This document shows positions 1 to 64,000 of a DNA stretch of 64,000 bases, in pieces. The notes beneath the pieces were generated by a model that was not told the origin of the DNA, did no database searches, and saw only the letters and a list, made by a program, of their open reading frames with translations. The position numbers and the translations under genes are program-made. The stretch's first letter is position 1. The number at the start of each line of letters is the position of its first letter. Source of the DNA: an uncultured Gemmatimonadales bacterium (GTDB lineage Bacteria; Gemmatimonadota; Gemmatimonadetes; Gemmatimonadales; GWC2-71-9); NCBI GenBank assembly GCA_963771275.1, contig CAVYSW010000011.1, positions 64,001 through 128,000 on the forward strand, in the 5' to 3' direction.

Positions 1-22
1 TGAAGTACTCCTCTTTCCAAAG

Positions 23-955
23 CTAACCGGTCCGGCCTGGTGCCGGCAGCCACGGCTCCGCTCGGGCTGTGAGGTCGGTGCCCGGAAACCGCGTCGGGTG
101 CAGCAGCCGGCCGAGGATCTCGACGCCGTCCACGACCCGGGGGCCCGACCGGTTGAAGTAGGCCGAGGCGTCCGCGATCCAGGCGCGGCCGCGCGCGATG
201 GCGCGCGCCGCAACCACACCCAGTTCGGCGGCGTGGGCATCCGCTTCGGCGCGGGACCGGTCGAGCCCGTACCCGCAGGGAATGACGAGCAGCACGTCCG
301 GGTCCAGCGCCGCGAGGCGGCGCCACTCGACCACGCACGAGGGGCCGCCTGCCGTTCCCACCAGGCACTCCCCACCGGCCGTCTCAATCATCTCGGGTAC
401 CCAATGGCCGGGGGCAAACACCGGATCGAGCCATTCGAGGGCGAGCACACGCACGCGGGGTCGACCGGCGACCGCACGGCGGACCGCCTCGAGCCGTTCC
501 TGCAGGGATCCCACCACCTGCTCCGCGCGGGCCTGCACTCCGGCCGCCGCTCCGATGCGCACCAGCGACGTGAGAATGTCCGCGATCGTGTGCGCATCGA
601 GCGAGAGAATCGTGGGGCGGTGCTCCAGCGCGCTCGCGGCCTGCCGCGCCAGGGACGTGGGGACCGCGCACACTTCGCACAGATCCTGCGCCAGAATCAG
701 GTCGGGCGCCGCAGTCCTCAACGCCACCTCGTCCAGCTGGTACATGCCGCCGAACCGCTCCATCGCGTCGCGCACGGCGGCGTCGATGGCGCCGCTGCTC
801 AACCCCGCCGGATCGATGCGGGCCCGGCTCACGCGCGGGCGGTCGAGCACCCGCGCGGGGTAGTCGCACTCGTGGGATATGGCCACGAGGTCCGGCTCGA
901 GCCCGAGGGCGCAGACCATTTCCGTGGCGCTCGCGAGCAGGGACGCAATGCGCAT
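23..955 (-). CDS. Cobalamin/Fe-siderophore-type periplasmic binding protein family (BtuF-like)
   Basis: N-terminus MRIASLLASATEMVCALG..LVAISHECDYP, PDLILAQDLCEVCAV, GHWVPEMIETAGG and FNRSGPRVVDGVEIL are typical of this family. Start taken at ATG 955. Confidence 0.8.
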   Translation of the reverse strand: MRIASLLASATEMVCALGLEPDLVAISHECDYPARVLDRPRVSRARIDPAGLSSGAIDAAVRDAMERFGGMYQLDEVALRTAAPDLILAQDLCEVCAVPTSLARQAASALEHRPTILSLDAHTIADILTSLVRIGAAAGVQARAEQVVGSLQERLEAVRRAVAGRPRVRVLALEWLDPVFAPGHWVPEMIETAGGECLVGTAGGPSCVVEWRRLAALDPDVLLVIPCGYGLDRSRAEADAHAAELGVVAARAIARGRAWIADASAYFNRSGPRVVDGVEILGRLLHPTRFPGTDLTARAEPWLPAPGRTG

Positions 956-1070
956 GATCGGGAATGATCGCCACCCCCGAAATGGGCGGCAACCGCTCAC
1001 TTGACAGTCGTGCAGTCCCCCGGCGACATTCGACGAACCTCACCCGACGACCCACGGCGGAAGCACGAAT

Positions 1071-1346
1071 ATGCCATACATCATCTGCGAGCCCTGCGTC
1101 GGCACGATGGACCGCGGCTGTGTCGACGTGTGCCCCGTAGACTGCATCTACGAAGGCGAAGATCAGCTGTACATCCATCCCGACGAATGCATCGATTGCG
1201 GGGCCTGCGAGCCGGAGTGCCCCGTTTCGGCGATCTTCCCGGAGGAAGACGTCCCGCCGGAGTGGAAGAGCTACGTCGAGAAGAACAAGGCGTATTTCGA
1301 CGGCGGGGTGGAGCGCAAGGTCGCCCACGGGCGCGTCGCCAGCTGA
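1071..1346 (+). CDS. Dicluster ferredoxin (7Fe/8Fe FdxA type)
   Basis: [10 protein letters not shown] and [12 protein letters not shown] motifs; 91 aa, acidic. Confidence 0.92.
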
Positions 1347-1473
1347 CCCTCTCGGTTCGGCAGATTGCGGGTGCGGCGGGCTCCTGAAGATGCCCGCCGC
1401 TTTGCTTGCGGGCCGTCGCCGCCCCCCGCGTGCGACGCCCGAACACGACAGGCCCGGCTAGATTCCGTCCCAC

Positions 1474-2097
1474 ATGTCCCGCCCCATCGTGATCGGCGTG
1501 GCCGGCGGATCCGCGTCGGGCAAGACGACCGTGGTGACCGAGATCGTTGGCGCCCTCGGCACCGATCGGGTCACGGTGATCGAGCACGACGCGTACTACC
1601 GCGACCGGAGTGCCGTCCCGGCAGACCGGCGGGGCGACATCAACTACGACCATCCCGACGCGCTCGAAACGGACCTCCTGATCCGGCATCTGCACGAGCT
1701 GCGGGCGGGACGGCCGGCCGCGGTGCCGGTGTACGACTTCGCAACCCACACCCGCTCCCCCCGTTCGGTGACGGCCCTGCCCCGCGGGGTGATCATCCTC
1801 GAGGGGATCCTCATCCTCGCCGAGGCGGCCCTCCGCGAGCTGATGGACATCCGGGTGTACGTGGACGCCGACGCCGATATCCGCCTGATCCGCCGGCTCG
1901 AGCGCGACCTGCACCAGCGGGGGCGCTCCCTCGAGTCGGTGGTGCACCAGTACCTCGCAACAGTGCGGCCGATGCATCTGGAGTTCGTCGAGCCGAGCAG
2001 GCGCCACGCCCATGTCATCATTCCGGAGGGGGGACGCAACCGGGTGGCGGTGGACCTGCTGCTCGCCAAAGTCCGGTCCATTCTTCGGGAGGGGTGA
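1474..2097 (+). CDS. udk: Uridine kinase
   Basis: IIGVAGGSASGKTT P-loop, NYDHPDA, IILEGIL, RLIRRLERD, FVEPSRRHA. Confidence 0.95.
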   Translation: MSRPIVIGVAGGSASGKTTVVTEIVGALGTDRVTVIEHDAYYRDRSAVPADRRGDINYDHPDALETDLLIRHLHELRAGRPAAVPVYDFATHTRSPRSVTALPRGVIILEGILILAEAALRELMDIRVYVDADADIRLIRRLERDLHQRGRSLESVVHQYLATVRPMHLEFVEPSRRHAHVIIPEGGRNRVAVDLLLAKVRSILREG

Positions 2098-2203
2098 TCC
2101 CGCCCGCCGGCACCGGGGGGGGGCGGAATGAACAAACGGGAGGTGTCGCGCGTACTAGGATCAACCTCAGCACCCCACCAACCCCAACGAGGTCGACACA
2201 CCC

Positions 2204-2629
2204 ATGCGCACCACGTTTCTCGCAGTCCTGCTGTCAGCGGCGGTGAGTACGTCCGTATACGCCCAAGGCCCGGCACAGGGCCGACGGGCTCCCGCCGACC
2301 ACTGGATGACGATCGACTCCCTCGTGGCGGCCGTCGGGGTCACCGACGCCCAGAAGGCCGACGTCACGAAGCACTACGACGAGCTCAATGCGGTCATGAA
2401 GAAGGCCGCGGCCGAGCGGCAGAAGGTGATGGGCGGGATGGGCGCCGGGGAGCGCCCGTCGCAGGAGCAGATGCAGGCGTTCCGGACCACGCTCGAATCG
2501 CTGCAAACCGAGCTCGACGGCCACTACAAGGCCATTCGCGGGCTGCTCAACGCGGATCAGCAGGCCAAGTTCGACGCCCTGCCGGCCCCACGCGTCGCGA
2601 TGCGGCGCCCGCCGGGCGGCGGTAACTAG
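2204..2629 (+). CDS. Secreted alpha-helical protein, Spy/CpxP-like
   Basis: Signal peptide ending VYAQ; two LTxxQ-like motifs (VTDAQ, LNADQQAKFD). Confidence 0.6.
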   Translation: MRTTFLAVLLSAAVSTSVYAQGPAQGRRAPADHWMTIDSLVAAVGVTDAQKADVTKHYDELNAVMKKAAAERQKVMGGMGAGERPSQEQMQAFRTTLESLQTELDGHYKAIRGLLNADQQAKFDALPAPRVAMRRPPGGGN

Positions 2630-2738
2630 GACCTTGCCCAGATTGTCGCGCGGGGGTGACGCCGGATTGCGGCGCCACCCCCGTTTCTCACGCCTCGCAT
2701 CGATCGGCGGCCCGGCGGTCCGACTCGGTCTGGCCACC

Positions 2739-3584
2739 ATGCTGCTGGGGTTCGGGACACCGGTCTTCGCGCAGGCGCCGGCAACGGATATCTATCTCGC
2801 TCCGCTCTCGACGGTGGCGGGGAAGCCCGTTCTCGGCATCCCCGTCAACGTCACGCACCGCCCAGGGTATGACAACCAGCCGGCGTTTCTGCCCGACGGT
2901 TCGGGAATGCTGTACACCTCCGTGCGGGAGGACGGGCAGGCGGACATCTGGCGCTACGATCCCGCCACGGGAACCAGCAGCCGCGTCACGACGACTCCCG
3001 AGAGTGAGTACTCGCCGACGCCGCTGCCGTCCAGCCCCGGCTTCTCGGTCGTCCGGGTCGAGGCCGACTCCACGCAGCGGCTCTGGGCGTTCGCGCCGGA
3101 CGGCTCAACCCCGCGCCTGCTGCTCCCCGGCGTGAAGCCGGTCGGCTACCACGCCTGGAGCGACCGCGGCGACGTCGCGCTGTTCGTGCTCGGCTCGCCC
3201 CCCACCCTGCAGCTTGTGCCCGCCGGCGACACCGCTCCGATCGAGGTGGCGCGCGACATTGGGCGCGGGCTCCAGCGCGTCCCGGGCGAGCGGCGCATCC
3301 TGTTCGCGCAGCGCGACTCGGCGGGTTTCGTCATCACCAGCCTCAATCTCGATGACCGCGCCGTGACGGCGGTGGTGCGCGCACCGCTCAACGACTTCTT
3401 CGCGTACACGGGCGGCGCCCTGGTCGCCGCCGACAGTACCCGTCTCCTGAGGTTTCGCCCGGGCGTCGATTCTGCGTGGATCCCGGGTGACGATCTCGCC
3501 GCGCTGGGCATCCGGCGCGTGACGCGGATCGCCGTGAGCCCGCGGGGAGACTACGTGGCGTTTGTAGCGGACGACAGCCGGTAG
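2739..3584 (+). CDS. Secreted TolB-like (PD40) beta-propeller protein
   Basis: Signal-like N-terminus, GYDNQPAFLPDG, ESEYSPTP, RIAVSPRGDYVAFV. Start uncertain (2634-2739). Confidence 0.7.
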   Translation: MLLGFGTPVFAQAPATDIYLAPLSTVAGKPVLGIPVNVTHRPGYDNQPAFLPDGSGMLYTSVREDGQADIWRYDPATGTSSRVTTTPESEYSPTPLPSSPGFSVVRVEADSTQRLWAFAPDGSTPRLLLPGVKPVGYHAWSDRGDVALFVLGSPPTLQLVPAGDTAPIEVARDIGRGLQRVPGERRILFAQRDSAGFVITSLNLDDRAVTAVVRAPLNDFFAYTGGALVAADSTRLLRFRPGVDSAWIPGDDLAALGIRRVTRIAVSPRGDYVAFVADDSR

Positions 3585-3600
3585 CACAGTCTCGAGTAGG

Positions 3601-3662
3601 TTGTTAAGGCGCGTGGGGTTTGTTAAGCTTTCCGGCGCCCTGGCCCTCATTGTGAGCAATGA
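3601..3662 (+). promoter_or_regulatory. Candidate operator region of the Ehr operon
   Basis: Direct repeat TTGTTAAG at 3601-3608 and 3620-3627; perfect inverted repeat TCATTG-tgag-CAATGA at 3647-3662. Confidence 0.45.
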
Positions 3663-3685
3663 CCCCTTCGAGCCGTCCCGCCTGA

Positions 3686-4381
3686 ATGCAGCTTACCGTC
3701 CGTCAAGCTGCGGCGTATCTCCAAGTCGACGAGTCGACCGTCCGCAGCTGGATCAGGAAGCGCGGGCTTCCCGCGCATAGCGCGAACGAACGGCTGTACC
3801 TCAACGCGGTCGAGCTGTGGCAATGGGCGACCGAAAACGGGATCACCGTCTCCAGGGGTCTGCTGGACGACGCGCGCCGCGTGCCCGAGGAGGTGCCGCC
3901 GCTTTCGACCCTGCTGCGCGCCGGGGGAGTTCACGCCGCCGTGGGTGGCGAGGACAAGGCCGGTGCGTTGCGCGAGGTCGTGATGCGATTGCCCCTGCCG
4001 CCGGACTTGGACCGGGATTTTCTCATCGGGGTATTGGAAGCCCGCGAAGCGATGGGGTCGACGGGAGTCGGTGACGGCATCGCCATCCCGCACGCCCGGA
4101 ACCCGATCGTGCTCCACGTCGCCGAGCCACTCGTGGCACTCTGCCTGTTGCGCCACCCGGTGGACTTCGACGCCGTGGACGGCGTACCGGTGCACGCGCT
4201 CTTCGTCGTCATCAGCCCAAGCGTCCCCGCCCACCTCAAGATCCTCAGCCGCCTCGGCCTGGTCCTGCGCGACGCGACGCTCCGGCAGTTGCTGCGTGAG
4301 CGTGCCGACGCCCAAGCCGTGATCGGACGAGTCCAGGAGATGGAGGTGCGTTCCACGGAGTTCTTCCGGGCGCAGCGATGA
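3686..4381 (+). CDS. Excisionase-like HTH (HTH_17) fused to PTS EIIA (PtsN/Fru-type) domain
   Basis: LTVRQAAAYLQVDESTVRSW HTH; REAMGSTGVGDGIAIPHAR with the phospho-acceptor His; VDFDAVDGVPV. Confidence 0.9.
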   Translation: MQLTVRQAAAYLQVDESTVRSWIRKRGLPAHSANERLYLNAVELWQWATENGITVSRGLLDDARRVPEEVPPLSTLLRAGGVHAAVGGEDKAGALREVVMRLPLPPDLDRDFLIGVLEAREAMGSTGVGDGIAIPHARNPIVLHVAEPLVALCLLRHPVDFDAVDGVPVHALFVVISPSVPAHLKILSRLGLVLRDATLRQLLRERADAQAVIGRVQEMEVRSTEFFRAQR

Positions 4382-6351
4382 TCGCCGTCCTCGCCGGTCT
4401 CGCTCTGGTGCTGCTGGGCGGCGTCGCGGCCGTCGTGCTGCGGAGCCGGCCCCGCGCCGCTGCGGGGACCTACCGCGCCCTGGTCGTCGGCGGCTCCGCG
4501 GTGGCGCTCCTGCCGGCGCTGGCGGTCCTCCGAGGCACCGCCGTCCCATCGATCAACCTGCCGGCGCAGCTGCCCGGCGGGAGCTGGGTGATGGGGCTCG
4601 ATGCCCTGTCCGCCTGGTTCCTGGTGTGCATCCTCGGAGTGGGCGCCGTTGCCGCCGCGTTCGGGACGTGGTATCTGGCCGGCGAGCGCGACCACGGCGG
4701 CGTGCCCCAGGCGCAGGTCGGGTTCGCCGTGCTGCTCGTGGCGCTGTCCCTCGTCGTCACCGCCCGGGCCGCCCTGTTCTTCCTCGCCGCGTGGGAGCTG
4801 ATGGCGCTGGCGGGCTACTTCCTCGTGGTGTTCGACGATCGGCGCGCGGAGGTGCGTCGCGCAGGGCTCGTCTATCTAGTCGCCACGCACACGGGCACCC
4901 TGCTGCTGTTCGTGGTATTCGGCCTCTGGAGCCTGCACGCCCCCGACTTCACCTTCGCGTCCCTGGCCGCGACCGCACGGCCACTCGGCTCCATGCGCCC
5001 GCTGCTGCTGGGCATTGGGCTGGTCGCGTTCGGCTTGAAGGCCGGGTTCGTCCCGCTGCATTTCTGGCTGCCGGAAGCCCACGCGGGGGCCCCGTCGCAC
5101 GTGTCGGCGATCATGTCCGGCGTGGTCATCAAGATGGGCATCTACGGCGTGCTGCGCATGGTGACCATGCTGGGTACGCCGCCGGCGTGGTGGGGCTGGT
5201 CGGTGTTGGCGCTCGGTACCGTGTCCGGGATATTGGGCGTGCTCTGGGCCCTGGCGCAGCACGACCTGAAGCGCCTGCTCGCGTATCACAGCGTCGAGAA
5301 CATCGGGATCATCCTGATGGGGATCGGGGCGGGGGCCCTCGGCCTGGCATATCGCGTCCCGCTGCTTGCGGCCCTCGGGTTCCTCGGCGCGATGCTGCAC
5401 ACGCTCAACCACGCGCTGTTCAAGAGCCTGTTGTTCCTCGGGGCCGGATCCATTCTCCGGGCAACGGGCACCCGCGACCTCGAGCGGCTCGGCGGCCTCG
5501 CGCGGCGCATGCCATTCACCTGGATCGCGTTTCTCGTGGGCGCCGTCGCGATCGTCGGTCTGCCGCCACTCAATGGCTTCGTGAGTGAATGGGTCGTCTT
5601 CCAGGCGCTGTTCGGCGCCGGCCACAGCGGCACCCCGGCGGCGCTGGCCGCATTCGGCTCCGCCGCACTCGGTCTGATTGGTGGCCTCGCGCTGGCGTGC
5701 TTCGCGAAAGTGTGCGGCACCGTCTTCCTCGGGCAGCCACGCTCGGCGGCCGCGGCCGGCGCGGCGGAGTGTTCGTCGGGATCCTGGGTGCCCATGCTGG
5801 CTTTGGCGCTGGCCTGCGTCGTGATCGGTGTGCTCCCGTGGATGGTGCTGCCACCCGCCGTGCGCGTCGCGGGCCTGGTCGCCGGGATGCCGCCCGGCGA
5901 CGCCGCCACGCTGACGGCGGGGACGCTGGACGGCGCGCGCCGCATCACCACCATCGCAGCGGTGCTGGCGGGCCTCGTCGGCGCCGCGGCTCTGGTGCGG
6001 GCGGTCGCCCTGCGACGGACGGGGACGGCGGTGAGCGAGACCTGGGCCTGCGGCTACGCGGCGCCCACCGCCCGCATGCAGTACTCCGCTTCCTCCTTCG
6101 CGGCGCCGCTGGTGGGCCTGTTCGGGTCGCTCGGTGGCGTCGCAGTCCACCACACGGCAAGCCACTTCTCCACCCACCCGGCCAACGTCATGCTCGACCG
6201 CGTGCTGGCCCCGGTGTGGCGCGGCCTGCGCCAAGCGGGCGGACGGCTGCGGCCGATACAGCAGGGCCGCCTGCAGCTCTACCTGCTGTACATCGTCGCC
6301 ACCGTCAGTGCGCTGCTGGTCTACCTGGTCGCCTCCGGAGGTGGCCCGTGA
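4378..6351 (+). CDS. hyfB: HyfB-like antiporter-type membrane subunit of Ehr complex
   Basis: Polytopic; KAGFVPLHFWLPEAH, KMGIYG, LKRLLAYHSVENIG, LPPLNGFVSEW, WACGY..RMQYSASSF. ATGA overlap with upstream gene. Confidence 0.88.
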   Translation: MIAVLAGLALVLLGGVAAVVLRSRPRAAAGTYRALVVGGSAVALLPALAVLRGTAVPSINLPAQLPGGSWVMGLDALSAWFLVCILGVGAVAAAFGTWYLAGERDHGGVPQAQVGFAVLLVALSLVVTARAALFFLAAWELMALAGYFLVVFDDRRAEVRRAGLVYLVATHTGTLLLFVVFGLWSLHAPDFTFASLAATARPLGSMRPLLLGIGLVAFGLKAGFVPLHFWLPEAHAGAPSHVSAIMSGVVIKMGIYGVLRMVTMLGTPPAWWGWSVLALGTVSGILGVLWALAQHDLKRLLAYHSVENIGIILMGIGAGALGLAYRVPLLAALGFLGAMLHTLNHALFKSLLFLGAGSILRATGTRDLERLGGLARRMPFTWIAFLVGAVAIVGLPPLNGFVSEWVVFQALFGAGHSGTPAALAAFGSAALGLIGGLALACFAKVCGTVFLGQPRSAAAAGAAECSSGSWVPMLALALACVVIGVLPWMVLPPAVRVAGLVAGMPPGDAATLTAGTLDGARRITTIAAVLAGLVGAAALVRAVALRRTGTAVSETWACGYAAPTARMQYSASSFAAPLVGLFGSLGGVAVHHTASHFSTHPANVMLDRVLAPVWRGLRQAGGRLRPIQQGRLQLYLLYIVATVSALLVYLVASGGGP

Positions 6352-7268
6352 CCGCCAGCGCCTGGCTGACGCTCGGCTGCGCGCTCGTCCTGGCGCCGGC
6401 GCTCCCGGGCGTCGCCACTCGGACCAGGAACCTGCTCACGGCGCGCCGGGGGGCCCCCGTGCTGCAGCTCTACCGCGACCTGGTGAAGCTCTGGCGCAAG
6501 GGCGCGGTGTACAGCCCCATCACGACGTGGGCCTTCCGCGCCGGCCCCATGATCCTGTTCGCCACGACCGTGCTGGCGGTCGGCCTGCTGCCGCTCGACG
6601 GGCGCTCGGCCCCGCTCACGTTCGCCGGCGATTTCGTCGCGCTCGCCGCCCTTCTGGCGCTCGGCCGGTTTGCCCTCGTGCTCGCCGCCCTCGACACGGG
6701 GTCGAGCTTCGAGGGAATGGGAGCGAGCCGCGAGGGGACATTCGGCAGTCTCACCGAGCCCGCGCTCTTCCTGTGCTTCGCCGCGCTGGCGATCGGCACC
6801 CGCCAGGACTCGCTGGCCGGAATGCTCGGTGCCGCGCTTGGGCCCGTCTGGAGCATCGCGGGACCGGGACTCGCGATGGTCGCCGGCAGTCTGTTCCTGC
6901 TCACGCTCGCCGAGGCCGGTCGCGTACCGCTGGACGATCCGGCCACCCATCTCGAGCTCACCATGATCCACGAGGTCATGGTGCTCGATCACAGCGGGCC
7001 CGACCTTGCCCTCGTGCAGTATGCGGGGGCACTCAAGCTGACGCTGTTCGGCAGCATGCTCACGGCGGTGCTGATCCCCAGGGCGACGCTTCCCCCCGCG
7101 CTGGCCATCGCGGCGTGGGTCGCGGGGCTCCTCGTCGTCGCCGCCGCCGTGGGCGTGGTCGAGGCCACGATGGCGCGCCTGCGGCTCACGCGCGTGCCCC
7201 AGCTGTTGGTGGCCGCCGCGGTCCTGCCCGCGCTCGCCATGCTCCTGCTCTTCGGCACCGCGCGATGA
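6348..7268 (+). CDS. hyfC: HyfC/HycD (NuoH-like) membrane subunit of Ehr complex
   Basis: GAPVLQLYRDLVKL, LDTGSSFEGMGASRE, RVPLDDPATHLELTMIHEVM. GTG start overlaps upstream TGA. Confidence 0.88.
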   Translation: MTASAWLTLGCALVLAPALPGVATRTRNLLTARRGAPVLQLYRDLVKLWRKGAVYSPITTWAFRAGPMILFATTVLAVGLLPLDGRSAPLTFAGDFVALAALLALGRFALVLAALDTGSSFEGMGASREGTFGSLTEPALFLCFAALAIGTRQDSLAGMLGAALGPVWSIAGPGLAMVAGSLFLLTLAEAGRVPLDDPATHLELTMIHEVMVLDHSGPDLALVQYAGALKLTLFGSMLTAVLIPRATLPPALAIAAWVAGLLVVAAAVGVVEATMARLRLTRVPQLLVAAAVLPALAMLLLFGTAR

Positions 7269-7906
7269 CCGCGCTCGCCTCGCTGCTGCTGATCACCGTG
7301 GTGCTCACGGATTTCGCCATCCTGGCGACCAGCCGGCTCAGCACCTGCATCCGGGCCATCGGCGTCCAGGGACTGCTCCTGGCCGCGCTGCCGCTCGCGC
7401 TGCACTCGGCGTGGTCCGTCCACGTGGCCGCCCTGGCACTCGGCACCGCCGTCGTGAAAGCGGTGGTGCTGCCCTGGTTCCTCACCTGGGCGATTCGCGA
7501 AGCCAACGTCCGGCGGGAGGTCGAACCGCTCATCGGCTTCGCCACCTCGGTGCTGCTGGGCACCGTGACCGTGGCGGCCGCGTTCCTGGTCGCCCCCAGG
7601 CTCCCGCTCCCGGATCGCGACGGCACCCTCCTGGTCGCCGTCGCCCTGTCGAACGTGCTGACCGGGCTCATCGTGCTCACCTCGCGCCTCAAGGCCATCA
7701 CCCAGGTCGTGGGCTATCTCATGCTCGAGAACGGCATCTTCGTGTTCGGCCTCACGCAGACCGAGCGCGTGCCGTTCCTGCTGGAGCTGGGCGTGCTGCT
7801 GGACGTCTTCGTGGGCGTCTTCATCATGGGCATCGTCGTGTTTCACATCAATCGCGAGTTCGACTCGCTCAGCTCCACCGAGCTCGAGGAGCTGAAGGAC
7901 GCATGA
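7265..7906 (+). CDS. hyfE: HyfE-like membrane subunit of Ehr complex
   Basis: QVVGYLMLENGI, ELGVLLDVFV, INREFDSL. ATGA overlaps at both ends. Confidence 0.88.
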   Translation: MTALASLLLITVVLTDFAILATSRLSTCIRAIGVQGLLLAALPLALHSAWSVHVAALALGTAVVKAVVLPWFLTWAIREANVRREVEPLIGFATSVLLGTVTVAAAFLVAPRLPLPDRDGTLLVAVALSNVLTGLIVLTSRLKAITQVVGYLMLENGIFVFGLTQTERVPFLLELGVLLDVFVGVFIMGIVVFHINREFDSLSSTELEELKDA

Positions 7907-9339
7907 TACTCCCCGCCCTCGTCGTCGTGCCCGCCTTGGGAGCCGTGGGTGCCTACGTCCATCGGGCGACGGTGTTTCGCACGGGGTGGCTCGTGGGGAC
8001 CGCCGTCGTGCACGCGGGGCTCGTGGCCGCCGCGTGGGCCACGCGCCCCGGCCCGGTCCTGGCTGGCTGGTTCGCGCTCGATGACCTGGGCCTCCTGGTC
8101 CTGACGGTCGTCAGCGCGCTGTTCCTCGCGACGGCCCTGTACGCGGTGGGATACCTCCGCCACGAGAACGTCCGGGGTGGCCCGGCGTTCGTCAGTTGCC
8201 TCCTCGCCTTCCTCGCTGCGGCCTCCCTGGTGACCATCAGCCACCATCTGGGCATTCTGTGGGTCGGGATGGAGGCCACCACGCTGGCCGTGGCCCCGCT
8301 GATCTACCATCGCCACGACCGCCGCTCGCTCGAAGCCGTCTGGAAGTACCTCGTGCTGTCGTCGGTCGGCATCGCGCTGGCCCTGCTCGGGACGTTCTTC
8401 CTGGCGACGGCTCAGGTCGCCACCGCCACGTCGGGTCGACCGCTGCTGGTGGCAGACCTCGTGCGCGGTGCCCGGCAGCTGCATCCCGCGTGGCTCAAGG
8501 CGGCCTTCGTCTTCCTGCTCGCGGGCTACGGCACCAAGATGGGCCTGGCGCCGTTGCACACCTGGAAGCCCGACACGTACGGCGAAGCCCCCAGTCTGGT
8601 CGGCGCGCTCATGGCCGGTGGCCTCACCAGTCTCGCCTTCCTGGGCATTGCCCGCGTCATGCAAGTGGTGGCGGCGGCCGGACTGACGTCGTTCGCGCAA
8701 CCCGTGCTCATCGCGTTCGGCCTGTTGTCGCTGGTGGTCGCCGCCGCGTTCGTCCTCAGCCAAACCGACCTCAAGCGTCTGCTGGCCTACTCCAGCGTCG
8801 AGCACATGGGGTTGCTCGTGCTGGGCCTGGGGATCGGGGGCGCCGGCGTCTACGGCAGTGCGCTGCACCTGATGAACAACGCTTTGGCCAAGGGGCTGCT
8901 CTTCCTCGCCGTCGGCAACGTGGTGCTCGTCACGGGCACGTCGTCGGGCGGCGCGATCCGGGGGCTGGGCCGTACGCTGCCGATCTCGGCGTCCCTGCTG
9001 CTCGTCGGGCTGTTCGCCGCCACCGGCTCGCCACCGTTCGGGCCGTTTCTCAGCGAGTTCATCATCCTGCGGGCGGCGATGGCGGGCGGGCACCCGATCC
9101 TGGCGCTCGTCGTGGTGGCCCTGCTGGTGGTGATCTTCGCCGGCATGGCCCTGAGCACGCTGCGGGTCGTGCACGGAGAGCCGGCGCCGGCAACGCGCCG
9201 CGGGCCCGAGAGCGCCTGGCTGGTGACCGGACCGGTCGCCCTCGCGGTGGGCCTGCTGCTCCTGGGGTTCTATCTCCCCACGCCATTGGGCCGCGTGCTG
9301 CAGCACGCCGCGGCGGCGCTGGGTGGCGGGGCGCCGTGA
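7903..9339 (+). CDS. hyfF: HyfF-like antiporter-type membrane subunit of Ehr complex
   Basis: WVGMEATTL, SLEAVWKY, GYGTKMGLAPLHTWKPD, KRLLAYSSVEHMG. Confidence 0.88.
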   Translation: MILPALVVVPALGAVGAYVHRATVFRTGWLVGTAVVHAGLVAAAWATRPGPVLAGWFALDDLGLLVLTVVSALFLATALYAVGYLRHENVRGGPAFVSCLLAFLAAASLVTISHHLGILWVGMEATTLAVAPLIYHRHDRRSLEAVWKYLVLSSVGIALALLGTFFLATAQVATATSGRPLLVADLVRGARQLHPAWLKAAFVFLLAGYGTKMGLAPLHTWKPDTYGEAPSLVGALMAGGLTSLAFLGIARVMQVVAAAGLTSFAQPVLIAFGLLSLVVAAAFVLSQTDLKRLLAYSSVEHMGLLVLGLGIGGAGVYGSALHLMNNALAKGLLFLAVGNVVLVTGTSSGGAIRGLGRTLPISASLLLVGLFAATGSPPFGPFLSEFIILRAAMAGGHPILALVVVALLVVIFAGMALSTLRVVHGEPAPATRRGPESAWLVTGPVALAVGLLLLGFYLPTPLGRVLQHAAAALGGGAP

Positions 9340-10847
9340 CGGATCTCTACGGGGCCGGTCTGCGCAACCGCCGCGCGATCCCGTTCGGCGCCGTGCCGAT
9401 CGAGCCAGCCGAGCGCTTTCAGGTCACCGTCGGCGAGGCGCAGGCCGAAGGCGGACGCCTCGTGTCGCTGTTTGGCCTTCCGCACGACGCCGACCAGGTC
9501 CGGCTGGTGGCCATCGTGGCCGACGACGCCGCCGGCCGGTTGGGCGTCACGTCGGCGATCGTGGGTCGGGCCTACCCCGCCCTGACCCCGCTCTGCCCGC
9601 AGGCCGAGCGGTTCGAGCGGGAGATCTGGGAACAATGCGGGGTGGTGCCGGAACGGCATCCCGCTCTCAAGCCGGTTCGGCGCCACCCGCCGGATCATGC
9701 CCCGGCAGCCTGGGCCCTGAGCCCACCCGACCGGGAGGCCTATCCGTTCGACCGCCTCGACGGCGAGGAGGTGCACGAGGTCGCCGTCGGCCCGGTACAC
9801 GCCGGGATTATCGAGCCGGGACATTTCCGGTTCCAGGCACACGGCGAGCGGGTCCTCCAGCTGGAGATCGTGCTGGGTTACCAGCACCGGGGCGTGGAGC
9901 GCCTGCTCGAGACGGCGGAGCGGGCGCGGGCCGTCCTCGTGGCGGAGTCCGTCGCCGGCGACACGGTGGTGGGACACGCGGATGCCCACTGCGGGGCGTT
10001 GGAAGCGTTGGCCCGGTGTCGCAAGACCCCGCGCGCCCAGACCATCCGGGGGATCGCGCTGGAGCTCGAGCGCCTCGCAAACCATCTCGGGGACCTCGGC
10101 GCACTGGCCGGCGACATCGCCTATCAGCCGGGCGCCGCCTATTTCGGCCGGCTGCGCGGCGAATGCCTCAACCTCTTGATGGCGCTGTCGGGGAATCGCT
10201 ACGGCCGCGGCCTGCTCCGCCCGGGCGGCGTGACGTTCGACCTCACACCGGGCCTGGTGGACGAGCTGCGCGACCGGCTGATCCAGCTATCGGAGCGGGC
10301 GCGACCGGTCGCGCGGATGATGCTCTCCGACGCCTCCGTGCAGGCGCGGCTCGAGGGCGTGGGGGTGGTGGACCGATTGCTGGCGGAGCGGCAGGGCCTC
10401 GTGGGACCGGTCGCGCGCGCGTGCGAGGTCCCGCGCGACGTACGACACGACCACCCATGGGGCGTGTTTCGCTTCGCGCACATCCCCGTGTCCACCTCCT
10501 GGGCCGGCGACGTGTTCGCGCGGGCCTACGTCCGATGGCTCGAAGTCCAACGCTCACTGGAGTTCCTCGGGGACCAGCTCGGCAGCATTCCCAAGAGCGC
10601 CCCGCGCGTCCCGGTGGCCGGCCTGCGGCCGGACGAGATCGCGGTCGCGTTGGTGGAGGGCTGGCGGGGGGAGATCGCGCACGTGGTCATCACGGATGAC
10701 CGGGGCGGCATTCGCCGCTACAAGGTGACGGATCCGTCGTTCCGCAATTGGCCCGCGCTCGCCGCCGCCATGGCGGGCAACGAGATGTCCGACTTTCCGC
10801 TGTGCAACAAGAGCTTCAATCTGTCCTACGCGGGGCACGACCTGTGA
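9336..10847 (+). CDS. Ehr large subunit (HycE/HyfG-like, NuoC-D fusion) lacking NiFe ligands
   Basis: VAVGPVHAGIIEPGHFRF, LGYQHRGVE, ELERLANH, EGWRGE, DPSFRNW. C-terminus DFPLCNKSFNLSYAGHDL has no DPCxxC. Confidence 0.88.
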   Translation: MTDLYGAGLRNRRAIPFGAVPIEPAERFQVTVGEAQAEGGRLVSLFGLPHDADQVRLVAIVADDAAGRLGVTSAIVGRAYPALTPLCPQAERFEREIWEQCGVVPERHPALKPVRRHPPDHAPAAWALSPPDREAYPFDRLDGEEVHEVAVGPVHAGIIEPGHFRFQAHGERVLQLEIVLGYQHRGVERLLETAERARAVLVAESVAGDTVVGHADAHCGALEALARCRKTPRAQTIRGIALELERLANHLGDLGALAGDIAYQPGAAYFGRLRGECLNLLMALSGNRYGRGLLRPGGVTFDLTPGLVDELRDRLIQLSERARPVARMMLSDASVQARLEGVGVVDRLLAERQGLVGPVARACEVPRDVRHDHPWGVFRFAHIPVSTSWAGDVFARAYVRWLEVQRSLEFLGDQLGSIPKSAPRVPVAGLRPDEIAVALVEGWRGEIAHVVITDDRGGIRRYKVTDPSFRNWPALAAAMAGNEMSDFPLCNKSFNLSYAGHDL

Positions 10848-10856
10848 GGCCGACGG

Positions 10857-11630
10857 ATGCTTGAGCTGCTGCGAACCCGCCTGGCCCAGGGCACCGCCAC
10901 CTCGCCGTTCCCGAACGGCCCGACGGTATTCCCGGAGCGATTTCGGGGACGGCCGACGCTCGATGTCGCCCGCTGCCCAAGCGGCTGCCGCGACTGTGCG
11001 GCGCGCGCCCCCTCGGGCCTGATCACCGTTGGCCCCGACGGCGCCGCACGACTCGATGTCGGCGCCTGCCTGTTCGCTCCGGAAGAGGCCGAGGCGTGTC
11101 CGCATGGCGCCATACGGTTCACCGGGGACTTCGCCATGGGAGCGCGCTCGCGGGACGATCTGGTCACGGAGACCGGCGCGCTTCGTCTGGCGCGGCAGCT
11201 CGACGGGGCGGCGCGCCGGCTGTTCGGCCGCTCGCTGCGGCTGCGCTCGGTGGCGGCCGGCAGCTGCAACGGCTGCGAGGCGGAGCTCGTGGCCCTCGGG
11301 AACGTGGTGTTCGACATGGCCCGGTTCGGCGTCCAGTTCGTGGCCTCACCGCGGCACGCCGACGGCATCGTGCTGACCGGCGCGGTGAGCCGCAACATGC
11401 ATGAGGCGCTGCGCAAGACGTACGAGGCGACGCCCGCGCCCAAGCTGGTGATCGCCGTCGGCGCGTGCGCCATCAACGGCGGCCCGTTCCGGGGAAGCGC
11501 GGAAGTGCTGAATGGGGCCCCCCCCGAGCTCCCGGTGGATCTCTGGATTCCGGGCTGCCCGCCCCATCCGCTCACTACGCTGGATGCGCTGCTGCGACTG
11601 CTCGGCCGCCTGGACGGCGGCCAACGCTAG
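10857..11630 (+). CDS. Ehr small subunit (HyfI/NuoB-like) with N-terminal ferredoxin-like domain
   Basis: GSCNGCEAE, FVASPRHAD, VGACA, IPGCPPHP; N-terminal RFRGRP..CPSGCRDC. Confidence 0.88.
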   Translation: MLELLRTRLAQGTATSPFPNGPTVFPERFRGRPTLDVARCPSGCRDCAARAPSGLITVGPDGAARLDVGACLFAPEEAEACPHGAIRFTGDFAMGARSRDDLVTETGALRLARQLDGAARRLFGRSLRLRSVAAGSCNGCEAELVALGNVVFDMARFGVQFVASPRHADGIVLTGAVSRNMHEALRKTYEATPAPKLVIAVGACAINGGPFRGSAEVLNGAPPELPVDLWIPGCPPHPLTTLDALLRLLGRLDGGQR

Positions 11631-11636
11631 GGGCTG

Positions 11637-12122
11637 CTACACGCCGGCCAGCCGCGCCAGCTCCTCCTGCAGCGCCTCCAGAACCGTGTCCTTCTCCCGC
11701 AGGGCTTTCCGCTGCTCGGCCAGGCTGTGCTCCGCGGCCGCAACGGCCCGACGCAGGACGTGCACCGCATCCACCTCATGCGCCACCTGGCGACGCAGGC
11801 GTCGCGCACGATCCTCGGTACTTTGAAGCCAGCGCCGCGCGGCTGCGACGCGAAGGGCAGCCTCATCAGCTGCGCGTTGCGCCCCGTGCTTCCGCTCCGT
11901 CCACGCCGCCCGCTCGTCACGTAGCCGATCGAGCGTCCGCTGGAGGGCCGACGATGGAGCGCGGCCCTGGGACTCCTCCCATGCGCGTCGCAGTTCGGCT
12001 TCCACGTTCCGAGCGGCACGCGCGGCCGTGGCCGCTTGGTCGAATGCCGTTCGCAGCACGGCTTCGGCTGCGTCGAGTTCCGCGTGATACTGCCCGAGCA
12101 ACGACGTCGCATGCCCAGGCAT
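11637..12122 (-). CDS. Hypothetical coiled-coil protein
   Basis: About 161 aa Ala/Arg/Glu/Leu-rich helical ORF filling the gap downstream of the second HTH-EIIA gene. Confidence 0.55.
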   Translation of the reverse strand: MPGHATSLLGQYHAELDAAEAVLRTAFDQAATAARAARNVEAELRRAWEESQGRAPSSALQRTLDRLRDERAAWTERKHGAQRAADEAALRVAAARRWLQSTEDRARRLRRQVAHEVDAVHVLRRAVAAAEHSLAEQRKALREKDTVLEALQEELARLAGV

Positions 12123-12206
12123 GGAGACCGGGATTGCCGGCGCGTCGCCCTCGCACCGACTCCTCGCGATGCCGCTTGACACAGTCGTACCGCAGTCCTG
12201 GGGAGT

Positions 12207-12923
12207 CTAGGCGCTGGCAGCCGGCCGCGCTTCGCTGAGTCTGCGCTCGGCCGCCACCAGGACGTCGTACATCGCCTCCGGGCTGGGTGCCGTGAGTAGA
12301 TCCGCCGCGGCTTCGGGGCTTGCGAGCATGCGCGCGAGCTTGGTCAGCCAGGGGAGGTGTAGCTCCTGATAGCGCAGGCCGAGCACGAAGAACAGGTGGG
12401 TAGGCATCCCATCCAGCGCGTGAAAGTCCACCCCAGCGCGCGATCGACCGAGCACCATGAACGGGCGCAGCACCTGATCGGGGTGCCGATACAGAGTGTG
12501 CAGGAAGGCAATCCCGTTGCCGATCGCCGTCGGCATGATGTTCTCACGCTCTACGAGCGCCCCGACGAACCAACGTTTGTCCCGAATCAGCCCGAGCTTG
12601 GCGGCATGGTCCGCCAGTTCTTCGATGACCGCCGTCTTCGTCGTGCCCGCGAGCTCCGGCGCGACGTGCTTCGGCTCGAAGCAGCTTTCCAACCCGAGGA
12701 GCATCGGGACCGCATCAGGCGCGCGAGGCACCTCCACGTAGCGTCGGCTGATCCCGAGCATCTGGTCGTCCAGCCACGCATCAATCATGGCCTTCCGGAA
12801 CCGCCATTGGTTACCCACCCGCACGGCTGGCAGCGGCCCCTGCGCGGCGAGCTTCAGCACGGTTCGCTCGTTCAGCTTGAGGTACGCCGCGAGTTCTCGG
12901 ACCGTCATCAGGCGATCATCCAT
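12207..12923 (-). CDS. Second excisionase-like HTH - PTS EIIA fusion protein
   Basis: LMTVRELAAYLKLNERTVLKLA..LPAVRVGNQWRF; RENIMPTAIGNGIAFLH; GVDFHALDG. GGAGG RBS before ATG 12923. Confidence 0.88.
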   Translation of the reverse strand: MDDRLMTVRELAAYLKLNERTVLKLAAQGPLPAVRVGNQWRFRKAMIDAWLDDQMLGISRRYVEVPRAPDAVPMLLGLESCFEPKHVAPELAGTTKTAVIEELADHAAKLGLIRDKRWFVGALVERENIMPTAIGNGIAFLHTLYRHPDQVLRPFMVLGRSRAGVDFHALDGMPTHLFFVLGLRYQELHLPWLTKLARMLASPEAAADLLTAPSPEAMYDVLVAAERRLSEARPAASA

Positions 12924-12987
12924 TGTCCTCCCCGAGACCTCCCGCTGGTGGCGCCGAGCCCGGCGAATGACCGACCGGGGCTGATTC

Positions 12988-13015
12988 TTGACACGCAGAC
13001 ACACCAATATATACT
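12988..13015 (+). promoter_or_regulatory. Near-consensus sigma70 promoter in an AT-rich island
   Basis: TTGACA (12988-12993), 16 bp spacer, TATACT (13010-13015); GGAGGT RBS and ATG at 13111 downstream. Confidence 0.65.
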
Positions 13016-13110
13016 TCAAAATATCCAAAAGTACATAGTAATACTGTAATTGACTGTGATATTCTGTAGTAGTACTAGGCACTTCCATATATTACGCCAC
13101 TGGAGGTAAC

Positions 13111-13288
13111 ATGTCATCCCAGAACCAGCAACCGCTCCTCGAAGACCCCACAGCCGCCCCCAAAGCCGGGGCAGCCCCCCAAGCCAGGTCAGCCTCCGAA
13201 GCCGAGTCAGCCTCCGAAGCCGGGAGCTCCGGGTACCGGTCCGACTGGACCCAAGCCGGGGCCGGCCCAGTCCCCCGCCAAGCCGTAG
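13111..13288 (+). CDS. Small Pro/Gln/Lys-rich repeat peptide (QPPKPG x4), apparently +1 frameshifted near 13135-13141; alternatively the unshifted 88-aa ORF to 13377
   Basis: Strong RBS and ATG. In the 18-nt repeats, variation is mostly synonymous in the +1 frame, which ends at TAG 13286-13288. Confidence 0.45.
13151..13225 (+). repeat. Tandem 18-nt coding repeat, CAGCCnCCnAAGCCnGGn x4
   Basis: cagccgcccccaaagccgggg / cagccccccaagccaggt / cagcctccgaagccgagt / cagcctccgaagccggga. Confidence 0.8.
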
Positions 13289-13373
13289 GAGTCGTTGACT
13301 TTGGTCCCTCACGGACGCCTCCAGCCACCACACGTCGCGTCGATCGCGCGAGATCTCGGCCCAGGGGGCGCGT

Positions 13374-14051
13374 GTGAGTAGGCCACAGGCAGCGCGTTGC
13401 GACGAACCGCGCAGAACCGCGGCTGGCGCTCCAGGCCATGCGACCCTCAGCCAGGCCGATCTCTGGGACCGGCTGGGGGCCGCATACGTCGAGCTCTGGC
13501 GGCAGCGTGAGACGACCGCAGCTGACCCCATGGCGATGGCCGTGGCTGGGCATGTTCGCCTCGCGATGACGCAAGGCGAACCGACTCCTGGCGGCCCTGG
13601 GGACGAAATCGACGACTCCCGGCCGGTGGACCCGAGGGTTCAGGAGTGGGCCGTTCGGGCAGGCTGCCTGCTCGCGAGCGACGGGGCGCCGGCGAAGCCC
13701 GTGCGGTTTGACCGGCTTCGCGCCCGGCTCGTGGCGCACGGGTTCAATCGGGCGGAGGCCTGGGATCTGTGTGTCGCCCTTCGTCGGGCCGGCGTGATCC
13801 ACAGCGAGCCCGACCGCCCCTATCTCAATGGCCCGGGCCAGCGTCTTGCGGACCGGCTACTGTCCACCACCGGGCTGCGAGCGCGATCGGCCGAGGATCT
13901 CGAGGCTGGGCTGATGATCGCCGGCGAGACGCGTCTCGCCTCCATTGCGCCCGGCCGGCGCCTCGATGCCGAGGTGCTCACAGAGGCGTGCCGGCAGCTG
14001 GGAAGAGCCATCGCACTCGGTCACCGGGCATCAGCGCGGCCGGGGGACTGA
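13374..14051 (+). CDS. Hypothetical protein
   Basis: 225-aa ORF filling the gap, with globular-like composition; overlaps the convergent gene by 31 bp. No motif recognised. Confidence 0.45.
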   Translation: MSRPQAARCDEPRRTAAGAPGHATLSQADLWDRLGAAYVELWRQRETTAADPMAMAVAGHVRLAMTQGEPTPGGPGDEIDDSRPVDPRVQEWAVRAGCLLASDGAPAKPVRFDRLRARLVAHGFNRAEAWDLCVALRRAGVIHSEPDRPYLNGPGQRLADRLLSTTGLRARSAEDLEAGLMIAGETRLASIAPGRRLDAEVLTEACRQLGRAIALGHRASARPGD

Positions 14052-15199
14052 TCTCCCCGTTTCTCCCTGTCCGTCCCCGGCCCCAACACCTCCCCCAGCG
14101 CCTCCAGCAGCCTATCGACCACCAGCGGCGTCGCGTTGGTGCCCATCAGCCCAACGCGCCAGACCTTACCCTTGAGCGCGCCGAAGCCCCCGCCGATCTC
14201 GATGCCGCGCTCGAGCAGCGCTTTGCGCACGGCGAGGTCGTCCACCCCGTTGGGGACGCGGACCACGTTGAGCATCGGCAGCCGGTGAGCGGCGGGGGTG
14301 AACAGCGAGATGCCGAGCCGCTCGAGACCGCGCACCAGTCGCTCGTGCGCCGCCCGGTGGCGGGCGAAGCGCGCCGCGAGCCCCTCCGCCAAGATCAGCC
14401 GCAGCGCCTCGTGGAAGCCGTAGATGTTGGCGACCGGCGCCGTGTGATGGAACGCCCGCGCGCGCGGCCCCCCCTGGTCACCCCAGTACTGGAACAGCAG
14501 CTGGAGATCGAAGTACCACGTCGCGGCCGGCGTCTTGCGCCGCGCGATCGCGGCCATGGCGCGCGGCCCAAGTGTCACGGGGCCCAGTCCCGGCGGCGCG
14601 CCGAGGCATTTCTGGGAGCAGGAGCCGGCGGCATCGATCAGCCAGGCATCGGTCTCGACCGGCATGCCCCCCAGCGAGGTGACGCAGTCCACCATGAAGA
14701 GCGCGTCGTGCGCCCGCACCATCCGGCCGATGGCCTCGAGTGGCTGCGCGGCACCGGTGGAGGTTTCCGCATGCACCAGCGCCACCAGCTTCGGGCGCCC
14801 GCGCGTGAGCTCGTCCGCGATCCGCTCGGGCGCGATCACCTCGCCGTACGGCGCGTCGATCCGGCGCACCCGGGCGCCCGCGCGTTCGGCCAGCTCCACC
14901 AGGCGCTGGCCGAAATAGCCGATCACGCCGACGATCACCTCGTCTCCCGGCTCGACGAGGTTGAACATGATCGCTTCGAGCCCGGCGGTGCCGGTGCCGG
15001 ACATCGGGATGGTGTGATGATTGGTCGTCCCGAACACGGTCCGGAGATCGGCCATGGTTTCGTCCATGACCGTGAGGAAGTACGGATCGAGGTGGCCGAC
15101 CAGCGGTGCCGCCATCGCGGCGCTCACCACGGGATCGGGGTTCGACGGTCCGGGACCGAGCAGGAGGCGGTCCGGGGGACTGAGTACATTACGGGACAT
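14021..15199 (-). CDS. Alanine-glyoxylate/serine-pyruvate aminotransferase (class V PLP)
   Basis: LLLGPGPS, SGTGTAGLE, VHAETSTG, VDCVTSLGG, SQKCLGAPPGL (PLP Lys), HHTAP. Confidence 0.93.
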   Translation of the reverse strand: MSRNVLSPPDRLLLGPGPSNPDPVVSAAMAAPLVGHLDPYFLTVMDETMADLRTVFGTTNHHTIPMSGTGTAGLEAIMFNLVEPGDEVIVGVIGYFGQRLVELAERAGARVRRIDAPYGEVIAPERIADELTRGRPKLVALVHAETSTGAAQPLEAIGRMVRAHDALFMVDCVTSLGGMPVETDAWLIDAAGSCSQKCLGAPPGLGPVTLGPRAMAAIARRKTPAATWYFDLQLLFQYWGDQGGPRARAFHHTAPVANIYGFHEALRLILAEGLAARFARHRAAHERLVRGLERLGISLFTPAAHRLPMLNVVRVPNGVDDLAVRKALLERGIEIGGGFGALKGKVWRVGLMGTNATPLVVDRLLEALGEVLGPGTDREKRGDQSPGRADAR

Positions 15200-15290
15200 G
15201 GCGCGGTTCCCTGTTTTCGGTACGCGAGTACCAAAGGTACCGGGTTACCGCGCCGCTGAGCGACCCCAGCTATCGCAACCGGAGCGAGCC

Positions 15291-15800
15291 ATGCCGATGG
15301 TCTCCCTCACGGCGCTGCCCGACACGGCGCGCCTGTGGATCTTCGCCGCCGAGCGTGCGCTGTCGCTGGCCGAGCGGCAAGCCCTGCTCGCCGACGTCGA
15401 CGGCTTCCTCATGGCGTGGACGGCGCACGGCGTGCCGCTCACCTGCGGTCGCGACTGGCGGCACGAGCGGTTCCTCCTCGTCGCCGTCGACGAGGCCGCG
15501 GCCGGGGTCTCCGGCTGCTCGATCGACGCGCTCACGCGGAAGCTCCGCGAGCACGAGAAGACCCTCGGGCTCGCGCTGCTCGACAACGGGCCGGTGCTCT
15601 ACCGCGAGGGGAACGGGATCGCCCGCGTGCCACGCGGCCGGTTCCGCGCGCTGGCTGAAGTGGGCGCGGTCTCACCCGACACCGTGGTGTTCGACAACAC
15701 GGTGCAGTCGCTCGGCGCCCTGCGTGCCGGCCGGTGGGAGACCGTCGCCCGCGGCAGCTGGCACGGCCGGGCCTTCTTCGGCGAGGCGAGCGGGCGCTAG
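15291..15800 (+). CDS. Conserved hypothetical protein (RLWIF...WTAHG...SGCSID family)
   Basis: Motifs LPDTARLWIF, WTAHG, VDE..SGCSID, VFDNTV; GGAG RBS. Confidence 0.75.
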   Translation: MPMVSLTALPDTARLWIFAAERALSLAERQALLADVDGFLMAWTAHGVPLTCGRDWRHERFLLVAVDEAAAGVSGCSIDALTRKLREHEKTLGLALLDNGPVLYREGNGIARVPRGRFRALAEVGAVSPDTVVFDNTVQSLGALRAGRWETVARGSWHGRAFFGEASGR

Positions 15801-15871
15801 CCCCCGGGGATGCTGGCGCCGGGCATTTCCGGTGGCTAGTTTGGCGTTCGGTTCCCTCCTGGACTTGAGCC

Positions 15872-16993
15872 ATGCGTCGCCTCGCCCTCGTCGCCCTGGC
15901 CGCCTCGCTTTTCCCCTCCGCGCTGGCCGCGCAAGCCACACCGCGTCGCCCCAAGCTCCCGGCCGATGCGGACACCAACGACGCCCGTGCGTATTACGAC
16001 TGGTCGCGCGGCACGGTCACGGACTGGAAGAAGGTGCACGACGCCATCTGGTGGGCGCGGCGGCTCGACCCGGGCGACACGCGCTATCTGCTCGCCATGC
16101 AGGAGGCCCTGCTGGGCCGCCAGGGATACGAGTGGCAGATGGAGCGCCTTCAAGGCGCGACCTATGTGCTCAAGTCGCCGGAATCGCGCGCCATCGATTC
16201 GGTGGCGGCGGAGGTCGTGATCCACGACCCGTTCATTCGCTACGACGCGCCCTGCATGCTCGGGGAGGGCCTCGACCGGCTGCGCGACCGCCTGGAAGCG
16301 GGCATGACCCACTACAGCAACCTGTGTTGGCGTCAGGCCAACCAGGCGTTCGCCGAGGCCCTGGCGAAGAAACCCGGCCTGCTCGACGTGCATGTCTCGC
16401 GCGCGCGCGCGTTCTTTTTCCAGCAGCTGTACGACAGCACCATCGCCGAGCTCAACGTGGTCCTCGACTCGCTCCGCCAGCGGGACATCACGTACCTCAA
16501 CTTCTGGTACTACTCGAAGGCCGCGCTCGAGTACATGATCGGCATGACCGAGGAGCACCGGCAGCGTTGGGAGGCGGCCCGCGAGGCGTACGGACGGGCG
16601 CTGACGGAGGATCTCTCCTTCTACATGGCGCACGCGCACCTCGGCTGGGTGGCGCTCGAGCAGCACGACGTCAAGACCGCGCTGGCGGAGCTCGACCTGG
16701 CGGCCGGCCTCAAACCGGACGACGGGCTGCTCAGCCACGAGTATGGATACGCCCTGCTCGAGAACGACCGGGACGCGGATGCCGAGACGCAGCTCCGCGA
16801 GGCCATCCGCCTGGAGCCCTATTGGGCGCTCCCCCACTTCAACCTCGCGGTCGCGCTGGCCAAGCAGGGGAAGCGTGAGTTGGCGGTGGCCGAGTATGAG
16901 GCGTTCATCGCCCGCTGTCCCAAACGCATGGAATCTCAGGTCGCGGAGGCCCGCAGCCGGATTGCGACGCTCCGCGCCGGGCCCCCGCACTGA
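15872..16993 (+). CDS. Secreted tetratricopeptide-repeat protein
   Basis: Signal peptide ending ALAAQ; several TPR-like units (AREAYGRALTED, EAIRLEPYWALPHFNLA). Confidence 0.8.
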   Translation: MRRLALVALAASLFPSALAAQATPRRPKLPADADTNDARAYYDWSRGTVTDWKKVHDAIWWARRLDPGDTRYLLAMQEALLGRQGYEWQMERLQGATYVLKSPESRAIDSVAAEVVIHDPFIRYDAPCMLGEGLDRLRDRLEAGMTHYSNLCWRQANQAFAEALAKKPGLLDVHVSRARAFFFQQLYDSTIAELNVVLDSLRQRDITYLNFWYYSKAALEYMIGMTEEHRQRWEAAREAYGRALTEDLSFYMAHAHLGWVALEQHDVKTALAELDLAAGLKPDDGLLSHEYGYALLENDRDADAETQLREAIRLEPYWALPHFNLAVALAKQGKRELAVAEYEAFIARCPKRMESQVAEARSRIATLRAGPPH

Positions 16994-17061
16994 TGGGCGC
17001 TCGCTGGCGCCAGCCGGGACCGATCTGTAGGTTCGCCTCGCGTTCCTTCCGGGAGCCTGCC

Positions 17062-18175
17062 ATGCGCCGCCTCGCCCTCGTCGCTCTGGCCACCTCGCTT
17101 GCCGCCCCTGCCCTGTGGGCGCAATCAACGCCCCCCCGTCCGAAGCTCGCCGCCGACGCCGACACCAACGACGCCCGCGCGTACTATCGATGGGGCAACC
17201 AGCCCGACGTCGACTGGAAAAACACATACAACGCCTATTACTGGGCCCAGCGGCTTGCGCCCGGTGACATCACGTACCTTCGTGCGTTGTATGTCGCCTT
17301 CCTGAACCGTCACTCCTACTCGTGGCGGCGAGACTACGACAGGGGAGTCGCCAAAGTCGCCAAGTCGGACGATGCCCGCCTGCTCGACTCCCTGATCCTC
17401 GAGGTCGTCATGCGCGATCCGTACGGCGACCGGCGATCCACCTGCCTCTTTCTTGAGGAAGGCGAGCAACAGCGGGACCAGTACATGGTCGGCTACGTCC
17501 ACTACTCGAACGGCTGTTACCCCCAGGCCAATGCCGCCTTCGCGGAAGCCCTGCGCAAGGACGGCAGTCTCCTGCTGGCCCACCGCTATCGCGCGCGGAG
17601 CTTCTACTATCAGCAACAATACGACAGCACGGTCGCCGAGCTCAACGTCCTCATCGACTCGCTGCGCGCGCGCGATGAGAAGTACCTGATGCAGGTGTAC
17701 AACTCGAAGGCCATGTTCGAGTACATGATCGGGTTCGCGGAGGCGCACCGCCATCACTGGGCCCCAGCGCGCCAGGCGTACGAGCGGGCCCTTACGGAAG
17801 ACCTCTCGTTCTACATCGCGCACCAGCGGATGGCCGAGGCCGCGCTCGAGCAGACCGACGTCAAGACCGCCCTTTTGGAGTACGATCTCGCCGTCGGGCT
17901 CAAGCCGGACAACGGCGTGCTGCGGAACGACTACGGTCGTGCCCTGTACCTGGCCGGGCACGACGCGGAGGCCGAGGTCCAGCTCCGGGAAGCCATACGG
18001 CTCGAGCCGCATTGGGCGCTGCCCTACTACAACCTCGCGGCGGCGCTCGCGTCGCTCAAGCAAGACCGACGAGGCGATCGCCCAGTACGAAGCGTTCATC
18101 GCCCGCTGCCCCAAACGTCTCGAGTCCGAAGCCGCGGAGGCCCGCGGCCGGATCGCGAAACTGCGGGGACCCTGA
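17062..18175 (+). CDS. Secreted TPR protein, tandem paralog of the upstream gene; +1 frameshift near 18058-18061
   Basis: Shares MRRLALVALA, RPKLxADADTNDARAYY, QQxYDSTxAELNV. The C-terminus YEAFIARCPKR lies in the next frame. Confidence 0.75.
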
Positions 18176-18197
18176 CCTCGCCGTGACGGCCGGAGAC

Positions 18198-18232
18198 GCA
18201 ACGGGCCCGCGGCGCGCCGCGGGCCCCGTTGC
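18198..18232. terminator. GC-rich hairpin between convergent genes
   Basis: gcaacgggcccgcggc-gc-gccgcgggccccgttgc, one bulged base; no clear U-tract. Confidence 0.55.
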
Positions 18233-18249
18233 CACCGCGGTGCGGTGAA

Positions 18250-19104
18250 TCAGCGCACGGTGATCTGCCGCAGCATCCCGTGCATCAGGTGCGGAGCACC
18301 GTCCTTGGCGTCCGCGACGAAGCAGGCCAGGGCGTACTCGCCCGGTGGAAGGTCCAGCGGCACCAGGTTCTCCTCCCCCGTGCTCAGCGCCACGGTTCCG
18401 CCCATCGGTCGTGCCGGCGGGGGGCCCTGCATGCTCGCCACGAACCACGCCTTCAGGTCGTCGGCGGTCTTGCCGGGCGCCAGCTGCCAGATGACGACCT
18501 CATGGGGCTGCTGCGCGCGATCGGTGACCCGCAGCGTATGGCGACCGGCCGTGAGCGGCTGCGACAGCTGGAACCCGTAGTCCACCAGGTCCAGCGAGAC
18601 GTCCGCCTTGACCTCGGACTCCAGGCTCGCTGCCCGCGCAACCGCCGGTCCCGTCACGCGGAGGGCCGCGACCATGCCCTTCGCCATGTGCGGCACCATG
18701 TCGGACCCGGGGATCACGCAGAGCAGCGCGTAGTTCCCGGGCTTGAGGTCCACGATGGCCTCCGAGCTGTCGCCTGGGATCACGGCATTGGGTCCCCCGA
18801 GCAGCACGACTCCCGCCGGCGGCGGGCCTTCCGCTTGCAGGGCTCCCATCATGTCCTGGAGGGTCTTCCCCGCGGGCAGCTGGACGATCTGGATGTGATG
18901 GATGCTCGGCCCGTGGTTCACCAGGCGGATCATCGTGAGCCCTCCCGGAGTCTCCGCCGGCGCCTCGAACGCAAAGTCCTTGGTCACGATCCGCACGACG
19001 CGAGGCTTCGCAGGCTCGCTGCGGGTGGGGCCACCCGCGTGGCCGGATGGCGGCAGGGCGCCAGTAAGCGCCAGTGCCGCCGTGAGCAGCATCGTCGAAC
19101 TCAT
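18250..19104 (-). CDS. Secreted protein with two cupredoxin-like domains
   Basis: Signal peptide; two repeats, each with an upstream His and GxYxLxC-x9/10-H-x4-M. Confidence 0.7.
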   Translation of the reverse strand: MSSTMLLTAALALTGALPPSGHAGGPTRSEPAKPRVVRIVTKDFAFEAPAETPGGLTMIRLVNHGPSIHHIQIVQLPAGKTLQDMMGALQAEGPPPAGVVLLGGPNAVIPGDSSEAIVDLKPGNYALLCVIPGSDMVPHMAKGMVAALRVTGPAVARAASLESEVKADVSLDLVDYGFQLSQPLTAGRHTLRVTDRAQQPHEVVIWQLAPGKTADDLKAWFVASMQGPPPARPMGGTVALSTGEENLVPLDLPPGEYALACFVADAKDGAPHLMHGMLRQITVR

Positions 19105-19344
19105 GGATCCTCCTCCCTGAGGATGGTGACTGGCCTAGGACGGCTGGAGGCCGGGGTGGCCCGTCCGAAAGCCGACAAAGCTTATCTGGGTTCCACGGTA
19201 CCCGCAACGGCGCGGGCTCCTGGGTGGGATCGGGGACCGGCGGAGCGGGTCCCGCGCCATGCCAATATGCGGACCGTGCGGTATGTTCAACCTCGGCCGG
19301 CTTTGCTCCGCCGCCGCCTACTTCAGCCTTTCTCGGAGTGTCCT

Positions 19345-20982
19345 GTGAAACCGAAGGGTCCGATTCCGACTGGCGCGCAGCTTCTCCATCAACCCGCCCT
19401 GAACAAGGGCACGGCCTTCACCGAGGCCGAGCGCGATACGTTGAAGCTGCGGGGCCTGCTGCCCCCGCGGGTGTTTACGATGCACGACCAAGAAGCCCGC
19501 ATCCTCGAGAATTTTCACCTGAAGACCACCCCCCTGGAGAAGTTCGTCTTCATGACTTCCCTCCAGGACCGCAACGAGACGCTGTTCTATCGCACCATCC
19601 TCGACAACACGGCCGAGATGATGCCTATCATCTACACGCCCACGGTGGGTGAGGCGTGCCAGCAGTGGGGCCACATCTTCCGCCGGGCCCGCGGGCTCTA
19701 CATCTCCCGCTACGACAAGGGCCGCGTGCGCGACATCCTCCGCAACTGGCCTCAGCCCGAAGTGGACGTGATCGTCGTGACCGACGGCGAGCGCATCCTG
19801 GGGTTGGGCGACCAGGGCGCCCAGGGCATGGGGATCCCGATCGGCAAGCTGGCGTTGTACACCGCCCTCGCCGGAATCCACCCGCAGCGCTGCCTGCCCG
19901 TCACGCTGGACGTCGGCACCAACAACGCGCAGTTGCTGAGCGACCCGTTCTACCCGGGTATTCTGGAGAGGCGCGTCCGCGGTGCTGAGTACGAGGCGCT
20001 CGTCGATGAGTTCGTGACCGCCGCACGGGAGACGTTCCCCGGCCTGCTCATCCAGTTCGAGGACTTCGCCACGGAGAATGCGATCCACCTGCTCGCGAAG
20101 TACCGCAACACGATCTGCATGTTCAACGACGACATTCAGGGCACGGCCGGCGTCATGCTTGCGGGCCTGATCGCCGCCAACCGGCTCACCAGGCGGCCGC
20201 TCAAGGACGAGCGCATCCTGTTCTACGGCGCGGGGGAGGCGGCGAGCGGAATCGGCAACCTGATCGTGTCGGCGCTGGTCAAGCAGGGCGTCACGCTCGA
20301 CGAGGCCCGGCGCCATATCTGGTTCGTGGACTCGAAGGGACTGGTCGTGAAGTCGCGGACGGATCTCGCCCCGCACAAGCAACCCTACGCGCACGAGTAC
20401 GAGTCCATCAAGCACCTGGAGGCCATTGTCGATTCGCTGAAACCCACGTGCCTCGTTGGCGTTTCCGGGCAGCCGCAGACGTTCACCGAGCACATCCTGA
20501 AGCGGATGGGCGAGTTCAACGAGCGGCCGATGATCTTCAGCCTCTCCAACCCGACGGCCAAGTCCGAGTGCACGGCGGAGCAGGCGTACCGCCATACCGA
20601 TGGCCGCGCGATCTTCGCGAGCGGCAGCCCGTTCCCGCCGGTCCAGTACCAGGGCCGCACGATCCTCCCCGGACAGGGCAACAACGCCTACGTGTTCCCC
20701 GGGCTCGGGCTCGGCGTCATTGCCTCGCGCGCCAAGCACGTGACCGACGAGATGTTCTACGTCGCGGCGGACACGCTGGCCCATCTGGTGACTCAGGAGT
20801 ATCTGGACCAGGGCACGATCTTCCCACCCCTCAACCGGATCCGCGAGGTGTCGGGCGCGATCGCGACCGCGGTGGCCAAGGAGGCGTACGACAGCGGGCT
20901 GGCGACCGCTCCGAAGCCGAAGGACCTCGGCACGTACGTCCGGTCGCTGATGTACCAGCCCGACTACCACTCCTACGTGTAG
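19345..20982 (+). CDS. maeA: NAD(P)-dependent malic enzyme (MaeA/SfcA type)
   Basis: NKGTAFT, MPIIYTPTVG, VTDGERILGLGDQG, IQFEDF, FNDDIQGT, LSNPT, QGNNAYVFPG. GTG start with GGAG RBS. Confidence 0.95.
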   Translation: MKPKGPIPTGAQLLHQPALNKGTAFTEAERDTLKLRGLLPPRVFTMHDQEARILENFHLKTTPLEKFVFMTSLQDRNETLFYRTILDNTAEMMPIIYTPTVGEACQQWGHIFRRARGLYISRYDKGRVRDILRNWPQPEVDVIVVTDGERILGLGDQGAQGMGIPIGKLALYTALAGIHPQRCLPVTLDVGTNNAQLLSDPFYPGILERRVRGAEYEALVDEFVTAARETFPGLLIQFEDFATENAIHLLAKYRNTICMFNDDIQGTAGVMLAGLIAANRLTRRPLKDERILFYGAGEAASGIGNLIVSALVKQGVTLDEARRHIWFVDSKGLVVKSRTDLAPHKQPYAHEYESIKHLEAIVDSLKPTCLVGVSGQPQTFTEHILKRMGEFNERPMIFSLSNPTAKSECTAEQAYRHTDGRAIFASGSPFPPVQYQGRTILPGQGNNAYVFPGLGLGVIASRAKHVTDEMFYVAADTLAHLVTQEYLDQGTIFPPLNRIREVSGAIATAVAKEAYDSGLATAPKPKDLGTYVRSLMYQPDYHSYV

Positions 20983-21006
20983 CGCTCATCGCGTGGCTGA
21001 AACGCA

Positions 21007-21035
21007 AGCGCCCAGGGCCGTCTGCCCTGGGCGCT
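21007..21035. terminator. Perfect 12-bp hairpin between convergent genes
   Basis: agcgcccagggc-cgtct-gccctgggcgct. Confidence 0.6.
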
Positions 21036-21066
21036 GTGCATGGCGGGATGGCGGGGCGCCGCGCCG

Positions 21067-23322
21067 CTAGCGGGCGCCTGTCGCGCCTCCGAGGGCCGCG
21101 GCCGCCCCATCGAGCTCTCCGGCGACCGCCTCGAGCGCGCGCGCCACGATCCCGATCCGCGCCTCCACCTCCGGCCAGCTGCGCTGCTCGATCGCCTCGC
21201 GCACGCCCGGCAGCGTCTTCACCCCGTAGCCCGTGTAGAAGCCGGGCGCGTAGATCTCGTGCCGGAACCACGGACGTCGCGGCAAGCCCTGGTCGGTGAT
21301 CATCGCGCGCTCCGCCCCCACCAGCGCCGCGTTCACCCGGGCCGCCACGGCGGGATCGGCGGGCGCACCGGAATGCGCGAGGCTCGAATCGTAGCGCGCG
21401 GCGCTCCGCTGGAGCGCGGCGAGGGCGTTCTTCAGCGGCGCGAAATTGAGAAACGGCACGGCCGCCTGCGAGTCGGGTGGGACGTAGCGCTCCTTGGGGT
21501 CGGCGGCGAGCTGATAGGCCCGGACGGCGAGCAGTGCATCGCGCCGCGCGGTGGTCGCGCGCAGGTCATCGGTGAGCGTGCCCAGCTCCTCCACGTACCG
21601 CCCGACGTCGGTGGCGAGATTGCCGAATCGGAGCGGCAGCACGTCGGCGTCGGCCAGCCGCAGCGTGAGCCGGCCCGCCGTCTGGGCGAGGGCCACGCCG
21701 TAGGCGAACCCGGGATCACCGAACCGCACGTAGTGATCGTATGAGTCGTAGATCGAGTGGTAGTCGCCGCCGTCGCTCTCGCCGCCGAACCCGAGGTTGA
21801 GCGCGGCGATGCCGAGGTGCTGCAGGAACGGCGTGTAGTCCGACCCCGACCCCAGCGGCGCAATCGGCAGGTCGCCCGGCGCGTCCGCCGCTGCGCCGCC
21901 CGAGACGCGCCGCCGCGCCCGTGCCCGCTCGCCGACCGAGACCCCGGTCTGCGGATCGCGCACGTCCGCCGCGACCTCGTTGACCAGGCGCTCGAGCTCG
22001 CCCGAGCCCCCGACGCCGAGGAACCCCCGGCCGCTGCCGTCGGTGTTGATGTACGCCACCGCCTTGCGGGACAGCTCGTCCGCATGCGCCTCGACCCACT
22101 CGGTGGAGCCGAGCAGGCCCGGCTCCTCGCCGTCCCAGGCAGCGTAGATGATCGTACGCTGCGGGCGCCACCCGGTCTTGGCGAGCTGCGCCACCGCGCG
22201 CGCCTCCTCGAGCAGGGCCACCTGCCCGCTCAACGGGTCGGCCGCGCCGAACACCCAGCCGTCGTGGTGGTTGCCGCGGATCACCCACTCGTCGGGGAAC
22301 CGGCTCCCCGGCAGCCGCGCGATCACGTCGTAGGCGGGGACCAGCTGCCAGGTGAACGCGACCGCGAGCCGGACTCTGGCCGGGCCGGCGCCCAGGTGAT
22401 AGGTGATCGGGAGGGCGCCGCGCCACACTTCCGGCGCCACCGGCCCCGCGAGCGCCTTGAGCAGCGGCAGCGCGTCGCCCCACGCGATCGGCAGCACGGG
22501 GATCTTGGTGAGCGTCTGCGCGTCTTCCCGTCGCAGCCGCTTGGCCTCCGGTGTGGCGCCGACCCCCGGCGTCAACGGGTCGCCCGGGTAGAGGGGCATG
22601 TCGGCCACCGAGCCCCGCTGCGCGCCGAACTCGGGCCGGAACGGCCCCTGCGGGTAGACGTCCCCCTGGGCGTAGCCATCGTCCCCGGGGTCCGAGTAGA
22701 TAATGCAGCCGATCGCGCCGTGCTCGCCGGCCACCTTGGGCTTGATCCCGCGCCACGAGCCGCCGTACCGGGCGATCACGATCTTCCCCGTCACGTCGAT
22801 GCCGTGCCGGGCCAGCTCGTCGTAGTCCGCCGGAACCCCGTAGTTCACGTACACCAGCTCGCCGGTGACGTCGCCGTCCACCGAGTAGGCATTGTACGGG
22901 GGGAGCCGGTCCTGCATCACCCCGGACGTCGCGTCCTCCTTGAGCGCCGGCTCGGCGAGCCTCGCCTGATAGCGCGTCGGGGCAACCAGCTCCACGACCC
23001 GGAGCGTCGGCGTCGGGAACAGCACGTCAAACCGCTCGATCGCCGTCTCATAGCCCCATGACCGGAACAGCGACGCGATGAACTCGGCGTTTTCCTTGCC
23101 GTACGGCGATCCCACGTGGTGCGGCTTCGCACTCATCCGTTTCATCCAGATCGGCAGGCTGTCGGGCGAGACCAGGCTGTCGAGCCGGGCTTCGAGCTCC
23201 CGTTGGCGCGCGGCGTGCTCGGCGGTGAACCCGAGCAGCGGGGCGTTCGTGGGTGACGGGGATGCCGCAAGAAGCAGAATGGGAAGGACGGCGCGAGGCA
23301 GCGCGCGGGCGAGCGGTTTCAT
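21067..23322 (-). CDS. M28 metallopeptidase, glutamate carboxypeptidase II-like (PA domain, transferrin-receptor dimerisation domain)
   Basis: LVYVNYG, GNHHDGW, GAADPLSG, WDGEEPGLLGSTEW, LGSGSDY, YHSIYD, RPWFRH; signal peptide. Confidence 0.92.
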   Translation of the reverse strand: MKPLARALPRAVLPILLLAASPSPTNAPLLGFTAEHAARQRELEARLDSLVSPDSLPIWMKRMSAKPHHVGSPYGKENAEFIASLFRSWGYETAIERFDVLFPTPTLRVVELVAPTRYQARLAEPALKEDATSGVMQDRLPPYNAYSVDGDVTGELVYVNYGVPADYDELARHGIDVTGKIVIARYGGSWRGIKPKVAGEHGAIGCIIYSDPGDDGYAQGDVYPQGPFRPEFGAQRGSVADMPLYPGDPLTPGVGATPEAKRLRREDAQTLTKIPVLPIAWGDALPLLKALAGPVAPEVWRGALPITYHLGAGPARVRLAVAFTWQLVPAYDVIARLPGSRFPDEWVIRGNHHDGWVFGAADPLSGQVALLEEARAVAQLAKTGWRPQRTIIYAAWDGEEPGLLGSTEWVEAHADELSRKAVAYINTDGSGRGFLGVGGSGELERLVNEVAADVRDPQTGVSVGERARARRRVSGGAAADAPGDLPIAPLGSGSDYTPFLQHLGIAALNLGFGGESDGGDYHSIYDSYDHYVRFGDPGFAYGVALAQTAGRLTLRLADADVLPLRFGNLATDVGRYVEELGTLTDDLRATTARRDALLAVRAYQLAADPKERYVPPDSQAAVPFLNFAPLKNALAALQRSAARYDSSLAHSGAPADPAVAARVNAALVGAERAMITDQGLPRRPWFRHEIYAPGFYTGYGVKTLPGVREAIEQRSWPEVEARIGIVARALEAVAGELDGAAAALGGATGAR

Positions 23323-23355
23323 GGACGGCGTGACCTCCGACGGCTGCCGGGTAGA

Positions 23356-23488
23356 CAACGTGCAACGTGCAGCGTATAGCGTGTAGTGTTGGCCGACAGC
23401 CGATGGCCGGCTCCCTTCCTCACTATTCACCTTCCACGTTTCACTTCCTTCGACATTCTACATTGGACATTGGGCATTGGGCATTCCC
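23356..23488. repeat. Four consecutive degenerate heptamer tandem arrays
   Basis: caacgtg-type x5, ggccgac-type x3, tcacttt-type x4, cattggg-type x5. Confidence 0.7.
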
Positions 23489-25326
23489 TACCACGCGATC
23501 CCGTAGTCCTCGCCGTAGTTGCTCGAGCCACCCCAGAACGAGCCGTGCGCCCAGTCGAAGAAGATCGCGTTGATCGGGCCGGACGTCAGCCGCTGCACGT
23601 TCAGGCGGTACCCCATGCGCGTCAGCTGCTGCCGGACACTGTCCGGCACGCTCGCGTTCACCGTGAGCCGGCCCGGCACCGACGTGTGCTCAAAGGAGTC
23701 CCACATCTGGTAGCTCGTGATGTTCGGCGCCTCGACCGCCTGCTGCACATTCATGCCCCACTCGACGACGTCGAGGAAGAACTGCAGCAGATTCTGGTCC
23801 TGGGTATCGCCGCCTTGCACCGCGAACGACAGGTACGGCTTCCCGTCCTTGAGCGCGAGACCCGGGGTGAGGGTCGCCCGCGGGCGCTTCCCCGGCTCGA
23901 TCACGTTGAACGGGTCCTCTGCGGGATCCAGAATGAAGCTCTGGGCGCGCTGGCTCATCCCGACCCCGGTCCGCCCCGCGATCACGGCCGGAATCCAGCC
24001 GCCGCTCGGCGTGACCGACACCACCCAGCCTTGCTCGTCGGTCGCCTCGATCGAGGTGGTCCCGAGGTAGAACGTCTCCCCGGCGTCCCGGGCGCCGGTC
24101 CGCGCGCGCTGCGGCGGCCAGCGATCGAGGTACTGCTTGAACGGATTGGTCTTCCCCATGAACGGGTACGGGTCGCCCGGCTTGACGTCGGGGTCGTTCC
24201 GCTCCCAGTCGATCTGCTGCGCCCGCTGCTTCGCGTACTCCTTGGACAGCAGGCCCTGCAGCGGCTCCTCGGGCGGGAAGGTGGGGTCACCGTAGTAGAA
24301 ATCCCGATCGGCGAACGCGAGGTTCATCGTCTGGTACAGCGCGTGGATGTAGCGCGCGCTGTTGAAGCCCATGCCCTTCAGGTCCAAGTTCTCGAGGATG
24401 TTGAGCGCCTGAAGCATCACCGGGCCCTGGACCCAGGTGTTCAGCTTGTAGACCTCGATCCCCTTGTAGGTGGTCATCACCGGCTGCTCGATGTGCACCT
24501 GCCAGCGGTCGAGATCCTGCAGCGTGATGAGGCCGCCCTCCTCCTGGGCGCCACGCACGAACTCCTGGGCGATGTCGCCGCGATAGAACCGGTCGTAAGC
24601 GGCGTAGATCGCCTCCTTGCGCGACTTGCCCGCCTTGAGGGCCTGCTGCTCGGCCTCCACCAGCTTGCGCAGCGTCGCCGCGAGATCCGCCTGCCGGAAG
24701 ATCTCCCCCGCGTGCGGGGCCTCGCGCGCCTCACCCGGGTGCGTCAGATACACGGCCCGCGAGTACCTCCACTGCCTGATCCACGCCGTGTCCCGCTGAA
24801 TCGCGTCGGCGGTCTGCGCCTCGATCGGGTAGCCGTCGGCCATCTCGATGGCAGGCGCGAGCACCTCGGCGAGGCTCATGGTGCCCCATTCCGCGAGCAT
24901 CGTCATCAGACCGCCCGGCGTCCCCGGGGTCACCGCCGCCAGCGCACCGTAGCGCGGGGGATACTGCATCCCCTTGTTCTTGAAGAACTCGGGCGTGGCG
25001 CCCGTCGGAGCGACACCGAGGGCGTTGAGCGCCACAACCTTCTTCTCGTTGGGATTGTAGATCAGCGCCTGGGTCTCGCCACCCCAACTCAGCACGTCCC
25101 ACATCGTGGTGACGGCGCCCAGCATGGCGCATGCCGCGTCCACCGCGTTGCCGCCCTTGCTGAAGATCATGGCGCCCGCCGCGGCGCCGAGCGGCTTGCC
25201 GGTGATGGCGACCCAGTGGCGGCCGTGCAGCACCGGCTTCGCCGTCCGCTGGGCGTCCAGCTGTTCGGGCATGAGGGATCCGAGCATGACCAGACCGAGC
25301 AGTACGTGAGAGAATCGTCCAGACAT
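23488..25326 (-). CDS. ggt: Gamma-glutamyltransferase family protein (secreted)
   Basis: GGNAVDAA, LNILE, AFADRD.YYGDP, catalytic Thr in GTTSIEATDEQG, PGKRPRATLTP, GGDTQDQ. Confidence 0.9.
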   Translation of the reverse strand: MSGRFSHVLLGLVMLGSLMPEQLDAQRTAKPVLHGRHWVAITGKPLGAAAGAMIFSKGGNAVDAACAMLGAVTTMWDVLSWGGETQALIYNPNEKKVVALNALGVAPTGATPEFFKNKGMQYPPRYGALAAVTPGTPGGLMTMLAEWGTMSLAEVLAPAIEMADGYPIEAQTADAIQRDTAWIRQWRYSRAVYLTHPGEAREAPHAGEIFRQADLAATLRKLVEAEQQALKAGKSRKEAIYAAYDRFYRGDIAQEFVRGAQEEGGLITLQDLDRWQVHIEQPVMTTYKGIEVYKLNTWVQGPVMLQALNILENLDLKGMGFNSARYIHALYQTMNLAFADRDFYYGDPTFPPEEPLQGLLSKEYAKQRAQQIDWERNDPDVKPGDPYPFMGKTNPFKQYLDRWPPQRARTGARDAGETFYLGTTSIEATDEQGWVVSVTPSGGWIPAVIAGRTGVGMSQRAQSFILDPAEDPFNVIEPGKRPRATLTPGLALKDGKPYLSFAVQGGDTQDQNLLQFFLDVVEWGMNVQQAVEAPNITSYQMWDSFEHTSVPGRLTVNASVPDSVRQQLTRMGYRLNVQRLTSGPINAIFFDWAHGSFWGGSSNYGEDYGIAW

Positions 25327-25441
25327 CGTTCGCGCTCCGCGATTGCCGCACCAAGGTACACCGTCGCCAAGGGTCCTCAAAGCGTGCTGCGCGGCTCGGG
25401 GGCGGGCCCCAGCCGCGCAGCACGTCTCACCCTATCCCTGA

Positions 25442-28400
25442 CTACTGCCGCGACTCATCCTCCTCAAACGGGAACCCGCTCTCCCCACCACCCCGGACGC
25501 GCTCGACGCGCAGCGTCTGCCGCATCGTCTCGCCACCGATCGTGAGCGTCACGAGGTAGTCACCAGTTTCGACGAGCGATCCCCCACCCCGGCGGCCCGG
25601 ATTGTACAGCCCGAACGACAGGCCCCCGAAACCGCCCCCGCCACCGCGCGCGCCCGGCGGCCGCAGCGCCCGCAAGATGTCCTGCATCTGAGCTTGGCCA
25701 GGCAGGGCCTCGGCCCCTTGCTCGCCGCCGGCCTGCGCGCCTTCACCTTGGGCCGCCGCGCGGCCAGCCGCGCCCGCCGAGCTCTCCCCGGGCCGCTCGA
25801 CGAAGCCCTGCGCCGCCCCGAACCTTCCGGCACCGCCCCCACCGCCCCCACCACCTCCGCCACCGAATCGGGCGGCCAGGGCCTGCATGTTGCCTGACTT
25901 GATGGACTCCCGCAGGCGATCGAGCATCGCCTGGTTCATCCCCGCCTTGACCAGCGAGTCGAACACCTGATCCACGCGGGCGATGAACTTGAGGCTGTCG
26001 CGCCGCTCAGCCGGGGACAGCGGCTTGGACGGCGCCGGCGCGCCGCGGAAGTCCCAGACCACCTGGTGGAGCCCGGTGCTGCCCGGCCCGTCGATCGTCC
26101 GCACCGTGTCACCCCGCGCGCCGGTCACCACGAGCTGCACGCGCGCGCGCGCCTCTCCCTTGGCCACGCGGTAGGCGATCTCCGCGCCGTACTGCGGGCT
26201 CGGCTCCGAGAACCACTTGTGGCCGTTCGACCCACCGCCCACCGGCACGTCCCCGTACTGGTAGGCCGTCCTGGGGGCGAACAGATACGCGGACTTGGCG
26301 AGCACCGCGTCCGTGAGCTGCTCCAGCGGCGCGATCCCGACGATCCAGATCGACCGGCCGTGCGTCGCCGCGATCAGCTCGTGGTCACGCGGGTGGATCT
26401 CGAGGTCGTGGACCGGAACCGTCGGCAGTCCCTCCATGAACCGCTGCCACGAGGCCCCGCGGTCGGTGGAGACGTAGGCCGCGACGTCGGTGCCGAGGAA
26501 CAGCAGATCCCGGTTGTACGGATCCTCGCGGATCACGTGCACGAAATCCACGCCGTCACTCGGCAGGTTGTTGGCGATCGAGCGGAACGTCTTGCCGAAG
26601 TCGTTGGTCACGTAGGCGTACGGCCGGAAGTCGTTCTCCCGGTGATTGTCGAACGTCACGTAGAAGGTCGCCGAGTCGAAGTGTGACGGCTCGACCCGGG
26701 TGACCCACGTCTTCGCGGGCACGCCGGGGAACCGTCCCGTGAGGCTCTCCCAGCTGCCGCCGTCGTCGCGCGTGAGCCACACGTTGCCGTCGTCGGTCCC
26801 CGCGAACAGCAGCCCGAACCGCAAGGGCGATTCCGCCAACGCCGTGATCGTGCTGTGCGTCTCCGCCCCGGTGGCATCGGGGGTAATGCCCCCCGTCGTC
26901 CTGGTGCTCACCCGGATGCGCATGGTGTCGCGCGTGGTCAGATCCGGCGAGATCGGCAGCAGGTTGTCGCCCCGCTTGGTGGACTTGAGCACGCGGTTGG
27001 CGCCGGCATAGAACACGTTGGGATCGTGCTGCGAGATGAGGAACGGCGTGTTCCAGTTCCAGCGCATGTCCAGCGTCGCCGAGTCGGCCCGCTGGCGTCG
27101 GCGCAGGTCGTCGAGCCGCCGCTGCAGCTCGCGCGACGGCCTCACCGCCGTGTCCGGCCAGTCGACCACGACCGAGTCCTCGTACTCGGTGTAGCGCGGC
27201 CGCCAGTCGGGCTTCTGCAGGCTGGTCCGCGCGCCGGTCGTGAGATCGACCCGCGCCATGCTGCCGCCCTGCGACTCGGCGTAGACGATGTTCGGATCGT
27301 TCGGGTCTTGCGCCGTGTAGAAGCCGTCTCCGCCATTCACGAAGAACCACATCAAGTTGTCGATCCCACCCCGTGCCCGGCGGCTTGGCCCGCACCACGA
27401 GCCGTTGTCCTGCAGGCCGCCGCACACCCGGTACGGGACGTCCATGTTGTAGCTCACGTGGTAGAACTGCCCGATCGCGATCGCGTTGAGGAAGTCGTAG
27501 TTCCCGCCGCGGTCCCACGTCTGCGCCACGCCGCCGTCGTTGCCGACGATGAAGTGCTGCGGATCGTTCGGGTCGATCCACATGGCGTGATGGTCCACGT
27601 GAATCCCGACCGTGGCATTGCGCGCCGTCTTGCCGCCGTCGTCGGAGAAGTTCACCGGGGTGGACGACCAGTACACCCGGTTCGCGTCCCTCGGGTCCAC
27701 CCGCACCTGCGAGTAGTAGAACGGCCGGACGTCGTTGCTGTTCATCTTGGTCCAGGTCGCCCCGCCGTCGGCGGACCGGTACAACCCCGAGAGCCGCTCC
27801 TTGCTGCCCTTGCCGCTGTCCGCCTCGGTCAGTGCATACACGACCTTGGGGTCACTCGGCGCGATCGCGATGCCGATCCGCCCCTTCATGGTCTCGGGGA
27901 ACCCGCCGCCCTTCACCTCGGACCACGTCGTCCCGCCGTCGGTGGTCTTCCACAGGCCACTGCCTGGACCGCCGCTGTTGAGGAAGTACGGGCCGCGCAC
28001 GCGCTCCCAGCTCGAGGCGAACAGCACGTTCGGGTTCGTGGGGTCCATCGCCAGGTCCACGAAGCCGGCCTTGTTGCTGATGAACTTGTTCAGCTGCCAG
28101 GTCTTGCCGCCGTCGGTCGTCTTGTAGAGCCCGCGCTCCGGATTCGGTCCCCACGCGTGCCCCAGCGCCGCCACGTAGACGATGTCGGGGTTCGTCGGAT
28201 GGACGATGATCCGCCCGATCTGCTGGGTCTCCCGCAGCCCCATGAACGTCCAGGTGAGGCCGCCATCGGTGGACTTGTAGATCCCGCCGCCCGGCGAAAT
28301 CGAGTTCCGCGAATCCTCTTCGCCGGTCCCGGCCCACACGATCATCGTGTCGCTCGGCGCGATCGCGATATCACCCATTGAGACGACGCGCTCGCGGTCG

Positions 28401-28660
28401 AACACGGGACGGAACGTCGTGCCCGCGTTGGTGGTCTTCCAGATCCCGCCGGCCACGGTCGCGACGAAGAACGTCTTGGACGGGCTGGGAATACCCTCGA
28501 TATCCGTGATCCGGCCGCCCATGTTCGCCGGGCCGACCGAGCGCCAGCGCAACGCGGACAAGGTGGCGGAATCGAGCGGAGTGGAGACTTGGGCCTGAAG
28601 CGACGAGACGCCAGCGACCAGAACGAGCGCTGGCACGAGCCATGGGGCGCGATGACGCAT
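25442..28660 (-). CDS. Secreted VPS10/sortilin-like BNR-repeat beta-propeller protein (putative glycosyl hydrolase)
   Basis: WRSVGPANMGGRI, many SxDGGxTW Asp-box repeats, GGLQDNGSW, ATHGRSIW. Confidence 0.88.
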   Translation of the reverse strand: MRHRAPWLVPALVLVAGVSSLQAQVSTPLDSATLSALRWRSVGPANMGGRITDIEGIPSPSKTFFVATVAGGIWKTTNAGTTFRPVFDRERVVSMGDIAIAPSDTMIVWAGTGEEDSRNSISPGGGIYKSTDGGLTWTFMGLRETQQIGRIIVHPTNPDIVYVAALGHAWGPNPERGLYKTTDGGKTWQLNKFISNKAGFVDLAMDPTNPNVLFASSWERVRGPYFLNSGGPGSGLWKTTDGGTTWSEVKGGGFPETMKGRIGIAIAPSDPKVVYALTEADSGKGSKERLSGLYRSADGGATWTKMNSNDVRPFYYSQVRVDPRDANRVYWSSTPVNFSDDGGKTARNATVGIHVDHHAMWIDPNDPQHFIVGNDGGVAQTWDRGGNYDFLNAIAIGQFYHVSYNMDVPYRVCGGLQDNGSWCGPSRRARGGIDNLMWFFVNGGDGFYTAQDPNDPNIVYAESQGGSMARVDLTTGARTSLQKPDWRPRYTEYEDSVVVDWPDTAVRPSRELQRRLDDLRRRQRADSATLDMRWNWNTPFLISQHDPNVFYAGANRVLKSTKRGDNLLPISPDLTTRDTMRIRVSTRTTGGITPDATGAETHSTITALAESPLRFGLLFAGTDDGNVWLTRDDGGSWESLTGRFPGVPAKTWVTRVEPSHFDSATFYVTFDNHRENDFRPYAYVTNDFGKTFRSIANNLPSDGVDFVHVIREDPYNRDLLFLGTDVAAYVSTDRGASWQRFMEGLPTVPVHDLEIHPRDHELIAATHGRSIWIVGIAPLEQLTDAVLAKSAYLFAPRTAYQYGDVPVGGGSNGHKWFSEPSPQYGAEIAYRVAKGEARARVQLVVTGARGDTVRTIDGPGSTGLHQVVWDFRGAPAPSKPLSPAERRDSLKFIARVDQVFDSLVKAGMNQAMLDRLRESIKSGNMQALAARFGGGGGGGGGGGAGRFGAAQGFVERPGESSAGAAGRAAAQGEGAQAGGEQGAEALPGQAQMQDILRALRPPGARGGGGGFGGLSFGLYNPGRRGGGSLVETGDYLVTLTIGGETMRQTLRVERVRGGGESGFPFEEDESRQ

Positions 28661-29110
28661 CACGACCTCGCGTGAGTGTGGAGTGTGGACCGCGAACGGC
28701 AGACCTGCACGAGCCGTTTACGCACGCGCGCGCAGCGGCGTTGAGCCGCGGCGACCCAATCTGCCCTGCCGGGCACCCGGTCGCCACCCGGGATCGCGGG
28801 CCCCAGCCGCCCGCCCCCCTCACGATGACGCCGGATCCCACGACTTTCTGGTCGCCAACCTACCTGAGTCATCCCGTCGCAGCTGCCACGTTTCGCTCCA
28901 GGTGGCTCGAATCAGGCCACTTGCCGTGCTGACCAGTGCATCGCTAATGCGAACTACCACAAGCACTTACGACATCACCCCAAGGGGAATGGATCGTGCG
29001 GAGTTCGGTGCGGCGCCCGCTGGGAACGAGACGAAGCCGACTCGGCGCGCCGGCGGATTGGGCTCCGGCTCACAGAACGGATCCGTGAATTCCGTACCTT
29101 GGCGTCCCCT

Positions 29111-30100
29111 ATGCAACTGCCTCATGCCGCCACCGCGAGCGCGCTGCCGCGGCCGCCACGGCCCGCGCTTCGCGCCGTGAGCACGTCGGGCCGCGCAGCG
29201 TCGGTCCCGGCCACCACCGCCTCGGCGACCCCTTCGCAGATCGCCCGTCGCGCGGTCACCGTCGGCGCGGTGCTGGTCTGGCTGGCCGTGGCCGGCACGC
29301 TGCTCGTCTGGGGCTTCCCGTACTACATCACGCCGCTCCAGGCCCGCGCCTACTCGACCTACCACGAGCTGCTCAAGCCCTCCGGCCTGGTGGGCCAGGG
29401 GTACGGCGTGATCGGCACGCTGATGATGGTGGTCGGCGTGACCGGCTACTCGTTGCGCCGGCGCGTCCGGTGGCTCAACCGGGCCGGCAAGCTGAAGACC
29501 TGGCTCAGCGTGCACATCTTCCTCTGCACCCTCGGCCCGTTCCTCATCGTGCTCCATACGACGCTCAAGTTCGGCGGCATCGTGTCGATCGCGTTCTGGA
29601 GCATGATCGCCGTCGTGACGAGCGGCGTGTTCGGCCGGTACGTGTACGTCCGGATCCCCAAGACGCTGAACGGCCAGTTTCTCTCGCTCCAGAGCATCGA
29701 GGAGCAGCGCGGCACCATGCTCCGCACCATCCAGGAGCGGTCCGGGCTTTCCACGGCGGAGATCGACGGGATCCTCAGGGTCGCCAAGCGGCCTGCGCCC
29801 CGCGGCTTCGCCGGCGCGCTGTTCCAGTCCCTCTGGTACGACCTGACGGCGGGCGCGCACGGCCGGAAGATCCACCGGGCACTCGCGGCCAAGGGCGTCC
29901 CACCCAAGGCGCGGGCCGTGGCGGCGACGCTGTTCCTCGACGAGGCCAACCTCGAGCATCAGGTCGCGCTGCTGACGCCGTTCCAGCGCCTGTTCAAGTA
30001 CTGGCACCTGTTCCACATGCCACTCGCCCTCGTGATGCTCGTGATCGTGCTGATCCACGTGTCCGTCGCCGTCCTGCTCGGCTACACGTGGCTGTTCTGA
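29111..30100 (+). CDS. Inner-membrane protein with membrane His residues (putative cytochrome b-like)
   Basis: About 5-6 hydrophobic segments; WLSVHIF, IVLHTT, YWHLFHMP, LIHV. First gene of the cytochrome operon. Confidence 0.7.
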   Translation: MQLPHAATASALPRPPRPALRAVSTSGRAASVPATTASATPSQIARRAVTVGAVLVWLAVAGTLLVWGFPYYITPLQARAYSTYHELLKPSGLVGQGYGVIGTLMMVVGVTGYSLRRRVRWLNRAGKLKTWLSVHIFLCTLGPFLIVLHTTLKFGGIVSIAFWSMIAVVTSGVFGRYVYVRIPKTLNGQFLSLQSIEEQRGTMLRTIQERSGLSTAEIDGILRVAKRPAPRGFAGALFQSLWYDLTAGAHGRKIHRALAAKGVPPKARAVAATLFLDEANLEHQVALLTPFQRLFKYWHLFHMPLALVMLVIVLIHVSVAVLLGYTWLF

Positions 30101-30108
30101 CCGGCTCG

Positions 30109-31824
30109 GTGCATCGCCCTCCGGCGACCCGACTCGCCCTCCTCATGCTGCTCGCCTTCGCGCCCACGGCACGCGCCCAGCTGCTCTCCCCCGGGAAGCT
30201 CATCGCCTCGCACGGCGACCTCGACGGCGTGCGCCACTGCACGAAGTGCCACCAGCTGGGGGAGCGCGGCGTCGCCGACGCGAAGTGCCTCGACTGCCAT
30301 AAGCCGATCGCGCAGCGCATCGCCCAGAAGCAGGGCTTTCACGCCACGATCGGCAGCCGCACCTGCGGCGAGTGCCACAAGGACCACTTCGGCACCGACT
30401 TCGACGCGGTCCATTTCGACACGGCGGGCTTCGACCACCGCGCCAAGACCGGGTTCGACCTGGCTGGGGGGCACGCGAGCACCGCCTGCCGGGACTGCCA
30501 CCGGCCGGAGTACGTGGTGGAGACCGCGGTGCGGCAGGAGGCCGGCGAGCATGGTCGCCTGGCAACGACATATCTCGGACTCGCCACGACGTGCGTCGGC
30601 TGTCACCGGAACGACGATCCCCACGCCGGCCAGTTCCCCAATCAGGGCTGCGAGGACTGCCATGCCGAGGTGGACTGGAAGAAGCCGGACCGGTTCGACC
30701 ATGCCAAGACGCGCTACCCGCTGCACGGCAAGCACGTGGACGTGGCCTGCCGCGACTGCCACACCCCGATCCCAGGCCAGAAAGGGGCGCTCAAGCTCAC
30801 GGGCCTCGCGTTCGGCACCTGTGCGGCCTGTCACCAGAAGGACGATCCGCACGCAGGCCAGTTCGCCGCACGGCGGTGCGACGAGTGCCACGCCGAGACG
30901 GGCTGGAAGAGCCTCGGTCGCTTCGACCACTCGGCCACCAAGTACCCGCTCACGGGGCGTCACCTGGATGTCGAGTGCCAGAAGTGCCACACCCCACTGC
31001 CGGGACGCAGAGGAGCCATGCGGCTCACCGGCCTCGAGTTCGCGACCTGCCTGGCCTGCCACAAGAACGACGACCCGCACGGGGGGCGTCTCGGCACCGG
31101 GTGCAACGACTGCCACACGACCGCCGGCTGGCGCGCCACGGGCGGGGCCAGCTTCGAGCGCAAGTTCGATCACGCCCGCACGCGGTTCGCGCTGCACGGC
31201 AAGCACGCCACGGTCGAGTGCGCCGCGTGCCACGATCCGGCACGGCCGCGCGCCAACGACATTGCGCTGGCGTTCGTTGCGGCGACCCGCACACGCGCCT
31301 ACCCGGTACCGGTGGCGGACCAGTGCACCTCGTGCCACACGGACTACCACGCCGGCGCGTTCGCCAAGAGCCCCGGCGGCCTCGCATGCACGAACTGCCA
31401 CGGCGAGGACGCCTGGCTCCCCACGGACTACGACATCGCGCGCCACAACCGCGACGCCCGTTACGAGCTGACGGGCGCGCACCGCGCCGCGCCCTGCGTC
31501 GCCTGCCACAAGAGCGCGGCCCTCGGGCAGCAGGCGCTCGTGTTCCGCATCGCCCAGCAGGACTGCCTCGCGTGCCACCGGTCCAACGACCCCCACGGCG
31601 ACCAGTTCACGGGCCGGACGTGCGACTCGTGCCACGACACCCGCGCGTTCCGCATCGCCGCGTTCGACCACGCCAAGACGCGGTACCCGCTGGACGGGGC
31701 GCACCGCAACGTCGCGTGCGCCTCGTGCCACCCGTCGGTTCCGGGGCCGGATGGCAAACCCATGCGACGCTATCGGCCCCTCGGCATGACCTGCCGGGAC
31801 TGCCACGAGGGAGATCGCTCATGA
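30109..31824 (+). CDS. Multiheme cytochrome c, 20 CxxCH motifs
   Basis: Signal peptide ending ARAQ, SPGKLIASH start, 20 CxxCH counted by hand. GTG start at 30109 (alternative ATG 30145). Confidence 0.93.
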   Translation: MHRPPATRLALLMLLAFAPTARAQLLSPGKLIASHGDLDGVRHCTKCHQLGERGVADAKCLDCHKPIAQRIAQKQGFHATIGSRTCGECHKDHFGTDFDAVHFDTAGFDHRAKTGFDLAGGHASTACRDCHRPEYVVETAVRQEAGEHGRLATTYLGLATTCVGCHRNDDPHAGQFPNQGCEDCHAEVDWKKPDRFDHAKTRYPLHGKHVDVACRDCHTPIPGQKGALKLTGLAFGTCAACHQKDDPHAGQFAARRCDECHAETGWKSLGRFDHSATKYPLTGRHLDVECQKCHTPLPGRRGAMRLTGLEFATCLACHKNDDPHGGRLGTGCNDCHTTAGWRATGGASFERKFDHARTRFALHGKHATVECAACHDPARPRANDIALAFVAATRTRAYPVPVADQCTSCHTDYHAGAFAKSPGGLACTNCHGEDAWLPTDYDIARHNRDARYELTGAHRAAPCVACHKSAALGQQALVFRIAQQDCLACHRSNDPHGDQFTGRTCDSCHDTRAFRIAAFDHAKTRYPLDGAHRNVACASCHPSVPGPDGKPMRRYRPLGMTCRDCHEGDRS

Positions 31825-33176
31825 TCCGCCTCCGCAGCGCTTTCCTGCTGGCCCTCGCGGCCGGCCTCGCGCATCCCGCGGCGGCGCAGCAGAACCCGCA
31901 CGGCACGCTCCCCGCCGGGCTGGACTGCAGCGACTGCCACACGTCGAAGAGCTGGAAGCCCGACCCCGCGACCGTGAAGTTCGACCACAACCGGCAGACC
32001 GGCTTCAAGCTGGTCGGCCGGCACCGCGACGCGGCGTGCCGCTCGTGCCATCTGTCGGTGAAGTTCGACGAGGCGACGCTCAAGGGCGCGGATTGCGCCA
32101 CGTGCCACGCCGACGTGCACCGCGGGGCGTACACCGAGCGGTGCGAGAGCTGCCACACGACCGTGAGCTTCGCGGACGTGCCCGGGCTGCAGGTCCACGC
32201 GCGGACCACGTTCCCGCTGACCGGGGCACACGCGCAGATCGCCTGCCGCGCCTGTCACGTGGACGACCGGGACGGCGCGTTCACGCCGCTCGATCCCCAG
32301 TGCATCTCGTGCCACCGCGCGGACTACGAGCGCGCCAGCCCGGTGAACCACGTGGCGGCGAACTACCCGACCGACTGCACGCGCTGCCACGTCACGGTCG
32401 CCTGGCCGGCGCACGTGAACTTCGATCACGTCTCCCTGTCGAACGGGTTCCGGCTGATCGGCGCGCACGCGCGCATCCGCTGCACCAGCTGCCACGCCAC
32501 GGCGGACATGACCCCGCTGTTCCCGGGAGCCAAGGACCAGGACTGCATGACCTGTCACCAGCCGGACTACAGCCGGGCACATCCGGGGAACAGCTTCCCG
32601 CAGACCTGCCTCAGCTGCCATACGATGGAAACGTGGGCCGGTGCGACCTTCGACCACCCCCTCGTGGCGAACGGGTTCCGGCTGCAGGGAGCACATGCGT
32701 CGCTGGCCTGTCAGGCCTGCCACGCGGCGGACATGACGCCGCTGTTCCACCCGTCGAACGACCAGGATTGCATCACCTGCCACCAGGCGAACTACCAGGC
32801 GGCCCCGAACCACGTGACGGGGAACTACCCGCAGGCCTGTCTGCAATGCCACACCCAGATCACCTGGCAAGGGGCGACGTTCGCCCACACGCCGTCCATG
32901 ACCGACTGCGTTTCGTGCCATCACGCCGATTTCGTCGCGGCGACCTCCCCGGTGAACCACACGACGCAGGGCATCATCGAGGCCGCCTGCAGCCAGTGCC
33001 ACGACAACAACGCCGGCACCTGGGCGCAAACCTCATATGTCCATGGCGACTGCTACAGCAGCACGACCAACCGGGCGCATCAGAACGCGCGTTGCTCGCA
33101 GTGTCACACCAGCGGGTATCCCGCGGCCACATGCACGGCCTGCCACCAGAACAGGTCTTCATGCCGAGACTCATGA
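31821..33176 (+). CDS. Multiheme cytochrome c, 17 CxxCH motifs
   Basis: Signal peptide ending AAAQ, 17 CxxCH counted by hand; ATGA overlap with the previous gene. Confidence 0.93.
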   Translation: MIRLRSAFLLALAAGLAHPAAAQQNPHGTLPAGLDCSDCHTSKSWKPDPATVKFDHNRQTGFKLVGRHRDAACRSCHLSVKFDEATLKGADCATCHADVHRGAYTERCESCHTTVSFADVPGLQVHARTTFPLTGAHAQIACRACHVDDRDGAFTPLDPQCISCHRADYERASPVNHVAANYPTDCTRCHVTVAWPAHVNFDHVSLSNGFRLIGAHARIRCTSCHATADMTPLFPGAKDQDCMTCHQPDYSRAHPGNSFPQTCLSCHTMETWAGATFDHPLVANGFRLQGAHASLACQACHAADMTPLFHPSNDQDCITCHQANYQAAPNHVTGNYPQACLQCHTQITWQGATFAHTPSMTDCVSCHHADFVAATSPVNHTTQGIIEAACSQCHDNNAGTWAQTSYVHGDCYSSTTNRAHQNARCSQCHTSGYPAATCTACHQNRSSCRDS

Positions 33177-33261
33177 AGTGGTTCACTCGGGCGTGCCGTA
33201 CGGCGCATACGTCGGCAATCGCCGTCAGCAGGGTCACCGCCTGGGAAGGGCGGACGGAGCG

Positions 33262-34842
33262 ATGACGGCCCGAATCTCCGGGGTGGTCGGCGCCACCCTG
33301 CTCGCGCTGGCGACGGTGGCCTCCCCGCGCGCCGCCGCGCAGCAGGGCCGCGTCGCCGTGGTGGTGGACTACATCGCCGGTGCCGACATCTACCTCGCGG
33401 CGGGGAGCGAGCAGGGTCTCGCCTCCAATGACACGCTCCTCGTCTACGAGGCCCCGGAGGGCGACCAGGTGGGGCGGTTTTTCGTGGTGAGCGCCACGGC
33501 GACCCGGGCCGTCGTCGAGTTCATCGGCACCGCATTCCCGGTCACGCGCGGCAAGACGCTCTACGTCCAGCGCACGTCGGCGCACGCGGCCGAGCCGGCC
33601 CCGCTCGTCACCGAAGGGCCGGCGCCCGCCCGGCGGCCGGACGGGCGGTCCGCCTCGCTGCACGGGCGGCTCGCGCTCGAGGCCGACGGCTTCCAGAGCA
33701 CGACGCTGTGGCAAAGCAACCAGCTCGAGTCGGAGACGCGCCAGTTCGCCACCCCGTCGCTCGGCCTCCGGGCGGTGGCGACGGACCTCCCAGGCGGGTT
33801 CAGCCTGAACACCAACCTCCGAGCCCAGTATCGCTACAGCAATCCGGCCGTGATCAACCCGGCGTGGGCCGTTCAGGTGTATCAAGCAAGCCTGGCCAAG
33901 TCGTTCACCGGCTTCCCGCTGTACGTCGAGCTCGGCCGGTTCAGCAATCAGTACACCAACTTCAGCGGCCAATGGGACGGCCTGATGATGCGGCTCGGCG
34001 GCCGGCGGGGGTTGGGTGGCGGCTTCGCCGCCGGGTTCGAGCCCGCGAGCGGCGACCAGGGGCTCTCCACCACGCTGCCCAAGTACTCGGGGTTCCTCAC
34101 GGTCGACGCCGGCGGCGGGCCGCTGCGCTACTCCACTTACCTCTCGGCAACCCAGGTGCGCCCGCGGAACGGCCTCCTGGTGCACAGCTACCTCGGGTGG
34201 TCGCAGTACCTGCGCGCGCGGCGGTTCCGGCTGAGCAGTGACGCGCAGGTCGACCGCGACCCCGAGACCAGCAAGTGGGTGGTGACGCGGTTCAACGCCA
34301 CCGCGTCCATCCCGCTGGCGCGCGGCCTGGAGATCCACAGCCGCCTGTCCCGGTTCCAGCCCTACGCGTTCTGGCAGACGACGAACCTGATTTCCTACCG
34401 GCGCGACCAGGGCAACGTGGGGCTGTTCTACTTCGGCTCCGGGGGGAGCATCGGCCTCGATGTCACCGCGAACCGGTTCGCCGCGAGCGACACGACCGCG
34501 CGCGAGACGAGTTACACGTACTCAGCGTCATTCAGTCTGCTGCGGACGCCCATCCTCGGACTCGACTGGAGCGCCTCGGGGAGCTACTGGACCCAGAGCG
34601 GGAGCAAGTCGCTCTACGCCACCGCGGGGCTCGCCCGGAGCTTCGGGCGGGTGCATTCGCGCGCGTCCTACCAGCTCTACCGCTCCCAGAGCGCCACGCT
34701 GACGTCGGTGAGCCACAGTGTGGACGCCGGCCTGTCGTTCCCGCTGGCGCGAAGCCTCTACGCGACGTTCCAGGGACGGATGCAGCGCGGCGGGGACCTC
34801 CATACCAGCGGACTGTATTTCGGTCTGTGGACGAGCTTCTGA
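33262..34842 (+). CDS. Outer-membrane beta-barrel (porin-like) protein
   Basis: Signal peptide; many amphipathic Tyr/Ser/Thr/Gly-rich strands; C-terminal LYFGLWTSF with terminal Phe (BAM-type signal). Confidence 0.78.
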   Translation: MTARISGVVGATLLALATVASPRAAAQQGRVAVVVDYIAGADIYLAAGSEQGLASNDTLLVYEAPEGDQVGRFFVVSATATRAVVEFIGTAFPVTRGKTLYVQRTSAHAAEPAPLVTEGPAPARRPDGRSASLHGRLALEADGFQSTTLWQSNQLESETRQFATPSLGLRAVATDLPGGFSLNTNLRAQYRYSNPAVINPAWAVQVYQASLAKSFTGFPLYVELGRFSNQYTNFSGQWDGLMMRLGGRRGLGGGFAAGFEPASGDQGLSTTLPKYSGFLTVDAGGGPLRYSTYLSATQVRPRNGLLVHSYLGWSQYLRARRFRLSSDAQVDRDPETSKWVVTRFNATASIPLARGLEIHSRLSRFQPYAFWQTTNLISYRRDQGNVGLFYFGSGGSIGLDVTANRFAASDTTARETSYTYSASFSLLRTPILGLDWSASGSYWTQSGSKSLYATAGLARSFGRVHSRASYQLYRSQSATLTSVSHSVDAGLSFPLARSLYATFQGRMQRGGDLHTSGLYFGLWTSF

Positions 34843-34843
34843 C

Positions 34844-36151
34844 ATGTCGGACACGCTGCTGATCGGGGCGGTCGGCGCCGTACTCGTGCTCCTCGTCATG
34901 GTGCCGTTCTACCGCCGGCAGCGGAACCTCGAGCGCACGACCGCCGAGGCGGAGCAGCTCGCCAAGCGCTACGGGCTGAACGAGCCCCTCTCGCTCCACC
35001 CGGTGGTGGACGTCGGCGGGTGCATCGGGACGGGCAACTGCGTATCGGTCTGCCCCGAGGGCGACGTCTTGGGGTTCCGCCACGGCCAGGCCTTCGTCGT
35101 GAGCCCCGCCCGCTGCATCGGGCACGGCCTGTGCGAGCGGGCCTGCCCCACCGAGGCGATCCAGCTGGTGTTCGGATCCGCCAAGCGGGGCGTGGAGATT
35201 CCGCGGGTCAAGCAGAACTTCGAGAGCAACGTCCCCGGCCTCTACATCATCGGGGAGCTCGGCGGCATGGGGCTGATCCGCAACGCGTTCGAGCAGGGTC
35301 GTCAGTGCATCGAGGGCATCGCGCGCGAGGCCAAGGGGTCGGGCGACGCGCTCGACGTCCTGATCGTGGGCTGCGGGCCGGCAGGCCTGTCCGCGTCGTT
35401 GCACTGCCTGCACCACAGCCTCCGCTTCGCGACGCTCGAAAAGGAGGACATCGGCGGGACGGTGCGCTACTACCCGCGGAAGAAGATCGTGATGACCAGC
35501 ACCGTGAAGGTGCCGGGCTACGGGAAGCTCGACTTCCGCGAGATCAGCAAGGAGGAGCTGATCGACATCTGGGAGGACATCGTCGAGCGCACCCAGCTCA
35601 AGGTGAACATCGGGGAGACGGTCACCGGCGTGGCGCGGGGATCGGACGGGTGCTTCACGGTCACCAGCGGCACCAGGACCTACAAGACGCGGCGGGTGGT
35701 GCTGGCGATCGGGCGGCGGGGCGTGCCCCGCAAGCTCGGAGTCCCGGGGGAGGAGCTTCCCAAGGTGATCTACTCGCTGCACGAGCCCGAGGCGTATCAG
35801 AAGGACCGCATCCTGGTGGTCGGCGGCGGCGACTCGGCCGTGGAGGCCGCGCTCGCGCTGTCCGACCAGCCGGGCAACGAGGTGAAGATGTCCTACCGCG
35901 GCGAGCAGTTCAGCCGCATCAAGCCGGGCAACCTCCAGCGGGTGGAAGAGGCCATCGCGCGGCGCCGCGTCGAGGTGTTGTGGCAGACGAACGTGGTCGA
36001 GATCACGCCCAAGACGGTGGTCTGCAAGAACGGCGGCGAGCCGCTGGCGCTCCCCAACGACGTCGTCGCGGTGTTCGCCGGCGGCGAGCTGCCGCTCAAG
36101 TTCCTCGAGAGCTGCGGCGTCCAGGTGGACCGGAAGTTCGGCGAGCCCTGA
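34844..36151 (+). CDS. Membrane-anchored Fe-S/FAD NAD(P)H oxidoreductase (thioredoxin reductase-like)
   Basis: N-terminal TM; CIGTGNCVSVCP and CIGHGLCERACP; IVGCGPAG; VVGGGDSAVEAA; SYRGEQFSR. Confidence 0.85.
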   Translation: MSDTLLIGAVGAVLVLLVMVPFYRRQRNLERTTAEAEQLAKRYGLNEPLSLHPVVDVGGCIGTGNCVSVCPEGDVLGFRHGQAFVVSPARCIGHGLCERACPTEAIQLVFGSAKRGVEIPRVKQNFESNVPGLYIIGELGGMGLIRNAFEQGRQCIEGIAREAKGSGDALDVLIVGCGPAGLSASLHCLHHSLRFATLEKEDIGGTVRYYPRKKIVMTSTVKVPGYGKLDFREISKEELIDIWEDIVERTQLKVNIGETVTGVARGSDGCFTVTSGTRTYKTRRVVLAIGRRGVPRKLGVPGEELPKVIYSLHEPEAYQKDRILVVGGGDSAVEAALALSDQPGNEVKMSYRGEQFSRIKPGNLQRVEEAIARRRVEVLWQTNVVEITPKTVVCKNGGEPLALPNDVVAVFAGGELPLKFLESCGVQVDRKFGEP

Positions 36152-36158
36152 CCACGCG

Positions 36159-37973
36159 CTACCGGCGCGCCACCAGCAGGATCCCCTCGTAGCTCGAGAT
36201 CGTCAGGCTGTCGGCCCCGCCCTGCCCGGCGATCATGCGCAGGTAGAACGCCGCCCGGCCGGCCGGCGTCTCCCGCTCGAGATGGAGCAGATCCGCAGGC
36301 AGCCCGTCGGGACCGGACCCGCCGTGCCCCGTCGCCCGCAGCGTCTGGATCAAGCTGTCGAGCGGCAGGGCCACCAGCGGTCTCGCGTCGTCGTAGACCA
36401 CGAGCGCCAGCCCGCCGCGCGCCGGGGCTACCCGGAAGCCGGCGCCCGGGGTGAGCGAGTCGAAGCGCCCGCGCGTGACGGAGAACACCGCGTCGTAGCC
36501 GGCGACCGGGATCGCGACGTTCTTGAGGTCCGACCCATAGCGGAACTCCATGTTGGGCCCCGGCATCGCCCAGCGGCTCACGTAGCCCACGTTGAGCGCC
36601 CGGGCGATGAGCTCCGCCCGCGCCTCGACGTCTCCCGATGCGGCCGTCCCGTGCGCGACGGTGTCGATCCGCCCGAGCGAGTCGCCAAACCACGGCGCGA
36701 TCGCCCCGGTGCCATGGGTTTCCACGAGGTACCGCAGGACGGCAGAGATCTCGCGCCGGTCGGCTTCGGACGGCTGGGCCTCCGCCCGGTGAGCCGTTCC
36801 CGCCACCATCACGCCGTTCCGCTCGAGCAGGGCCGCCAGCCGCCCCACCTGGCTCGACTCGGACACCCGGTAGGCACTCCACGGGCCGAACAGCGTGAGC
36901 ACGGCGACGGCACAGAGCGACGCGGGTATCACCTTGATGTTCCGGGACCGCGTGAGCAGCGCGTGCACCGCGATGCCGGCGAGCCAGAGCGACAGCACGC
37001 TGAGGAAGTAGCGTGGCTCCGTGATGCCGTACTGCTGGACGCGCTGCCAGATGGCAACCCACAGCATCGCGATCGCCGGCAGCAGGGCCAGGTAGAATCC
37101 GCGCGCGTAAACCGCCACCCAGCGATTCGCGGCCTCGCCCGCCACGGGATGGACCAGCAGCAGCGAGAAGATCCCCACCGCCGCGACGCTCGAGACCAGC
37201 CACCCGATCCAGCCGCTCGGCCAGTTCCAGGTCACCACGACCTTGACCAGGTAGACGGTGAGAATCACGAGGTAGACGGCGACGATCGGGAGCAGGGCGT
37301 ACTGCGTGAACGCCTTGATGCCGGCGGGGTAGCCGTGCGACGCGTCGAGCGCCCCAAAGTCGCGCGGCACGCCACCCAGGAAGAACCACGTGTTGAACAC
37401 GAAGCCGAGCACGAACCACAGGCGCAGGTAGCCGGTCCCCGGCACGCCCACGCCGAACAGCTTGTCGATCGCCGCGAGCGCGATCGCCGCACCGGCGTAC
37501 AGCACGACCGTGTACAGCGCGCTCACGATCGCGCGCTCCAGTAGCGTGCGGTTGTATTGCCAGAATCCGTTGCGCTCGGCCCGGCCCACGTACGGCAGGA
37601 ACGCGACCAGCAGGTGGCAGGCCGCGCTCGCCTGCACGTAGCGCCCGAACCGGACGGGCTCCGACCAGTGACCCCAGGCCACCGCGAACCACGCCAGCAG
37701 CCCGATCGCCGCCAGGCTCACGACCCCGTTCGGCACGCGCCCCCACGCGCGGCGCTCGCCGGCGAGCGCCAGGGCCACGAACAGCGGGATGCCGAGCGTC
37801 GCCACGGCCAGCAGCCGGACGTTCTGCTCGGGGTCGCCGAGCTCGTCGGGGATCCGGATCGCGAAGACCGCCGACACGGTCGCGGCCAGCAGCACGAGCG
37901 GAAAGCGCAGCAGCGCCTCGCGCGCCCCCCGCACGATCGGCTCCAGCGTCGGCAGCACACCACGCAGTGTCAT
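36159..37973 (-). CDS. Polytopic membrane protein, DUF4153-like
   Basis: FWQYN, YALLPIV.VY..IL..Y, RVQQYGITEPRY, GPWSA..VSESSQ..RL. Confidence 0.7.
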   Translation of the reverse strand: MTLRGVLPTLEPIVRGAREALLRFPLVLLAATVSAVFAIRIPDELGDPEQNVRLLAVATLGIPLFVALALAGERRAWGRVPNGVVSLAAIGLLAWFAVAWGHWSEPVRFGRYVQASAACHLLVAFLPYVGRAERNGFWQYNRTLLERAIVSALYTVVLYAGAAIALAAIDKLFGVGVPGTGYLRLWFVLGFVFNTWFFLGGVPRDFGALDASHGYPAGIKAFTQYALLPIVAVYLVILTVYLVKVVVTWNWPSGWIGWLVSSVAAVGIFSLLLVHPVAGEAANRWVAVYARGFYLALLPAIAMLWVAIWQRVQQYGITEPRYFLSVLSLWLAGIAVHALLTRSRNIKVIPASLCAVAVLTLFGPWSAYRVSESSQVGRLAALLERNGVMVAGTAHRAEAQPSEADRREISAVLRYLVETHGTGAIAPWFGDSLGRIDTVAHGTAASGDVEARAELIARALNVGYVSRWAMPGPNMEFRYGSDLKNVAIPVAGYDAVFSVTRGRFDSLTPGAGFRVAPARGGLALVVYDDARPLVALPLDSLIQTLRATGHGGSGPDGLPADLLHLERETPAGRAAFYLRMIAGQGGADSLTISSYEGILLVARR

Positions 37974-38007
37974 CGTTCCCCTCCGCTCCTCCCGCGTCGC
38001 GCCGTCA

Positions 38008-39108
38008 TCACGTCCCGCCGAGCACCTTCCCACCGAGCGTCACCGGCTGCCGGCGCGTACCCCAGGCCCCGGGGGGCCCGTCGAACACGCCGGCGCATTC
38101 CGCTCGGCAGGCCACGCACCGCCCGTCGGCCGTGAGCGCCCATGCGTCGATCGTGTACCCGTCCCGCACGATCAACGGCGCGCCGCAGCCGTGGCAGTAC
38201 GTCGTGCCGCCCTCCAGGTCCCGCACATTCCCCGTGTAGACGTAGCGCGCGCCGTTCGCGCGGGCGATCTGCCGCGCCCGGCGTAGCGTCGCGGGCGGCG
38301 TGGGCGGCGCGTCGAACATCTTCCAGTCGGGATGGAACGCGGTGAAGTGGAGCGGCACGTCCGGGCCCAGCTCCTCGACCACCCAGCGGCTCAGCCCCTC
38401 CAGCTCCTCGTCCGTGTCGTTCTCACCGGGGATCACCAGGTTCGTGATCTCGAGCCAGACGTCGGTCTCGTGCCGGATGTAGCGCAGCGTCTCCAGCACC
38501 GGCTCGAGCCGCGCCGCGCACAGCTCGTGGTAGAACCGGTCGGTGAACGCCTTGAGATCGACGTTCGCCGCATCCATGTGACGGTAGAACTCGACCCGCG
38601 GCTCCGCGCACATGTAGCCCGCCGTCACCGCCACGGCACGGATCCCCCGCTCGTGGCAGGCCTGGGCCACGTCGATCGCGTACTCGTGGAAGATCACCGG
38701 ATCGTTGTACGTGAACGCGACGCTGCGGCAGCCGAGCCGCTCGGCGGCCGCCGCGATCCCCTCGGGCGAGGCACTGTCGGCCAGGGTGTCGATCTCGCGC
38801 GACTTGCTGATGTCCCAGTTCTGGCAGAAGCGGCAGGCGAGGTTGCAGCCCGCCGTGCCGAACGACAGGATCGGCGTCCCGGGCAGGAAGTGGTTGAGCG
38901 GTTTCTTCTCGACGGGATCCACACAGAACCCGCTCGAGCGCCCGTAGGTGGTGAGCACCACCTCGCCGCCCTCGCAGGCCCGTACGAAGCACATGCCCCG
39001 CTGCCCGTCGTGCAGCTTGCAGAACCGGGGGCAGAGATCGCACTGGACCCGGCCGCCCTCCAGCCGATGCCAGTACTTCGTCGGGACTACGGTGCCGGAG
39101 ATGGTCAT
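38008..39108 (-). CDS. amrS: AmmeMemoRadiSam system radical SAM enzyme
   Basis: VQCDLCPRFC, VDPVEKKPLNHFLPG, GCNLACRFCQNWDISK, FTYNDP, FHPDWKM, YVYTGNV. Confidence 0.92.
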   Translation of the reverse strand: MTISGTVVPTKYWHRLEGGRVQCDLCPRFCKLHDGQRGMCFVRACEGGEVVLTTYGRSSGFCVDPVEKKPLNHFLPGTPILSFGTAGCNLACRFCQNWDISKSREIDTLADSASPEGIAAAAERLGCRSVAFTYNDPVIFHEYAIDVAQACHERGIRAVAVTAGYMCAEPRVEFYRHMDAANVDLKAFTDRFYHELCAARLEPVLETLRYIRHETDVWLEITNLVIPGENDTDEELEGLSRWVVEELGPDVPLHFTAFHPDWKMFDAPPTPPATLRRARQIARANGARYVYTGNVRDLEGGTTYCHGCGAPLIVRDGYTIDAWALTADGRCVACRAECAGVFDGPPGAWGTRRQPVTLGGKVLGGT

Positions 39109-39338
39109 GCGCGTCCCCCGGACGGTGCGGCTCCTCTTCAAGGTTACGCCATGTGGGGGTGCAGGGATAGAGGGGATAGTACGGAGAGAAGGAGCAGAGG
39201 GGGAGAGGCCCGGTGGAGGTGCCAGGAGGCCGCTCAGAGCGGCCACTCGGCCCGTTCTGCCCGATGAAACGGGCAGCGCGCCCCGTCGCCCTCGCGCGAC
39301 AGACCGCGCCGAGTCGCGGCTTGAGCCGCATCCCAATG

Positions 39339-39414
39339 CCTCTCTGCCCCTCTGCCCCTCTCCTCTGCCGCTTCTACCGCTCCTGCCGCTCCTGCCGCTA
39401 CTGCCGCTACTGCC
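39339..39414. repeat. Short tandem repeats: 8-mer pyrimidine-rich units followed by 9-mer CTGCCGCTH x5
   Basis: ctgccgctt ctaccgctc ctgccgctc ctgccgcta ctgccgcta (39365-39409). Confidence 0.75.
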
Positions 39415-40981
39415 CGAAGACAATCCCCTGCGCCAGCGGCAGGTCCGTGCTCCAGTTGACCGTGTTGGTTTGGCGGCGCATGTAGACCTTCCATGCATCC
39501 GAGCCGGACTCGCGCCCGCCACCCGTCTCCTTCTCGCCGCCGAATGCGCCGCCGATCTCGGCGCCACTGGTCCCGATGTTGACGTTGGCGATGCCGCAGT
39601 CCGAGCCCCGCGCCGCCAGGAACGCCTCGGCCTCACGCACGTGCTCGGTGAAGATCGCCGAGGAGAGCCCCTGCGGCACCCCGTTGTGCAGCGCGATCGC
39701 CTGCCCGATCTCGGCCACCGCCTGCTGCGGCGTCGCGGCTTGCCTGCCGTAGGTGATGATGTAGAGGATCGGCGCGAACGTCTCCTCCTGGACGATCCCG
39801 TACTCGTTCTTCGCCGCCGCGATGCACGGCCGCACGTAGTGCCCGCCGGGATACTGCGGCCCGCTCAGCGTCTCGCCGCCGTAGAGCACCTCCCCACCCT
39901 CCTCCTTGAGCCGCTTCAGGGCGTGCTGCATGTCCCGCACGGCGTCCGGGGTCACCAGCGGGCCCATCAGCGTGCCCGTCTTCCGCGGATCGCCGATCGG
40001 AACCCCCTCGTACGCCTTCACCAGCCGGCGCACCAGCTCGTCCCTCACCGAGGCGTGCACGATGATGCGGCGCGTCGTGGTGCAGCGCTGGCCCGCCGTG
40101 CCCACCGCCCCGAACAGGATCGCCCGGAGCGCCAGGTCCAGATTGGCGCTTGGGCTGACGATGATGGCGTTGTTGCCGCCCAGCTCGAGAATCGTCCGGC
40201 CGAGTCGCTTGCCCACCACCTCGCCCACCCGGTACCCCATCTGCGAGCTGCCGGTGAACGAGATCAACGGGATGCGGCGGTCGTGCAGGATCTTCTCCCC
40301 CACCGTCGAGCCCTTGCCGATCACCAGGGAGAAGATGGCCGGGTCCACACCGTTCTCGACGCACACCTGCTGCGCGATCTTCGTGGTGGCGATCGCGGTG
40401 AGCGGCGTCTTGCTCGAGGGCTTCCACAGCACGGCGTCGCCGCACGCGCACGCGAGCGCCGTGTTCCAGCTCCACACGGCCGTGGGGAAGTTGAACGACG
40501 TGATCACGCCGACCACGCCGAGCGGGTGCCACTGCTCGAACATGCGGTGGTCCGGCCGCTCGGACTGGATCGTGAGGCCGTAGAGCTGCCGCGAGAGCCC
40601 CACCGCGAAGTCGCAGATGTCGATCATCTCCTGCACCTCGCCCTCACCCTCGGGCAGGATCTTCCCCATCTCGAGCGTCACGAGCGCACCCAGCTCGTGC
40701 TTCATCTCGCGCAGCCGGTTCCCCAGCTGGCGGATCAGGTCGCCGCGCCTGGGCGCCGGCACGTTGCGCCAGGTGAGAAACGCCTGGTGCGCCCGCTGGA
40801 GGATCTCCTCGTACTCGGCCTCGGTCACCTGCCTGACCGCCGCGATGCGCGAGCCATCGATCGGCGTGATGACGTCGAGCACCGGGCCCGAGCCGATCCA
40901 GTCGCCGCAGAATCCGCCGAGGTTCTGGTCCTCGATGCCGAGGGCCGCGAGCGCGTCGGGCCGTGCTGCCGTGGTCGTCAT
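39407..40981 (-). CDS. Aldehyde dehydrogenase, ALDH7/piperideine-6-carboxylate dehydrogenase type
   Basis: GEVQEMIDICDFAVGLSRQL, ITSFNFP, LELGGNNA, GTAGQRCTT, NIGTSGAEIGGAFGGEKETGGGRESGSD. Confidence 0.93.
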   Translation of the reverse strand: MTTTAARPDALAALGIEDQNLGGFCGDWIGSGPVLDVITPIDGSRIAAVRQVTEAEYEEILQRAHQAFLTWRNVPAPRRGDLIRQLGNRLREMKHELGALVTLEMGKILPEGEGEVQEMIDICDFAVGLSRQLYGLTIQSERPDHRMFEQWHPLGVVGVITSFNFPTAVWSWNTALACACGDAVLWKPSSKTPLTAIATTKIAQQVCVENGVDPAIFSLVIGKGSTVGEKILHDRRIPLISFTGSSQMGYRVGEVVGKRLGRTILELGGNNAIIVSPSANLDLALRAILFGAVGTAGQRCTTTRRIIVHASVRDELVRRLVKAYEGVPIGDPRKTGTLMGPLVTPDAVRDMQHALKRLKEEGGEVLYGGETLSGPQYPGGHYVRPCIAAAKNEYGIVQEETFAPILYIITYGRQAATPQQAVAEIGQAIALHNGVPQGLSSAIFTEHVREAEAFLAARGSDCGIANVNIGTSGAEIGGAFGGEKETGGGRESGSDAWKVYMRRQTNTVNWSTDLPLAQGIVFGQ

Positions 40982-41174
40982 AGGCCTGCGTCCATCTCAA
41001 GGTGGTGTAGGCCGGGGCGCCGCGCGTTTCGTGGTGGCGCCTCTGTCCGGGAAAGTTAGCCAGCCGCCGCGCCGCCGCACACGGCGGCCGCAGGTCGGTC
41101 GATCTGGCCAAGGTGGGTACACCGAGCCCAGAATTGAGGTACGCCGAGTTTCTCCCGTGCCCATTGGAGGACCC

Positions 41175-42359
41175 ATGCTCTCCCGCCCGGTGCTCTCTGC
41201 CTTCGCGCTCCTCTGCGGCATCGCGTTGCGGCCCGATTCCCTCGCGCCGCAGGCCAAGCCCCTCGACGGGCTCGCCGGGACCCCGCCGATGGGCTGGAAC
41301 AGCTGGAACAGGTTCGCCTGCGACGTGAGCGAACAGCTGATCCGCGAGACGGCCGACGCGATGGTGGCAAGCGGCATGCAAGACGCGGGGTATCACTATG
41401 TCGTGATCGACGACTGCTGGCAGCTGAGCCGCGACAGCCTCGGCAACGTCGTGGCCGATCCCCAGCGGTTTCCCTCCGGCATCAAGGCGCTCGCCGACTA
41501 CGTGCACGGCAAGGGCCTCAAGTTCGGGCTCTACTCGGACGCCGGGATGAAGACCTGTCAGGGACGGCCCGGCGGGCGGGGCTACGAGTTCCAGGATGCC
41601 CGGACCTACGCGGCGTGGGGCGTGGACTACCTCAAGTACGACTGGTGCCACCACGGGACCCAGAACGCCGAGGCGTCGTACCGCCTGATGCGGACGGCGC
41701 TGGACCAGGCCGGTCGCCCGATCACATTCAGCCTCTGCGAGTGGGGCAGCAACAAGCCGTGGCTCTGGGCCCGCGGCATCGGGCACCTGTGGCGCACCAC
41801 GGGCGACATCACCGACTGCTTCGACTGCGACAAGAACGGCTACGGCTGGGCAAGGATCCTCGATCTGCAGGTGGGGCTCGAGGCGTTCGCGGGCCCGGGC
41901 GGCTGGAACGACCCCGACATGCTCGAGGTGGGAAACGGCGGCATGACCGCCACCGAGTACCGCGGCCACTTCAGCTTCTGGGCGCTGCTCGCGGCGCCGC
42001 TCATGGCGGGGAACGACCTGCGAACGATGTCGGCCGAGACGCGGGACATCCTCACCAACCGCGAGGTGGTCGCCATCGATCAGGACCCGCTCGGCCGCCA
42101 GGGCCGCAAGGTGCGGGACGACGGCGACCAGGAGGTGTGGGCGCGCGAGCTGGCCGACGGGAGCCGCGCCGTGATTCTGTTCAACCGCGGCGCCCAGGAG
42201 ACGCGGATCGCCGCCAAGTGGCCGGAGATCGGCTACCCGGCGAAGGTGCCGGCCCTTGTGCGCGACCTGTGGGCACACCGCGACGTGGGGAGGCTCACGG
42301 GCAGCTACGAGGCTCTCGTACCGGCCCACGGCGTGGTGATGGTGCGCGTCACGCCATGA
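41175..42359 (+). CDS. Alpha-galactosidase, GH27 (secreted)
   Basis: TPPMGWNSWN, IDDCW, WGVDYLKYDWC, WRTTGDI, WNDPDMLEVG; GGAGG RBS. Confidence 0.95.
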   Translation: MLSRPVLSAFALLCGIALRPDSLAPQAKPLDGLAGTPPMGWNSWNRFACDVSEQLIRETADAMVASGMQDAGYHYVVIDDCWQLSRDSLGNVVADPQRFPSGIKALADYVHGKGLKFGLYSDAGMKTCQGRPGGRGYEFQDARTYAAWGVDYLKYDWCHHGTQNAEASYRLMRTALDQAGRPITFSLCEWGSNKPWLWARGIGHLWRTTGDITDCFDCDKNGYGWARILDLQVGLEAFAGPGGWNDPDMLEVGNGGMTATEYRGHFSFWALLAAPLMAGNDLRTMSAETRDILTNREVVAIDQDPLGRQGRKVRDDGDQEVWARELADGSRAVILFNRGAQETRIAAKWPEIGYPAKVPALVRDLWAHRDVGRLTGSYEALVPAHGVVMVRVTP

Positions 42360-42514
42360 CGGGCACGTCCCTCACCCCGCCTCTCCCTCTGTGCGCGAGG
42401 TCACCGCAGACTATTGCGCTCAGAACCGGGCGACATACTGTAGGACACGGTCCCGGCGAGACGGCCGGGCACGCGGGGATCACCGCGGGCGCCACCACTA
42501 CGCGGGAGGTAGCG

Positions 42515-43048
42515 ATGCATCGGAAGGCCCTGGGGATCGTCCTGGCGGCGCTGCTCGTGAGCGCCGGTCCGGTTTCGGCACAGGGAATCAAGTTCATGCT
42601 CGGCGGGGGCCTCACGGTCCCGGTCAGCGACTACAAGAACGTGGATGGCGCCCAGAATGGCTGGATGGGGATGCTTGGCGCCGCGGTGTCCTTCCCCGTG
42701 CTGCCGATCGGCGTGCGGCTCGAGGGCCTCTACGGTCAGAACCCGCACACGGGCACCGCGACCGACAAGACCCTCCTGTACGGCGGTGCGGCCAGTGTCG
42801 TGCTCAAGTTCGGCATCCCGGGTCCGCTGAGTCCCTACATCATCGGCAGTGCCGGGTACCTGGATCACCACTACTCGCCGGGCGATACCGGCAACCCCTC
42901 CACCGACGAATGGAAGGCGCTGTACGGTGGCGGCGTCGGGTTGAGCCTCAGCTTCGTCGTGATCGGCGCGTTCATCGAGGGACGGTATCTGGCGCGCAGC
43001 AGCACGCGCTTCATCACGGCGATGGGCGGCCTGCAGATCGGCATCTAA
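42515..43048 (+). CDS. Small outer-membrane beta-barrel protein (OmpA-like membrane domain)
   Basis: Signal peptide ending VSAQ, about 8 amphipathic strands, SPYIIG, FIEGRY; GGAGG RBS. Confidence 0.72.
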   Translation: MHRKALGIVLAALLVSAGPVSAQGIKFMLGGGLTVPVSDYKNVDGAQNGWMGMLGAAVSFPVLPIGVRLEGLYGQNPHTGTATDKTLLYGGAASVVLKFGIPGPLSPYIIGSAGYLDHHYSPGDTGNPSTDEWKALYGGGVGLSLSFVVIGAFIEGRYLARSSTRFITAMGGLQIGI

Positions 43049-43069
43049 ACGGCAGCCGCCGAACGCCAA

Positions 43070-43098
43070 CGAGCCCCACCCGCACCGGATGGGGCTCG
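43070..43098. terminator. Hairpin between convergent genes
   Basis: cgagcccca...tggggctcg stem. Confidence 0.5.
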
Positions 43099-43134
43099 CG
43101 TCGCTTCAGCACCAGTGGTGCTTGCGTCGGGCGC

Positions 43135-44776
43135 TCAGGACCCCGGTCGCGCGCGGACCAGCCGCCCCAAGAGCCGGGAGAGCGTGTCTTCGGGCACGCT
43201 GCCGCGCACGTTGACCTGGTAGCTCCAGTACCGCCGCGCCCCGACCACGTCGCCGAACATGCTCATGACCTGGGGCGTGCCGAGCCCGATCGAATCCGAG
43301 CCCGGCGGGACCGGCACGGCCGTGAGCACGAGCGCCTCACCGCTGGACAGTCGCTGCACCACCCGGTGGCCGGCGCGCCCGTCCATGACGATCTCACTCA
43401 CGCTGTCGATCGGCAGTCCGTCGATCGCGACGAACACACCGGTCACGCTGGCACCCTCCGGCAGCTGCACCGTGACGGGTGCCGGCGGGGCGGGAACCCG
43501 ACGGGGCGCCGGGGTGGGGGTGGCCGCCGGGGCCGGCGGCCCCGGCGCGGGTCGGGAGACCGGCGGGGGCGCCGCCCGCGCCGTGTCCGGGCCGGGAGGC
43601 GCCGCGGCGCGTCCCGTGTCGGTCGGGAGCCGCCTGCGCGACCGGCGCCGGGGCAGCTACCGACTCGGCCGGAGCCGCAGTGGGCCGGGGGGGAACCGTG
43701 GTCGTCGCCTGCTGCCCAGGCTCGCGTCCGCCGGTCCTGGACCGCTTGCCCAGGGTGAGTACGAGTCCAACTGTCACGAGCACGACGGCAGCCACTCCCC
43801 CGCCGATCCACAGCAGGCGCCCCTTGTGCGCCTGCCGCTCCGCCACGACCACCCTGCCACCGGTGGGGCCGGTCTTGGTCACGACCTTCGCGACGGGCCG
43901 TCGCTCCGGCGCCGGCGGACTCGATTCCCGCGCGGTCGGTGGGCGCTCAGGCTCGGCAGCACGGTGCGGCCCACTGGCGCGGGCTCGGCGCTCCGACGGC
44001 GGCGCGAACGGCCCCGGCTCCAGCTGAATCGGCGGCGACTCGCGCGGCGGAGGGGGCGCGGGCGGCGGAGGGGGCGCGAACCGGGGCTGCGCAGGGACCT
44101 TCGCCACCGGGACATCCGCCCGAGCAACCGGCGGTTGTTCAGCCCGCCGCTTCCCGCCTTGCGCACCAGCGTCAAACTGGGGCTCCGTGATCAGGCCGAT
44201 TCCGGCCGGCTGGATCGGCGGCTTCCCGGGTGGCGTTCCCACCAGCGGGGGCGGCGCTTCCGCCCGCACCGGGGCCGCGGGTGCGACCGGTTTGCCATCC
44301 AGCTCGGCCAGGGCGTCCTGAATGCCGCGGCGAGCTTCGTCATCCGGCCGGTCGACCACCCCTTGGAGCCGTACGAAGGCTTCCGGCTGCTTCACGCGCT
44401 TGGCGTACTCCTGCAGCACCGCCACCGCCGCCTGGAGCTGGCCGCCGGCGACGAGCCGGTCGGCGTACTCGCGGAACAGGCCGACGCGGCTCTCATCCAC
44501 CCGCACGATCTTGTGGCACAGCGAGATGATGGTCTTGGCGGATCCCGTCTGCACGTAGTGGCCCGCCGCCCGCTCGTACATCGAGATGGCCCACGTAGGG
44601 TTGCCAAGCTTGAGCGAGAGATCTCCTACCTTGACGTAGAGCGGGAGCTCGTGCTTGATGGCCGGGGTCCGCTCGAGGTGGTTGAGGATGTGGCGGTAGA
44701 TCGCCAGCGCCTCGCTCACCTTGCCTTGCTGTTCGAGCGCGCGAGCGCGCTCCTTGAGCTCAGAGACTTTCGCCAC
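43135..44776 (-). CDS. Membrane protein with N-terminal TPR region, Pro-rich linkers, single TM and C-terminal domain; +1 frameshift near 43626
   Basis: TPR-like N-terminus and TM LLWIGGGVAAVVLVTVGLVL. Removing one base in the GGG at 43625-43627 joins it stop-free to the 43135-43470 ORF. Confidence 0.65.
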
Positions 44777-44930
44777 GGTCCGCTTCCGTCGAAGGCGACG
44801 CGTTGGGGGCAGCGTGTCGTATCCAAAACTATGCCTTCGCCGGTGGCCCGCAACCGGAAACCGGTGGGCGGGCGGCGCCTGGAGGACCGGGAAGGCCCCC
44901 GGGGCGCCGGTCCCGCGCCGCCGGACGGTG

Positions 44931-45626
44931 CTACTTCTCGATGCCGAGCAGCTCGACCTCGAACACGAGGGTAGCGGCGGGCGGGATGTCCGGAGGCGAC
45001 CCGGCGTCGCCGTACGCCAGCGACGCGGGCAGCACCACGCGGTACTTGCTGCCCACCGGCATCAGCTGGATCGCCTCACTCCACCCCGGGACGACTTCGT
45101 TCACCGCGAAGATCGCCGGCTCGCCGCGCGTGTAGGAGTTGTCGAACTCCTTGCCGTCGATCAGCGTCCCACGATAGTGGACCCGGACCCGGTCGGTGGT
45201 CTTGGGGCGTGGGCCGGTCCCGGCCGTCAGGACCTCGTACTGCAGGCCGCTCGCGGTCGTCTGCACACCGGCACGCTTGGCGTTCTCCGCCAGGTAGGCC
45301 TCCCCCGCCGCGCGGTTCGAGTCCCCCTGGACCTTGCGCTGGTTCATCACGTGTTCCTGGAGCTGACTCATGAAACTCTGGAGAATCCGGCCGGCGTCCG
45401 CCTGGGACAGCCGGGCGGTGCGCCCCTCGGCCGCGTCTTCGAGACCTGCCTTGAGGGCGGCGAGCTCGACCCGGCTACGGACCTCGCGCAGCGAGCCTCC
45501 CATGTTCATCCCGATCGCGTAGCTGGCGCTGTCCGCGAAAGTGGCCAGAGTCGCCTGACGCTGACCCGCACATGCGGCAGACACCAGCATGAGGGCCATG
45601 GCTCCGACCCGGTCCTGAAGGCGCAT
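44931..45626 (-). CDS. fkpA: FKBP-type peptidyl-prolyl isomerase (FkpA/Mip type, probable lipoprotein)
   Basis: SYAIG, TTASGLQYEVL, VHYRGTLIDGKEFDNS, VVPGWSEA, LAYG, TLVFEVELL. Confidence 0.9.
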   Translation of the reverse strand: MRLQDRVGAMALMLVSAACAGQRQATLATFADSASYAIGMNMGGSLREVRSRVELAALKAGLEDAAEGRTARLSQADAGRILQSFMSQLQEHVMNQRKVQGDSNRAAGEAYLAENAKRAGVQTTASGLQYEVLTAGTGPRPKTTDRVRVHYRGTLIDGKEFDNSYTRGEPAIFAVNEVVPGWSEAIQLMPVGSKYRVVLPASLAYGDAGSPPDIPPAATLVFEVELLGIEK

Positions 45627-45746
45627 TGTCACTCCATTGATTGACGGAAGAGCGCCGCTCCCCAGGGCCCCTGCGGTCCCGGCGGGCGGCGCGGGTTGGC
45701 TGCTGCGGAACATATCCCCGCGACCGGATGGTGTCTACGCGGTGCG

Positions 45747-47897
45747 TCACGCTTCGTCCGCCAGCAGCGCCTGGAAGCGGGGGTCCTCGCGCAGCCCGTC
45801 GAGATCGGGGTCGTTGCGGGCCCAGTTCCGATGCCAGAACCCGCCGCGCACGGCGTCGCGCAGGCACGCCATCGCGCGGTCCGCCTGTCCTTCGAGCGCG
45901 TAGAGGCAGGCGGCATTGTACGACACCCCGGCGTCCTCGGGGTCGATCGTCAGGGCCCGCTCGATCCACTCGAGGCCCTTGGCCGGCTCCCCGAGGCGGC
46001 ACAGGGCCACGGCGCCCATCGTGACGGCCCGCGCGTCGCCCGGGTTCAGCTCCAGGTGCCGCTCCGTCACGGCGAGCGACGTCCGGTACGCGGCGAGCGC
46101 CTCGGCGTCGCGGTGCAGCGCCGCGTAGGACTGCGCCGCGAAGAACCACGCCTGGTAGTCCTCCCGCACCTGCGCCGCGCGCGCGAACAGCTCAGCCGCA
46201 CGCTCGAGGCGCCCGCTCTGGAAGCAGGCCCGGGCGTAGAAGTAATGCGCCTCGAACGAGCCGGGATTCAACGCGATCGCCCGAAGGAACTCCCGCTCGG
46301 CGTCATCGAACCGGCCGCGGAGTGCCACGGCGAGGCCGCGGGCCGCGTGCGCTTCGGACGATCCGGGGTCGAGCTCGAGCGCGCGCTGGCTGGCGGCGTC
46401 GGCCTGCTCGAGGTCCACGGCGGCGCCGCCCCAGTACATGTGGAGGAACGAGCTGCAATCGGCGGCGCCGGCGTGTGCCGGCGCGTAGGCCTCGTCGACC
46501 GCGATGGCGCGCAGGAACATCTCGCGGGCGAACTCGATGCTCTTGCGCCGGAACTGGTGGAAGCACTGCCGCCCCCGGAGGTAGTACTCGTAGGCCCGCA
46601 CGTCGGGCGTGCGCACCCGATGGAGCCTGCCGGTCGCCCGCGCGTCGAACACGACCTGGAGCGCCTGCGCGATGCTCTGGGCGATCTGCTCCTGAATCAG
46701 AAAAACGTCCTGCATTTCCTTGTCGAACCGCTCGGCCCATAGCTGATAGCCGTCCTCCACGCTCACGAGCTCCGCCGTGACCCGGATCCGGTCGCCCGAC
46801 CGGCGCACACTGCCCTCGAGCACCGCCCCCACACCCAGGCGCCGGCCGATCGAGCGCACGTCGTCATGGCTGCCCTTGAACGCGAAGCTCGAGGTACGCG
46901 ACGCGACCCGCACGCCCGTCAGCCGACTCAGCGCGTTCGTGATCTCCTCGCTGATGCCGTCGCTCAGGTATTCGGCGTCGGGGCTCCCGCTCATGTTCGT
47001 GAAGGCGAGCACCGCGAGCGCCGTGGCCGGCGGGCCGGCGGGCTCTGTTTCCGTGGCTGTGAGGGCGCTCACGAAGTCGCCCGCGCTGGCGTAGCGGTCC
47101 GGCGCGGCCTTGGCCAGCGCCCGGGCCACGGCGCGCACCACCCCCGGCGCGAGGTCCGGTCGCACCGTGGCGAGCGGTGGGACGGGATCGGTGACGTGCC
47201 GCGCCATGACGGCTCGGGCGCTCGAGCCGTGGAACGGCGGCTCGCCCGCGAGCATCTCGTAGACCACGCACGCCAGGCTGTACACGTCGCTCCGGGGGTC
47301 GAGCTGTCGCTCGCCCGCCGCCTGCTCCGGGCTCATGTACTCCGGGGTGCCCGCCACGAAGCCCGCGGCGGTCAGCCGTCCGGGCTCGGCGGCGGACAGC
47401 GCCGTGGCGAGTCCGAAGTCCGTCACGACGGCGTGGCCCTCCTCGATCAGGATGTTCTCCGGCTTGATGTCGCGATGCACGACCCCTTGGCGGTGCGCAT
47501 GGTCGAGCGCCTCCGCGACGCCCTGGGCGACCTTGACGGTCTGCTCCAGCCCGAGCGGGCGCTCGCGCTCGAGCCACCTGCGGAGCGACTCGCCCGCGAC
47601 ATACGGCATCACGTAGTACAGCAGATCGCCGGCGGTTCCCGAATCATGCAGCGGCAGGATGTGAGGGTGCGCGAGGCGGGCCGAGATGGCGATTTCCTGC
47701 AGGAACCGGTCGACGCCCACCGACGCCGCCAGCTCCGGGCGCAGCACCTTGATGGCGACCGGGCGGTGGTGCTTCAGATCGTGGGCGAGGTAGACCGTCG
47801 CCATGCCGCCGCGGCCGAGCTCCCGCTCGATCCGGTAGCGGCCCGCGAGGCTCCTTTCGAGCTGCGCGAACAGATCGCGTGCCGTCGGGCCGGTCAT
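45747..47897 (-). CDS. Ser/Thr protein kinase with TolB-N-like and TPR domains
   Basis: LGRGGMATVY, VAIKVL, HRDIKPEN, DFG, GTPEYMSPEQ, AVLAFTNMS, TPRs. Start 47897 or 47909. Confidence 0.93.
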   Translation of the reverse strand: MTGPTARDLFAQLERSLAGRYRIERELGRGGMATVYLAHDLKHHRPVAIKVLRPELAASVGVDRFLQEIAISARLAHPHILPLHDSGTAGDLLYYVMPYVAGESLRRWLERERPLGLEQTVKVAQGVAEALDHAHRQGVVHRDIKPENILIEEGHAVVTDFGLATALSAAEPGRLTAAGFVAGTPEYMSPEQAAGERQLDPRSDVYSLACVVYEMLAGEPPFHGSSARAVMARHVTDPVPPLATVRPDLAPGVVRAVARALAKAAPDRYASAGDFVSALTATETEPAGPPATALAVLAFTNMSGSPDAEYLSDGISEEITNALSRLTGVRVASRTSSFAFKGSHDDVRSIGRRLGVGAVLEGSVRRSGDRIRVTAELVSVEDGYQLWAERFDKEMQDVFLIQEQIAQSIAQALQVVFDARATGRLHRVRTPDVRAYEYYLRGRQCFHQFRRKSIEFAREMFLRAIAVDEAYAPAHAGAADCSSFLHMYWGGAAVDLEQADAASQRALELDPGSSEAHAARGLAVALRGRFDDAEREFLRAIALNPGSFEAHYFYARACFQSGRLERAAELFARAAQVREDYQAWFFAAQSYAALHRDAEALAAYRTSLAVTERHLELNPGDARAVTMGAVALCRLGEPAKGLEWIERALTIDPEDAGVSYNAACLYALEGQADRAMACLRDAVRGGFWHRNWARNDPDLDGLREDPRFQALLADEA

Positions 47898-47951
47898 TGG
47901 GGGAAACATGGTCCCGCGGGCACGGTCCCGCAAAGGCACCGGGGCGGCGAC

Positions 47952-47997
47952 TTGACAGAATCAGACCCATTGTTCAAAGTTTTAACCTGTATTCAAA
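47952..47997 (+). promoter_or_regulatory. Candidate promoter/operator of the TetR-benzoyl-CoA operon
   Basis: TTGACA at 47952-47957 in an AT-rich patch; TTCAAA at 47973 and 47992; weak -10. Confidence 0.4.
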
Positions 47998-48012
47998 TTG
48001 TCGAGGCGGGGC

Positions 48013-48627
48013 ATGCCCATCCAGCGTACGTCGGCCACGTCCTCTCCCCACGTCCGGGAGAAGCGTCGCCGCCGCCGGGCCGAGATCCTGCACGCCGCCC
48101 TGCGCGCCTTCCGCGCCAAAGGCTACCACGCCACGACCCTGGACGACATCGCGGACCAGCTCGGCGTCCGCAAGACCGCGCTGTACCACTACTTCCCCGA
48201 CAAGGAAGCGATTCTCTACGCCTGCCACCGTGAATCGCTGGCCGAGCTGAGCCGCATCCTCAAGGGGGCGCGGGCGCTCGACTCGGCCGGTGAGCAGCTC
48301 GCCTACGTCATTCGCGAGCACGTCCGCGTCATGACCGACACGCTGGAGGGCTCGCCGCTCGCGTTCGAAGTGACGGCGCTTTCGCCAGAGCGGCAGCGCG
48401 GCGTCATCGCCGCCCGCGACCGGTACGAGCGCGCGCTGCGCCGGATGATCGAGAGCGCGATGGCTGCCGGCGAGTTCCGGCCGGTCGATCCGAAGATCGC
48501 CGCGTTCGCCATCCTCGGCGCGATCAACTGGATCGCCCGGTGGTACAGCCCCGAGGGCTCGCTCCGCGCTCCGGAGCTCGGCGGGCAATTCGCCGAGCAT
48601 CTCCTGGGCGGACTGACCTGCGGGTGA
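48013..48627 (+). CDS. TetR/AcrR family regulator (KstR2/PaaR-like C-terminus)
   Basis: GYHATTLDDIADQLGVRKTALYHYFPDKE; ILGAINWIARWYSPEG. Confidence 0.93.
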   Translation: MPIQRTSATSSPHVREKRRRRRAEILHAALRAFRAKGYHATTLDDIADQLGVRKTALYHYFPDKEAILYACHRESLAELSRILKGARALDSAGEQLAYVIREHVRVMTDTLEGSPLAFEVTALSPERQRGVIAARDRYERALRRMIESAMAAGEFRPVDPKIAAFAILGAINWIARWYSPEGSLRAPELGGQFAEHLLGGLTCG

Positions 48628-48658
48628 CGGCCCACTCGCGGCACCACAGGAGGACGTG

Positions 48659-49711
48659 ATGAAAGCGATCCAGCTCACCGCCGTCGGCGCGCCGCTCGAG
48701 ATCCGCGACGTGCCGGATCCTCACCCGGCGGAGACCGACGTCCTGGTGCGGGTCGCCGGTTGCGGGGTCTGCCACACGGACATCGGCTTCTGGCAGGACG
48801 GCGTGCCCACCAAGCAGCCGCTGCCCCTCACGCTCGGGCACGAGGTCGCCGGCACGGTAGTCGAGGCCGGGGCCGCCGCCCGCCAGCTGGTCGGGCGCGA
48901 CGTGATCGTGCCGGCTGTGATCCCGTGCGGCGCATGCGACTTGTGCGCCGCGGGGCGCGGCAACATCTGCCGGCGCCAGCTCATGCCGGGCAACGACATG
49001 GACGGCGGGTTCGCCGAGTACCTCGTGGTGCCGGCCCGCGGGCTGTGCCTCGTCGGGGACCGCGGGCCGTACCGCCTGGCCGACCTGTCGGTCGTGGCCG
49101 ATGCCGTCACCACGCCCTACCAGGCGATCGTGCGGAGCGGCCTGCGCGCCGGCGACCTCGCGATCGTGGTGGGCCTGGGCGGCGTCGGCACCTACTGCGC
49201 GCAGATCGCCGCCGCCACGGGCGCCCATGTCGTGGCGATCGACGTGGACGACGCCAGGCTCGCCGCGATCGCCCCGCACGGCCCGGGGCTCACGCTCAAC
49301 TCCGCCGCGCTCGACTTCAAGGACGTGCGGCAACACATCCGCCAGCAGGCGAAGGCCTGGGCCTGCCCCGAGCACAGCTGGAAGATCTTCGAGTGCTCGG
49401 GGCATCCCGGTGGCCAGGAGACGGCGTTCGGGCTCCTGACCTACGCGTCCACCCTGATGGTCATCGGCTTCACGCTCGGCAAGGTCGCGTTGCGCCTCAG
49501 CAACGCGATGGCGTTCGACGCCACGATCCAGGGGACGTGGGGCTGCAAGCCGGAGCTCTATCCGCCGGCGCTCGCGTTGGTCACGAGCGGGAAAGTCACG
49601 CTGGCCCCGTTCATCGAACCGTTCCCCATGAGCACCGGGCCGGATGTCGTCCGCCGCGTCGCCGAGCACGCCATCACGCGCCGGGCGATCCTGGTGCCCG
49701 ACTGGCATTGA
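48659..49711 (+). CDS. had: 6-hydroxycyclohex-1-ene-1-carbonyl-CoA dehydrogenase
   Basis: Zn-ADH GCGVCHTD, LGHE, QLMPGNDMDGGF, VVADAVTTPYQA, WKIFECSG, RLSNAMAFDA; operon context. Confidence 0.9.
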   Translation: MKAIQLTAVGAPLEIRDVPDPHPAETDVLVRVAGCGVCHTDIGFWQDGVPTKQPLPLTLGHEVAGTVVEAGAAARQLVGRDVIVPAVIPCGACDLCAAGRGNICRRQLMPGNDMDGGFAEYLVVPARGLCLVGDRGPYRLADLSVVADAVTTPYQAIVRSGLRAGDLAIVVGLGGVGTYCAQIAAATGAHVVAIDVDDARLAAIAPHGPGLTLNSAALDFKDVRQHIRQQAKAWACPEHSWKIFECSGHPGGQETAFGLLTYASTLMVIGFTLGKVALRLSNAMAFDATIQGTWGCKPELYPPALALVTSGKVTLAPFIEPFPMSTGPDVVRRVAEHAITRRAILVPDWH

Positions 49712-49724
49712 GAGGGACACCCCG

Positions 49725-50816
49725 ATGCTGAAGAGCCACACGCTGGTACCCGACGTCGCGTTTCGGGATATCCAATACGCGCTGCGCCCGGTGCGGGACC
49801 CGCAGGGGAAGCCCGTCTCCGGCCTGCACAATGCCTGGATCATCCTGAACAACCCCCAGCAGCTCAACAGCTACACCACCGACACCGTGAAGGAAGTGAT
49901 TCTCGCGTTCCGGCAGGCCAGCATGGACCGGAGCGTCGTGTGCTGCGTGTTCACGGCGGTCGGGGATCAGGCGTTCTGCACCGGTGGCAACACCAAGGAG
50001 TACGCCGAGTACTACGCGGGGAATCCGCAGGAGTACAAGCAGTACATGCGGCTCTTCAACGACATGATCGACGCGATCATGCGGTGCGACAAGCCGGTGC
50101 TGAACCGGGTGAACGGGATGCGCGTCGCGGGCGGCCAGGAAATCGGCATGGCCTGCGACTTCACCATCGCGGCCGACACCGCGCGGTTCGGTCAGGCCGG
50201 TCCCAAGCACGGCTCGGCCCCCGACGGCGGCTCGACCGATTTCCTGCCGCTCTACGTCGGCTTCGCCGCCGCGATGGAGAGCGGCGTGCTGTGCGACATG
50301 TGGAGCGCCCACAAGGCGCTGTACCTCGGGCTGATCAACCAGGTCGTGCCGGTGCTCAAGGTGGACGGTCAGTGGATCCCGAATCCGATGGTGGTGATCG
50401 ACCGCTTCGCGGACCCATTCGGCCACATCGTGTTCGGCGACTTCAAGACCGGCCCCGAGCGCGACGCCGCGAAGGCAGTGCTCGCGCGGGCGGAGACGGA
50501 CCTGAGCCGGCTGGACGAGGCGGTCGAGGCGCTCTGCACCGAGCTGCTCATGCTCATGCCCGACTGCGTCTCGAAGACGGTGAACAGCCTGCGGAAGCAC
50601 AAGCAGCGGCACTGGGACGACACGAACGTGACCAACCGGGAGTGGCTCGGCCTGAACATGATGACGGAAGGGAAGGCGGGATTCCGCGCGTTCAACGAGG
50701 GTCCCAAGGGGAAGCGCGAGGTGGATTTCATCAAGCTGCGGCAGCTCCTGGCCGCGGGCCACCCGTGGGATGACGAGCTGATCCGGGCGATCTCGCCGCA
50801 GTATCAGGAGGACTGA
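49725..50816 (+). CDS. oah: 6-oxocyclohex-1-ene-1-carbonyl-CoA hydrolase (BamA/BzdY)
   Basis: LNNPQQLNSYTT, FCTGGNTKEYAEYY, GGQEIGMACD, FGQAGPKHGSAP, WLGLNMMTE. Confidence 0.95.
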   Translation: MLKSHTLVPDVAFRDIQYALRPVRDPQGKPVSGLHNAWIILNNPQQLNSYTTDTVKEVILAFRQASMDRSVVCCVFTAVGDQAFCTGGNTKEYAEYYAGNPQEYKQYMRLFNDMIDAIMRCDKPVLNRVNGMRVAGGQEIGMACDFTIAADTARFGQAGPKHGSAPDGGSTDFLPLYVGFAAAMESGVLCDMWSAHKALYLGLINQVVPVLKVDGQWIPNPMVVIDRFADPFGHIVFGDFKTGPERDAAKAVLARAETDLSRLDEAVEALCTELLMLMPDCVSKTVNSLRKHKQRHWDDTNVTNREWLGLNMMTEGKAGFRAFNEGPKGKREVDFIKLRQLLAAGHPWDDELIRAISPQYQED

Positions 50817-50822
50817 GCTCCC

Positions 50823-51572
50823 ATGGACCTGGGCCTCAAGGAGAAGCGCGCCATCGTGACCGGCGGCAGCGTCGGGATCGGGGCGGCGATCGCGCTGACC
50901 CTGGCGCGCGAAGGCTGCGACGTGGCGATCACCTACCGGCGCCACGACACCGAAGCGAACGCCGTCGTTGCCAAGATCGGGGCCCTCGGCCGCCGGGGGC
51001 TCGCCGTGAAGGCCGACGTCGCGAGCTACGCCGACGCGCAGCGCATGGTCGAGACCGTGGTGGCGGCGTTCGGGCGTCTGGACATCATGGTGTGCAACGC
51101 GGGCGTCAATTGGGACGGCGTGATCTGGAAGATGACCGAGGAGCAGTGGGACACGGTCATCAACGTGAACCTCAAGGGCTACTTCAACTACAACAAGGCC
51201 GCCGCGCTGGTGTTCAAGGACCAGAAGAGCGGCAAGATCGTCAACATCTCCTCGATCAACGGCCTGCGGGGGAAGTTCGCCCAGACCAACTACGCGGCCT
51301 CCAAGGGCGGCGAGATCGCCCTGAGCAAGTCGCTCGCCCGGGAGCTGGGGAAGTTCAACGTGAACGTCAACGTCGTCGCTCCCGGCATGGTCATGACCGA
51401 GATGGCGGAGCACATCCCGCCCGAGTTCCTGACCAAGGCGATGGACGAGACCGCCCTGGGGCGGTTCGCCACCGCCGAGGAGTGCGCGGATCTGGTCGCG
51501 TTTCTCTGCTCGGACCGCGCGCGCCACATCACGGGAGAAGTGGTCAAGATCGACGGCGGCCAGTACATGTAG
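50823..51572 (+). CDS. Short-chain dehydrogenase (FabG-like), probable 3-hydroxyacyl-CoA dehydrogenase
   Basis: TGGSVGIG, NAG, SSING, YAASK. Confidence 0.88.
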   Translation: MDLGLKEKRAIVTGGSVGIGAAIALTLAREGCDVAITYRRHDTEANAVVAKIGALGRRGLAVKADVASYADAQRMVETVVAAFGRLDIMVCNAGVNWDGVIWKMTEEQWDTVINVNLKGYFNYNKAAALVFKDQKSGKIVNISSINGLRGKFAQTNYAASKGGEIALSKSLARELGKFNVNVNVVAPGMVMTEMAEHIPPEFLTKAMDETALGRFATAEECADLVAFLCSDRARHITGEVVKIDGGQYM

Positions 51573-51590
51573 ACGGGATGCGAAACCGCG

Positions 51591-52745
51591 ATGACTAGAG
51601 TGGGGATCATCGGCCTCGGACACGGGGTGTTCGGCCGGCGCAGCGATGCGACGGTCCAGGAGCTGGCCTGCGAGGCGTTCCGCGAAGCGCTGGAGGACGC
51701 CGGGATCGATCGAAGCGCGATCGACGCGTCCGTGATCGGCGCCGTCCCCGAGTACCACAAGCAGCGCTCCCTGGCCGGCGTGGTGCAGGAGTACCTCGGG
51801 CTCGTGCCGAAGCCGACCTGGCTCACCGAGGTGGCGTGCGCCTCGGGCAGCGCCGCCATCCGGACGGCGTGGATGGCGATCCGGTCCGGCCTGCACGACG
51901 TGGTCGCGGTGATCGGCTGCCAGAAGATGACCGAGCTGTCCACCCCGGAGATCCTCGCCCTGATGGGACGCGTGGGCGAGGTGCAGTGGGAGTCGGGCTT
52001 CGGCACGACGTTCCCCGGCTACTACGCCATGTTCGCCAAGCGGCACATGCACGAGTTCGGCACCACGCGCGAGCAGCTGCTCGAGGTCGCCGTGAAGAAC
52101 CACTACTACGGCGCGAAGAACCCCCGGGCCCTGTTTCGCAAGGAGGTCACCCGGGAGAAGGCCGCGGCGTCCGAGGACGTGGCCACGCCGCTCCAGGTGT
52201 ATGACTGCTGCGCCAACGCGGACGGGGCCGCCTGCGTGATCCTGGCGAGCGAGCCGCGCGCCAGGGCGCTCTCCACGCACCCGGTATGGCTGTCCGGGAT
52301 GGGGTGTGCCACCGCCAGCATGTCGGTGCTGCGGCGGCCAAGTCTCGTGGGGCTCCCCAGCGCCGAGCTGGCCGCGGCGCAGGCGTACGCGATGGCGGGG
52401 ATCGGCCCGCGCGACGTCAAAGTGGCGGACGTACACGACTGCTTCACGGTCGCCGAGATCATGGCCTACGAAGACCTGGGGTTCTGCAAGAAGGGCGAGG
52501 GCGGCCCGTTCGTGGCTGCGCGGCAGAGCTACATCGGCGGGACCGTGGCGGTGAACGTGGACGGCGGGCTCAAGGCCAAGGGCCACCCGATCGGCGCCAC
52601 GGGCGTGTCGATGACGTACGAGATCGCCAAGCAGCTACGCGGCGAGGCGGGAGAGCGCCAGGTGCCCGACGCCGACATCGGCCTCACGCACAACGTCGGG
52701 GGGATCGGTCAGTACTGCTTCGTCCAGGTCCTCACGAGGGATTGA
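51591..52745 (+). CDS. Thiolase, SCP2/archaeal type
   Basis: EVACASG (catalytic Cys), HDCF, GHPIGATG, HNVGG. Confidence 0.9.
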   Translation: MTRVGIIGLGHGVFGRRSDATVQELACEAFREALEDAGIDRSAIDASVIGAVPEYHKQRSLAGVVQEYLGLVPKPTWLTEVACASGSAAIRTAWMAIRSGLHDVVAVIGCQKMTELSTPEILALMGRVGEVQWESGFGTTFPGYYAMFAKRHMHEFGTTREQLLEVAVKNHYYGAKNPRALFRKEVTREKAAASEDVATPLQVYDCCANADGAACVILASEPRARALSTHPVWLSGMGCATASMSVLRRPSLVGLPSAELAAAQAYAMAGIGPRDVKVADVHDCFTVAEIMAYEDLGFCKKGEGGPFVAARQSYIGGTVAVNVDGGLKAKGHPIGATGVSMTYEIAKQLRGEAGERQVPDADIGLTHNVGGIGQYCFVQVLTRD

Positions 52746-52748
52746 GCC

Positions 52749-53201
52749 ATGTTCAAGTGGTTCGGCAAGGTCAACTTCACGCCGTACACGAAGGTCGGGG
52801 ACTTCGCCCGTCACCTGCGGGACGGCCGGCTCATGGGCTCGCGGTGCACGCGGTGCGGGGCGACCGCGTTCCCCCCGCGGGCCGACTGCGACGCCTGCCT
52901 GAGCGGCGCCTTCGAGTTCGTCGAAGTGAGCGGCCGGGCGACCCTCACCACCTATACCAAGATCGTGGCGGCCCCGACCGGCTTCGAGGATCTTGCCCCG
53001 TACATCATCGGGGTCGTCGATCTCGCGGAGGGCGGGCGGGCGCTCGCGTGGTTCGGCGAGACCATCCCCGAGGAGGACATCGCGATCGGGATGGCGCTGC
53101 AGCTGGTTCCGCGGATGTTCGAGGAGCTGGAGGAGATCAAGGTTTACTACAGTCTGGAGCGGCCCGGCACCACATGGTCGAAAGCGGCGCAGCCGGCGTG
53201 A
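52749..53201 (+). CDS. Zn-ribbon/OB-fold (DUF35) thiolase partner
   Basis: RCTRCG..FPPRADCDAC, G.LTTYT, PYIIGVVDL.EG; directly after the thiolase. Confidence 0.9.
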   Translation: MFKWFGKVNFTPYTKVGDFARHLRDGRLMGSRCTRCGATAFPPRADCDACLSGAFEFVEVSGRATLTTYTKIVAAPTGFEDLAPYIIGVVDLAEGGRALAWFGETIPEEDIAIGMALQLVPRMFEELEEIKVYYSLERPGTTWSKAAQPA

Positions 53202-53283
53202 GCCGGCCTGGACCGCGCATCCCACCGTCCACGCCGACGTGATCCCAGGGGAAGGCCAGGGGCGAATTGACGAGGGTACGCGA

Positions 53284-54042
53284 ATGAGCCTAAAGGTGAC
53301 AAGCGAAGACGGGATTGGCACGCTCACGTTGAGCCATCCGCCGCTCAACATCCTGACGCGGGAGCTGCTGCGGGAGCTGCGCGAGGCGCTCGAGCGGCTG
53401 GCCGCGGAGCAGGGGCTCCGGGTCGTGCTGCTCCGGGCCGAGGGAAAGCACTTCTCGGCGGGCGCGGACGTGGGCGAGCACCTGCCTCCGGCGTTCGAGC
53501 AGCTCATCCCCGAGTTCATGCGGACGATCGCCGCGCTGCGCGACTTCCCGCTGCCGGTGGTGGCGGCGGTGCGCGGCCGCTGCCTGGGCGGCGGGTTCGA
53601 GCTGGTACAGGGGGCGGACATCCTCGTGGCCGGCGACGGCGCGAGCTTCGGCCAGCCCGAGATCATGCTTGGCGTGATTCCGCCGGCGGCCTGCCCGCTG
53701 CTCCCCATGCTGTGCGCGCCGGGCCGCGCGGCGGAGATCGTGCTCACCGGCGATCCGCTCACGGCGGCCGACGCCGAGCGGGCGGGCCTGGTCGCCAAGC
53801 GGGTACCGGACGACCGGGTCGAGGACGAGGCGCTTGCGCTGTGCCGTCGGATCAGCCGGCACAGCGCGGCGGCCCTGCGCGTCGCCAAGCGGGCGCTCCG
53901 CAGCGGCGAAGCCGCCACGCGCCCCGCCGCGTTCGCGGCGGCCGAGCGGCTCTACCTCCACGACCTGATGGGGACGGCGGACGCGCGCGAGGGGCTCACG
54001 GCCTTCCTCGAGAAGCGCCAGCCGTCGTGGACCCACCGATGA
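53284..54042 (+). CDS. dch: Cyclohexa-1,5-diene-1-carbonyl-CoA hydratase
   Basis: Crotonase fold; EGKHFSAGADVGEH, CLGGGFEL, GQPEI.LGV.PP, ERLYLHDLM.T.DAREGL; operon context. Confidence 0.85.
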   Translation: MSLKVTSEDGIGTLTLSHPPLNILTRELLRELREALERLAAEQGLRVVLLRAEGKHFSAGADVGEHLPPAFEQLIPEFMRTIAALRDFPLPVVAAVRGRCLGGGFELVQGADILVAGDGASFGQPEIMLGVIPPAACPLLPMLCAPGRAAEIVLTGDPLTAADAERAGLVAKRVPDDRVEDEALALCRRISRHSAAALRVAKRALRSGEAATRPAAFAAAERLYLHDLMGTADAREGLTAFLEKRQPSWTHR

Positions 54043-55208
54043 GCGCCATCGTCACGTTTCCCGCCTGGCGCGATCAGCCGCTCGACCAGGTGCTGTACGC
54101 CTGCCGCGAGCTGCTGGAGGATCCAGGCTATCCCACGGTGCGGCGGTGGCGGGAGGCCGGCGGCAAGGTCGTGGGCCATTTCCAGGTCTACTTCCCCGAG
54201 GAGATCGTCCACGCCGCCGGGGCGCTGCCGTTCAAGGTGCGCGGGGGACAGGTGGAGGCCACGCAAGCCGATTCGCACTTCGGGTCGTATCTCTGCTCGA
54301 TCGTGAAGACCTCGCTCGAGCTCGTGCTGAGCCGTCGCATCGAGCTGGAGATGTTCGTCACCCACCCCATCTGCGACGCCGCGCGCAATCTCGCGGCGGT
54401 ATGGGGGCGGAATTTCACCTATCCGTGCCAGATCCTCTACCTCCCGCAGAACGCCAACTCAGCGCACGCAGCCGAGTATCTGCGGGGCGAGTACGACCGG
54501 CTGCGGCGCGCGGTCGAGGCGGTCACCGGCCGCCGGGTGACGGACGACGGTCTGCGGGCGTCGCTGGCGGTGTTCAACGAGAACCGGGCGCTGCTGCGCG
54601 AGCTCTATGCCCTGAAGCGCGCCACCCCGTGGCTCGTCGCGGCCGAGGACGCTTACGCGCTGACGGCGGTCGGCGGCATGCTCCCGCGGGAGGAGCACAA
54701 CGCACTGCTCCGGGCGGTGCTGCCGCAGCTGCGCGCGCGTCCCGCCAAGCGGCAGGACCGGATTCGCGTGGCCTTCGAGGGCGGCTTCTGCGAGCAGCCG
54801 CCGCTCGACCTGATCCGGATGATCGGCCAGTCCTGCTACGTGGTGGACGACGACCTGATGATCGGCCTGCGCTGGATCCTCGACGACGTGGCCGTCGACG
54901 GCGACCCGCTGCGCAACCTCGCCGAGGCGTACCTCGAGCGCTCGTCGTACAGCCCGGTGCAGCACGATCTCCGGAAGCCGAAGGAGCGGATGCTGCTCGA
55001 GCGGCTGAGGGGGGCCGACGCCCAGGCCGCGATCGTCACGGCGGCGAAGATGTGCGAGCCCGGCCTCGAGGAGCAGGTGGCGTACACGCGGGCGCTCGAC
55101 AGGGAGGGCGTGCCCTACTTCGTGAGCGAGTTCGAGGAGAACATGACCAGCTTCGAGCATCTCGAAGTGCAGCTCGAGACGTTCGTGGAGAACATCCTGT
55201 TCGAGTGA
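54039..55208 (+). CDS. bcrC: Class I benzoyl-CoA reductase, BcrC/BzdN-like subunit
   Basis: 2-hydroxyacyl-CoA dehydratase family: PEEIVHAAG, SYLCSI, PICDAARNL, FCEQPPL, KMCEP. Confidence 0.85.
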   Translation: MSAIVTFPAWRDQPLDQVLYACRELLEDPGYPTVRRWREAGGKVVGHFQVYFPEEIVHAAGALPFKVRGGQVEATQADSHFGSYLCSIVKTSLELVLSRRIELEMFVTHPICDAARNLAAVWGRNFTYPCQILYLPQNANSAHAAEYLRGEYDRLRRAVEAVTGRRVTDDGLRASLAVFNENRALLRELYALKRATPWLVAAEDAYALTAVGGMLPREEHNALLRAVLPQLRARPAKRQDRIRVAFEGGFCEQPPLDLIRMIGQSCYVVDDDLMIGLRWILDDVAVDGDPLRNLAEAYLERSSYSPVQHDLRKPKERMLLERLRGADAQAAIVTAAKMCEPGLEEQVAYTRALDREGVPYFVSEFEENMTSFEHLEVQLETFVENILFE

Positions 55209-55221
55209 GGCGGAGTCCCCC

Positions 55222-56520
55222 ATGACGGACGTGAGCGACGCGACGATCGTCGGACGCGGCAACAAGGACGGGGCGCGGCTGTTCCGCGAGTGGTTCGAGG
55301 GACTCGGGGCGGCGGCGGCCGAGGGCCGAGGGGCGGCCTACGTCTTCGTGATGGGCAGCCTCGCCGAGCTGCTGCGCGTGTTCGACCTGCCGATCGTGTT
55401 CCCGGAGATCAACTCGCTGCAGACGGCGGTCCGCCGCGTGGCGTACGACTACCTGAACGAGGCCGAGGACTACGGCTACTCACCGGACGTGTGCGGCTAC
55501 GTGAAGGCCGACGTGGCCACGCAGCTGCGCGGCGGTGTGCTGCCGATGGGGCGGATCCCCAAGCCGGGGATCGCGGTGCACACCAACGCCTGCAACACCT
55601 ACATCAAGTGGGCGGAGATCTGGGAGCGGATGTACCACGTCCCGACCTTCACACTCGACATCCCGGGGACGCGCGCGGCCGGCACGCAGACGTGGCAGGG
55701 CGATCCGGATTTCGAGAACGACCGGCGCTACGTGGAGGCGCAGCTCCGCGAGCTGATCCCGCTGCTCGAGCAGGTCTCCGGCGTCCGGTTCGACGTGGAC
55801 CGGCTCAGGGAGAGCATGGAGCAGGCCAACCTGATGAGCCGGCACTGGAAGCGGGTGCTCGAGCTGAATCAGACCCGGCCCTCGGTATTCAACGCGCTCA
55901 CCGACGGCACGATCTATCTCGGCGTGGCCAACGGGTTCCGGGGCCTGCCCGCGGGCGCGGCCTATTTCGCGGATCTCGTGGAGGAGATGGAGCACAAGAG
56001 CGCGCACGGCATCGGCACGATCACGGACGAGCGCTACCGGCTGATCTTCGTGGGGGTGCCCTGCTATCCCATCTTCCGCCGGTTTTCCGAGATGTTCACG
56101 GAGCTGGGCGGCACGTTCGTGAGCTCGACCTACCTGCGCTTCGCGTCGGGCGGCACCAGCCGCGGCTTCGAGTACGACACGCGACGTCCGGTCGAGAGCC
56201 TGGCCGAGGGCGTGCTGATCAGCGTGCGGGACGCGATGGACAACATGTTCTACCAGACCGGCATTCTGCTCGAGATGGTCGACCAGTTCCACGCCGACGG
56301 GATCGTCTACCATCCGATCAAGAGCTGCCGCACCGTTTCGACCGGCCTCGCCGACAGCCGGCGCGCCCTGATGCACCAGCGTGACGTGCCGAGCCTCTAC
56401 ATCGAGTCCGACATGATGGACCGCCGCGTGGTTTCGGAGGCCCAGCTCAAGAACCGCATCGACGCGTTCTTCGAGGGTCTGGCCTCGCGCGAGCGCCAGG
56501 CCGCGGGCCGGCACGCGTAG
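55222..56520 (+). CDS. bcrB: Class I benzoyl-CoA reductase, BcrB/BzdO-like subunit
   Basis: [52 protein letters not shown]. Confidence 0.85.
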
Positions 56521-56543
56521 ACGACCGCTCACAGGGGAGCCCC

Positions 56544-57353
56544 ATGGCGTATGCAGCCGGCGTGGACGTCGGGTCCACGCAAACCAAGGCCGTGATCATC
56601 GACGAGGCGCAGCGCATCGTGGCGCGGTCGCTGACGATGACCGGTGCCAACGTGGTCCGCGCCGCGGAACAGTCCTACCAGGAGGCGCTGGCCGCGGGCG
56701 ACCTGCGCGAAGAAGAGGTCGAGTACGTCGTCGGCACGGGCTACGGCCGGTACAAGGTCACGTTCGGCAACACGCAGGTGACCGAGATCAGCTGTCACGG
56801 GCGTGGGGCCGTCCACATGTTCCCCGCCACGCGCACCGTGGTGGACATGGGGGGCCAGGACACCAAGGCCATCCGGGTCGCCGCCACCGGTGAAATCGTC
56901 GATTTCTGCATGAACGACAAGTGCGCGGCCGGCACGGGGCGCTTCCTCGGCGCGGCCGCGAGTGCGCTGGACATCCCGCTGGCGGAGCTTGGCGCGACGG
57001 CGCGGCGCGGCGAGCGGGCGGTGAAGATCAGCACCACGTGCACCGTGTTCGCCGAGTCGGAAGTGCTCTCGTGGCTCGGCCGGGGCAAGAAGATCGAGGA
57101 CATCCTGCTCGGCGTGCACCAGTCGATCGCGGGTCGGTCGGCGGGGCTGCTGCGTCGCGTCGGCATCGAGGACGAGGTCACGTTCACCGGGGGCGTGGCG
57201 CGCAACGTGGCCATGATCGACGCGTTGCAGGCGAGCCTGGGCCACCCGGTCAACGTCAGCGAGGAATCGCATTACATGGGCGCGCTGGGCGCCGCGCTCT
57301 TCGCCCTCGATCACATCCTCGCGGCGCGCGCCCCCGTGAGGTCGGACGCATGA
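56544..57353 (+). CDS. Benzoyl-CoA reductase ATPase (activase) subunit, BzdP/Q-like
   Basis: [54 protein letters not shown]. Confidence 0.9.
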
Positions 57354-58171
57354 CGCGCTACACCGCCGGCATCGACGTCGGCTCGACCTACACCAAGGCC
57401 GTGCTGCTGGCCGGCGAGCGCGACATCGCCGGGCGGGCCATGCTCCCCACCGGGTTCAAGCTGGCGCACGTGGCCGAGCAGGCCCTGGCCGCCGCCGCCG
57501 CGGACGCCGGGATCGCCGCGAGCGAGGTGGCGTACGTGGTCGCCACCGGGTTCGGCCGTCACCAGGTGGGCATCGCCGACCTCAAGGTCACCGACCTCAC
57601 CGCGGCCGCGCGCGGCACCACCCTGCTGTTCCCCGGCACGCGCACCATCCTCGACGTCGGCGGCCAGACGATGAAGGCGAGCCGCCTGGGCGACGGCGCC
57701 AAGGTCAAGTCGTTCCGGCTCAACGACAAGTGCGCCGCGGGCACGGGGGCGTTCCTCGAGAAGACCGCGCGCTACATGGGGTACGACACGCGCGAGATCG
57801 GCGCGCTGGTGGACACGTCGAAGGAGGCGATCACGATCTCGGGCGTATGCGCGGTGTTCGCCGAGTCGGAGGTGATCAACCACCTGTCGCAGGGCGTCGC
57901 GCCGGCGGACATCATGCACGGCGCCATCGTCTCCCTGGTCGGACGCTCGGTGCAGCTGATGAAGCGGGTCCGCATGGAGCCCGAATTCACGCTGATCGGC
58001 GGGATCCTGCGGTTCCGGCGGATGGTGGACGTGGTGCGCACGGAGCTGGGCATGGAGGTGAACGTGCCGGACGGCGACCTCGTGCAGTTCACATCAGCCC
58101 TCGGGGCCGCGCTGCTCGGCCAGCGGCAACTGGAACGGGCCACCGAGCAGGCCGCACCGGCCGACAACTAG
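57350..58171 (+). CDS. Benzoyl-CoA reductase ATPase (activase) subunit, second paralog
   Basis: [45 protein letters not shown] overlap. Confidence 0.9.
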
Positions 58172-58245
58172 GACCCCTCCGAGCGGGGTCGCGTCACGGA
58201 TGCCCCGCGGCGAGCGCTGAGACCGCGGAGCAGGAGATCACGCCC

Positions 58246-58566
58246 TTGCCAGACCCCCATTCCTCCGGGCAGCCGGCCGACCTGGCCCGGTCGCTCGGCG
58301 CGATCGTGGAGCAGGAGGCCAGACGGATGCTGTCGGCCGCCGCGCTCCAGGGCGACCCGCGGCTGCTCGCGGAGGGCTGGGAGCGGCGCTTCATGACTGA
58401 CGGGGCGCGCGCCCAGGAAGCGGTGGAGCTGTACGCCGCGCTGGGCTACGAGGTGCGCGCCGAGCCGGTCCACCGCGACGACGTGGCGGAGGACTGCGAG
58501 GAGTGCCAGCTCCTGATGCTGCTCAAGTTCGCGACGATCTACACCCGCAAGCGGGGCGCCGCGTAG
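58246..58566 (+). CDS. Small hypothetical protein with CxxC
   Basis: AGGAG RBS before TTG 58246; GWERRF..AVELY..LGYEV..EP..CEEC..IYTR. Confidence 0.65.
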   Translation: MPDPHSSGQPADLARSLGAIVEQEARRMLSAAALQGDPRLLAEGWERRFMTDGARAQEAVELYAALGYEVRAEPVHRDDVAEDCEECQLLMLLKFATIYTRKRGAA

Positions 58567-58575
58567 GCCACGGCG

Positions 58576-59655
58576 CTAAGCGCGCGCCAGCTGCCGCACG
58601 ACCATGTCGCCCATGGCGGAGGTCGCGATCCCGCTCCGCGCGTCGGCCGAGGGCACGGCGCCGCTTGCCAGCAGATCCGCCACCGCTCGCTCGACCCGCG
58701 CGGCGGCCCGCGCCTCCCCGACGAAGTCGAGCATCATGCCTACCGCGCCGATCGCGCCGAGCGGGCACGCCACGTTCTTCCCCGCGTGCTTCGGCGCCGA
58801 GCCGTGGATCGGCTCGAACATCGAGGTCTTGCCGGGGTGGATGTTGCCGGACGCCGCGACCCCCATCCCGCCCTGCAACATCGCGCCGAGGTCGGTGATG
58901 ATGTCCCCGAACAGGTTGGCGGTGACCAGCACGTCGAACCACTCCGGGTTCTTGATCATCCACATGCAGCAGGCGTCGACGTACGCGTGATCCGTCCCGA
59001 TCTCGGGGAAGTCCCGCGCCACGGCGGCGAACGCGCGGGTCCAGATGTCCTGCGGCCGGACGGCATTGGCCTTGTCCACGAGCGTCACCTGGGCCTTGTG
59101 TCCCGGGCCGCGCTCCGCGGCGCGCTTGCGGGCCACCTCGAAGGCGTAGCGCGACGCCCGCTCGCAGCCCTTCCACGTGTACACGCCGTTGACGAGCGCC
59201 ACCTCGTCCGGGGTGCCCTTCTTGAAGTGGCCGCCGATCTGGGAATACATGCCCTCGGTGTTCTCGCGCACGACCACGAAGTCGATGTCGGCGGGCTGCT
59301 TCCCCTTGAGCGGGCAGAGGTGCTCGGCGTACAGCTTGATCGGGCGGAGGTTGATGTAGAGATCGAGCCCGAAGCGCAGGCCCAGGATGACCGAGCGTTC
59401 CACCAGGCCGGGCTCGACGTCCGGGTGCCCGATGGCGCCGAGCAGCACCGCGTCCAACGTGCGCCACTCGTCGATCACCGAGTCCGGCACGAGCTCCTTG
59501 GTCCTGAGGTAGTACTCGCCGCTGTAGGGGTACTCGACGAGCTTGTACTGAAAGCCCTCCGTGGCCGCCACCGCGTCGAGCACCTTGAGCCCCTCGGCCA
59601 GGACCTCCGGGCCGATGCCGTCCCCGGGAATCACCCCGATATCGTACGAAGCCAT
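58576..59655 (-). CDS. leuB: 3-isopropylmalate dehydrogenase family (beta-decarboxylating dehydrogenase)
   Basis: IPGDGIGPEV, LYINLRP, VVRENTEG, VDKANA, NLFGDIITD, MFEPIHGSAP. Confidence 0.82.
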   Translation of the reverse strand: MASYDIGVIPGDGIGPEVLAEGLKVLDAVAATEGFQYKLVEYPYSGEYYLRTKELVPDSVIDEWRTLDAVLLGAIGHPDVEPGLVERSVILGLRFGLDLYINLRPIKLYAEHLCPLKGKQPADIDFVVVRENTEGMYSQIGGHFKKGTPDEVALVNGVYTWKGCERASRYAFEVARKRAAERGPGHKAQVTLVDKANAVRPQDIWTRAFAAVARDFPEIGTDHAYVDACCMWMIKNPEWFDVLVTANLFGDIITDLGAMLQGGMGVAASGNIHPGKTSMFEPIHGSAPKHAGKNVACPLGAIGAVGMMLDFVGEARAAARVERAVADLLASGAVPSADARSGIATSAMGDMVVRQLARA

Positions 59656-59820
59656 GCGTTCTCCCTCGCCGTCGCGAGGCCGAAAGTTGTAGGGAAGAGC
59701 GCTCCGCCGCGAGGGCCGGCCCGGGGCCCCGGCCGGCCGCGTTGTGGGCCGCCAGCCCGGAGCGCATCTTTGTGCGGGGACAGCGGGGTGTGCCCGCCCA
59801 TGAGGAAGGAGACGTCACCC

Positions 59821-60525
59821 ATGCGATGCAAACGCTGCGGCCACGAGACGGCCGACACTGACAAGTTCTGCGCCGAGTGCGGACTGTTCCTGCGAGACGC
59901 GTTCGTCGACCACCGTCTGCTGCACGCGCTGGTCACCGAAATCGGAGGGAAGCACCGCGAGGCGCGACGAGAGCTCGAGCGCCTCGTCGAGGCCGAGCCC
60001 GACCACGTGCTGGCGAACCACCTGCTGGGCCGGATGTACTTCCACCAGGGAACGCTCGACCTGGCGATCGAGCGGTACCAGAAGGCCCTGGAGCTCGCCC
60101 CCCACTTCGTGGTCTGCTCGTACGACCTGGGCGTGGCGTACTACCATCGCGGCAACATGCCCGAAGCCGTCCGCGCCTATCGTCGCTGTCTCGAGATCGA
60201 CCCCAACTACAACGCCGCCCACTACCGCCTCGCGATCGCCCTGTTCCACACCGGCGAGCTGGATCAGGCGTTGGAGAGCTTCGAGAAGTGCACCGCCCTC
60301 ACGCCGGAGTACCTGATGGCGCGCTACCACATCGGCGTGATCTACGAGCGCATGGAGCAATGGGACGCGGCCGCCCGGGAGTTCCAGCGCAGCATGGACG
60401 AAGTGGTCGAGGACGTGAGCAGCCTGTACCACCTGGCGGAGTGCTACAAGCGCAAGGGCGATCCGCAGAAGGCGGCGAAGCTGCTCGAACGGGCGCGCCA
60501 GTTCCGCCGCGCCGCCGTGCCCTGA
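59821..60525 (+). CDS. Zn-ribbon plus TPR protein
   Basis: CKRCG..FCAECG then about 5 TPR units; AGGAG RBS. Confidence 0.8.
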   Translation: MRCKRCGHETADTDKFCAECGLFLRDAFVDHRLLHALVTEIGGKHREARRELERLVEAEPDHVLANHLLGRMYFHQGTLDLAIERYQKALELAPHFVVCSYDLGVAYYHRGNMPEAVRAYRRCLEIDPNYNAAHYRLAIALFHTGELDQALESFEKCTALTPEYLMARYHIGVIYERMEQWDAAAREFQRSMDEVVEDVSSLYHLAECYKRKGDPQKAAKLLERARQFRRAAVP

Positions 60526-60532
60526 GGACGCC

Positions 60533-61774
60533 ATGACCAGCGCCCTCCCCGAGGACCGGCTGATCTACGACTGGGCGTCCGCCGACGAGTCGCGGCCGCG
60601 CCTGGCGATGCTGGACGACGAGACGCTGCGCGACGGCCTGCAAAGCCCCTCGGTCACGGACCCGCCCACCGAGGTGAAGATCCGGATCCTCCACCTGATG
60701 GACAGCCTCGGCATCGAGACCGCCGACATCGGGTTGCCGGGGGCGGGGCCGCGCCAGCGCGACGCCGTCGAGCGGCTGTGCCGCGAGATCGCCGACAGCC
60801 GTCTCCGCATCAAGGCGAATTGCGCGGCCCGCACCATGATCGTCGACATCCAGCCGATCGCCGACGTGGTGCAGAAGACCGGCGTTCCGATCGAAGCCTG
60901 CGTGTTCATCGGGAGCAGCCCCATCCGGCAGTACGCGGAGGAGTGGGACCTGCAGCACATCCTGCGCCACACGCGGGAGGCGGTGGGGTTTGCGGTGCGG
61001 GAAGGTCTCGACGTGATGTACGTGACGGAGGACACGATCCGGGCCAGGCCGGAGGATCTGCGGCTGCTGCTCACCACCGGGATCGAAGCGGGCGCCAAGC
61101 GGCTCTGCCTGTGCGACACGGTGGGCGCCGCGGTGCCCTGGGGCGTGCGGCACCTCGTGTCCTGGGTCGGGAAGCTGCTCGACGAGCTCGGCCTGGCCGA
61201 TCGCATCGGCATCGACTGGCACGGCCATCGCGACCGGGGGCTCGACGTCGCCAACACGCTGGCGGCGCTCGCGGCCGGCGCCACCCGCGTGCACGGCACC
61301 GCCCTCGGAGTCGGCGAGCGGGTGGGCAACACGCCGATGGAGCAGCTGCTGGTGAACCTCAAGCTGCTCGGCTGGCGGAACGACGACCTGTCGGGGCTGC
61401 CCGACTACACGGAGACCGTCTCGCAGGCCGTGGGCGTGCCGATCCCGGTGAACACGCCGATCGTGGGCCGGGATGCGTTCCGCACCGCCACGGGCGTCCA
61501 TGCGGCCGCCGTGATCAAGGCCCAGCGCAAGGGTCAGTCCTGGCTCGCGGACCGCGTGTACTCGGGCGTGCCGGCAAGCTGGGTGGGGCGGCAGCAGGAG
61601 ATCGAGATCGGGCACATGTCCGGCAACTCGAACGTGCTGTTCTTCCTGCGCGCCCGCGGACTGCCCGACGCGCCGGAGGTCGTGGAAGCGGTGCTCGCCA
61701 AGGCGAAGGAGTCCGAGCGGCTCCTCACCGAAGAGGAGATCCGCGACGTGGTCCAGCGGGTCGCGAACCGGTAG
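60533..61774 (+). CDS. leuA: LeuA family (2-isopropylmalate/homocitrate synthase-like), no C-terminal regulatory domain
   Basis: DETLRDGLQ, LCDTVG, WHGHRDRG, GVGERVGN; only 413 aa. Confidence 0.78.
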   Translation: MTSALPEDRLIYDWASADESRPRLAMLDDETLRDGLQSPSVTDPPTEVKIRILHLMDSLGIETADIGLPGAGPRQRDAVERLCREIADSRLRIKANCAARTMIVDIQPIADVVQKTGVPIEACVFIGSSPIRQYAEEWDLQHILRHTREAVGFAVREGLDVMYVTEDTIRARPEDLRLLLTTGIEAGAKRLCLCDTVGAAVPWGVRHLVSWVGKLLDELGLADRIGIDWHGHRDRGLDVANTLAALAAGATRVHGTALGVGERVGNTPMEQLLVNLKLLGWRNDDLSGLPDYTETVSQAVGVPIPVNTPIVGRDAFRTATGVHAAAVIKAQRKGQSWLADRVYSGVPASWVGRQQEIEIGHMSGNSNVLFFLRARGLPDAPEVVEAVLAKAKESERLLTEEEIRDVVQRVANR

Positions 61775-61827
61775 CGGGCACCTGTGCCCGACCGCCGTGA
61801 CGAGCTGCCGGGTCAGCAGCAGGAGGA

Positions 61828-63567
61828 ATGCACGTCATGCAGCTGATGTCCGGCAACGACGCCGTCGCCCGCGGAGCGTGGGAGGCCGGCGTGGCCTTCG
61901 CGGCCGGCTATCCCGGGACGCCGAGCACCGAGGTGCTGGAGCGCCTGGCGACGTACGACGAGGTCGACGCCCACTGGTCCACCAACGAGAAGGTGGCCTT
62001 CGAAGAGGCGATGGGCGCGGCGCTCGGTGGCGTCCGCAGCATGGTCACCATGAAGCACGTAGGCCTGAACGTGGCGGCCGACCCGTTCATGGTGTTCCCC
62101 TACGCGGGCACCAACGCCGGGTTCGTGGTCCTCGTGGCCGACGACCCCGGCATGTACTCCTCGCAGAACGAGCAGGACAGCCGCTACTTCGCCAAGGTGG
62201 CCAAGGTGCCGCTGCTGGAGCCCGCGGACGCCGCCGAGGCCAGGAGCCTCACCGCGGCGGCGTTCGAGCTGAGCGAGCGCTTCCGGACACCGGTGATGCT
62301 CCGCACGACCACCCGCCTGGCGCACACCCGCAGTCCGGTCGAGCCGGGCGGGCGCGCCGAGGCGGCGCGCCAGCCGTTCTCCCGCCAGGTGAGCCAGTAC
62401 GCCATCCCGGTGTACGCGCGGTTCCGCCGAGTCGAGCTGGAGGAGAAGCTCGGCCGGCTGCGGCAGTTCGCCGAGGAATTCCCCGGTAACGTGATCGAAG
62501 ACGGCGGCACGACCGTCGGGGTCGTGACCCACGGCATCCCCTACCAATACGTGAAGGAGGTGTGCCCCGACGCGAGCGTGTTCAAGCTGGGCATGCTCTA
62601 CCCGCTCCCCGCGCGGCGGCTCAAGGAGTTCTGCGCCCGGTTCAAGACCGTGTTCGTGGTCGAGGAGAGCGAGGGGTTCATCGAGCAGGAGCTGGCGAGC
62701 TTCGGGATCACCAACGTGATCGGGAAGGCGCGATTCACCAACGTCGGCGAGCTGAGCACCGACCTGGTGGCCCAGGGGCTCAACGGCACGCCGGTCACGC
62801 CCGATTTCGCCAAGGAGATCGCCGTGCTGCCGCGGCCACCCGTGCTGTGCGCCGGCTGTCCCCATCGTGGCGTGTTCACTACGCTGAGGAAGCTCGGCGT
62901 CCTGGTCACCGGTGACATCGGCTGTTACACGCTGGGCTGTCTGCCGCCGTACGAAGCGATCCACACGACGTTTTGCATGGGGGCGAGCATCGGCAACGCC
63001 ACCGGGTTCAACCGGGCGGGTGAGGATCGCGTGGTGGCGGTGATCGGGGACTCGACGTTCCTGCACAGCGGGCTCGCCGGCCTGGTGAGCGCCGTCTACA
63101 ACCAGGTGCCGACGACCGTGGTGCTGGTGGACAACGGCACGACGGGCATGACCGGCCACCAGGAACATCCCGGCACCGGGCACACCCTCAAGGGGAGCCC
63201 CGCCCCCGCGGTGAACTACGAGGCGCTGATCCGGGCGATCGGCGTGGAACACATCGAAGTGGTAGACCCGTGGGATCTCGCAGCCACCGAGCGCGCCATC
63301 CGGGCGGGGCTCGACCACGCCGGTCCGGCCGTGGTCATCGCGCGGCGGCATTGCCGGCTGCTGCCGGTCGAGAAGACCGAGGCGCGCGTGCCGTACCGCG
63401 TGGCGCTCGAGGATTGTGTGCTGTGTGAGGAATGCATGGCATCGGGCTGTCCCGCGCTGGTGTGGGCGGACGACGGGCCGCACATTCACGCGTGGGAGTG
63501 CGCAGGCTGCGCCTTGTGCGCGCAGCTGTGCCCGACCGAGGCGATCGTGGCCACGGAGGTGGCGTGA
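61828..63567 (+). CDS. iorA: Indolepyruvate:ferredoxin oxidoreductase alpha subunit
   Basis: GYPGTPSTE, NEKVA, MKHVGLNVAAD, SSQNEQDSR, LCAGCPHR, GDSTFLHSG, C-terminal 2x[4Fe-4S]. Confidence 0.93.
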   Translation: MHVMQLMSGNDAVARGAWEAGVAFAAGYPGTPSTEVLERLATYDEVDAHWSTNEKVAFEEAMGAALGGVRSMVTMKHVGLNVAADPFMVFPYAGTNAGFVVLVADDPGMYSSQNEQDSRYFAKVAKVPLLEPADAAEARSLTAAAFELSERFRTPVMLRTTTRLAHTRSPVEPGGRAEAARQPFSRQVSQYAIPVYARFRRVELEEKLGRLRQFAEEFPGNVIEDGGTTVGVVTHGIPYQYVKEVCPDASVFKLGMLYPLPARRLKEFCARFKTVFVVEESEGFIEQELASFGITNVIGKARFTNVGELSTDLVAQGLNGTPVTPDFAKEIAVLPRPPVLCAGCPHRGVFTTLRKLGVLVTGDIGCYTLGCLPPYEAIHTTFCMGASIGNATGFNRAGEDRVVAVIGDSTFLHSGLAGLVSAVYNQVPTTVVLVDNGTTGMTGHQEHPGTGHTLKGSPAPAVNYEALIRAIGVEHIEVVDPWDLAATERAIRAGLDHAGPAVVIARRHCRLLPVEKTEARVPYRVALEDCVLCEECMASGCPALVWADDGPHIHAWECAGCALCAQLCPTEAIVATEVA

Positions 63568-63568
63568 C

Positions 63569-64000
63569 ATGCCCGTGACCAACGTGGTGATCGCCGGGGT
63601 GGGCGGCCAGGGTGCCGTCCTGGCGAGCGAGCTGCTCGCGCTGGCAGCCATGGCGGCCGGCCAGGACGTGAAGCAAGGGGAGTTCCACGGGGTGGCGCAG
63701 CGGGGGGGCGCGGTATTCAGCCACGTGCGCTTCGGGGAGCGGGTGCATTCCCCGATGGCGCCACGCGGGCAGGTCGATTACCTCGTCGCGCTGGAGCTGC
63801 TCGAGGCGCTGCGCTACGCCCATTTCGTGCGACCGGGCGGTACGGTCATCGTGAACGACCACCGCGTGGAGCCGATCCGCGTCGGGGACCGGCGCCCCTA
63901 TCCCGACGACGCGCCCGGGTTCCTGCGGAGCAAGGGCTTCAACGTGGTCGTGCTCGACGCCACGCAGCGGGCGCTCGCGCTGGGGGACCACCGCGCGGCC
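63569..64000 (+). CDS. iorB: Indolepyruvate:ferredoxin oxidoreductase beta subunit (runs off the window end)
   Basis: Translated by hand: MPVTNVVIAGVGGQGAVLAS..EFHGVAQRGGAVFSHVRFG. Confidence 0.9.
   Translation, partial: MPVTNVVIAGVGGQGAVLASELLALAAMAAGQDVKQGEFHGVAQRGGAVFSHVRFGERVHSPMAPRGQVDYLVALELLEALRYAHFVRPGGTVIVNDHRVEPIRVGDRRPYPDDAPGFLRSKGFNVVVLDATQRALALGDHRAA

Follow-up and report, generated by a model that had tools for sequence, protein, structure and literature searches.

The five-gene operon at 29111-36151 on the + strand of the analysed window, a stretch of 64,000 nucleotides from an uncultured soil Gemmatimonadales bacterium, most likely encodes a trans-envelope electron conduit of the PCC3 type together with its own cytoplasmic input module, as judged from its predicted proteins and their relatives. 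All five co-directional open reading frames, here genes A to E, were confirmed to be present. The intergenic gaps are 8, -4, 85 and 1 bp (A/B, B/C, C/D and D/E), in keeping with the tight spacing described in the initial annotation, and the start of gene C overlaps the stop of gene B by 4 bp. Both flanking genes (Sortilin/BNR upstream and DUF4153 downstream) lie on the - strand, so genes A to E form an isolated co-directional block. The 37 CxxCH motifs in 1022 residues, together with conserved synteny, far exceed chance.

Gene A (29111-30100, + strand, 329 aa) encodes a PCC3-type inner-membrane protein (IMP), which we predict to be a di-heme b transmembrane electron carrier. Its AF2 model (pLDDT 81.8) has five transmembrane helices (residues 41-73, 93-118, 128-150, 157-181 and 298-322), with TM4 and TM5 separated by a helical insert of ~110 residues on the cytoplasmic side. 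Two histidine motifs, W131-x3-H135-x13-H149 on TM3 and W298-x3-H302-x13-H316 on TM5, lie either side of an S171-G-x-x-G175 motif on TM4, and across 19 aligned homologues each motif residue is invariant or conserved to at least 90%; the putative heme b binding follows from these motifs. At motif level, five helices, SGxxG and two copies of WxxxHx13H are the defining features of PCC3/PCC4 IMPs, and the sections of He et al. 2017 (PMC5566968) dealing with PCC3 describe an IMP of ~300 aa with five transmembrane helices, in which TM4 bears SGxxG and TM3 and TM5 each bear WxxxHx13H. The protein had been called His-rich, which is overstated for 10 His in 329 residues; what counts is the four conserved His on helices 3 and 5. 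No Pfam family was matched at its cut-off by any of 19 family members, sub-threshold matches being to DUF4405 (6/19), Ferric_reduct (2/19, best 6e-4) and Ni_hydr_CYTB (2/19). A fold search gave no significant match, with Dcytb (Z 6.5), STEAP4 (Z 6.3) and SpNOX (Z 6.1) at the level of helical-bundle noise. The start codon is ambiguous, with ATG 29111, GTG 29177 and GTG 29270 as candidates, and the homologues share no conserved N-terminus. The predicted topology places the N-terminus and the R/K-rich loops on the cytoplasmic side, so a copy of E fused or docked there would sit on the correct face.

Genes B and C encode secreted multiheme c-type cytochromes with 20 and 17 CxxCH motifs, counts that agree with those first reported for the operon. 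Gene B (30109-31824, + strand, 571 aa) has ~29 residues per heme and, as read from the sequence, a signal-peptide-like N-terminus ending ...APTARA/Q. Its Pfam matches above cut-off are Cytochrome_C7 (8.4e-24), Cytochrom_c3_2 and the MtrC/MtrF II-IV domain. Gene B homologues at related loci contain 17-24 hemes; they are better conserved than those of gene C, and the product of gene B is a probable periplasm-spanning wire, equivalent to the 'periplasmic MHC' of PCC3. Gene C (31821-33176, + strand, 451 aa) matches Cytochrome_C7 (5.6e-21) and the MtrC/MtrF domain above cut-off, and no lipobox Cys is present in its sequence. The heme number of its homologues ranges from 12 to 58 across related loci, and gene C is probably the outer or extracellular cytochrome.

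Gene D (33262-34842, + strand, 526 aa) encodes an outer-membrane beta-barrel. The initial annotation had proposed a barrel ending in Phe and had named structure prediction of this product as a test of its reading. The AF2 model (pLDDT 75.5, pTM 0.64) is indeed a barrel, with 22 strands by DSSP and the C-terminus ...LWTSF, and leaves that reading standing. A signal peptide is followed by a small N-terminal beta domain (31-105), a low-confidence linker (106-128) and the strands (132-525), closed by the final Phe. Foldseek returned only outer-membrane barrels (FimD/PapC ushers and porins; E 1e-10 to 1e-7, TM up to 0.48), and no Pfam or NCBIfam family was matched, MtrB-like families included. A profile built from 9 homologues found a barrel gene in 70 related loci.

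The logic of this arrangement is like that of MtrCAB/MtoAB in Shewanella and Sideroxydans, in which a periplasmic cytochrome is threaded in a barrel and paired with an outer cytochrome, and the MtrC/MtrF domain II-IV Pfam family matches both B and C. Membership of the MtrCAB/MtoAB group was rejected, given a score of 40 bits against a cut-off of 192 for the DmsE/MtrA decaheme model and no MtrB-like family match for D. MtrB has 26 strands, compared with 22 predicted for D, and MtrCAB carries 10 + 10 hemes, compared with 20 + 17 here. The input differs as well: Mtr is fed by quinol via CymA, whereas a flavoprotein and a di-heme b protein are proposed for the present operon.

By motifs and gene content, rather than by sequence homology to the founding Sideroxydans genes, genes A to D are a PCC3 porin-cytochrome cluster as published, itself a putative conduit. 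Such clusters combine the IMP with a periplasmic ~21-heme cytochrome, a second cytochrome of variable heme number and a porin, at a low residue/heme ratio, all of which are matched here; the variability of the extracellular cytochrome is likewise noted in the PCC3 passages of the three sources covered (He et al. 2017, PMC5566968; the Gallionellaceae survey, PMC9900912; the Sideroxydans CL21 transcriptome, bioRxiv 10.1101/2025.02.27.639646). The initial annotation knew of no characterised system with the full layout. It had not recognised A to D as a published cluster, and the layout is therefore less unprecedented than claimed. The PCC3 passages of the same three sources describe four genes, propose a link to quinone and give carriers that are mostly Proteobacteria; they name no flavoprotein, and 'FAD' does not occur in the text scanned for it. 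In the present case the carrier belongs to the Gemmatimonadota and E is a fifth member of the conserved set. A literature search found no paper combining 'PCC3' and 'flavoprotein'.

Gene E (34844-36151, + strand, 435 aa) encodes a membrane-anchored Fe-S flavoprotein, for which we propose the role of an NAD(P)H dehydrogenase feeding gene A. The transmembrane-anchored Fe-S/FAD enzyme of the initial annotation is recognisable in its domain order: an N-terminal transmembrane helix, a ferredoxin-like 4Fe-4S dicluster domain (Fer4_10 at 34 bits, where the cut-off is 25.5) and an FAD and NAD(P)H domain of the TrxR/YpdA-like type (Pyr_redox_3, 2e-43). The hydrophobic helix (1-25) is followed by YRRQRN, which by the positive-inside rule places the domains of E in the cytoplasm, and the sequence lacks a Tat motif. 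The Fe-S motifs are non-canonical, C60-x5-C66-x3-C70-P and C91-x2-H94-x2-C97-x3-C101-P, and provide six Cys and one His. In the alignment C60, C66, C70, C91, H94, C97, C101, GxGPAG, GGGDSAxE and S350-Y-R...R358 are invariant. The types of Fe-S cluster are uncertain because the first motif has just three Cys in the window's clade, in 10/19 sequences.

The closest solved structure to E is YpdA/Bdr (7a7b, 3e-29), a bacillithiol disulfide reductase, followed by TrxR-type ferredoxin-NADP reductases (2zbw, 3ab1 and 3lzw, extending to 5e-9), which share with E the two-Rossmann FAD and NAD(P)H fold. Assignment to the YpdA/Bdr family itself was rejected (TIGR04018, 160 bits against a cut-off of 339.9), and E differs by its additional N-terminal membrane helix and dicluster ferredoxin domain. 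All conserved Cys in the alignment belong to the Fe-S motifs, and in the structure alignment the Cys of the YpdA GPCGL motif is Ala in E; on these residues E is of the ferredoxin-NADP reductase (FNR) kind rather than a disulfide reductase. The SYRG...R stretch of E aligns with the LYRG stretch of YpdA, which we take to be NADPH-dependent, and these motifs suggest that E probably uses NADPH rather than NADH.

Gene E is linked to gene A well beyond the window. Of the 301 Gemmatimonadota genomes sampled, a strong A homologue occurs in 63, every one of which also encodes a full-length E homologue; E is present in 66, and in the three that lack A it lies at a contig end. A and E share a contig in 61 of the 63 genomes, with a gap of at most 1.1 kb in 53, counts that are not independent events because the compared genomes are relatives. 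The linkage persists through rearrangement, the gene orders seen being A-B-C-D-E, E-A-B-C-D, E<>A-B-C, A-E-B-C and A-B-C-x-E. Co-occurrence of the five genes elsewhere was one of the points on which the initial annotation had staked its reading. Where the contig reaches at least 2 kb upstream and at least 9 kb downstream of A, all five families are found together at 44 of 47 loci. In Acidobacteriota, A lies within 6.1 kb of E on the same contig in 19 of the 25 genomes with an E match. Plasmid pEMTOL02 of the cultured Bacteroidota strain Emticicia oligotrophica DSM 17448 carries ccsA, an IMP (40%), E (45%), 23-heme and 40-heme cytochromes and a barrel-like gene, so the gene set recurs in three phyla.

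In relatives the two proteins are also fused. Among the best-scoring 120 longer E homologues (763-1395 aa), 89 carry, C-terminal to E in one polypeptide, an entire IMP domain that has both WxxxHx13H motifs. In 11 others (9 + 2) E is joined to an 18-34-heme cytochrome, with a hydrophobic segment between the two parts in 3 of the 4 checked (P0003, P0001 and P0108, not P0051). Where E is missing it may be replaced: in 4 of the 6 acidobacterial IMP loci without E that were examined, an FNR-type protein unrelated to E (FAD_binding_6, NAD_binding_1, Fer2) is encoded directly upstream of the IMP. At the other two, L115 and L116, both on short contigs, neither partner type was seen. Distant IMP relatives on proteobacterial plasmids are flanked by this FNR-type protein on one side and by a heptaheme cytochrome on the other. 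A link between flavoprotein and membrane protein, on whose putative exchange of electrons the initial annotation also depended, is supported by co-presence and adjacency, by natural fusions and by replacement with a non-homologous NAD(P)H/Fe-S protein. Linkage or fusion of the IMP to an NAD(P)H-type flavoprotein is so consistent that the cell interior, rather than quinones, is the probable source of electrons for the wire. PCC4 subgroup II offers a published precedent for a cytoplasmic Fe-S partner: as far as the PCC4 account in He et al. 2017 (PMC5566968) extends, an Fe-S protein gene (pfam13247, with no flavin/NAD(P)H domain reported) lies directly upstream of an analogous IMP and is annotated as a single gene with it in one genome, although the IMP family is another one and there are three periplasmic cytochromes and no extracellular one.

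We judge it reasonably likely that electrons pass outward from NAD(P)H through FAD, Fe-S, two b hemes, the 20-heme cytochrome, the barrel and the 17-heme cytochrome without involving quinone. In this scheme E, anchored in the inner membrane with its domains on the cytoplasmic side, would oxidise NAD(P)H (probably NADPH) at FAD, and single electrons would leave through its two Fe-S clusters. A would then carry them over the inner membrane by a pair of bis-His b hemes, one close to the cytoplasmic face (H135/H302) and one close to the periplasmic face (H149/H316). The 20-heme B would cross the periplasm, and the 17-heme C, in or at the 22-strand barrel D, would hand electrons to an extracellular acceptor, with Fe(III), Mn(IV), humics or a partner cell as candidates. 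We infer the electron exchange between A and E, the direction of flow and the quinone bypass, as we do the cofactor content, the protein contact, the choice of NADPH over NADH and the acceptor.

A quinone-linked PCC3, in which A exchanges with the quinone pool and E is an NDH-2-like NAD(P)H:quinone reductase or an auxiliary reductase, seems unlikely, if worth weighing. Electrons would run from NAD(P)H through E, quinone and A to the cytochromes, or would arrive as quinol from general metabolism. He et al. 2017 (PMC5566968) propose that the IMP works as a quinone-active cytochrome b, and E is membrane-anchored and in the same broad flavoprotein superfamily as NDH-2. Gene adjacency fits direct and quinone-mediated transfer alike, and three Gemmatimonadales genomes encode E away from the cluster. 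Against this stand the direct fusions of E to the IMP and the observation that in both partner types the last carrier is a one-electron Fe-S domain (two Fe-S in E, 2Fe-2S in the FNR type), a design that suits handover to a protein metal centre and not to quinone. Nor did a quinone-site motif come up in the general sequence analysis.

The wire could also end within the envelope, reducing a periplasmic or outer-membrane target (a toxic metal, an oxidant or a redox enzyme), with the barrel serving for anchoring or export rather than as a sheath. Distant three-gene relatives (FNR-type protein, IMP and heptaheme cytochrome) do occur without a porin, in copper/heavy-metal resistance islands of proteobacterial plasmids, and the best fold matches of D are ushers and general porins, not MtrB. 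We nevertheless consider this reading decidedly improbable, since a barrel gene goes with the cytochromes in 70 loci, the hemes (37 here and up to 58 in C homologues) far exceed the needs of a periplasmic relay, and the architecture resembles that of MtrCAB.

Inward flow, from extracellular Fe(II), minerals or a cathode via A to E and NAD(P)+ as lithotrophic or electrotrophic reducing power, would accord with the discovery of PCC3 in Fe(II)-oxidising bacteria, where the PCC3 passages of the literature discuss it as a candidate iron oxidase (PMC5566968, PMC9900912, bioRxiv 10.1101/2025.02.27.639646) with electrons proposed to flow inward to quinone (He et al. 2017, PMC5566968). Enzymes of the FNR type can in principle run either way, but transfer from Fe(II) to NAD(P)+ is strongly uphill and runs against the inside-negative membrane potential, and since no proton-coupling module is seen in A or E by Pfam or in the AF2 model of A, nothing is seen to pay for it; we regard this as the least probable of the readings, and very doubtful. 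To our knowledge, the Gemmatimonadota, Acidobacteriota and Emticicia carriers are not lithotrophic iron oxidisers, which also counts against it.

For the preferred outward wire fed by NAD(P)H, the proposed mechanism at the inner membrane is that of the NOX/ferric reductase (FRD) superfamily (NOX, FRE, SpNOX and the bacterial 'long forms') and of MsrQ with Fre: NAD(P)H, a flavin, two stacked b hemes on TM3/TM5 His pairs and a far-side acceptor. Some FRD long forms carry a Fer2 domain, according to Zhang et al. 2013 (PMC3591440). The differences are that A falls below the Ferric_reduct cut-off and has five helices where FRD proteins have six, that the proposed dehydrogenase is an Fe-S protein of the TrxR/YpdA-like type encoded separately, N-terminal when fused rather than a C-terminal FNR domain, and that the acceptor is a multiheme cytochrome chain rather than O2 or Fe(III) directly. 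Such a NOX/ferric reductase-like step would need no quinone and would be electrogenic, in the direction favoured by the membrane potential. The role of the operon would therefore be that of an electron sink or of reductive metal mobilisation, and not proton-pumping respiration.

The operon at 29111-36151 comprises five genes on the plus strand, designated A to E. Gene A (29111-30100, 329 aa) encodes a membrane protein, B (30109-31824, 571 aa) and C (31821-33176, 451 aa) encode cytochromes with 20 and 17 CxxCH motifs, D (33262-34842, 526 aa, with the C-terminus LWTSF) encodes a barrel, and E (34844-36151, 435 aa) encodes a flavoprotein. The genes are separated by 8, -4, 85 and 1 bp, in that order, and are flanked by minus-strand genes on both sides (Sortilin/BNR upstream and DUF4153 downstream). 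A scan of 28500-36500 for promoters and terminators gave no sites of either kind and is uninformative in a high-GC lineage. The window has a G+C content of 70%, and its genome, whose relatives as fetched by name are Gemmatimonadales MAGs, comprises 3.86 Mb in 11 contigs and is 96.7% complete. The initial annotation of a five-gene operon with cytochromes, a barrel and an Fe-S flavoprotein is borne out by the open reading frames, CxxCH counts, family matches and the model of D; its description of A as "His-rich" is overstated, since the protein contains 10 His in 329 residues. Public DNA runs from peat, freshwater sediment and soil metagenomes contain 0.21-0.48 of the words sampled from 29111-36151, and one coded organism run contains 0.80, a pointer to possible near-identical DNA. 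Multiheme cytochromes are also concentrated at another locus of the same genome (contig C3, approximately 275608-300447, minus strand), where stop-to-stop frames, some of them overlapping, carry 21, 19, 11, 9, 9, 9 and 8 CxxCH motifs; it has no homologue of A, D or E and resembles B and C only weakly.

The first four genes form a porin-cytochrome cluster of the published PCC3 type. The available portions of He et al. 2017 (PMC5566968) describe the PCC3 inner-membrane protein (IMP) as having about 300 aa and five helices, with an SGxxG motif on helix 4 and WxxxHx13H motifs on helices 3 and 5. Gene A encodes W131/H135/H149 in TM3, S171-G172-x-x-G175 in TM4 and W298/H302/H316 in TM5, and conservation of these residues among 19 homologous sequences is complete or at least 90%. 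In the AF2 model of A (pLDDT 81.8), the chain forms five long membrane helices plus a helical insert on the cytoplasmic side, and hydropathy windows concur. By the positive-inside rule, the N-terminus, the loop between TM2 and TM3 and the insert are predicted to be cytoplasmic, and the predicted hemes would lie near the cytoplasmic face (H135/H302) and near the periplasmic face (H149/H316). The size, the five helices, the SGxxG motif and the two WxxxHx13H motifs assign the core to PCC3, an assignment made by published motifs and gene content. A Foldseek search of A against the PDB gave no match at E <= 0.001, and a wider fold search of the PDB gave a best Z score of 8.3, to unrelated helical proteins; the scores against Dcytb (6.5), STEAP4 (6.3) and SpNOX (6.1) all lie within noise. 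The ferric reductase family PF01794 matches 2 of the 19 family members below its cut-off (best 6.3e-4) and DUF4405 matches 6, while a precomputed PF01794 match is present on two natural E-IMP fusions. The nearest sets in a protein-cluster search with A are named only "hypothetical protein" and are commonest in Acidobacteriota and Gemmatimonadota. A thiol-reducing role for E and the IMP in cytochrome maturation was ruled out, as A has no conserved Cys.

Matches to cytochrome c7/c3 and MtrC-domain families were obtained for both B and C, each of which begins with a signal-peptide-like stretch. Their heme motif counts agree with those published for PCC3, namely about 21 hemes for the periplasmic cytochrome and a count that varies for its extracellular counterpart (available portions of PMC5566968, PMC9900912 and bioRxiv 10.1101/2025.02.27.639646). 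Against the MtrA/DmsE model TIGR03508, B and C score 40.4 and 29.9 bits, short of the cut-off of 192.2, and both fall far under the cut-offs of the HmcA and ExtN models. The D protein has no family match, and so none of MtrB type either. Its AF2 model (pLDDT 75.5) consists of a small N-terminal beta domain followed by a 22-strand barrel, and its Foldseek matches are exclusively outer-membrane barrels of generic kinds; MtrB is absent among the fold matches listed, an absence that does not show the folds to differ. Standard barrel geometry gives an estimated C-alpha diameter of about 40 Angstrom for 22 strands, somewhat narrower than the 26-strand MtrB, and on this estimate it is plausible that D is wide enough to hold a cytochrome. 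Several compared loci encode larger cytochromes. A Gemmatimonadaceae homologue of C has 58 CxxCH motifs in a 1523-aa frame (L073:12982-17550), another C homologue has 46 (L018:10467-14156), and an acidobacterial locus of 43% GC has a single frame with 51 that resembles B and C joined (L114:5038-8886).

Gene E encodes one N-terminal helix, then the sequence YRRQRN, a dicluster ferredoxin domain (34.0 bits for Fer4_10, whose cut-off is 25.5, and 33.3 for Fer4_7, whose cut-off is 27) and a Pyr_redox_3 flavin domain. Among solved structures, the nearest to the flavin domain is YpdA/Bdr (7a7b, 3e-29), with TrxR-type ferredoxin-NADP reductases next. YpdA uses NADPH, and its LYRG region lines up with the GGGDSAxE motif and an invariant S-Y-R...R of E. 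The Cys of the YpdA motif GPCGL is catalytic; E has GPAGL at the position of GPCGL in 7a7b, with Ala for Cys, and has no conserved Cys outside its Fe-S motifs. The YpdA model TIGR04018 scores E at 160.4 bits against a cut-off of 339.9. The missing Cys and the score below cut-off rule out a disulfide reductase of the bacillithiol type, and on the same grounds we read E as a putative NAD(P)H:Fe-S oxidoreductase. The ferredoxin domain is also unusual. Where the canonical arrangement is two CxxCxxCxxxCP motifs with 8 Cys, the second Cys of motif 1 is missing from 10 of 19 sequences, including the window's E, and in motif 2 an invariant His replaces the second Cys. These substitutions suggest that E is likely to contain one His-ligated cluster and, in the window's clade, perhaps a 3Fe-4S cluster. 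The stretch at 35210-35320 (E residues ~123-160), ...FESNVPGLYIIGELGGMGL..., which follows the ferredoxin domain and precedes the GxGxxG motif, resembles the region of the C-terminal FAD "GD" motif of YpdA, which would imply a circularly permuted flavin domain; the resemblance is an impression only, the HMMER alignment of the stretch not being significant.

The distribution of A and E was compared across 301 sampled Gemmatimonadota genomes, including two unpublished ones (G057 and G156) that have no match to A and match E only at about 1e-23 each. A full-length E homologue (E <= 2e-75) is present in 66 genomes and a strong A homologue in 63, all 63 of which also encode E; in the three genomes with E and without A, E lies at a contig end. 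The two genes share a contig in 61 of the 63 genomes, as divergent neighbours in 36, with a gap of up to 1.1 kb in 17 (A first in 14, E first in 3), and with A first at a distance of 4-7.6 kb in 8, the window included. Gene order varied across 20 loci (A-B-C-D-E, E-A-B-C-D, E<>A-B-C, A-E-B-C and A-B-C-x-E) while the families remained together. A further 80 loci were drawn with an alignment of eight sequences of IMP subgroup A4, which biases them to that subgroup and to Gemmatimonadales; most are from Gemmatimonadales, a few carry the label Acidobacteriota and one the label Actinomycetes. E is within the locus in 73 of the 80. In four of the other seven the sequence breaks off no more than 650 bp from A, and in one (L081) it ends 1.8 kb downstream of that gene, while L065 and L073 have full flanks and lack E at the locus; the genomes of L081, L065 and L073 encode E elsewhere. 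With a profile for D added, all five families occur in 48 of the 80 loci, and in 44 of the 47 that extend at least 2 kb upstream and at least 9 kb downstream of A, these being counts over related genomes and not over independent events. The three misses are L065 and L073, where E is not nearby, and L101, which has no D. Judged by this gene content, the fifth gene is a member of the conserved set, and co-occurrence of the five genes elsewhere, as the initial annotation would have it, holds both in these flanked loci and in other phyla.

Among 251 sampled Acidobacteriota genomes, E is matched at <= 1e-60 in 25 and the IMP profile in at least 39, a floor set by a stricter first look. Both genes lie within 6.1 kb on one contig in 19 of the 25 E-bearing genomes; of the remaining six, three have the match at contig ends and three have a different flavoprotein-polyferredoxin architecture. 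The cultured Bacteroidota strain Emticicia oligotrophica DSM 17448 carries the set, EMTOL_RS21090-21110, on plasmid pEMTOL02 in the order ccsA, IMP, E homologue, 23-heme cytochrome, 40-heme cytochrome and D-like protein. Its IMP (281 aa) is 40% identical and has both motifs, the E homologue is 45% identical, and the D-like protein has 538 aa. The gene directly before the five-gene set (L117:7929-11015, 1028 aa) is annotated as the cytochrome c biogenesis protein CcsA, so that the plasmid may supply its own heme-attachment machinery, and a second group on the opposite strand encodes a small c-type cytochrome, a Rieske protein and a barrel. Two acidobacterial minus-strand frames, both defined stop to stop, have IMP-like C-terminal domains in other fusions: one of 828 aa (L107:9714-12197) with a cNMP-binding domain and several 4Fe-4S domains, and one of 745 aa (L106:9498-11732) with a Ser/Thr protein kinase domain.

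We consider an outward electron path reasonably probable for this system, on evidence that is comparative or predicted throughout. E would oxidise NAD(P)H and pass electrons through FAD and its Fe-S clusters to two b hemes in A, from which they would travel to the 20-heme B, then to the 17-heme C at barrel D, and finally to an outside acceptor. Since electrons would leave an inside-negative cell while the NAD(P)H proton is retained, the outward step would consume membrane potential rather than build it, which would point to redox balancing or reductive metal mobilisation. Such a path would be akin to that of an NADPH oxidase (NOX) or a ferric reductase to which a porin-cytochrome wire had been added. 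Like those proteins, A has two His pairs 13 residues apart on its third and fifth helices (H135/H149 and H302/H316), a feature that marks the ferric reductase domain (FRD) superfamily according to the available portions of He et al. 2017 (PMC5566968). In FRD and NOX proteins, a C-terminal FAD/NADPH domain of FNR type is on the same chain, whereas A lacks such a domain and the dehydrogenase would be the separate, TrxR/YpdA-like E. Complex predictions of A, E and two hemes gave scores of 0.01, 0.40 and 0.02, where the mark is 0.32, and weigh neither way.

Natural fusions bear on how E and the IMP may be coupled. Of 8000 candidates scored, 848 longer proteins match E at E <= 1e-30, and the best 120 of these (763-1395 aa) were inspected. 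In 89 of the 120, a complete IMP domain bearing the two WxxxHx13H motifs comes after E. One natural E-IMP fusion, P0109, has 769 aa. E is joined to a cytochrome of 18-34 hemes in 11 (9 + 2), the latter two being among the other 22 proteins, in which no IMP domain is found by profile. Source names of the fusions include Phycisphaerales, Planctomycetes and Alphaproteobacteria. A published model in which quinones mediate the transfer is compatible with the synteny, but E-IMP fusions and one-electron Fe-S exit domains fit it poorly, and we regard it as unlikely. Direct fusion of E to a 20- or 34-heme cytochrome is seen in P0001, P0003, P0026, P0045 and P0051 (approximately 945-970 aa) and in P0096 and P0108 (approximately 1310 aa), so that the cytoplasmic dehydrogenase and periplasmic wire would form one chain with the IMP separate; a hydrophobic segment lies between the two parts in three of four proteins checked (P0003, P0001 and P0108) and was not found in P0051. 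About one fifth of the 120 have TPR-type repeats and neither IMP nor heme motifs (1100-1380 aa; among them P0002, P0006, P0008-P0011, P0014 and P0017), with source names including Myxococcota, Deltaproteobacteria and Alphaproteobacteria.

Elsewhere, E is replaced by a different putative dehydrogenase. In four of six acidobacterial IMP-cytochrome loci without E (L102-L105), the IMP gene is immediately preceded by one for an FNR-type protein unrelated to E, with FAD_binding_6, NAD_binding_1 and 2Fe-2S Fer2 domains, and these four proteins are 40-49% identical to one another; no partner was seen in the short contigs of the other two (L115 and L116). A protein of the same FNR type (30-36% identical) also precedes distant relatives of A on plasmids of Methylophaga pinxianii (L118:7073-10427) and Variovorax sp. 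RA8 (L120:6839-10513). There, and on a plasmid of Bradyrhizobium sp. BTAi1 (L119:8270-10424), it belongs to a three-gene module with a five-helix protein of about 250 aa bearing two Hx13H motifs and a heptaheme cytochrome c, and no porin; in BTAi1 the first, upstream gene of the module is truncated beside an IS3 element. All three modules are surrounded by copper and heavy-metal resistance genes and may be NAD(P)H-fed periplasmic metal reductases. These porin-less relatives suggest a wire that ends in the periplasm, an end-point we judge improbable for the operon itself given its conserved barrel and very long cytochromes. The presence of two unrelated NAD(P)H/flavin/Fe-S proteins in one position argues that the IMP family probably draws on cytoplasmic pyridine nucleotide for its electrons. 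Inward flow to NAD(P)+ through the same carriers is very improbable, being thermodynamically disfavoured and with no coupling module seen.

The four-gene core is a known, purely predicted type; the available portions of PMC9900912 and bioRxiv 10.1101/2025.02.27.639646 state that PCC3 has never been put to experimental test. A flavoprotein partner is not mentioned in the available portions of the PCC3 papers (PMC5566968, PMC9900912 and bioRxiv 10.1101/2025.02.27.639646), nor are E-IMP-like fusions in those of a survey of the FRD superfamily (PMC3591440). A search of open full texts, exclusive of the supplements of He et al., found no described flavoprotein partner or NAD(P)H-fed porin-cytochrome system. 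A more general proposal, which we hold to be evenly balanced between true and false, concerns PCC3-type conduits, which are currently regarded as candidate iron oxidases connected to the quinone pool. It holds that they form the outer section of an NAD(P)H:extracellular-acceptor oxidoreductase that spans both membranes and works like NOX. A flavin/Fe-S dehydrogenase, docked on or fused to a di-heme b protein, would pass cytoplasmic electrons directly to a wire with 37 to about 80 hemes, bypassing quinone. There would be two kinds of dehydrogenase, unrelated to each other: a TrxR-like one with 4Fe-4S-type clusters and an FNR-like one with 2Fe-2S.

To our knowledge, all characterised Gram-negative routes of extracellular electron transfer (Mtr and Geobacter Pcc/Ext) begin at quinol. 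If the proposal is true, extracellular electron transfer would have a widespread point of entry that had gone unrecognised, encountered here in Gemmatimonadota, Acidobacteriota and Bacteroidota and, as fusions, in proteins source-named Planctomycetes and Phycisphaerales. The natural E-IMP fusions and the plasmid copy in cultured E. oligotrophica make the hypothesis directly testable. Gemmatimonadota and Acidobacteriota are abundant in soil and sediment, where their part in iron and humic redox chemistry is poorly known. Feeding such a wire straight from NAD(P)H would differ in bioenergetic design from the quinol-fed routes: the system would not respire but would vent electrons at the expense of the pmf, or act as a reductase that mobilises metals. 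PCC3 genes in metagenomes, now taken as hints of iron oxidation, would be read differently.

Follow-up and report, generated by a model that had tools for sequence, protein, structure and literature searches.

What does a protein with thioredoxin reductase (TrxR) motifs in an unfamiliar order do at the end of a series of multihaem cytochrome genes? The locus lies in 64,000 nucleotides of DNA from an uncultured Gemmatimonadales bacterium (the window, meaning the whole stretch analysed), and the gene in question and its parts are as follows:

34844..36151, + strand, gene of the permuted iron-sulfur flavoprotein (435 amino acids plus stop)
34853..34912, + strand, N-terminal hydrophobic helix (residues 4–23, then RRQR), read from the sequence itself
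35000..35173, + strand, two-cluster ferredoxin domain (residues 53–110), Pfam Fer4_10
35177..35344, + strand, permuted FAD-binding tail (residues 112–167), equivalent to YpdA ~277–323 and to the TrxB TxxxGvFAAGD motif with the next helix
35345..36148, + strand, two-Rossmann FAD/NAD(P)H core (residues 168–435)
35366..35383, + strand, GCGPAG, inside IVGCGPAG (35363..35386)
35762..35785, + strand, KVIYSLHE, the CxxC-equivalent position
35816..35839, + strand, VVGGGDSA
35891..35923, + strand, SYRGEQFSRIK

The ATG of this gene is located one nucleotide after the stop codon of the upstream gene, which encodes a candidate outer-membrane barrel. A GTG at 34718 was rejected as the start: a start there would run into the upstream gene, the change in GC3 frame signal comes near 34850, and the close homologues among the matches listed are mostly 434–443 amino acids long at about 100% query coverage. 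From its N-terminus the protein comprises a transmembrane (TM) helix, the ferredoxin domain, the permuted FAD tail and the FAD/NAD(P)H core. The AF2 model (pLDDT 92.7, pTM 0.86) contains a helix at residues 2–42, and an alignment of 40 relatives showed that the N-terminal helix is kept across the family. The positive-inside rule, together with the two orders in which family members are fused to a membrane protein (see below), suggests that this helix is a membrane anchor with an N-out/C-in topology.

The order of the domains is that of a circularly permuted TrxR/YpdA-type fold. All the strings quoted by the original prediction are present (CIGTGNC at residues 60–66, CIGHGLC at 91–97, ESNVPGLYIIGE at 127–138, IVGCGPAG at 174–181 and KVIYSLHE at 307–314). 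As had been claimed, the FAD tail motif ESNVPGLYIIGE precedes the GxGxxG, by 47 residues, and the protein ends where that motif would normally come, its C-terminus matching residue ~270 of the 323–328 in YpdA. The tail consists of a strand (133–136), the residues G137-E138-L-G-G141 and a helix (145–161), and its G137, E138 and G141 are invariant among the 40 relatives, which are 33–62% identical to the query. When the family segment 108–168 was aligned to the C-terminal tail of eight canonical YpdA-like proteins, hhalign gave a score of 46.0 (prob 93.6, P 2.1e-7), a value reached by none of 200 column-shuffled controls (mean 12.4, sd 2.2, max 23.2). On the whole alignment of these eight proteins (358 columns), the family core was assigned to columns 23–296 (P 6.6e-47) and the segment 108–168 to columns 291–349, so that the tail segment aligns to the canonical C-termini. 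Against the TxxxGvFAAGD motif of 14 TrxB proteins the segment scored 29.2, again reached by 0/200 shuffles. Taken together, the motif order and the alignment scores put the permutation beyond chance. Moreover, a loose regular expression applied to 271 fetched family proteins located the tail motif ahead of the first GxGxxG in 241 and after it in none (29 matched neither order and one was without GxGxxG), and a tandem-duplicate intermediate with the tail motif at both ends was found in 0/271. A large natural family carries the circularly permuted TrxR/YpdA two-Rossmann fold. The representative library contains 818 cluster representatives at E ≤ 1e-30, probably including some canonical YpdA-like proteins, and no description of such a permuted fold was found in literature searches.

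The closest relative in both sequence and fold is the bacillithiol-disulfide reductase YpdA/Bdr (TIGR04018; PDB 7A7B, 7APR, 7A76), which shares the TrxR-type two-Rossmann FAD/NADPH architecture and an NADPH domain without CxxC. In contrast to YpdA/Bdr, the flavoprotein carries its FAD tail, the equivalent of the final ~55 residues, ahead of the GxGxxG, an Ala in place of the Cys of GPCG, and an added membrane helix and two-cluster ferredoxin domain. It scored 160.4 bits against TIGR04018 (154.9 in the genome search), less than half the curated cut-off of 339.9, and the match is not co-linear over the whole profile, residues 171–431 corresponding to positions 1–264 of 316. The score against TIGR01292 (low-Mr thioredoxin reductase) was 69.4 bits, with a cut-off of 343.45, and the match is without CxxC. 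The predicted loss of the dithiol at the TrxR CxxC position was borne out: the CATC of TrxB aligns to S-(gap)-L-H in the family, and the only invariant Cys residues in the alignment of 40 sequences are the six of the ferredoxin domain. The conserved Cys of the YpdA G-x-G-P-C-G loop, the candidate active site there, is found as GPCG in the eight canonical Gemmatimonadota YpdA-like proteins; the sequence here reads GPAG, and A180 occurs in at least 90% of 40 family members. At the level of sequence, therefore, the protein is devoid of a redox-active dithiol. The GGGDSA of the NAD(P)H site is kept and R352 is present in at least 90% of 40 relatives, and these motifs, from which nucleotide specificity is read, suggest that NAD(P)H is the substrate.

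Similar architectures occur in the TrxR-type ferredoxin:NADP reductases (FNRs), whose C-terminal extension packs on the flavin. These enzymes (Bacillus YumC/FNR, 3LZW and 6GAS; Chlorobaculum, 3AB1; Thermus, 2ZBW) are soluble and co-linear and have a separate ferredoxin, whereas the protein here is permuted, carries its ferredoxin as a fused domain and is tethered to the membrane. The fused ferredoxin domain exceeded the cut-offs of Pfam Fer4_10 (34.0 bits versus 25.5) and Fer4_7 (33.3 bits versus 27). Its motif 1 is C60-x2-T63-x2-C66-x3-C70-P (35021..35056) and its motif 2 is C91-x2-H94-x2-C97-x3-C101-P (35114..35149), so the second Cys is missing from both, as first noticed in the original prediction, with T63 and H94 in its place. 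Two CxxCxxCxxxCP motifs, the eight-Cys pattern of 2x[4Fe-4S], are thereby reduced to six Cys. None of the six varies among the 40 aligned sequences, at least 90% of which also have H94. Both motifs were found in 130 of the 150 family representatives, in which the second-Cys position of motif 2 is His in 115, and that of motif 1 is Cys in 65, Ser in 56, Thr in 4, Ala in 3, Ile in 1 and Val in 1. Judged by these alignments, only the His is a hallmark of the family; the Thr is a local variant at a position that has Cys in half of the representatives. Actinobacterial ferredoxins of P450 systems, of the CXX?XXC(X)nCP type, likewise have His, Thr or Ser instead of the second Cys, but they are soluble, single-cluster proteins of ~60–100 amino acids (PMC6237146, PMC9868604), unlike the two motifs in one two-cluster domain, fused to a reductase and anchored in the membrane, that are found here. 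According to PMC6237146, every CXXHXXC or CXXTXXC ferredoxin reported was obtained as [3Fe-4S], and the His forms have a more positive potential. The earlier suggestion of [3Fe-4S] or His/Thr-ligated clusters of shifted potential fits these proteins by analogy. The cofactors would be FAD and two Fe-S clusters, the putative cluster type being read from the motifs.

The flavoprotein gene is the last of five genes, all on the + strand. The four that precede it are the following:

29111..30100, + strand, inner-membrane protein (IMP) of 329 amino acids with two W-x3-H-x13-H motifs and SGVFG
30109..31824, + strand, multihaem cytochrome c with 20 CxxCH sites and a signal-peptide-like N-terminus
31821..33176, + strand, multihaem cytochrome c with 17 CxxCH sites, assigned with Pfam
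33262..34842, + strand, outer-membrane barrel candidate (porin) of 526 amino acids with a signal peptide, ending ...GLWTSF

The start codon of the IMP was picked by the GC3 frame plot; that of the 20-haem cytochrome is uncertain (GTG 30088, GTG 30109 or ATG 30145), and its stop codon is overlapped by the ATG of the 17-haem gene (ATGA). The helices of the IMP in its AF2 model are compatible with five TM helices and a helical insert between TM4 and TM5. Twelve IMP residues (W131, H135, H149, S171, G172, G175, R176, Y179, W298, H299, H302 and H316) are invariant in 36 homologues. The IMP matched DUF4405 weakly, below the cut-off, and otherwise no family in Pfam or NCBIfam. The 20-haem cytochrome matched Cytochrome_C7, Cytochrom_c3_2 and the MtrC/MtrF II-IV domain of Pfam. 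The barrel candidate is without a Pfam or NCBIfam match and is related to a ~540-amino-acid family present in 27/80 related loci (hhalign prob 99.9, E 8e-33, 492 columns), of which most printed members end in ...RF or ...NF.

In He et al. 2017 (PMC5566968), PCC3 with its IMP is defined by SGxxG on TM4, two WX3HX13H motifs, five TM helices and ~300 amino acids, and this IMP is likened to the ferric-reductase/NOX domain. In the literature PCC3 is proposed to oxidize Fe(II), and its IMP to pass electrons to quinone (PMC5566968; Hoover et al. 2023, PMC10734462). Compared by description, the window operon has the IMP (329 amino acids, both motifs, SGVFG), the ~21-haem-type cytochrome (20 sites) and the second cytochrome (17) of PCC3, with the barrel protein as a candidate for the porin, and it is predicted to be of the PCC3 type. 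A flavoprotein is missing from the published description of PCC3, in which quinone is proposed as the reaction partner of the IMP (PMC5566968, PMC10734462), whereas the operon described here has a fifth component, of NAD(P)H type, that is tightly linked and often fused to the IMP. Literature searches returned no flavoprotein partner of PCC3; neither the main text nor eight text supplements of He et al. 2017 (PMC5566968) contain the terms FAD, 4Fe-4S, thioredoxin reductase or pyridine nucleotide, and nothing relevant was found in passages of a preprint on modular multihaem cytochromes (10.1101/2025.05.29.656830).

The linkage between the flavoprotein and the IMP is evident in genome content, gene neighbourhood and gene fusion. 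Among 101 Gemmatimonadota genomes, taken as a single sample, 22 have the full-length flavoprotein gene (called at E ≤ 1e-130) and 21 the IMP; both were found on the same contig in 21/22, while the IMP was found in 0/79 of the genomes without the flavoprotein gene. The one flavoprotein-carrying genome in which the IMP was not found is G006. A tblastn search of 80 related loci from many phyla, isolate genomes of Ideonella, Undibacterium, Arenibacter and Thermobacterium among them, detected homologues of the IMP in 70/80, of the 20-haem cytochrome in 70/80 and of the 17-haem cytochrome in 69/80; at 10/80 loci the IMP was not found within 10 kb, several of these being short contigs. Clustering of open reading frames placed the IMP no more than 400 bp from the flavoprotein gene in 34/67 loci, and 48/55 neighbouring IMPs have two WX3HX13H motifs. 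The related loci typically contain a ~20-haem cytochrome and a second cytochrome of variable size (6 to 68 sites). Natural fusions to the IMP were found in 45/150 family representatives (50% identity clusters), 39 with the IMP after the flavoprotein and 6 with the IMP before it, and both haem motifs are present in 42 of the 45; 11/150 representatives carry 3 to 34 CxxCH sites. Both fusion orders fit a single topology, in which the IMP starts inside, crosses the membrane five times and ends outside, the N-out helix of the flavoprotein forms a sixth TM helix, and the cytoplasmic domains follow. The flavoprotein and the IMP are proposed to dock physically. Prediction of a complex between IMP residues 40–329 and the flavoprotein gave scores of 0.23 and 0.14, where the mark is 0.32, and we take this as evidence in neither direction.

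The permuted FNR-like enzyme of the original prediction therefore survives in part: the permutation, the missing dithiol and the ferredoxin fusion stand, and the membrane helix, the operon and the IMP fusions shift the reading from a soluble enzyme to one half of a transmembrane relay. The flavoprotein is probably the NAD(P)H dehydrogenase on the cytoplasmic side of a NOX-like electron relay that is split in two and crosses the inner membrane. It would be anchored there by its single N-terminal helix, with the ferredoxin and FAD/NAD(P)H domains in the cytoplasm. NAD(P)H would reduce the FAD, which would pass electrons to the two Fe-S clusters, each with three Cys ligands, and these in turn to two b haems of the His-paired IMP. 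From the IMP, electrons would flow outward to the ~20-haem periplasmic cytochrome and then to the second multihaem cytochrome in the outer-membrane barrel, a PCC3-type conduit that would reach the cell surface. A His-type [3Fe-4S] cluster of raised potential, as described in PMC6237146, would suit the step between the flavin and the b haems. Several observations count against this relay: the three genes between the IMP and the flavoprotein gene in the window, the absence of a detected IMP from the ten loci and from genome G006, and the PCC3 literature, in which Fe(II) oxidation and an IMP that reduces quinone imply the opposite flow and a different inner-membrane partner.

NOX proteins have six helices and then a dehydrogenase. 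The IMP has two His pairs of the NOX type, 13 residues apart, on TM3 (H135/H149) and TM5 (H302/H316), all invariant in 36 sequences and putative ligands of two b haems. NADPH oxidase, ferric reductase and MsrQ with a cytosolic NADH oxidoreductase (PMC12525009) move electrons from NAD(P)H through a flavin to one or more His-paired b haems and then to an acceptor at the outer face. The flavoprotein and the IMP share this architecture and job only if the relay explanation holds, and Pfam Ferric_reduct (PF01794) had no match in the IMP at E ≤ 0.1 and none in three scanned IMP fusions (P0139, P0148 and P0162) at E ≤ 1e-5. In contrast to NOX, the dehydrogenase is of the TrxR/YpdA rather than the FNR type, two Fe-S clusters are inserted, the parts are usually encoded by two genes, and the dehydrogenase follows the membrane domain only in the six fusions that start with the IMP. 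The proposed acceptor is a multihaem cytochrome, compared with O2 or MsrP in the NOX and MsrQ systems.

TrxR-type flavoproteins are reversible in principle, and the same complex could carry electrons inward: taken from an extracellular donor (for example Fe(II), a mineral or a cathode), they would pass along the cytochromes and then the IMP to a flavoprotein that reduces NAD(P)+ or another cytoplasmic acceptor. We regard this as unlikely. It agrees with the presence of PCC3 in iron oxidizers, where it has been proposed as an uptake route (PMC5566968, PMC10734462), with the rise of the inner-membrane gene of one PCC3 copy during iron oxidation in Sideroxydans CL21 (10.1101/2025.02.27.639646), and with the sulfur-oxidizing symbionts and Methylococcaceae among the 80 loci. 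By established bioenergetics, however, electron movement from the outer to the inner face would oppose the membrane potential, and at neutral pH the Fe(II)/Fe(III) couples have potentials far higher than the roughly −320 mV of NAD(P)+; a His-type [3Fe-4S] of raised potential (PMC6237146) would leave the last steps steeply uphill, and the conserved gene set is without an energy-coupling subunit.

Clusters with non-Cys positions are often labile, which would suit a redox sensor or regulator, rather than a bulk electron carrier, with flavin and Fe-S domains that gate the conduit or inform it of the state of NAD(P)H or oxygen in the cytoplasm; FHA-domain or TPR-repeat fusions in some family members and two-component regulator genes close by at some loci (10/80 and 9/80) point in the same direction. 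Such a role is nevertheless improbable, as the family keeps everything that catalysis by an NAD(P)H flavoprotein requires, the 435-amino-acid form is without a DNA-binding or signalling output domain, and the fusions to a two-haem membrane domain (45/150) or to multihaem cytochromes (11/150) have the look of an electron path. A stand-alone YpdA- or TrxR-like thiol/disulfide reductase, or a soluble ferredoxin-NADP reductase located beside the cytochrome genes by chance, is already strongly disfavoured and the least probable of the explanations. The best matches in sequence and structure are indeed YpdA/Bdr and the TrxR-type FNRs, and relatives are sometimes annotated as 'thioredoxin reductase', but both the CxxC and the YpdA-type Cys are missing, the scores fall far under the curated cut-offs (160 versus 340 and 69 versus 343 bits), the membrane anchor is conserved, the IMP co-occurs with the flavoprotein (21/22 versus 0/79 genomes), and 45/150 representatives are fusions.

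The split relay bears on the interpretation of PCC3-type clusters, whose presence in a genome is widely taken as a marker of extracellular electron transfer and iron oxidation and whose link to inner-membrane metabolism has, in a published guess, been a quinone-reactive cytochrome b. The co-occurrence of the flavoprotein and its frequent fusion with the IMP suggest that the cytoplasmic partner is rather NAD(P)H, which, if true, would change how PCC3 markers are read in metagenomes. A broader proposal, which we advance tentatively and hold slightly more doubtful than not, is that the PCC3-type conduits of many phyla are quinone-independent lines that connect cytoplasmic NAD(P)H with the cell surface, in which a six-helix two-haem unit split over two genes, with the flavoprotein helix as the sixth, would be driven by the permuted TrxR-fold flavoprotein through two three-Cys clusters. 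If true, bacteria would possess a 'NOX with a wire' for discharging reducing power onto extracellular acceptors. The family also offers a test case for the tuning of a flavin-to-Fe-S relay by permutation and ligand swaps.

Members of the family may already have been encountered in other loci. A trio in Ferrigenium straubiae (an FHA-nonahaem cytochrome, a 5-TM protein and a '[4Fe-4S] cluster-containing protein') resembles the present locus, by description, in its kinds of neighbours; its authors state that its function cannot be inferred (10.64898/2026.01.22.701106). Fusions with FHA and cytochrome domains exist in the permuted flavoprotein family as well. Supplementary Table 6 of He et al. 2017 places unnamed 'other redox proteins' of 412–425 and 608–805 amino acids beside pairs of cytochrome and IMP (PMC5566968), and these may belong to the permuted flavoprotein family.

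The flavoprotein gene is a 435-codon open frame (34844..36151, + strand) whose ATG lies 1 base past the TGA of the upstream gene. Third-position GC is 0.94–0.98 over the gene and the frame signal changes at ~34850, while the close homologues among the matches listed are mostly 434–443 aa long with a query coverage of ~100%. Because of this frame switch and the homologue lengths and coverage, the start at 34844 was kept and an upstream GTG at 34718 was ruled out. Pfam assigns residues 53–110 to a Fer4 dicluster domain and residues 173–431 to Pyr_redox_3 (profile positions 1–284 of 305); the top NCBIfam model is YpdA (TIGR04018; positions 1–264 of 316), at 160.4 bits far under its cut-off of 339.9. 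The family is large, with at least 8000 homologues (every scored candidate passed) and 818 cluster representatives at E ≤ 1e-30, which probably include some canonical YpdA-like proteins. Its members are publicly annotated as 'NAD(P)-binding domain-containing protein' or 'thioredoxin reductase'.

Profile alignments and structure prediction together indicate that the tail of the thioredoxin reductase (TrxR)/YpdA fold is permuted to the front of this protein, and widely so in the family, the three-dimensional place of the permuted segment being a predicted one. All strings quoted in the original prediction were found: CIGTGNC (60–66), CIGHGLC (91–97), IVGCGPAG (174–181), KVIYSLHE (307–314) and the TrxR-type FAD tail motif ESNVPGLYIIGE (127–138), which indeed lies ahead of IVGCGPAG. 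The closest solved structure by sequence is S. aureus Bdr/YpdA (7a7b_A, E 3e-29; residues 171–430 on chain 5–266), with which HMMER aligned a weak second stretch, residues 123–140 on chain 277–294. A 40-member family profile placed the same stretch in register on five chains among the matches listed (two YpdA, a Thermus TrxR-like protein, a Chlorobaculum FNR and a Sulfolobus TrxR), insignificantly on each taken singly. With the alignment of these 40 sequences as input, AlphaFold2 gave a confident model (pLDDT 92.7, pTM 0.86), whose top Foldseek matches are three Bdr/YpdA entries (E ~1e-22). The co-linear match thus ends ~55 residues short of the end of every canonical relative, and no residues of the model remain beyond it. 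In the model, a strand at 133–136 and a helix at 145–161 reproduce the canonical tail's strand-G(D/E)-helix pattern.

Segment 108–168, cut from the family alignment, was compared with 14 TrxB from Gemmatimonadota genomes and with eight YpdA-like proteins from that phylum that are canonical and non-permuted. With TrxB, ESNVPGLYIIGEL of the segment pairs with TNIEGVFAAGDI (score 29.2, P 2e-4), a score reached by none of 200 column shuffles (mean 13.0, sd 2.4, max 22.4). On the YpdA-like alignment, the segment falls on columns 291–349 of 358 (probability 93.6, P 2.1e-7, score 46.0; 0/200 shuffles, mean 12.4, sd 2.2, max 23.2) and the core, residues 169–435, on columns 23–296 (P 6.6e-47); the order in the flavoprotein is therefore tail, then head and core. 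Of the 271 proteins fetched, 241 have a loose tail pattern ahead of their first GxGxxG (median 50 residues upstream) and none has it afterwards; 29 matched neither order and one had no GxGxxG. G137, E138 and G141 do not vary among the 40 aligned sequences. Circular permutation, as originally proposed, is thus upheld by the shuffle-controlled profile alignments and by the early end of the structural match.

The predicted loss of the redox dithiol was likewise confirmed. CATC of TrxB pairs with S-(gap)-L-H, and Cys is invariant in the 40-sequence alignment at only six positions, all within the ferredoxin domain. In the G-P-C-G loop of YpdA, the Cys shared by 8/8 canonical Gemmatimonadota YpdA-like proteins is replaced here by Ala (A180, in at least 90% of the family). 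Since CATC, the loop Cys and any invariant Cys outside the ferredoxin domain are absent, the flavoprotein is not a thioredoxin reductase, nor is it a thiol reductase of the YpdA type. The family conserves the second Rossmann motif, GGGDSA, as well as R352 (within SYRGEQFSRIK). TrxR has an HRRxxxR motif, and likeness to it suggests NADPH as the preferred nucleotide.

The ferredoxin motifs, C-x2-T-x2-C-x3-C-P and C-x2-H-x2-C-x3-C-P, hold three Cys per cluster, Thr and His standing in place of the second Cys as the original prediction had read them. Among 150 family representatives (clustered at 50% identity), both motifs were located in 130. The second-Cys position of the second motif is occupied by His in 115 of these (Val 4, Asp 3, Tyr 2, Ile 2, and Thr, Ala, Phe and Cys 1 each), and that of the first by Cys in 65, Ser in 56, Thr in 4, Ala in 3, and Ile and Val in 1 each; with 121 close homologues added (n = 249), the counts at the first position are Thr 94, Cys 65, Ser 60, Ile 21, Ala 7 and Val 2. 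His is therefore a family hallmark and Thr a local, Gemmatimonadota-type variant. According to the available part of Child et al. 2018 (PMC6237146), isolation yielded [3Fe-4S] forms of every single-cluster ferredoxin whose residue here was His, Thr, Ser, Asn, Tyr or Phe, with more positive potentials for the His and Asn forms. By analogy, the flavoprotein may carry two [3Fe-4S] clusters or a His-ligated [4Fe-4S] cluster.

Frame analysis and translation showed that the gene is the last of a five-gene run:

29111..30100, + strand: inner-membrane protein (IMP), 329 aa, with two W-x3-H-x13-H motifs and SGVFG
~30109..31824, + strand: cytochrome c with 20 CxxCH sites
31821..33176, + strand: cytochrome c with 17 CxxCH sites, its start overlapping the preceding stop
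33262..34842, + strand: outer-membrane barrel candidate, 526 aa, with a signal peptide and a C-terminal Phe
34844..36151, + strand: flavoprotein, 435 aa

Exactly such clusters are described as PCC3, a porin-cytochrome cluster type, in the accessible portions of He et al. 2017 (PMC5566968): a porin, two multihaem cytochromes, one extracellular and the other periplasmic (median 21 haem sites), and an IMP of ~300 aa and five helices, which bears SGxxG on TM4 and two WX3HX13H motifs, located on TM3 and TM5. There the IMP was compared to the ferric-reductase/NOX domain and quinone was guessed as its partner. That text mentions no flavoprotein; Supplementary Table 6 of the same paper has unnamed 'other redox proteins' (412–425 and 608–805 aa) adjoining cytochrome and IMP pairs. 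Later papers, in the parts available, treat PCC3 as four genes (PMC10734462; 10.1101/2025.02.27.639646), and a 2026 Ferrigenium preprint, in its available text, places an FHA-nonahaem cytochrome, a five-helix protein and a '[4Fe-4S] cluster-containing protein' next to one another, their function not inferable according to its authors (10.64898/2026.01.22.701106). Apart from the passing mentions in that table and preprint, the literature offered no flavoprotein partner of PCC3-type IMPs, and a full-text search found no description of a circularly permuted TrxR/YpdA-type flavoprotein.

A convergent gene for a 624-aa DUF4153 membrane protein (36159..38033, − strand; Pfam E 1.4e-24) lies 8 nt past the flavoprotein stop and, having a homologue in 0/80 related loci, is placed outside the system. 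Also on the − strand are a gamma-glutamyltranspeptidase (23488..25431) and a 1091-aa Sortilin/BNR-repeat protein (25442..28717), both upstream of the operon, and an aldehyde dehydrogenase family protein (39407..40996; Pfam E 3.7e-126).

The family alignment was used to retrieve these 80 loci from species-representative genomes of Gemmatimonadota, several Proteobacteria classes, Bacteroidota, Ignavibacteria, Acidobacteriota, Myxococcota, Planctomycetota, Nitrospirae, Calditrichaeota and others. A tblastn search detected the IMP and the 20-haem cytochrome in 70 loci each, the 17-haem cytochrome in 69 and the barrel in 4; the barrel is homologous at profile level to a ~540-aa neighbour family of 27/80 loci. 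Stricter ORF clustering placed the IMP in 50 of 67 loci (within 400 bp of the gene in 34) and a cytochrome with at least six CxxCH sites in 56. Both haem motifs occur in 48/55 neighbouring IMPs, and the four motif His are invariant across a 36-sequence IMP alignment. In one sample of 101 Gemmatimonadota genomes, read as counts without a statistic since it contains related, non-independent genomes, the full-length gene (E ≤ 1e-130) occurs in 22 and the IMP in 21, both together in 21 of the 22, on one contig every time; the IMP was found in none of the 79 genomes without the full-length gene. A profile search further found the IMP fused within 45/150 representatives (gene→IMP in 39, ~735–770 aa; IMP→gene in 6), with both haem motifs in 42, and within 0/121 close homologues; another 11/150 representatives carry 3 to 34 CxxCH sites.

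The IMP would lie N-in with five helices and C-out, and the N-terminal helix of the flavoprotein, followed by RRQR, would then run out-to-in, placing the ferredoxin and flavin domains on the cytoplasmic side. This one predicted topology fits both fusion orders. IMP→gene fusions would have six helices, the third and fifth bearing the haem His pairs, and then the dehydrogenase, which is the plan of NOX enzymes; for this reason the gene and IMP are read, by analogy, as a split NOX-like unit with putative cofactors, in the sense of working like one and not of membership. The dehydrogenase itself differs, being FNR-type in NOX and TrxR-type here. Electrons would pass from NAD(P)H through FAD and the two Fe-S clusters to an inner and then an outer b haem, and onward to the ~20-haem periplasmic cytochrome and the second cytochrome in the barrel. 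Among two-part systems of bacteria, the closest working precedent is MsrQ, described in the available part of PMC12525009 as handing on electrons from an NADH oxidoreductase of the cytosol to periplasmic MsrP. The IMP model is confident (pLDDT 87.8), with no clear solved relative found and no Pfam Ferric_reduct match. A ~100-residue helical insert between its TM4 and TM5 (residues ~185–290) differs in length by clade and, being cytoplasmic in the predicted topology, could be a docking surface for the ferredoxin domain.

Against the split NOX-like reading stand the literature, which ties PCC3 to iron oxidation and quinone, the three genes between the IMP and the flavoprotein gene in the window, and the failure to detect the IMP in 10/80 loci and in one of the 22 genomes (G006). 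Inward electron flow through the same chain is less favoured: NAD(P)H energetics, the membrane potential and the placement of a raised-potential three-Cys cluster would all oppose it. Outward flow is favoured because it would be downhill from NAD(P)H, aided by the membrane potential and suited to such a cluster before the b haems. The original prediction of a permuted ferredoxin:NADP reductase-like enzyme stands for the architecture; its functional part, which left the operon surroundings unused, was incomplete. The gene is classed as a variant among TrxR-fold ferredoxin reductases and PCC3 components. PCC3 is in wide use as a marker for extracellular electron transfer, and the flavoprotein family offers a concrete, testable answer to how that marker connects with cell metabolism.

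Several family members (P0198, P0224, P0254, P0126 and P0145) are fused to FHA domains or TPR repeats, P0224 and P0254 having cytochrome domains beside FHA, which suggests regulation through protein phosphorylation, or a scaffolding role, in certain lineages. Ankyrin/Sel1-repeat proteins (19 loci) and large TPR proteins (14 loci) turn up repeatedly around the cluster in proteobacterial loci such as L003 and L011, as do CcmF and CcmH cytochrome-maturation genes near the cluster (9 and 8 loci). Two 680–695-aa frames (G003:C125:6634-7569 and G012:C25:30720-31658) match the family profile from ~115 on, covering the permuted tail and core and not the ferredoxin domain, and may represent a further architecture of the permuted flavoprotein. 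Only co-linear YpdA-like matches (profile ~166–438) occur in 37/101 sampled Gemmatimonadota genomes, and no canonical YpdA-like protein was found in the window's own genome. Canonical, non-permuted YpdA-like proteins with the GPCG loop are present in Gemmatimonadota genomes G016, G036, G076, G047, G084, G010, G034 and G099 (loci L117–L128), a hint that thiol metabolism in part of this phylum is of the bacillithiol type.
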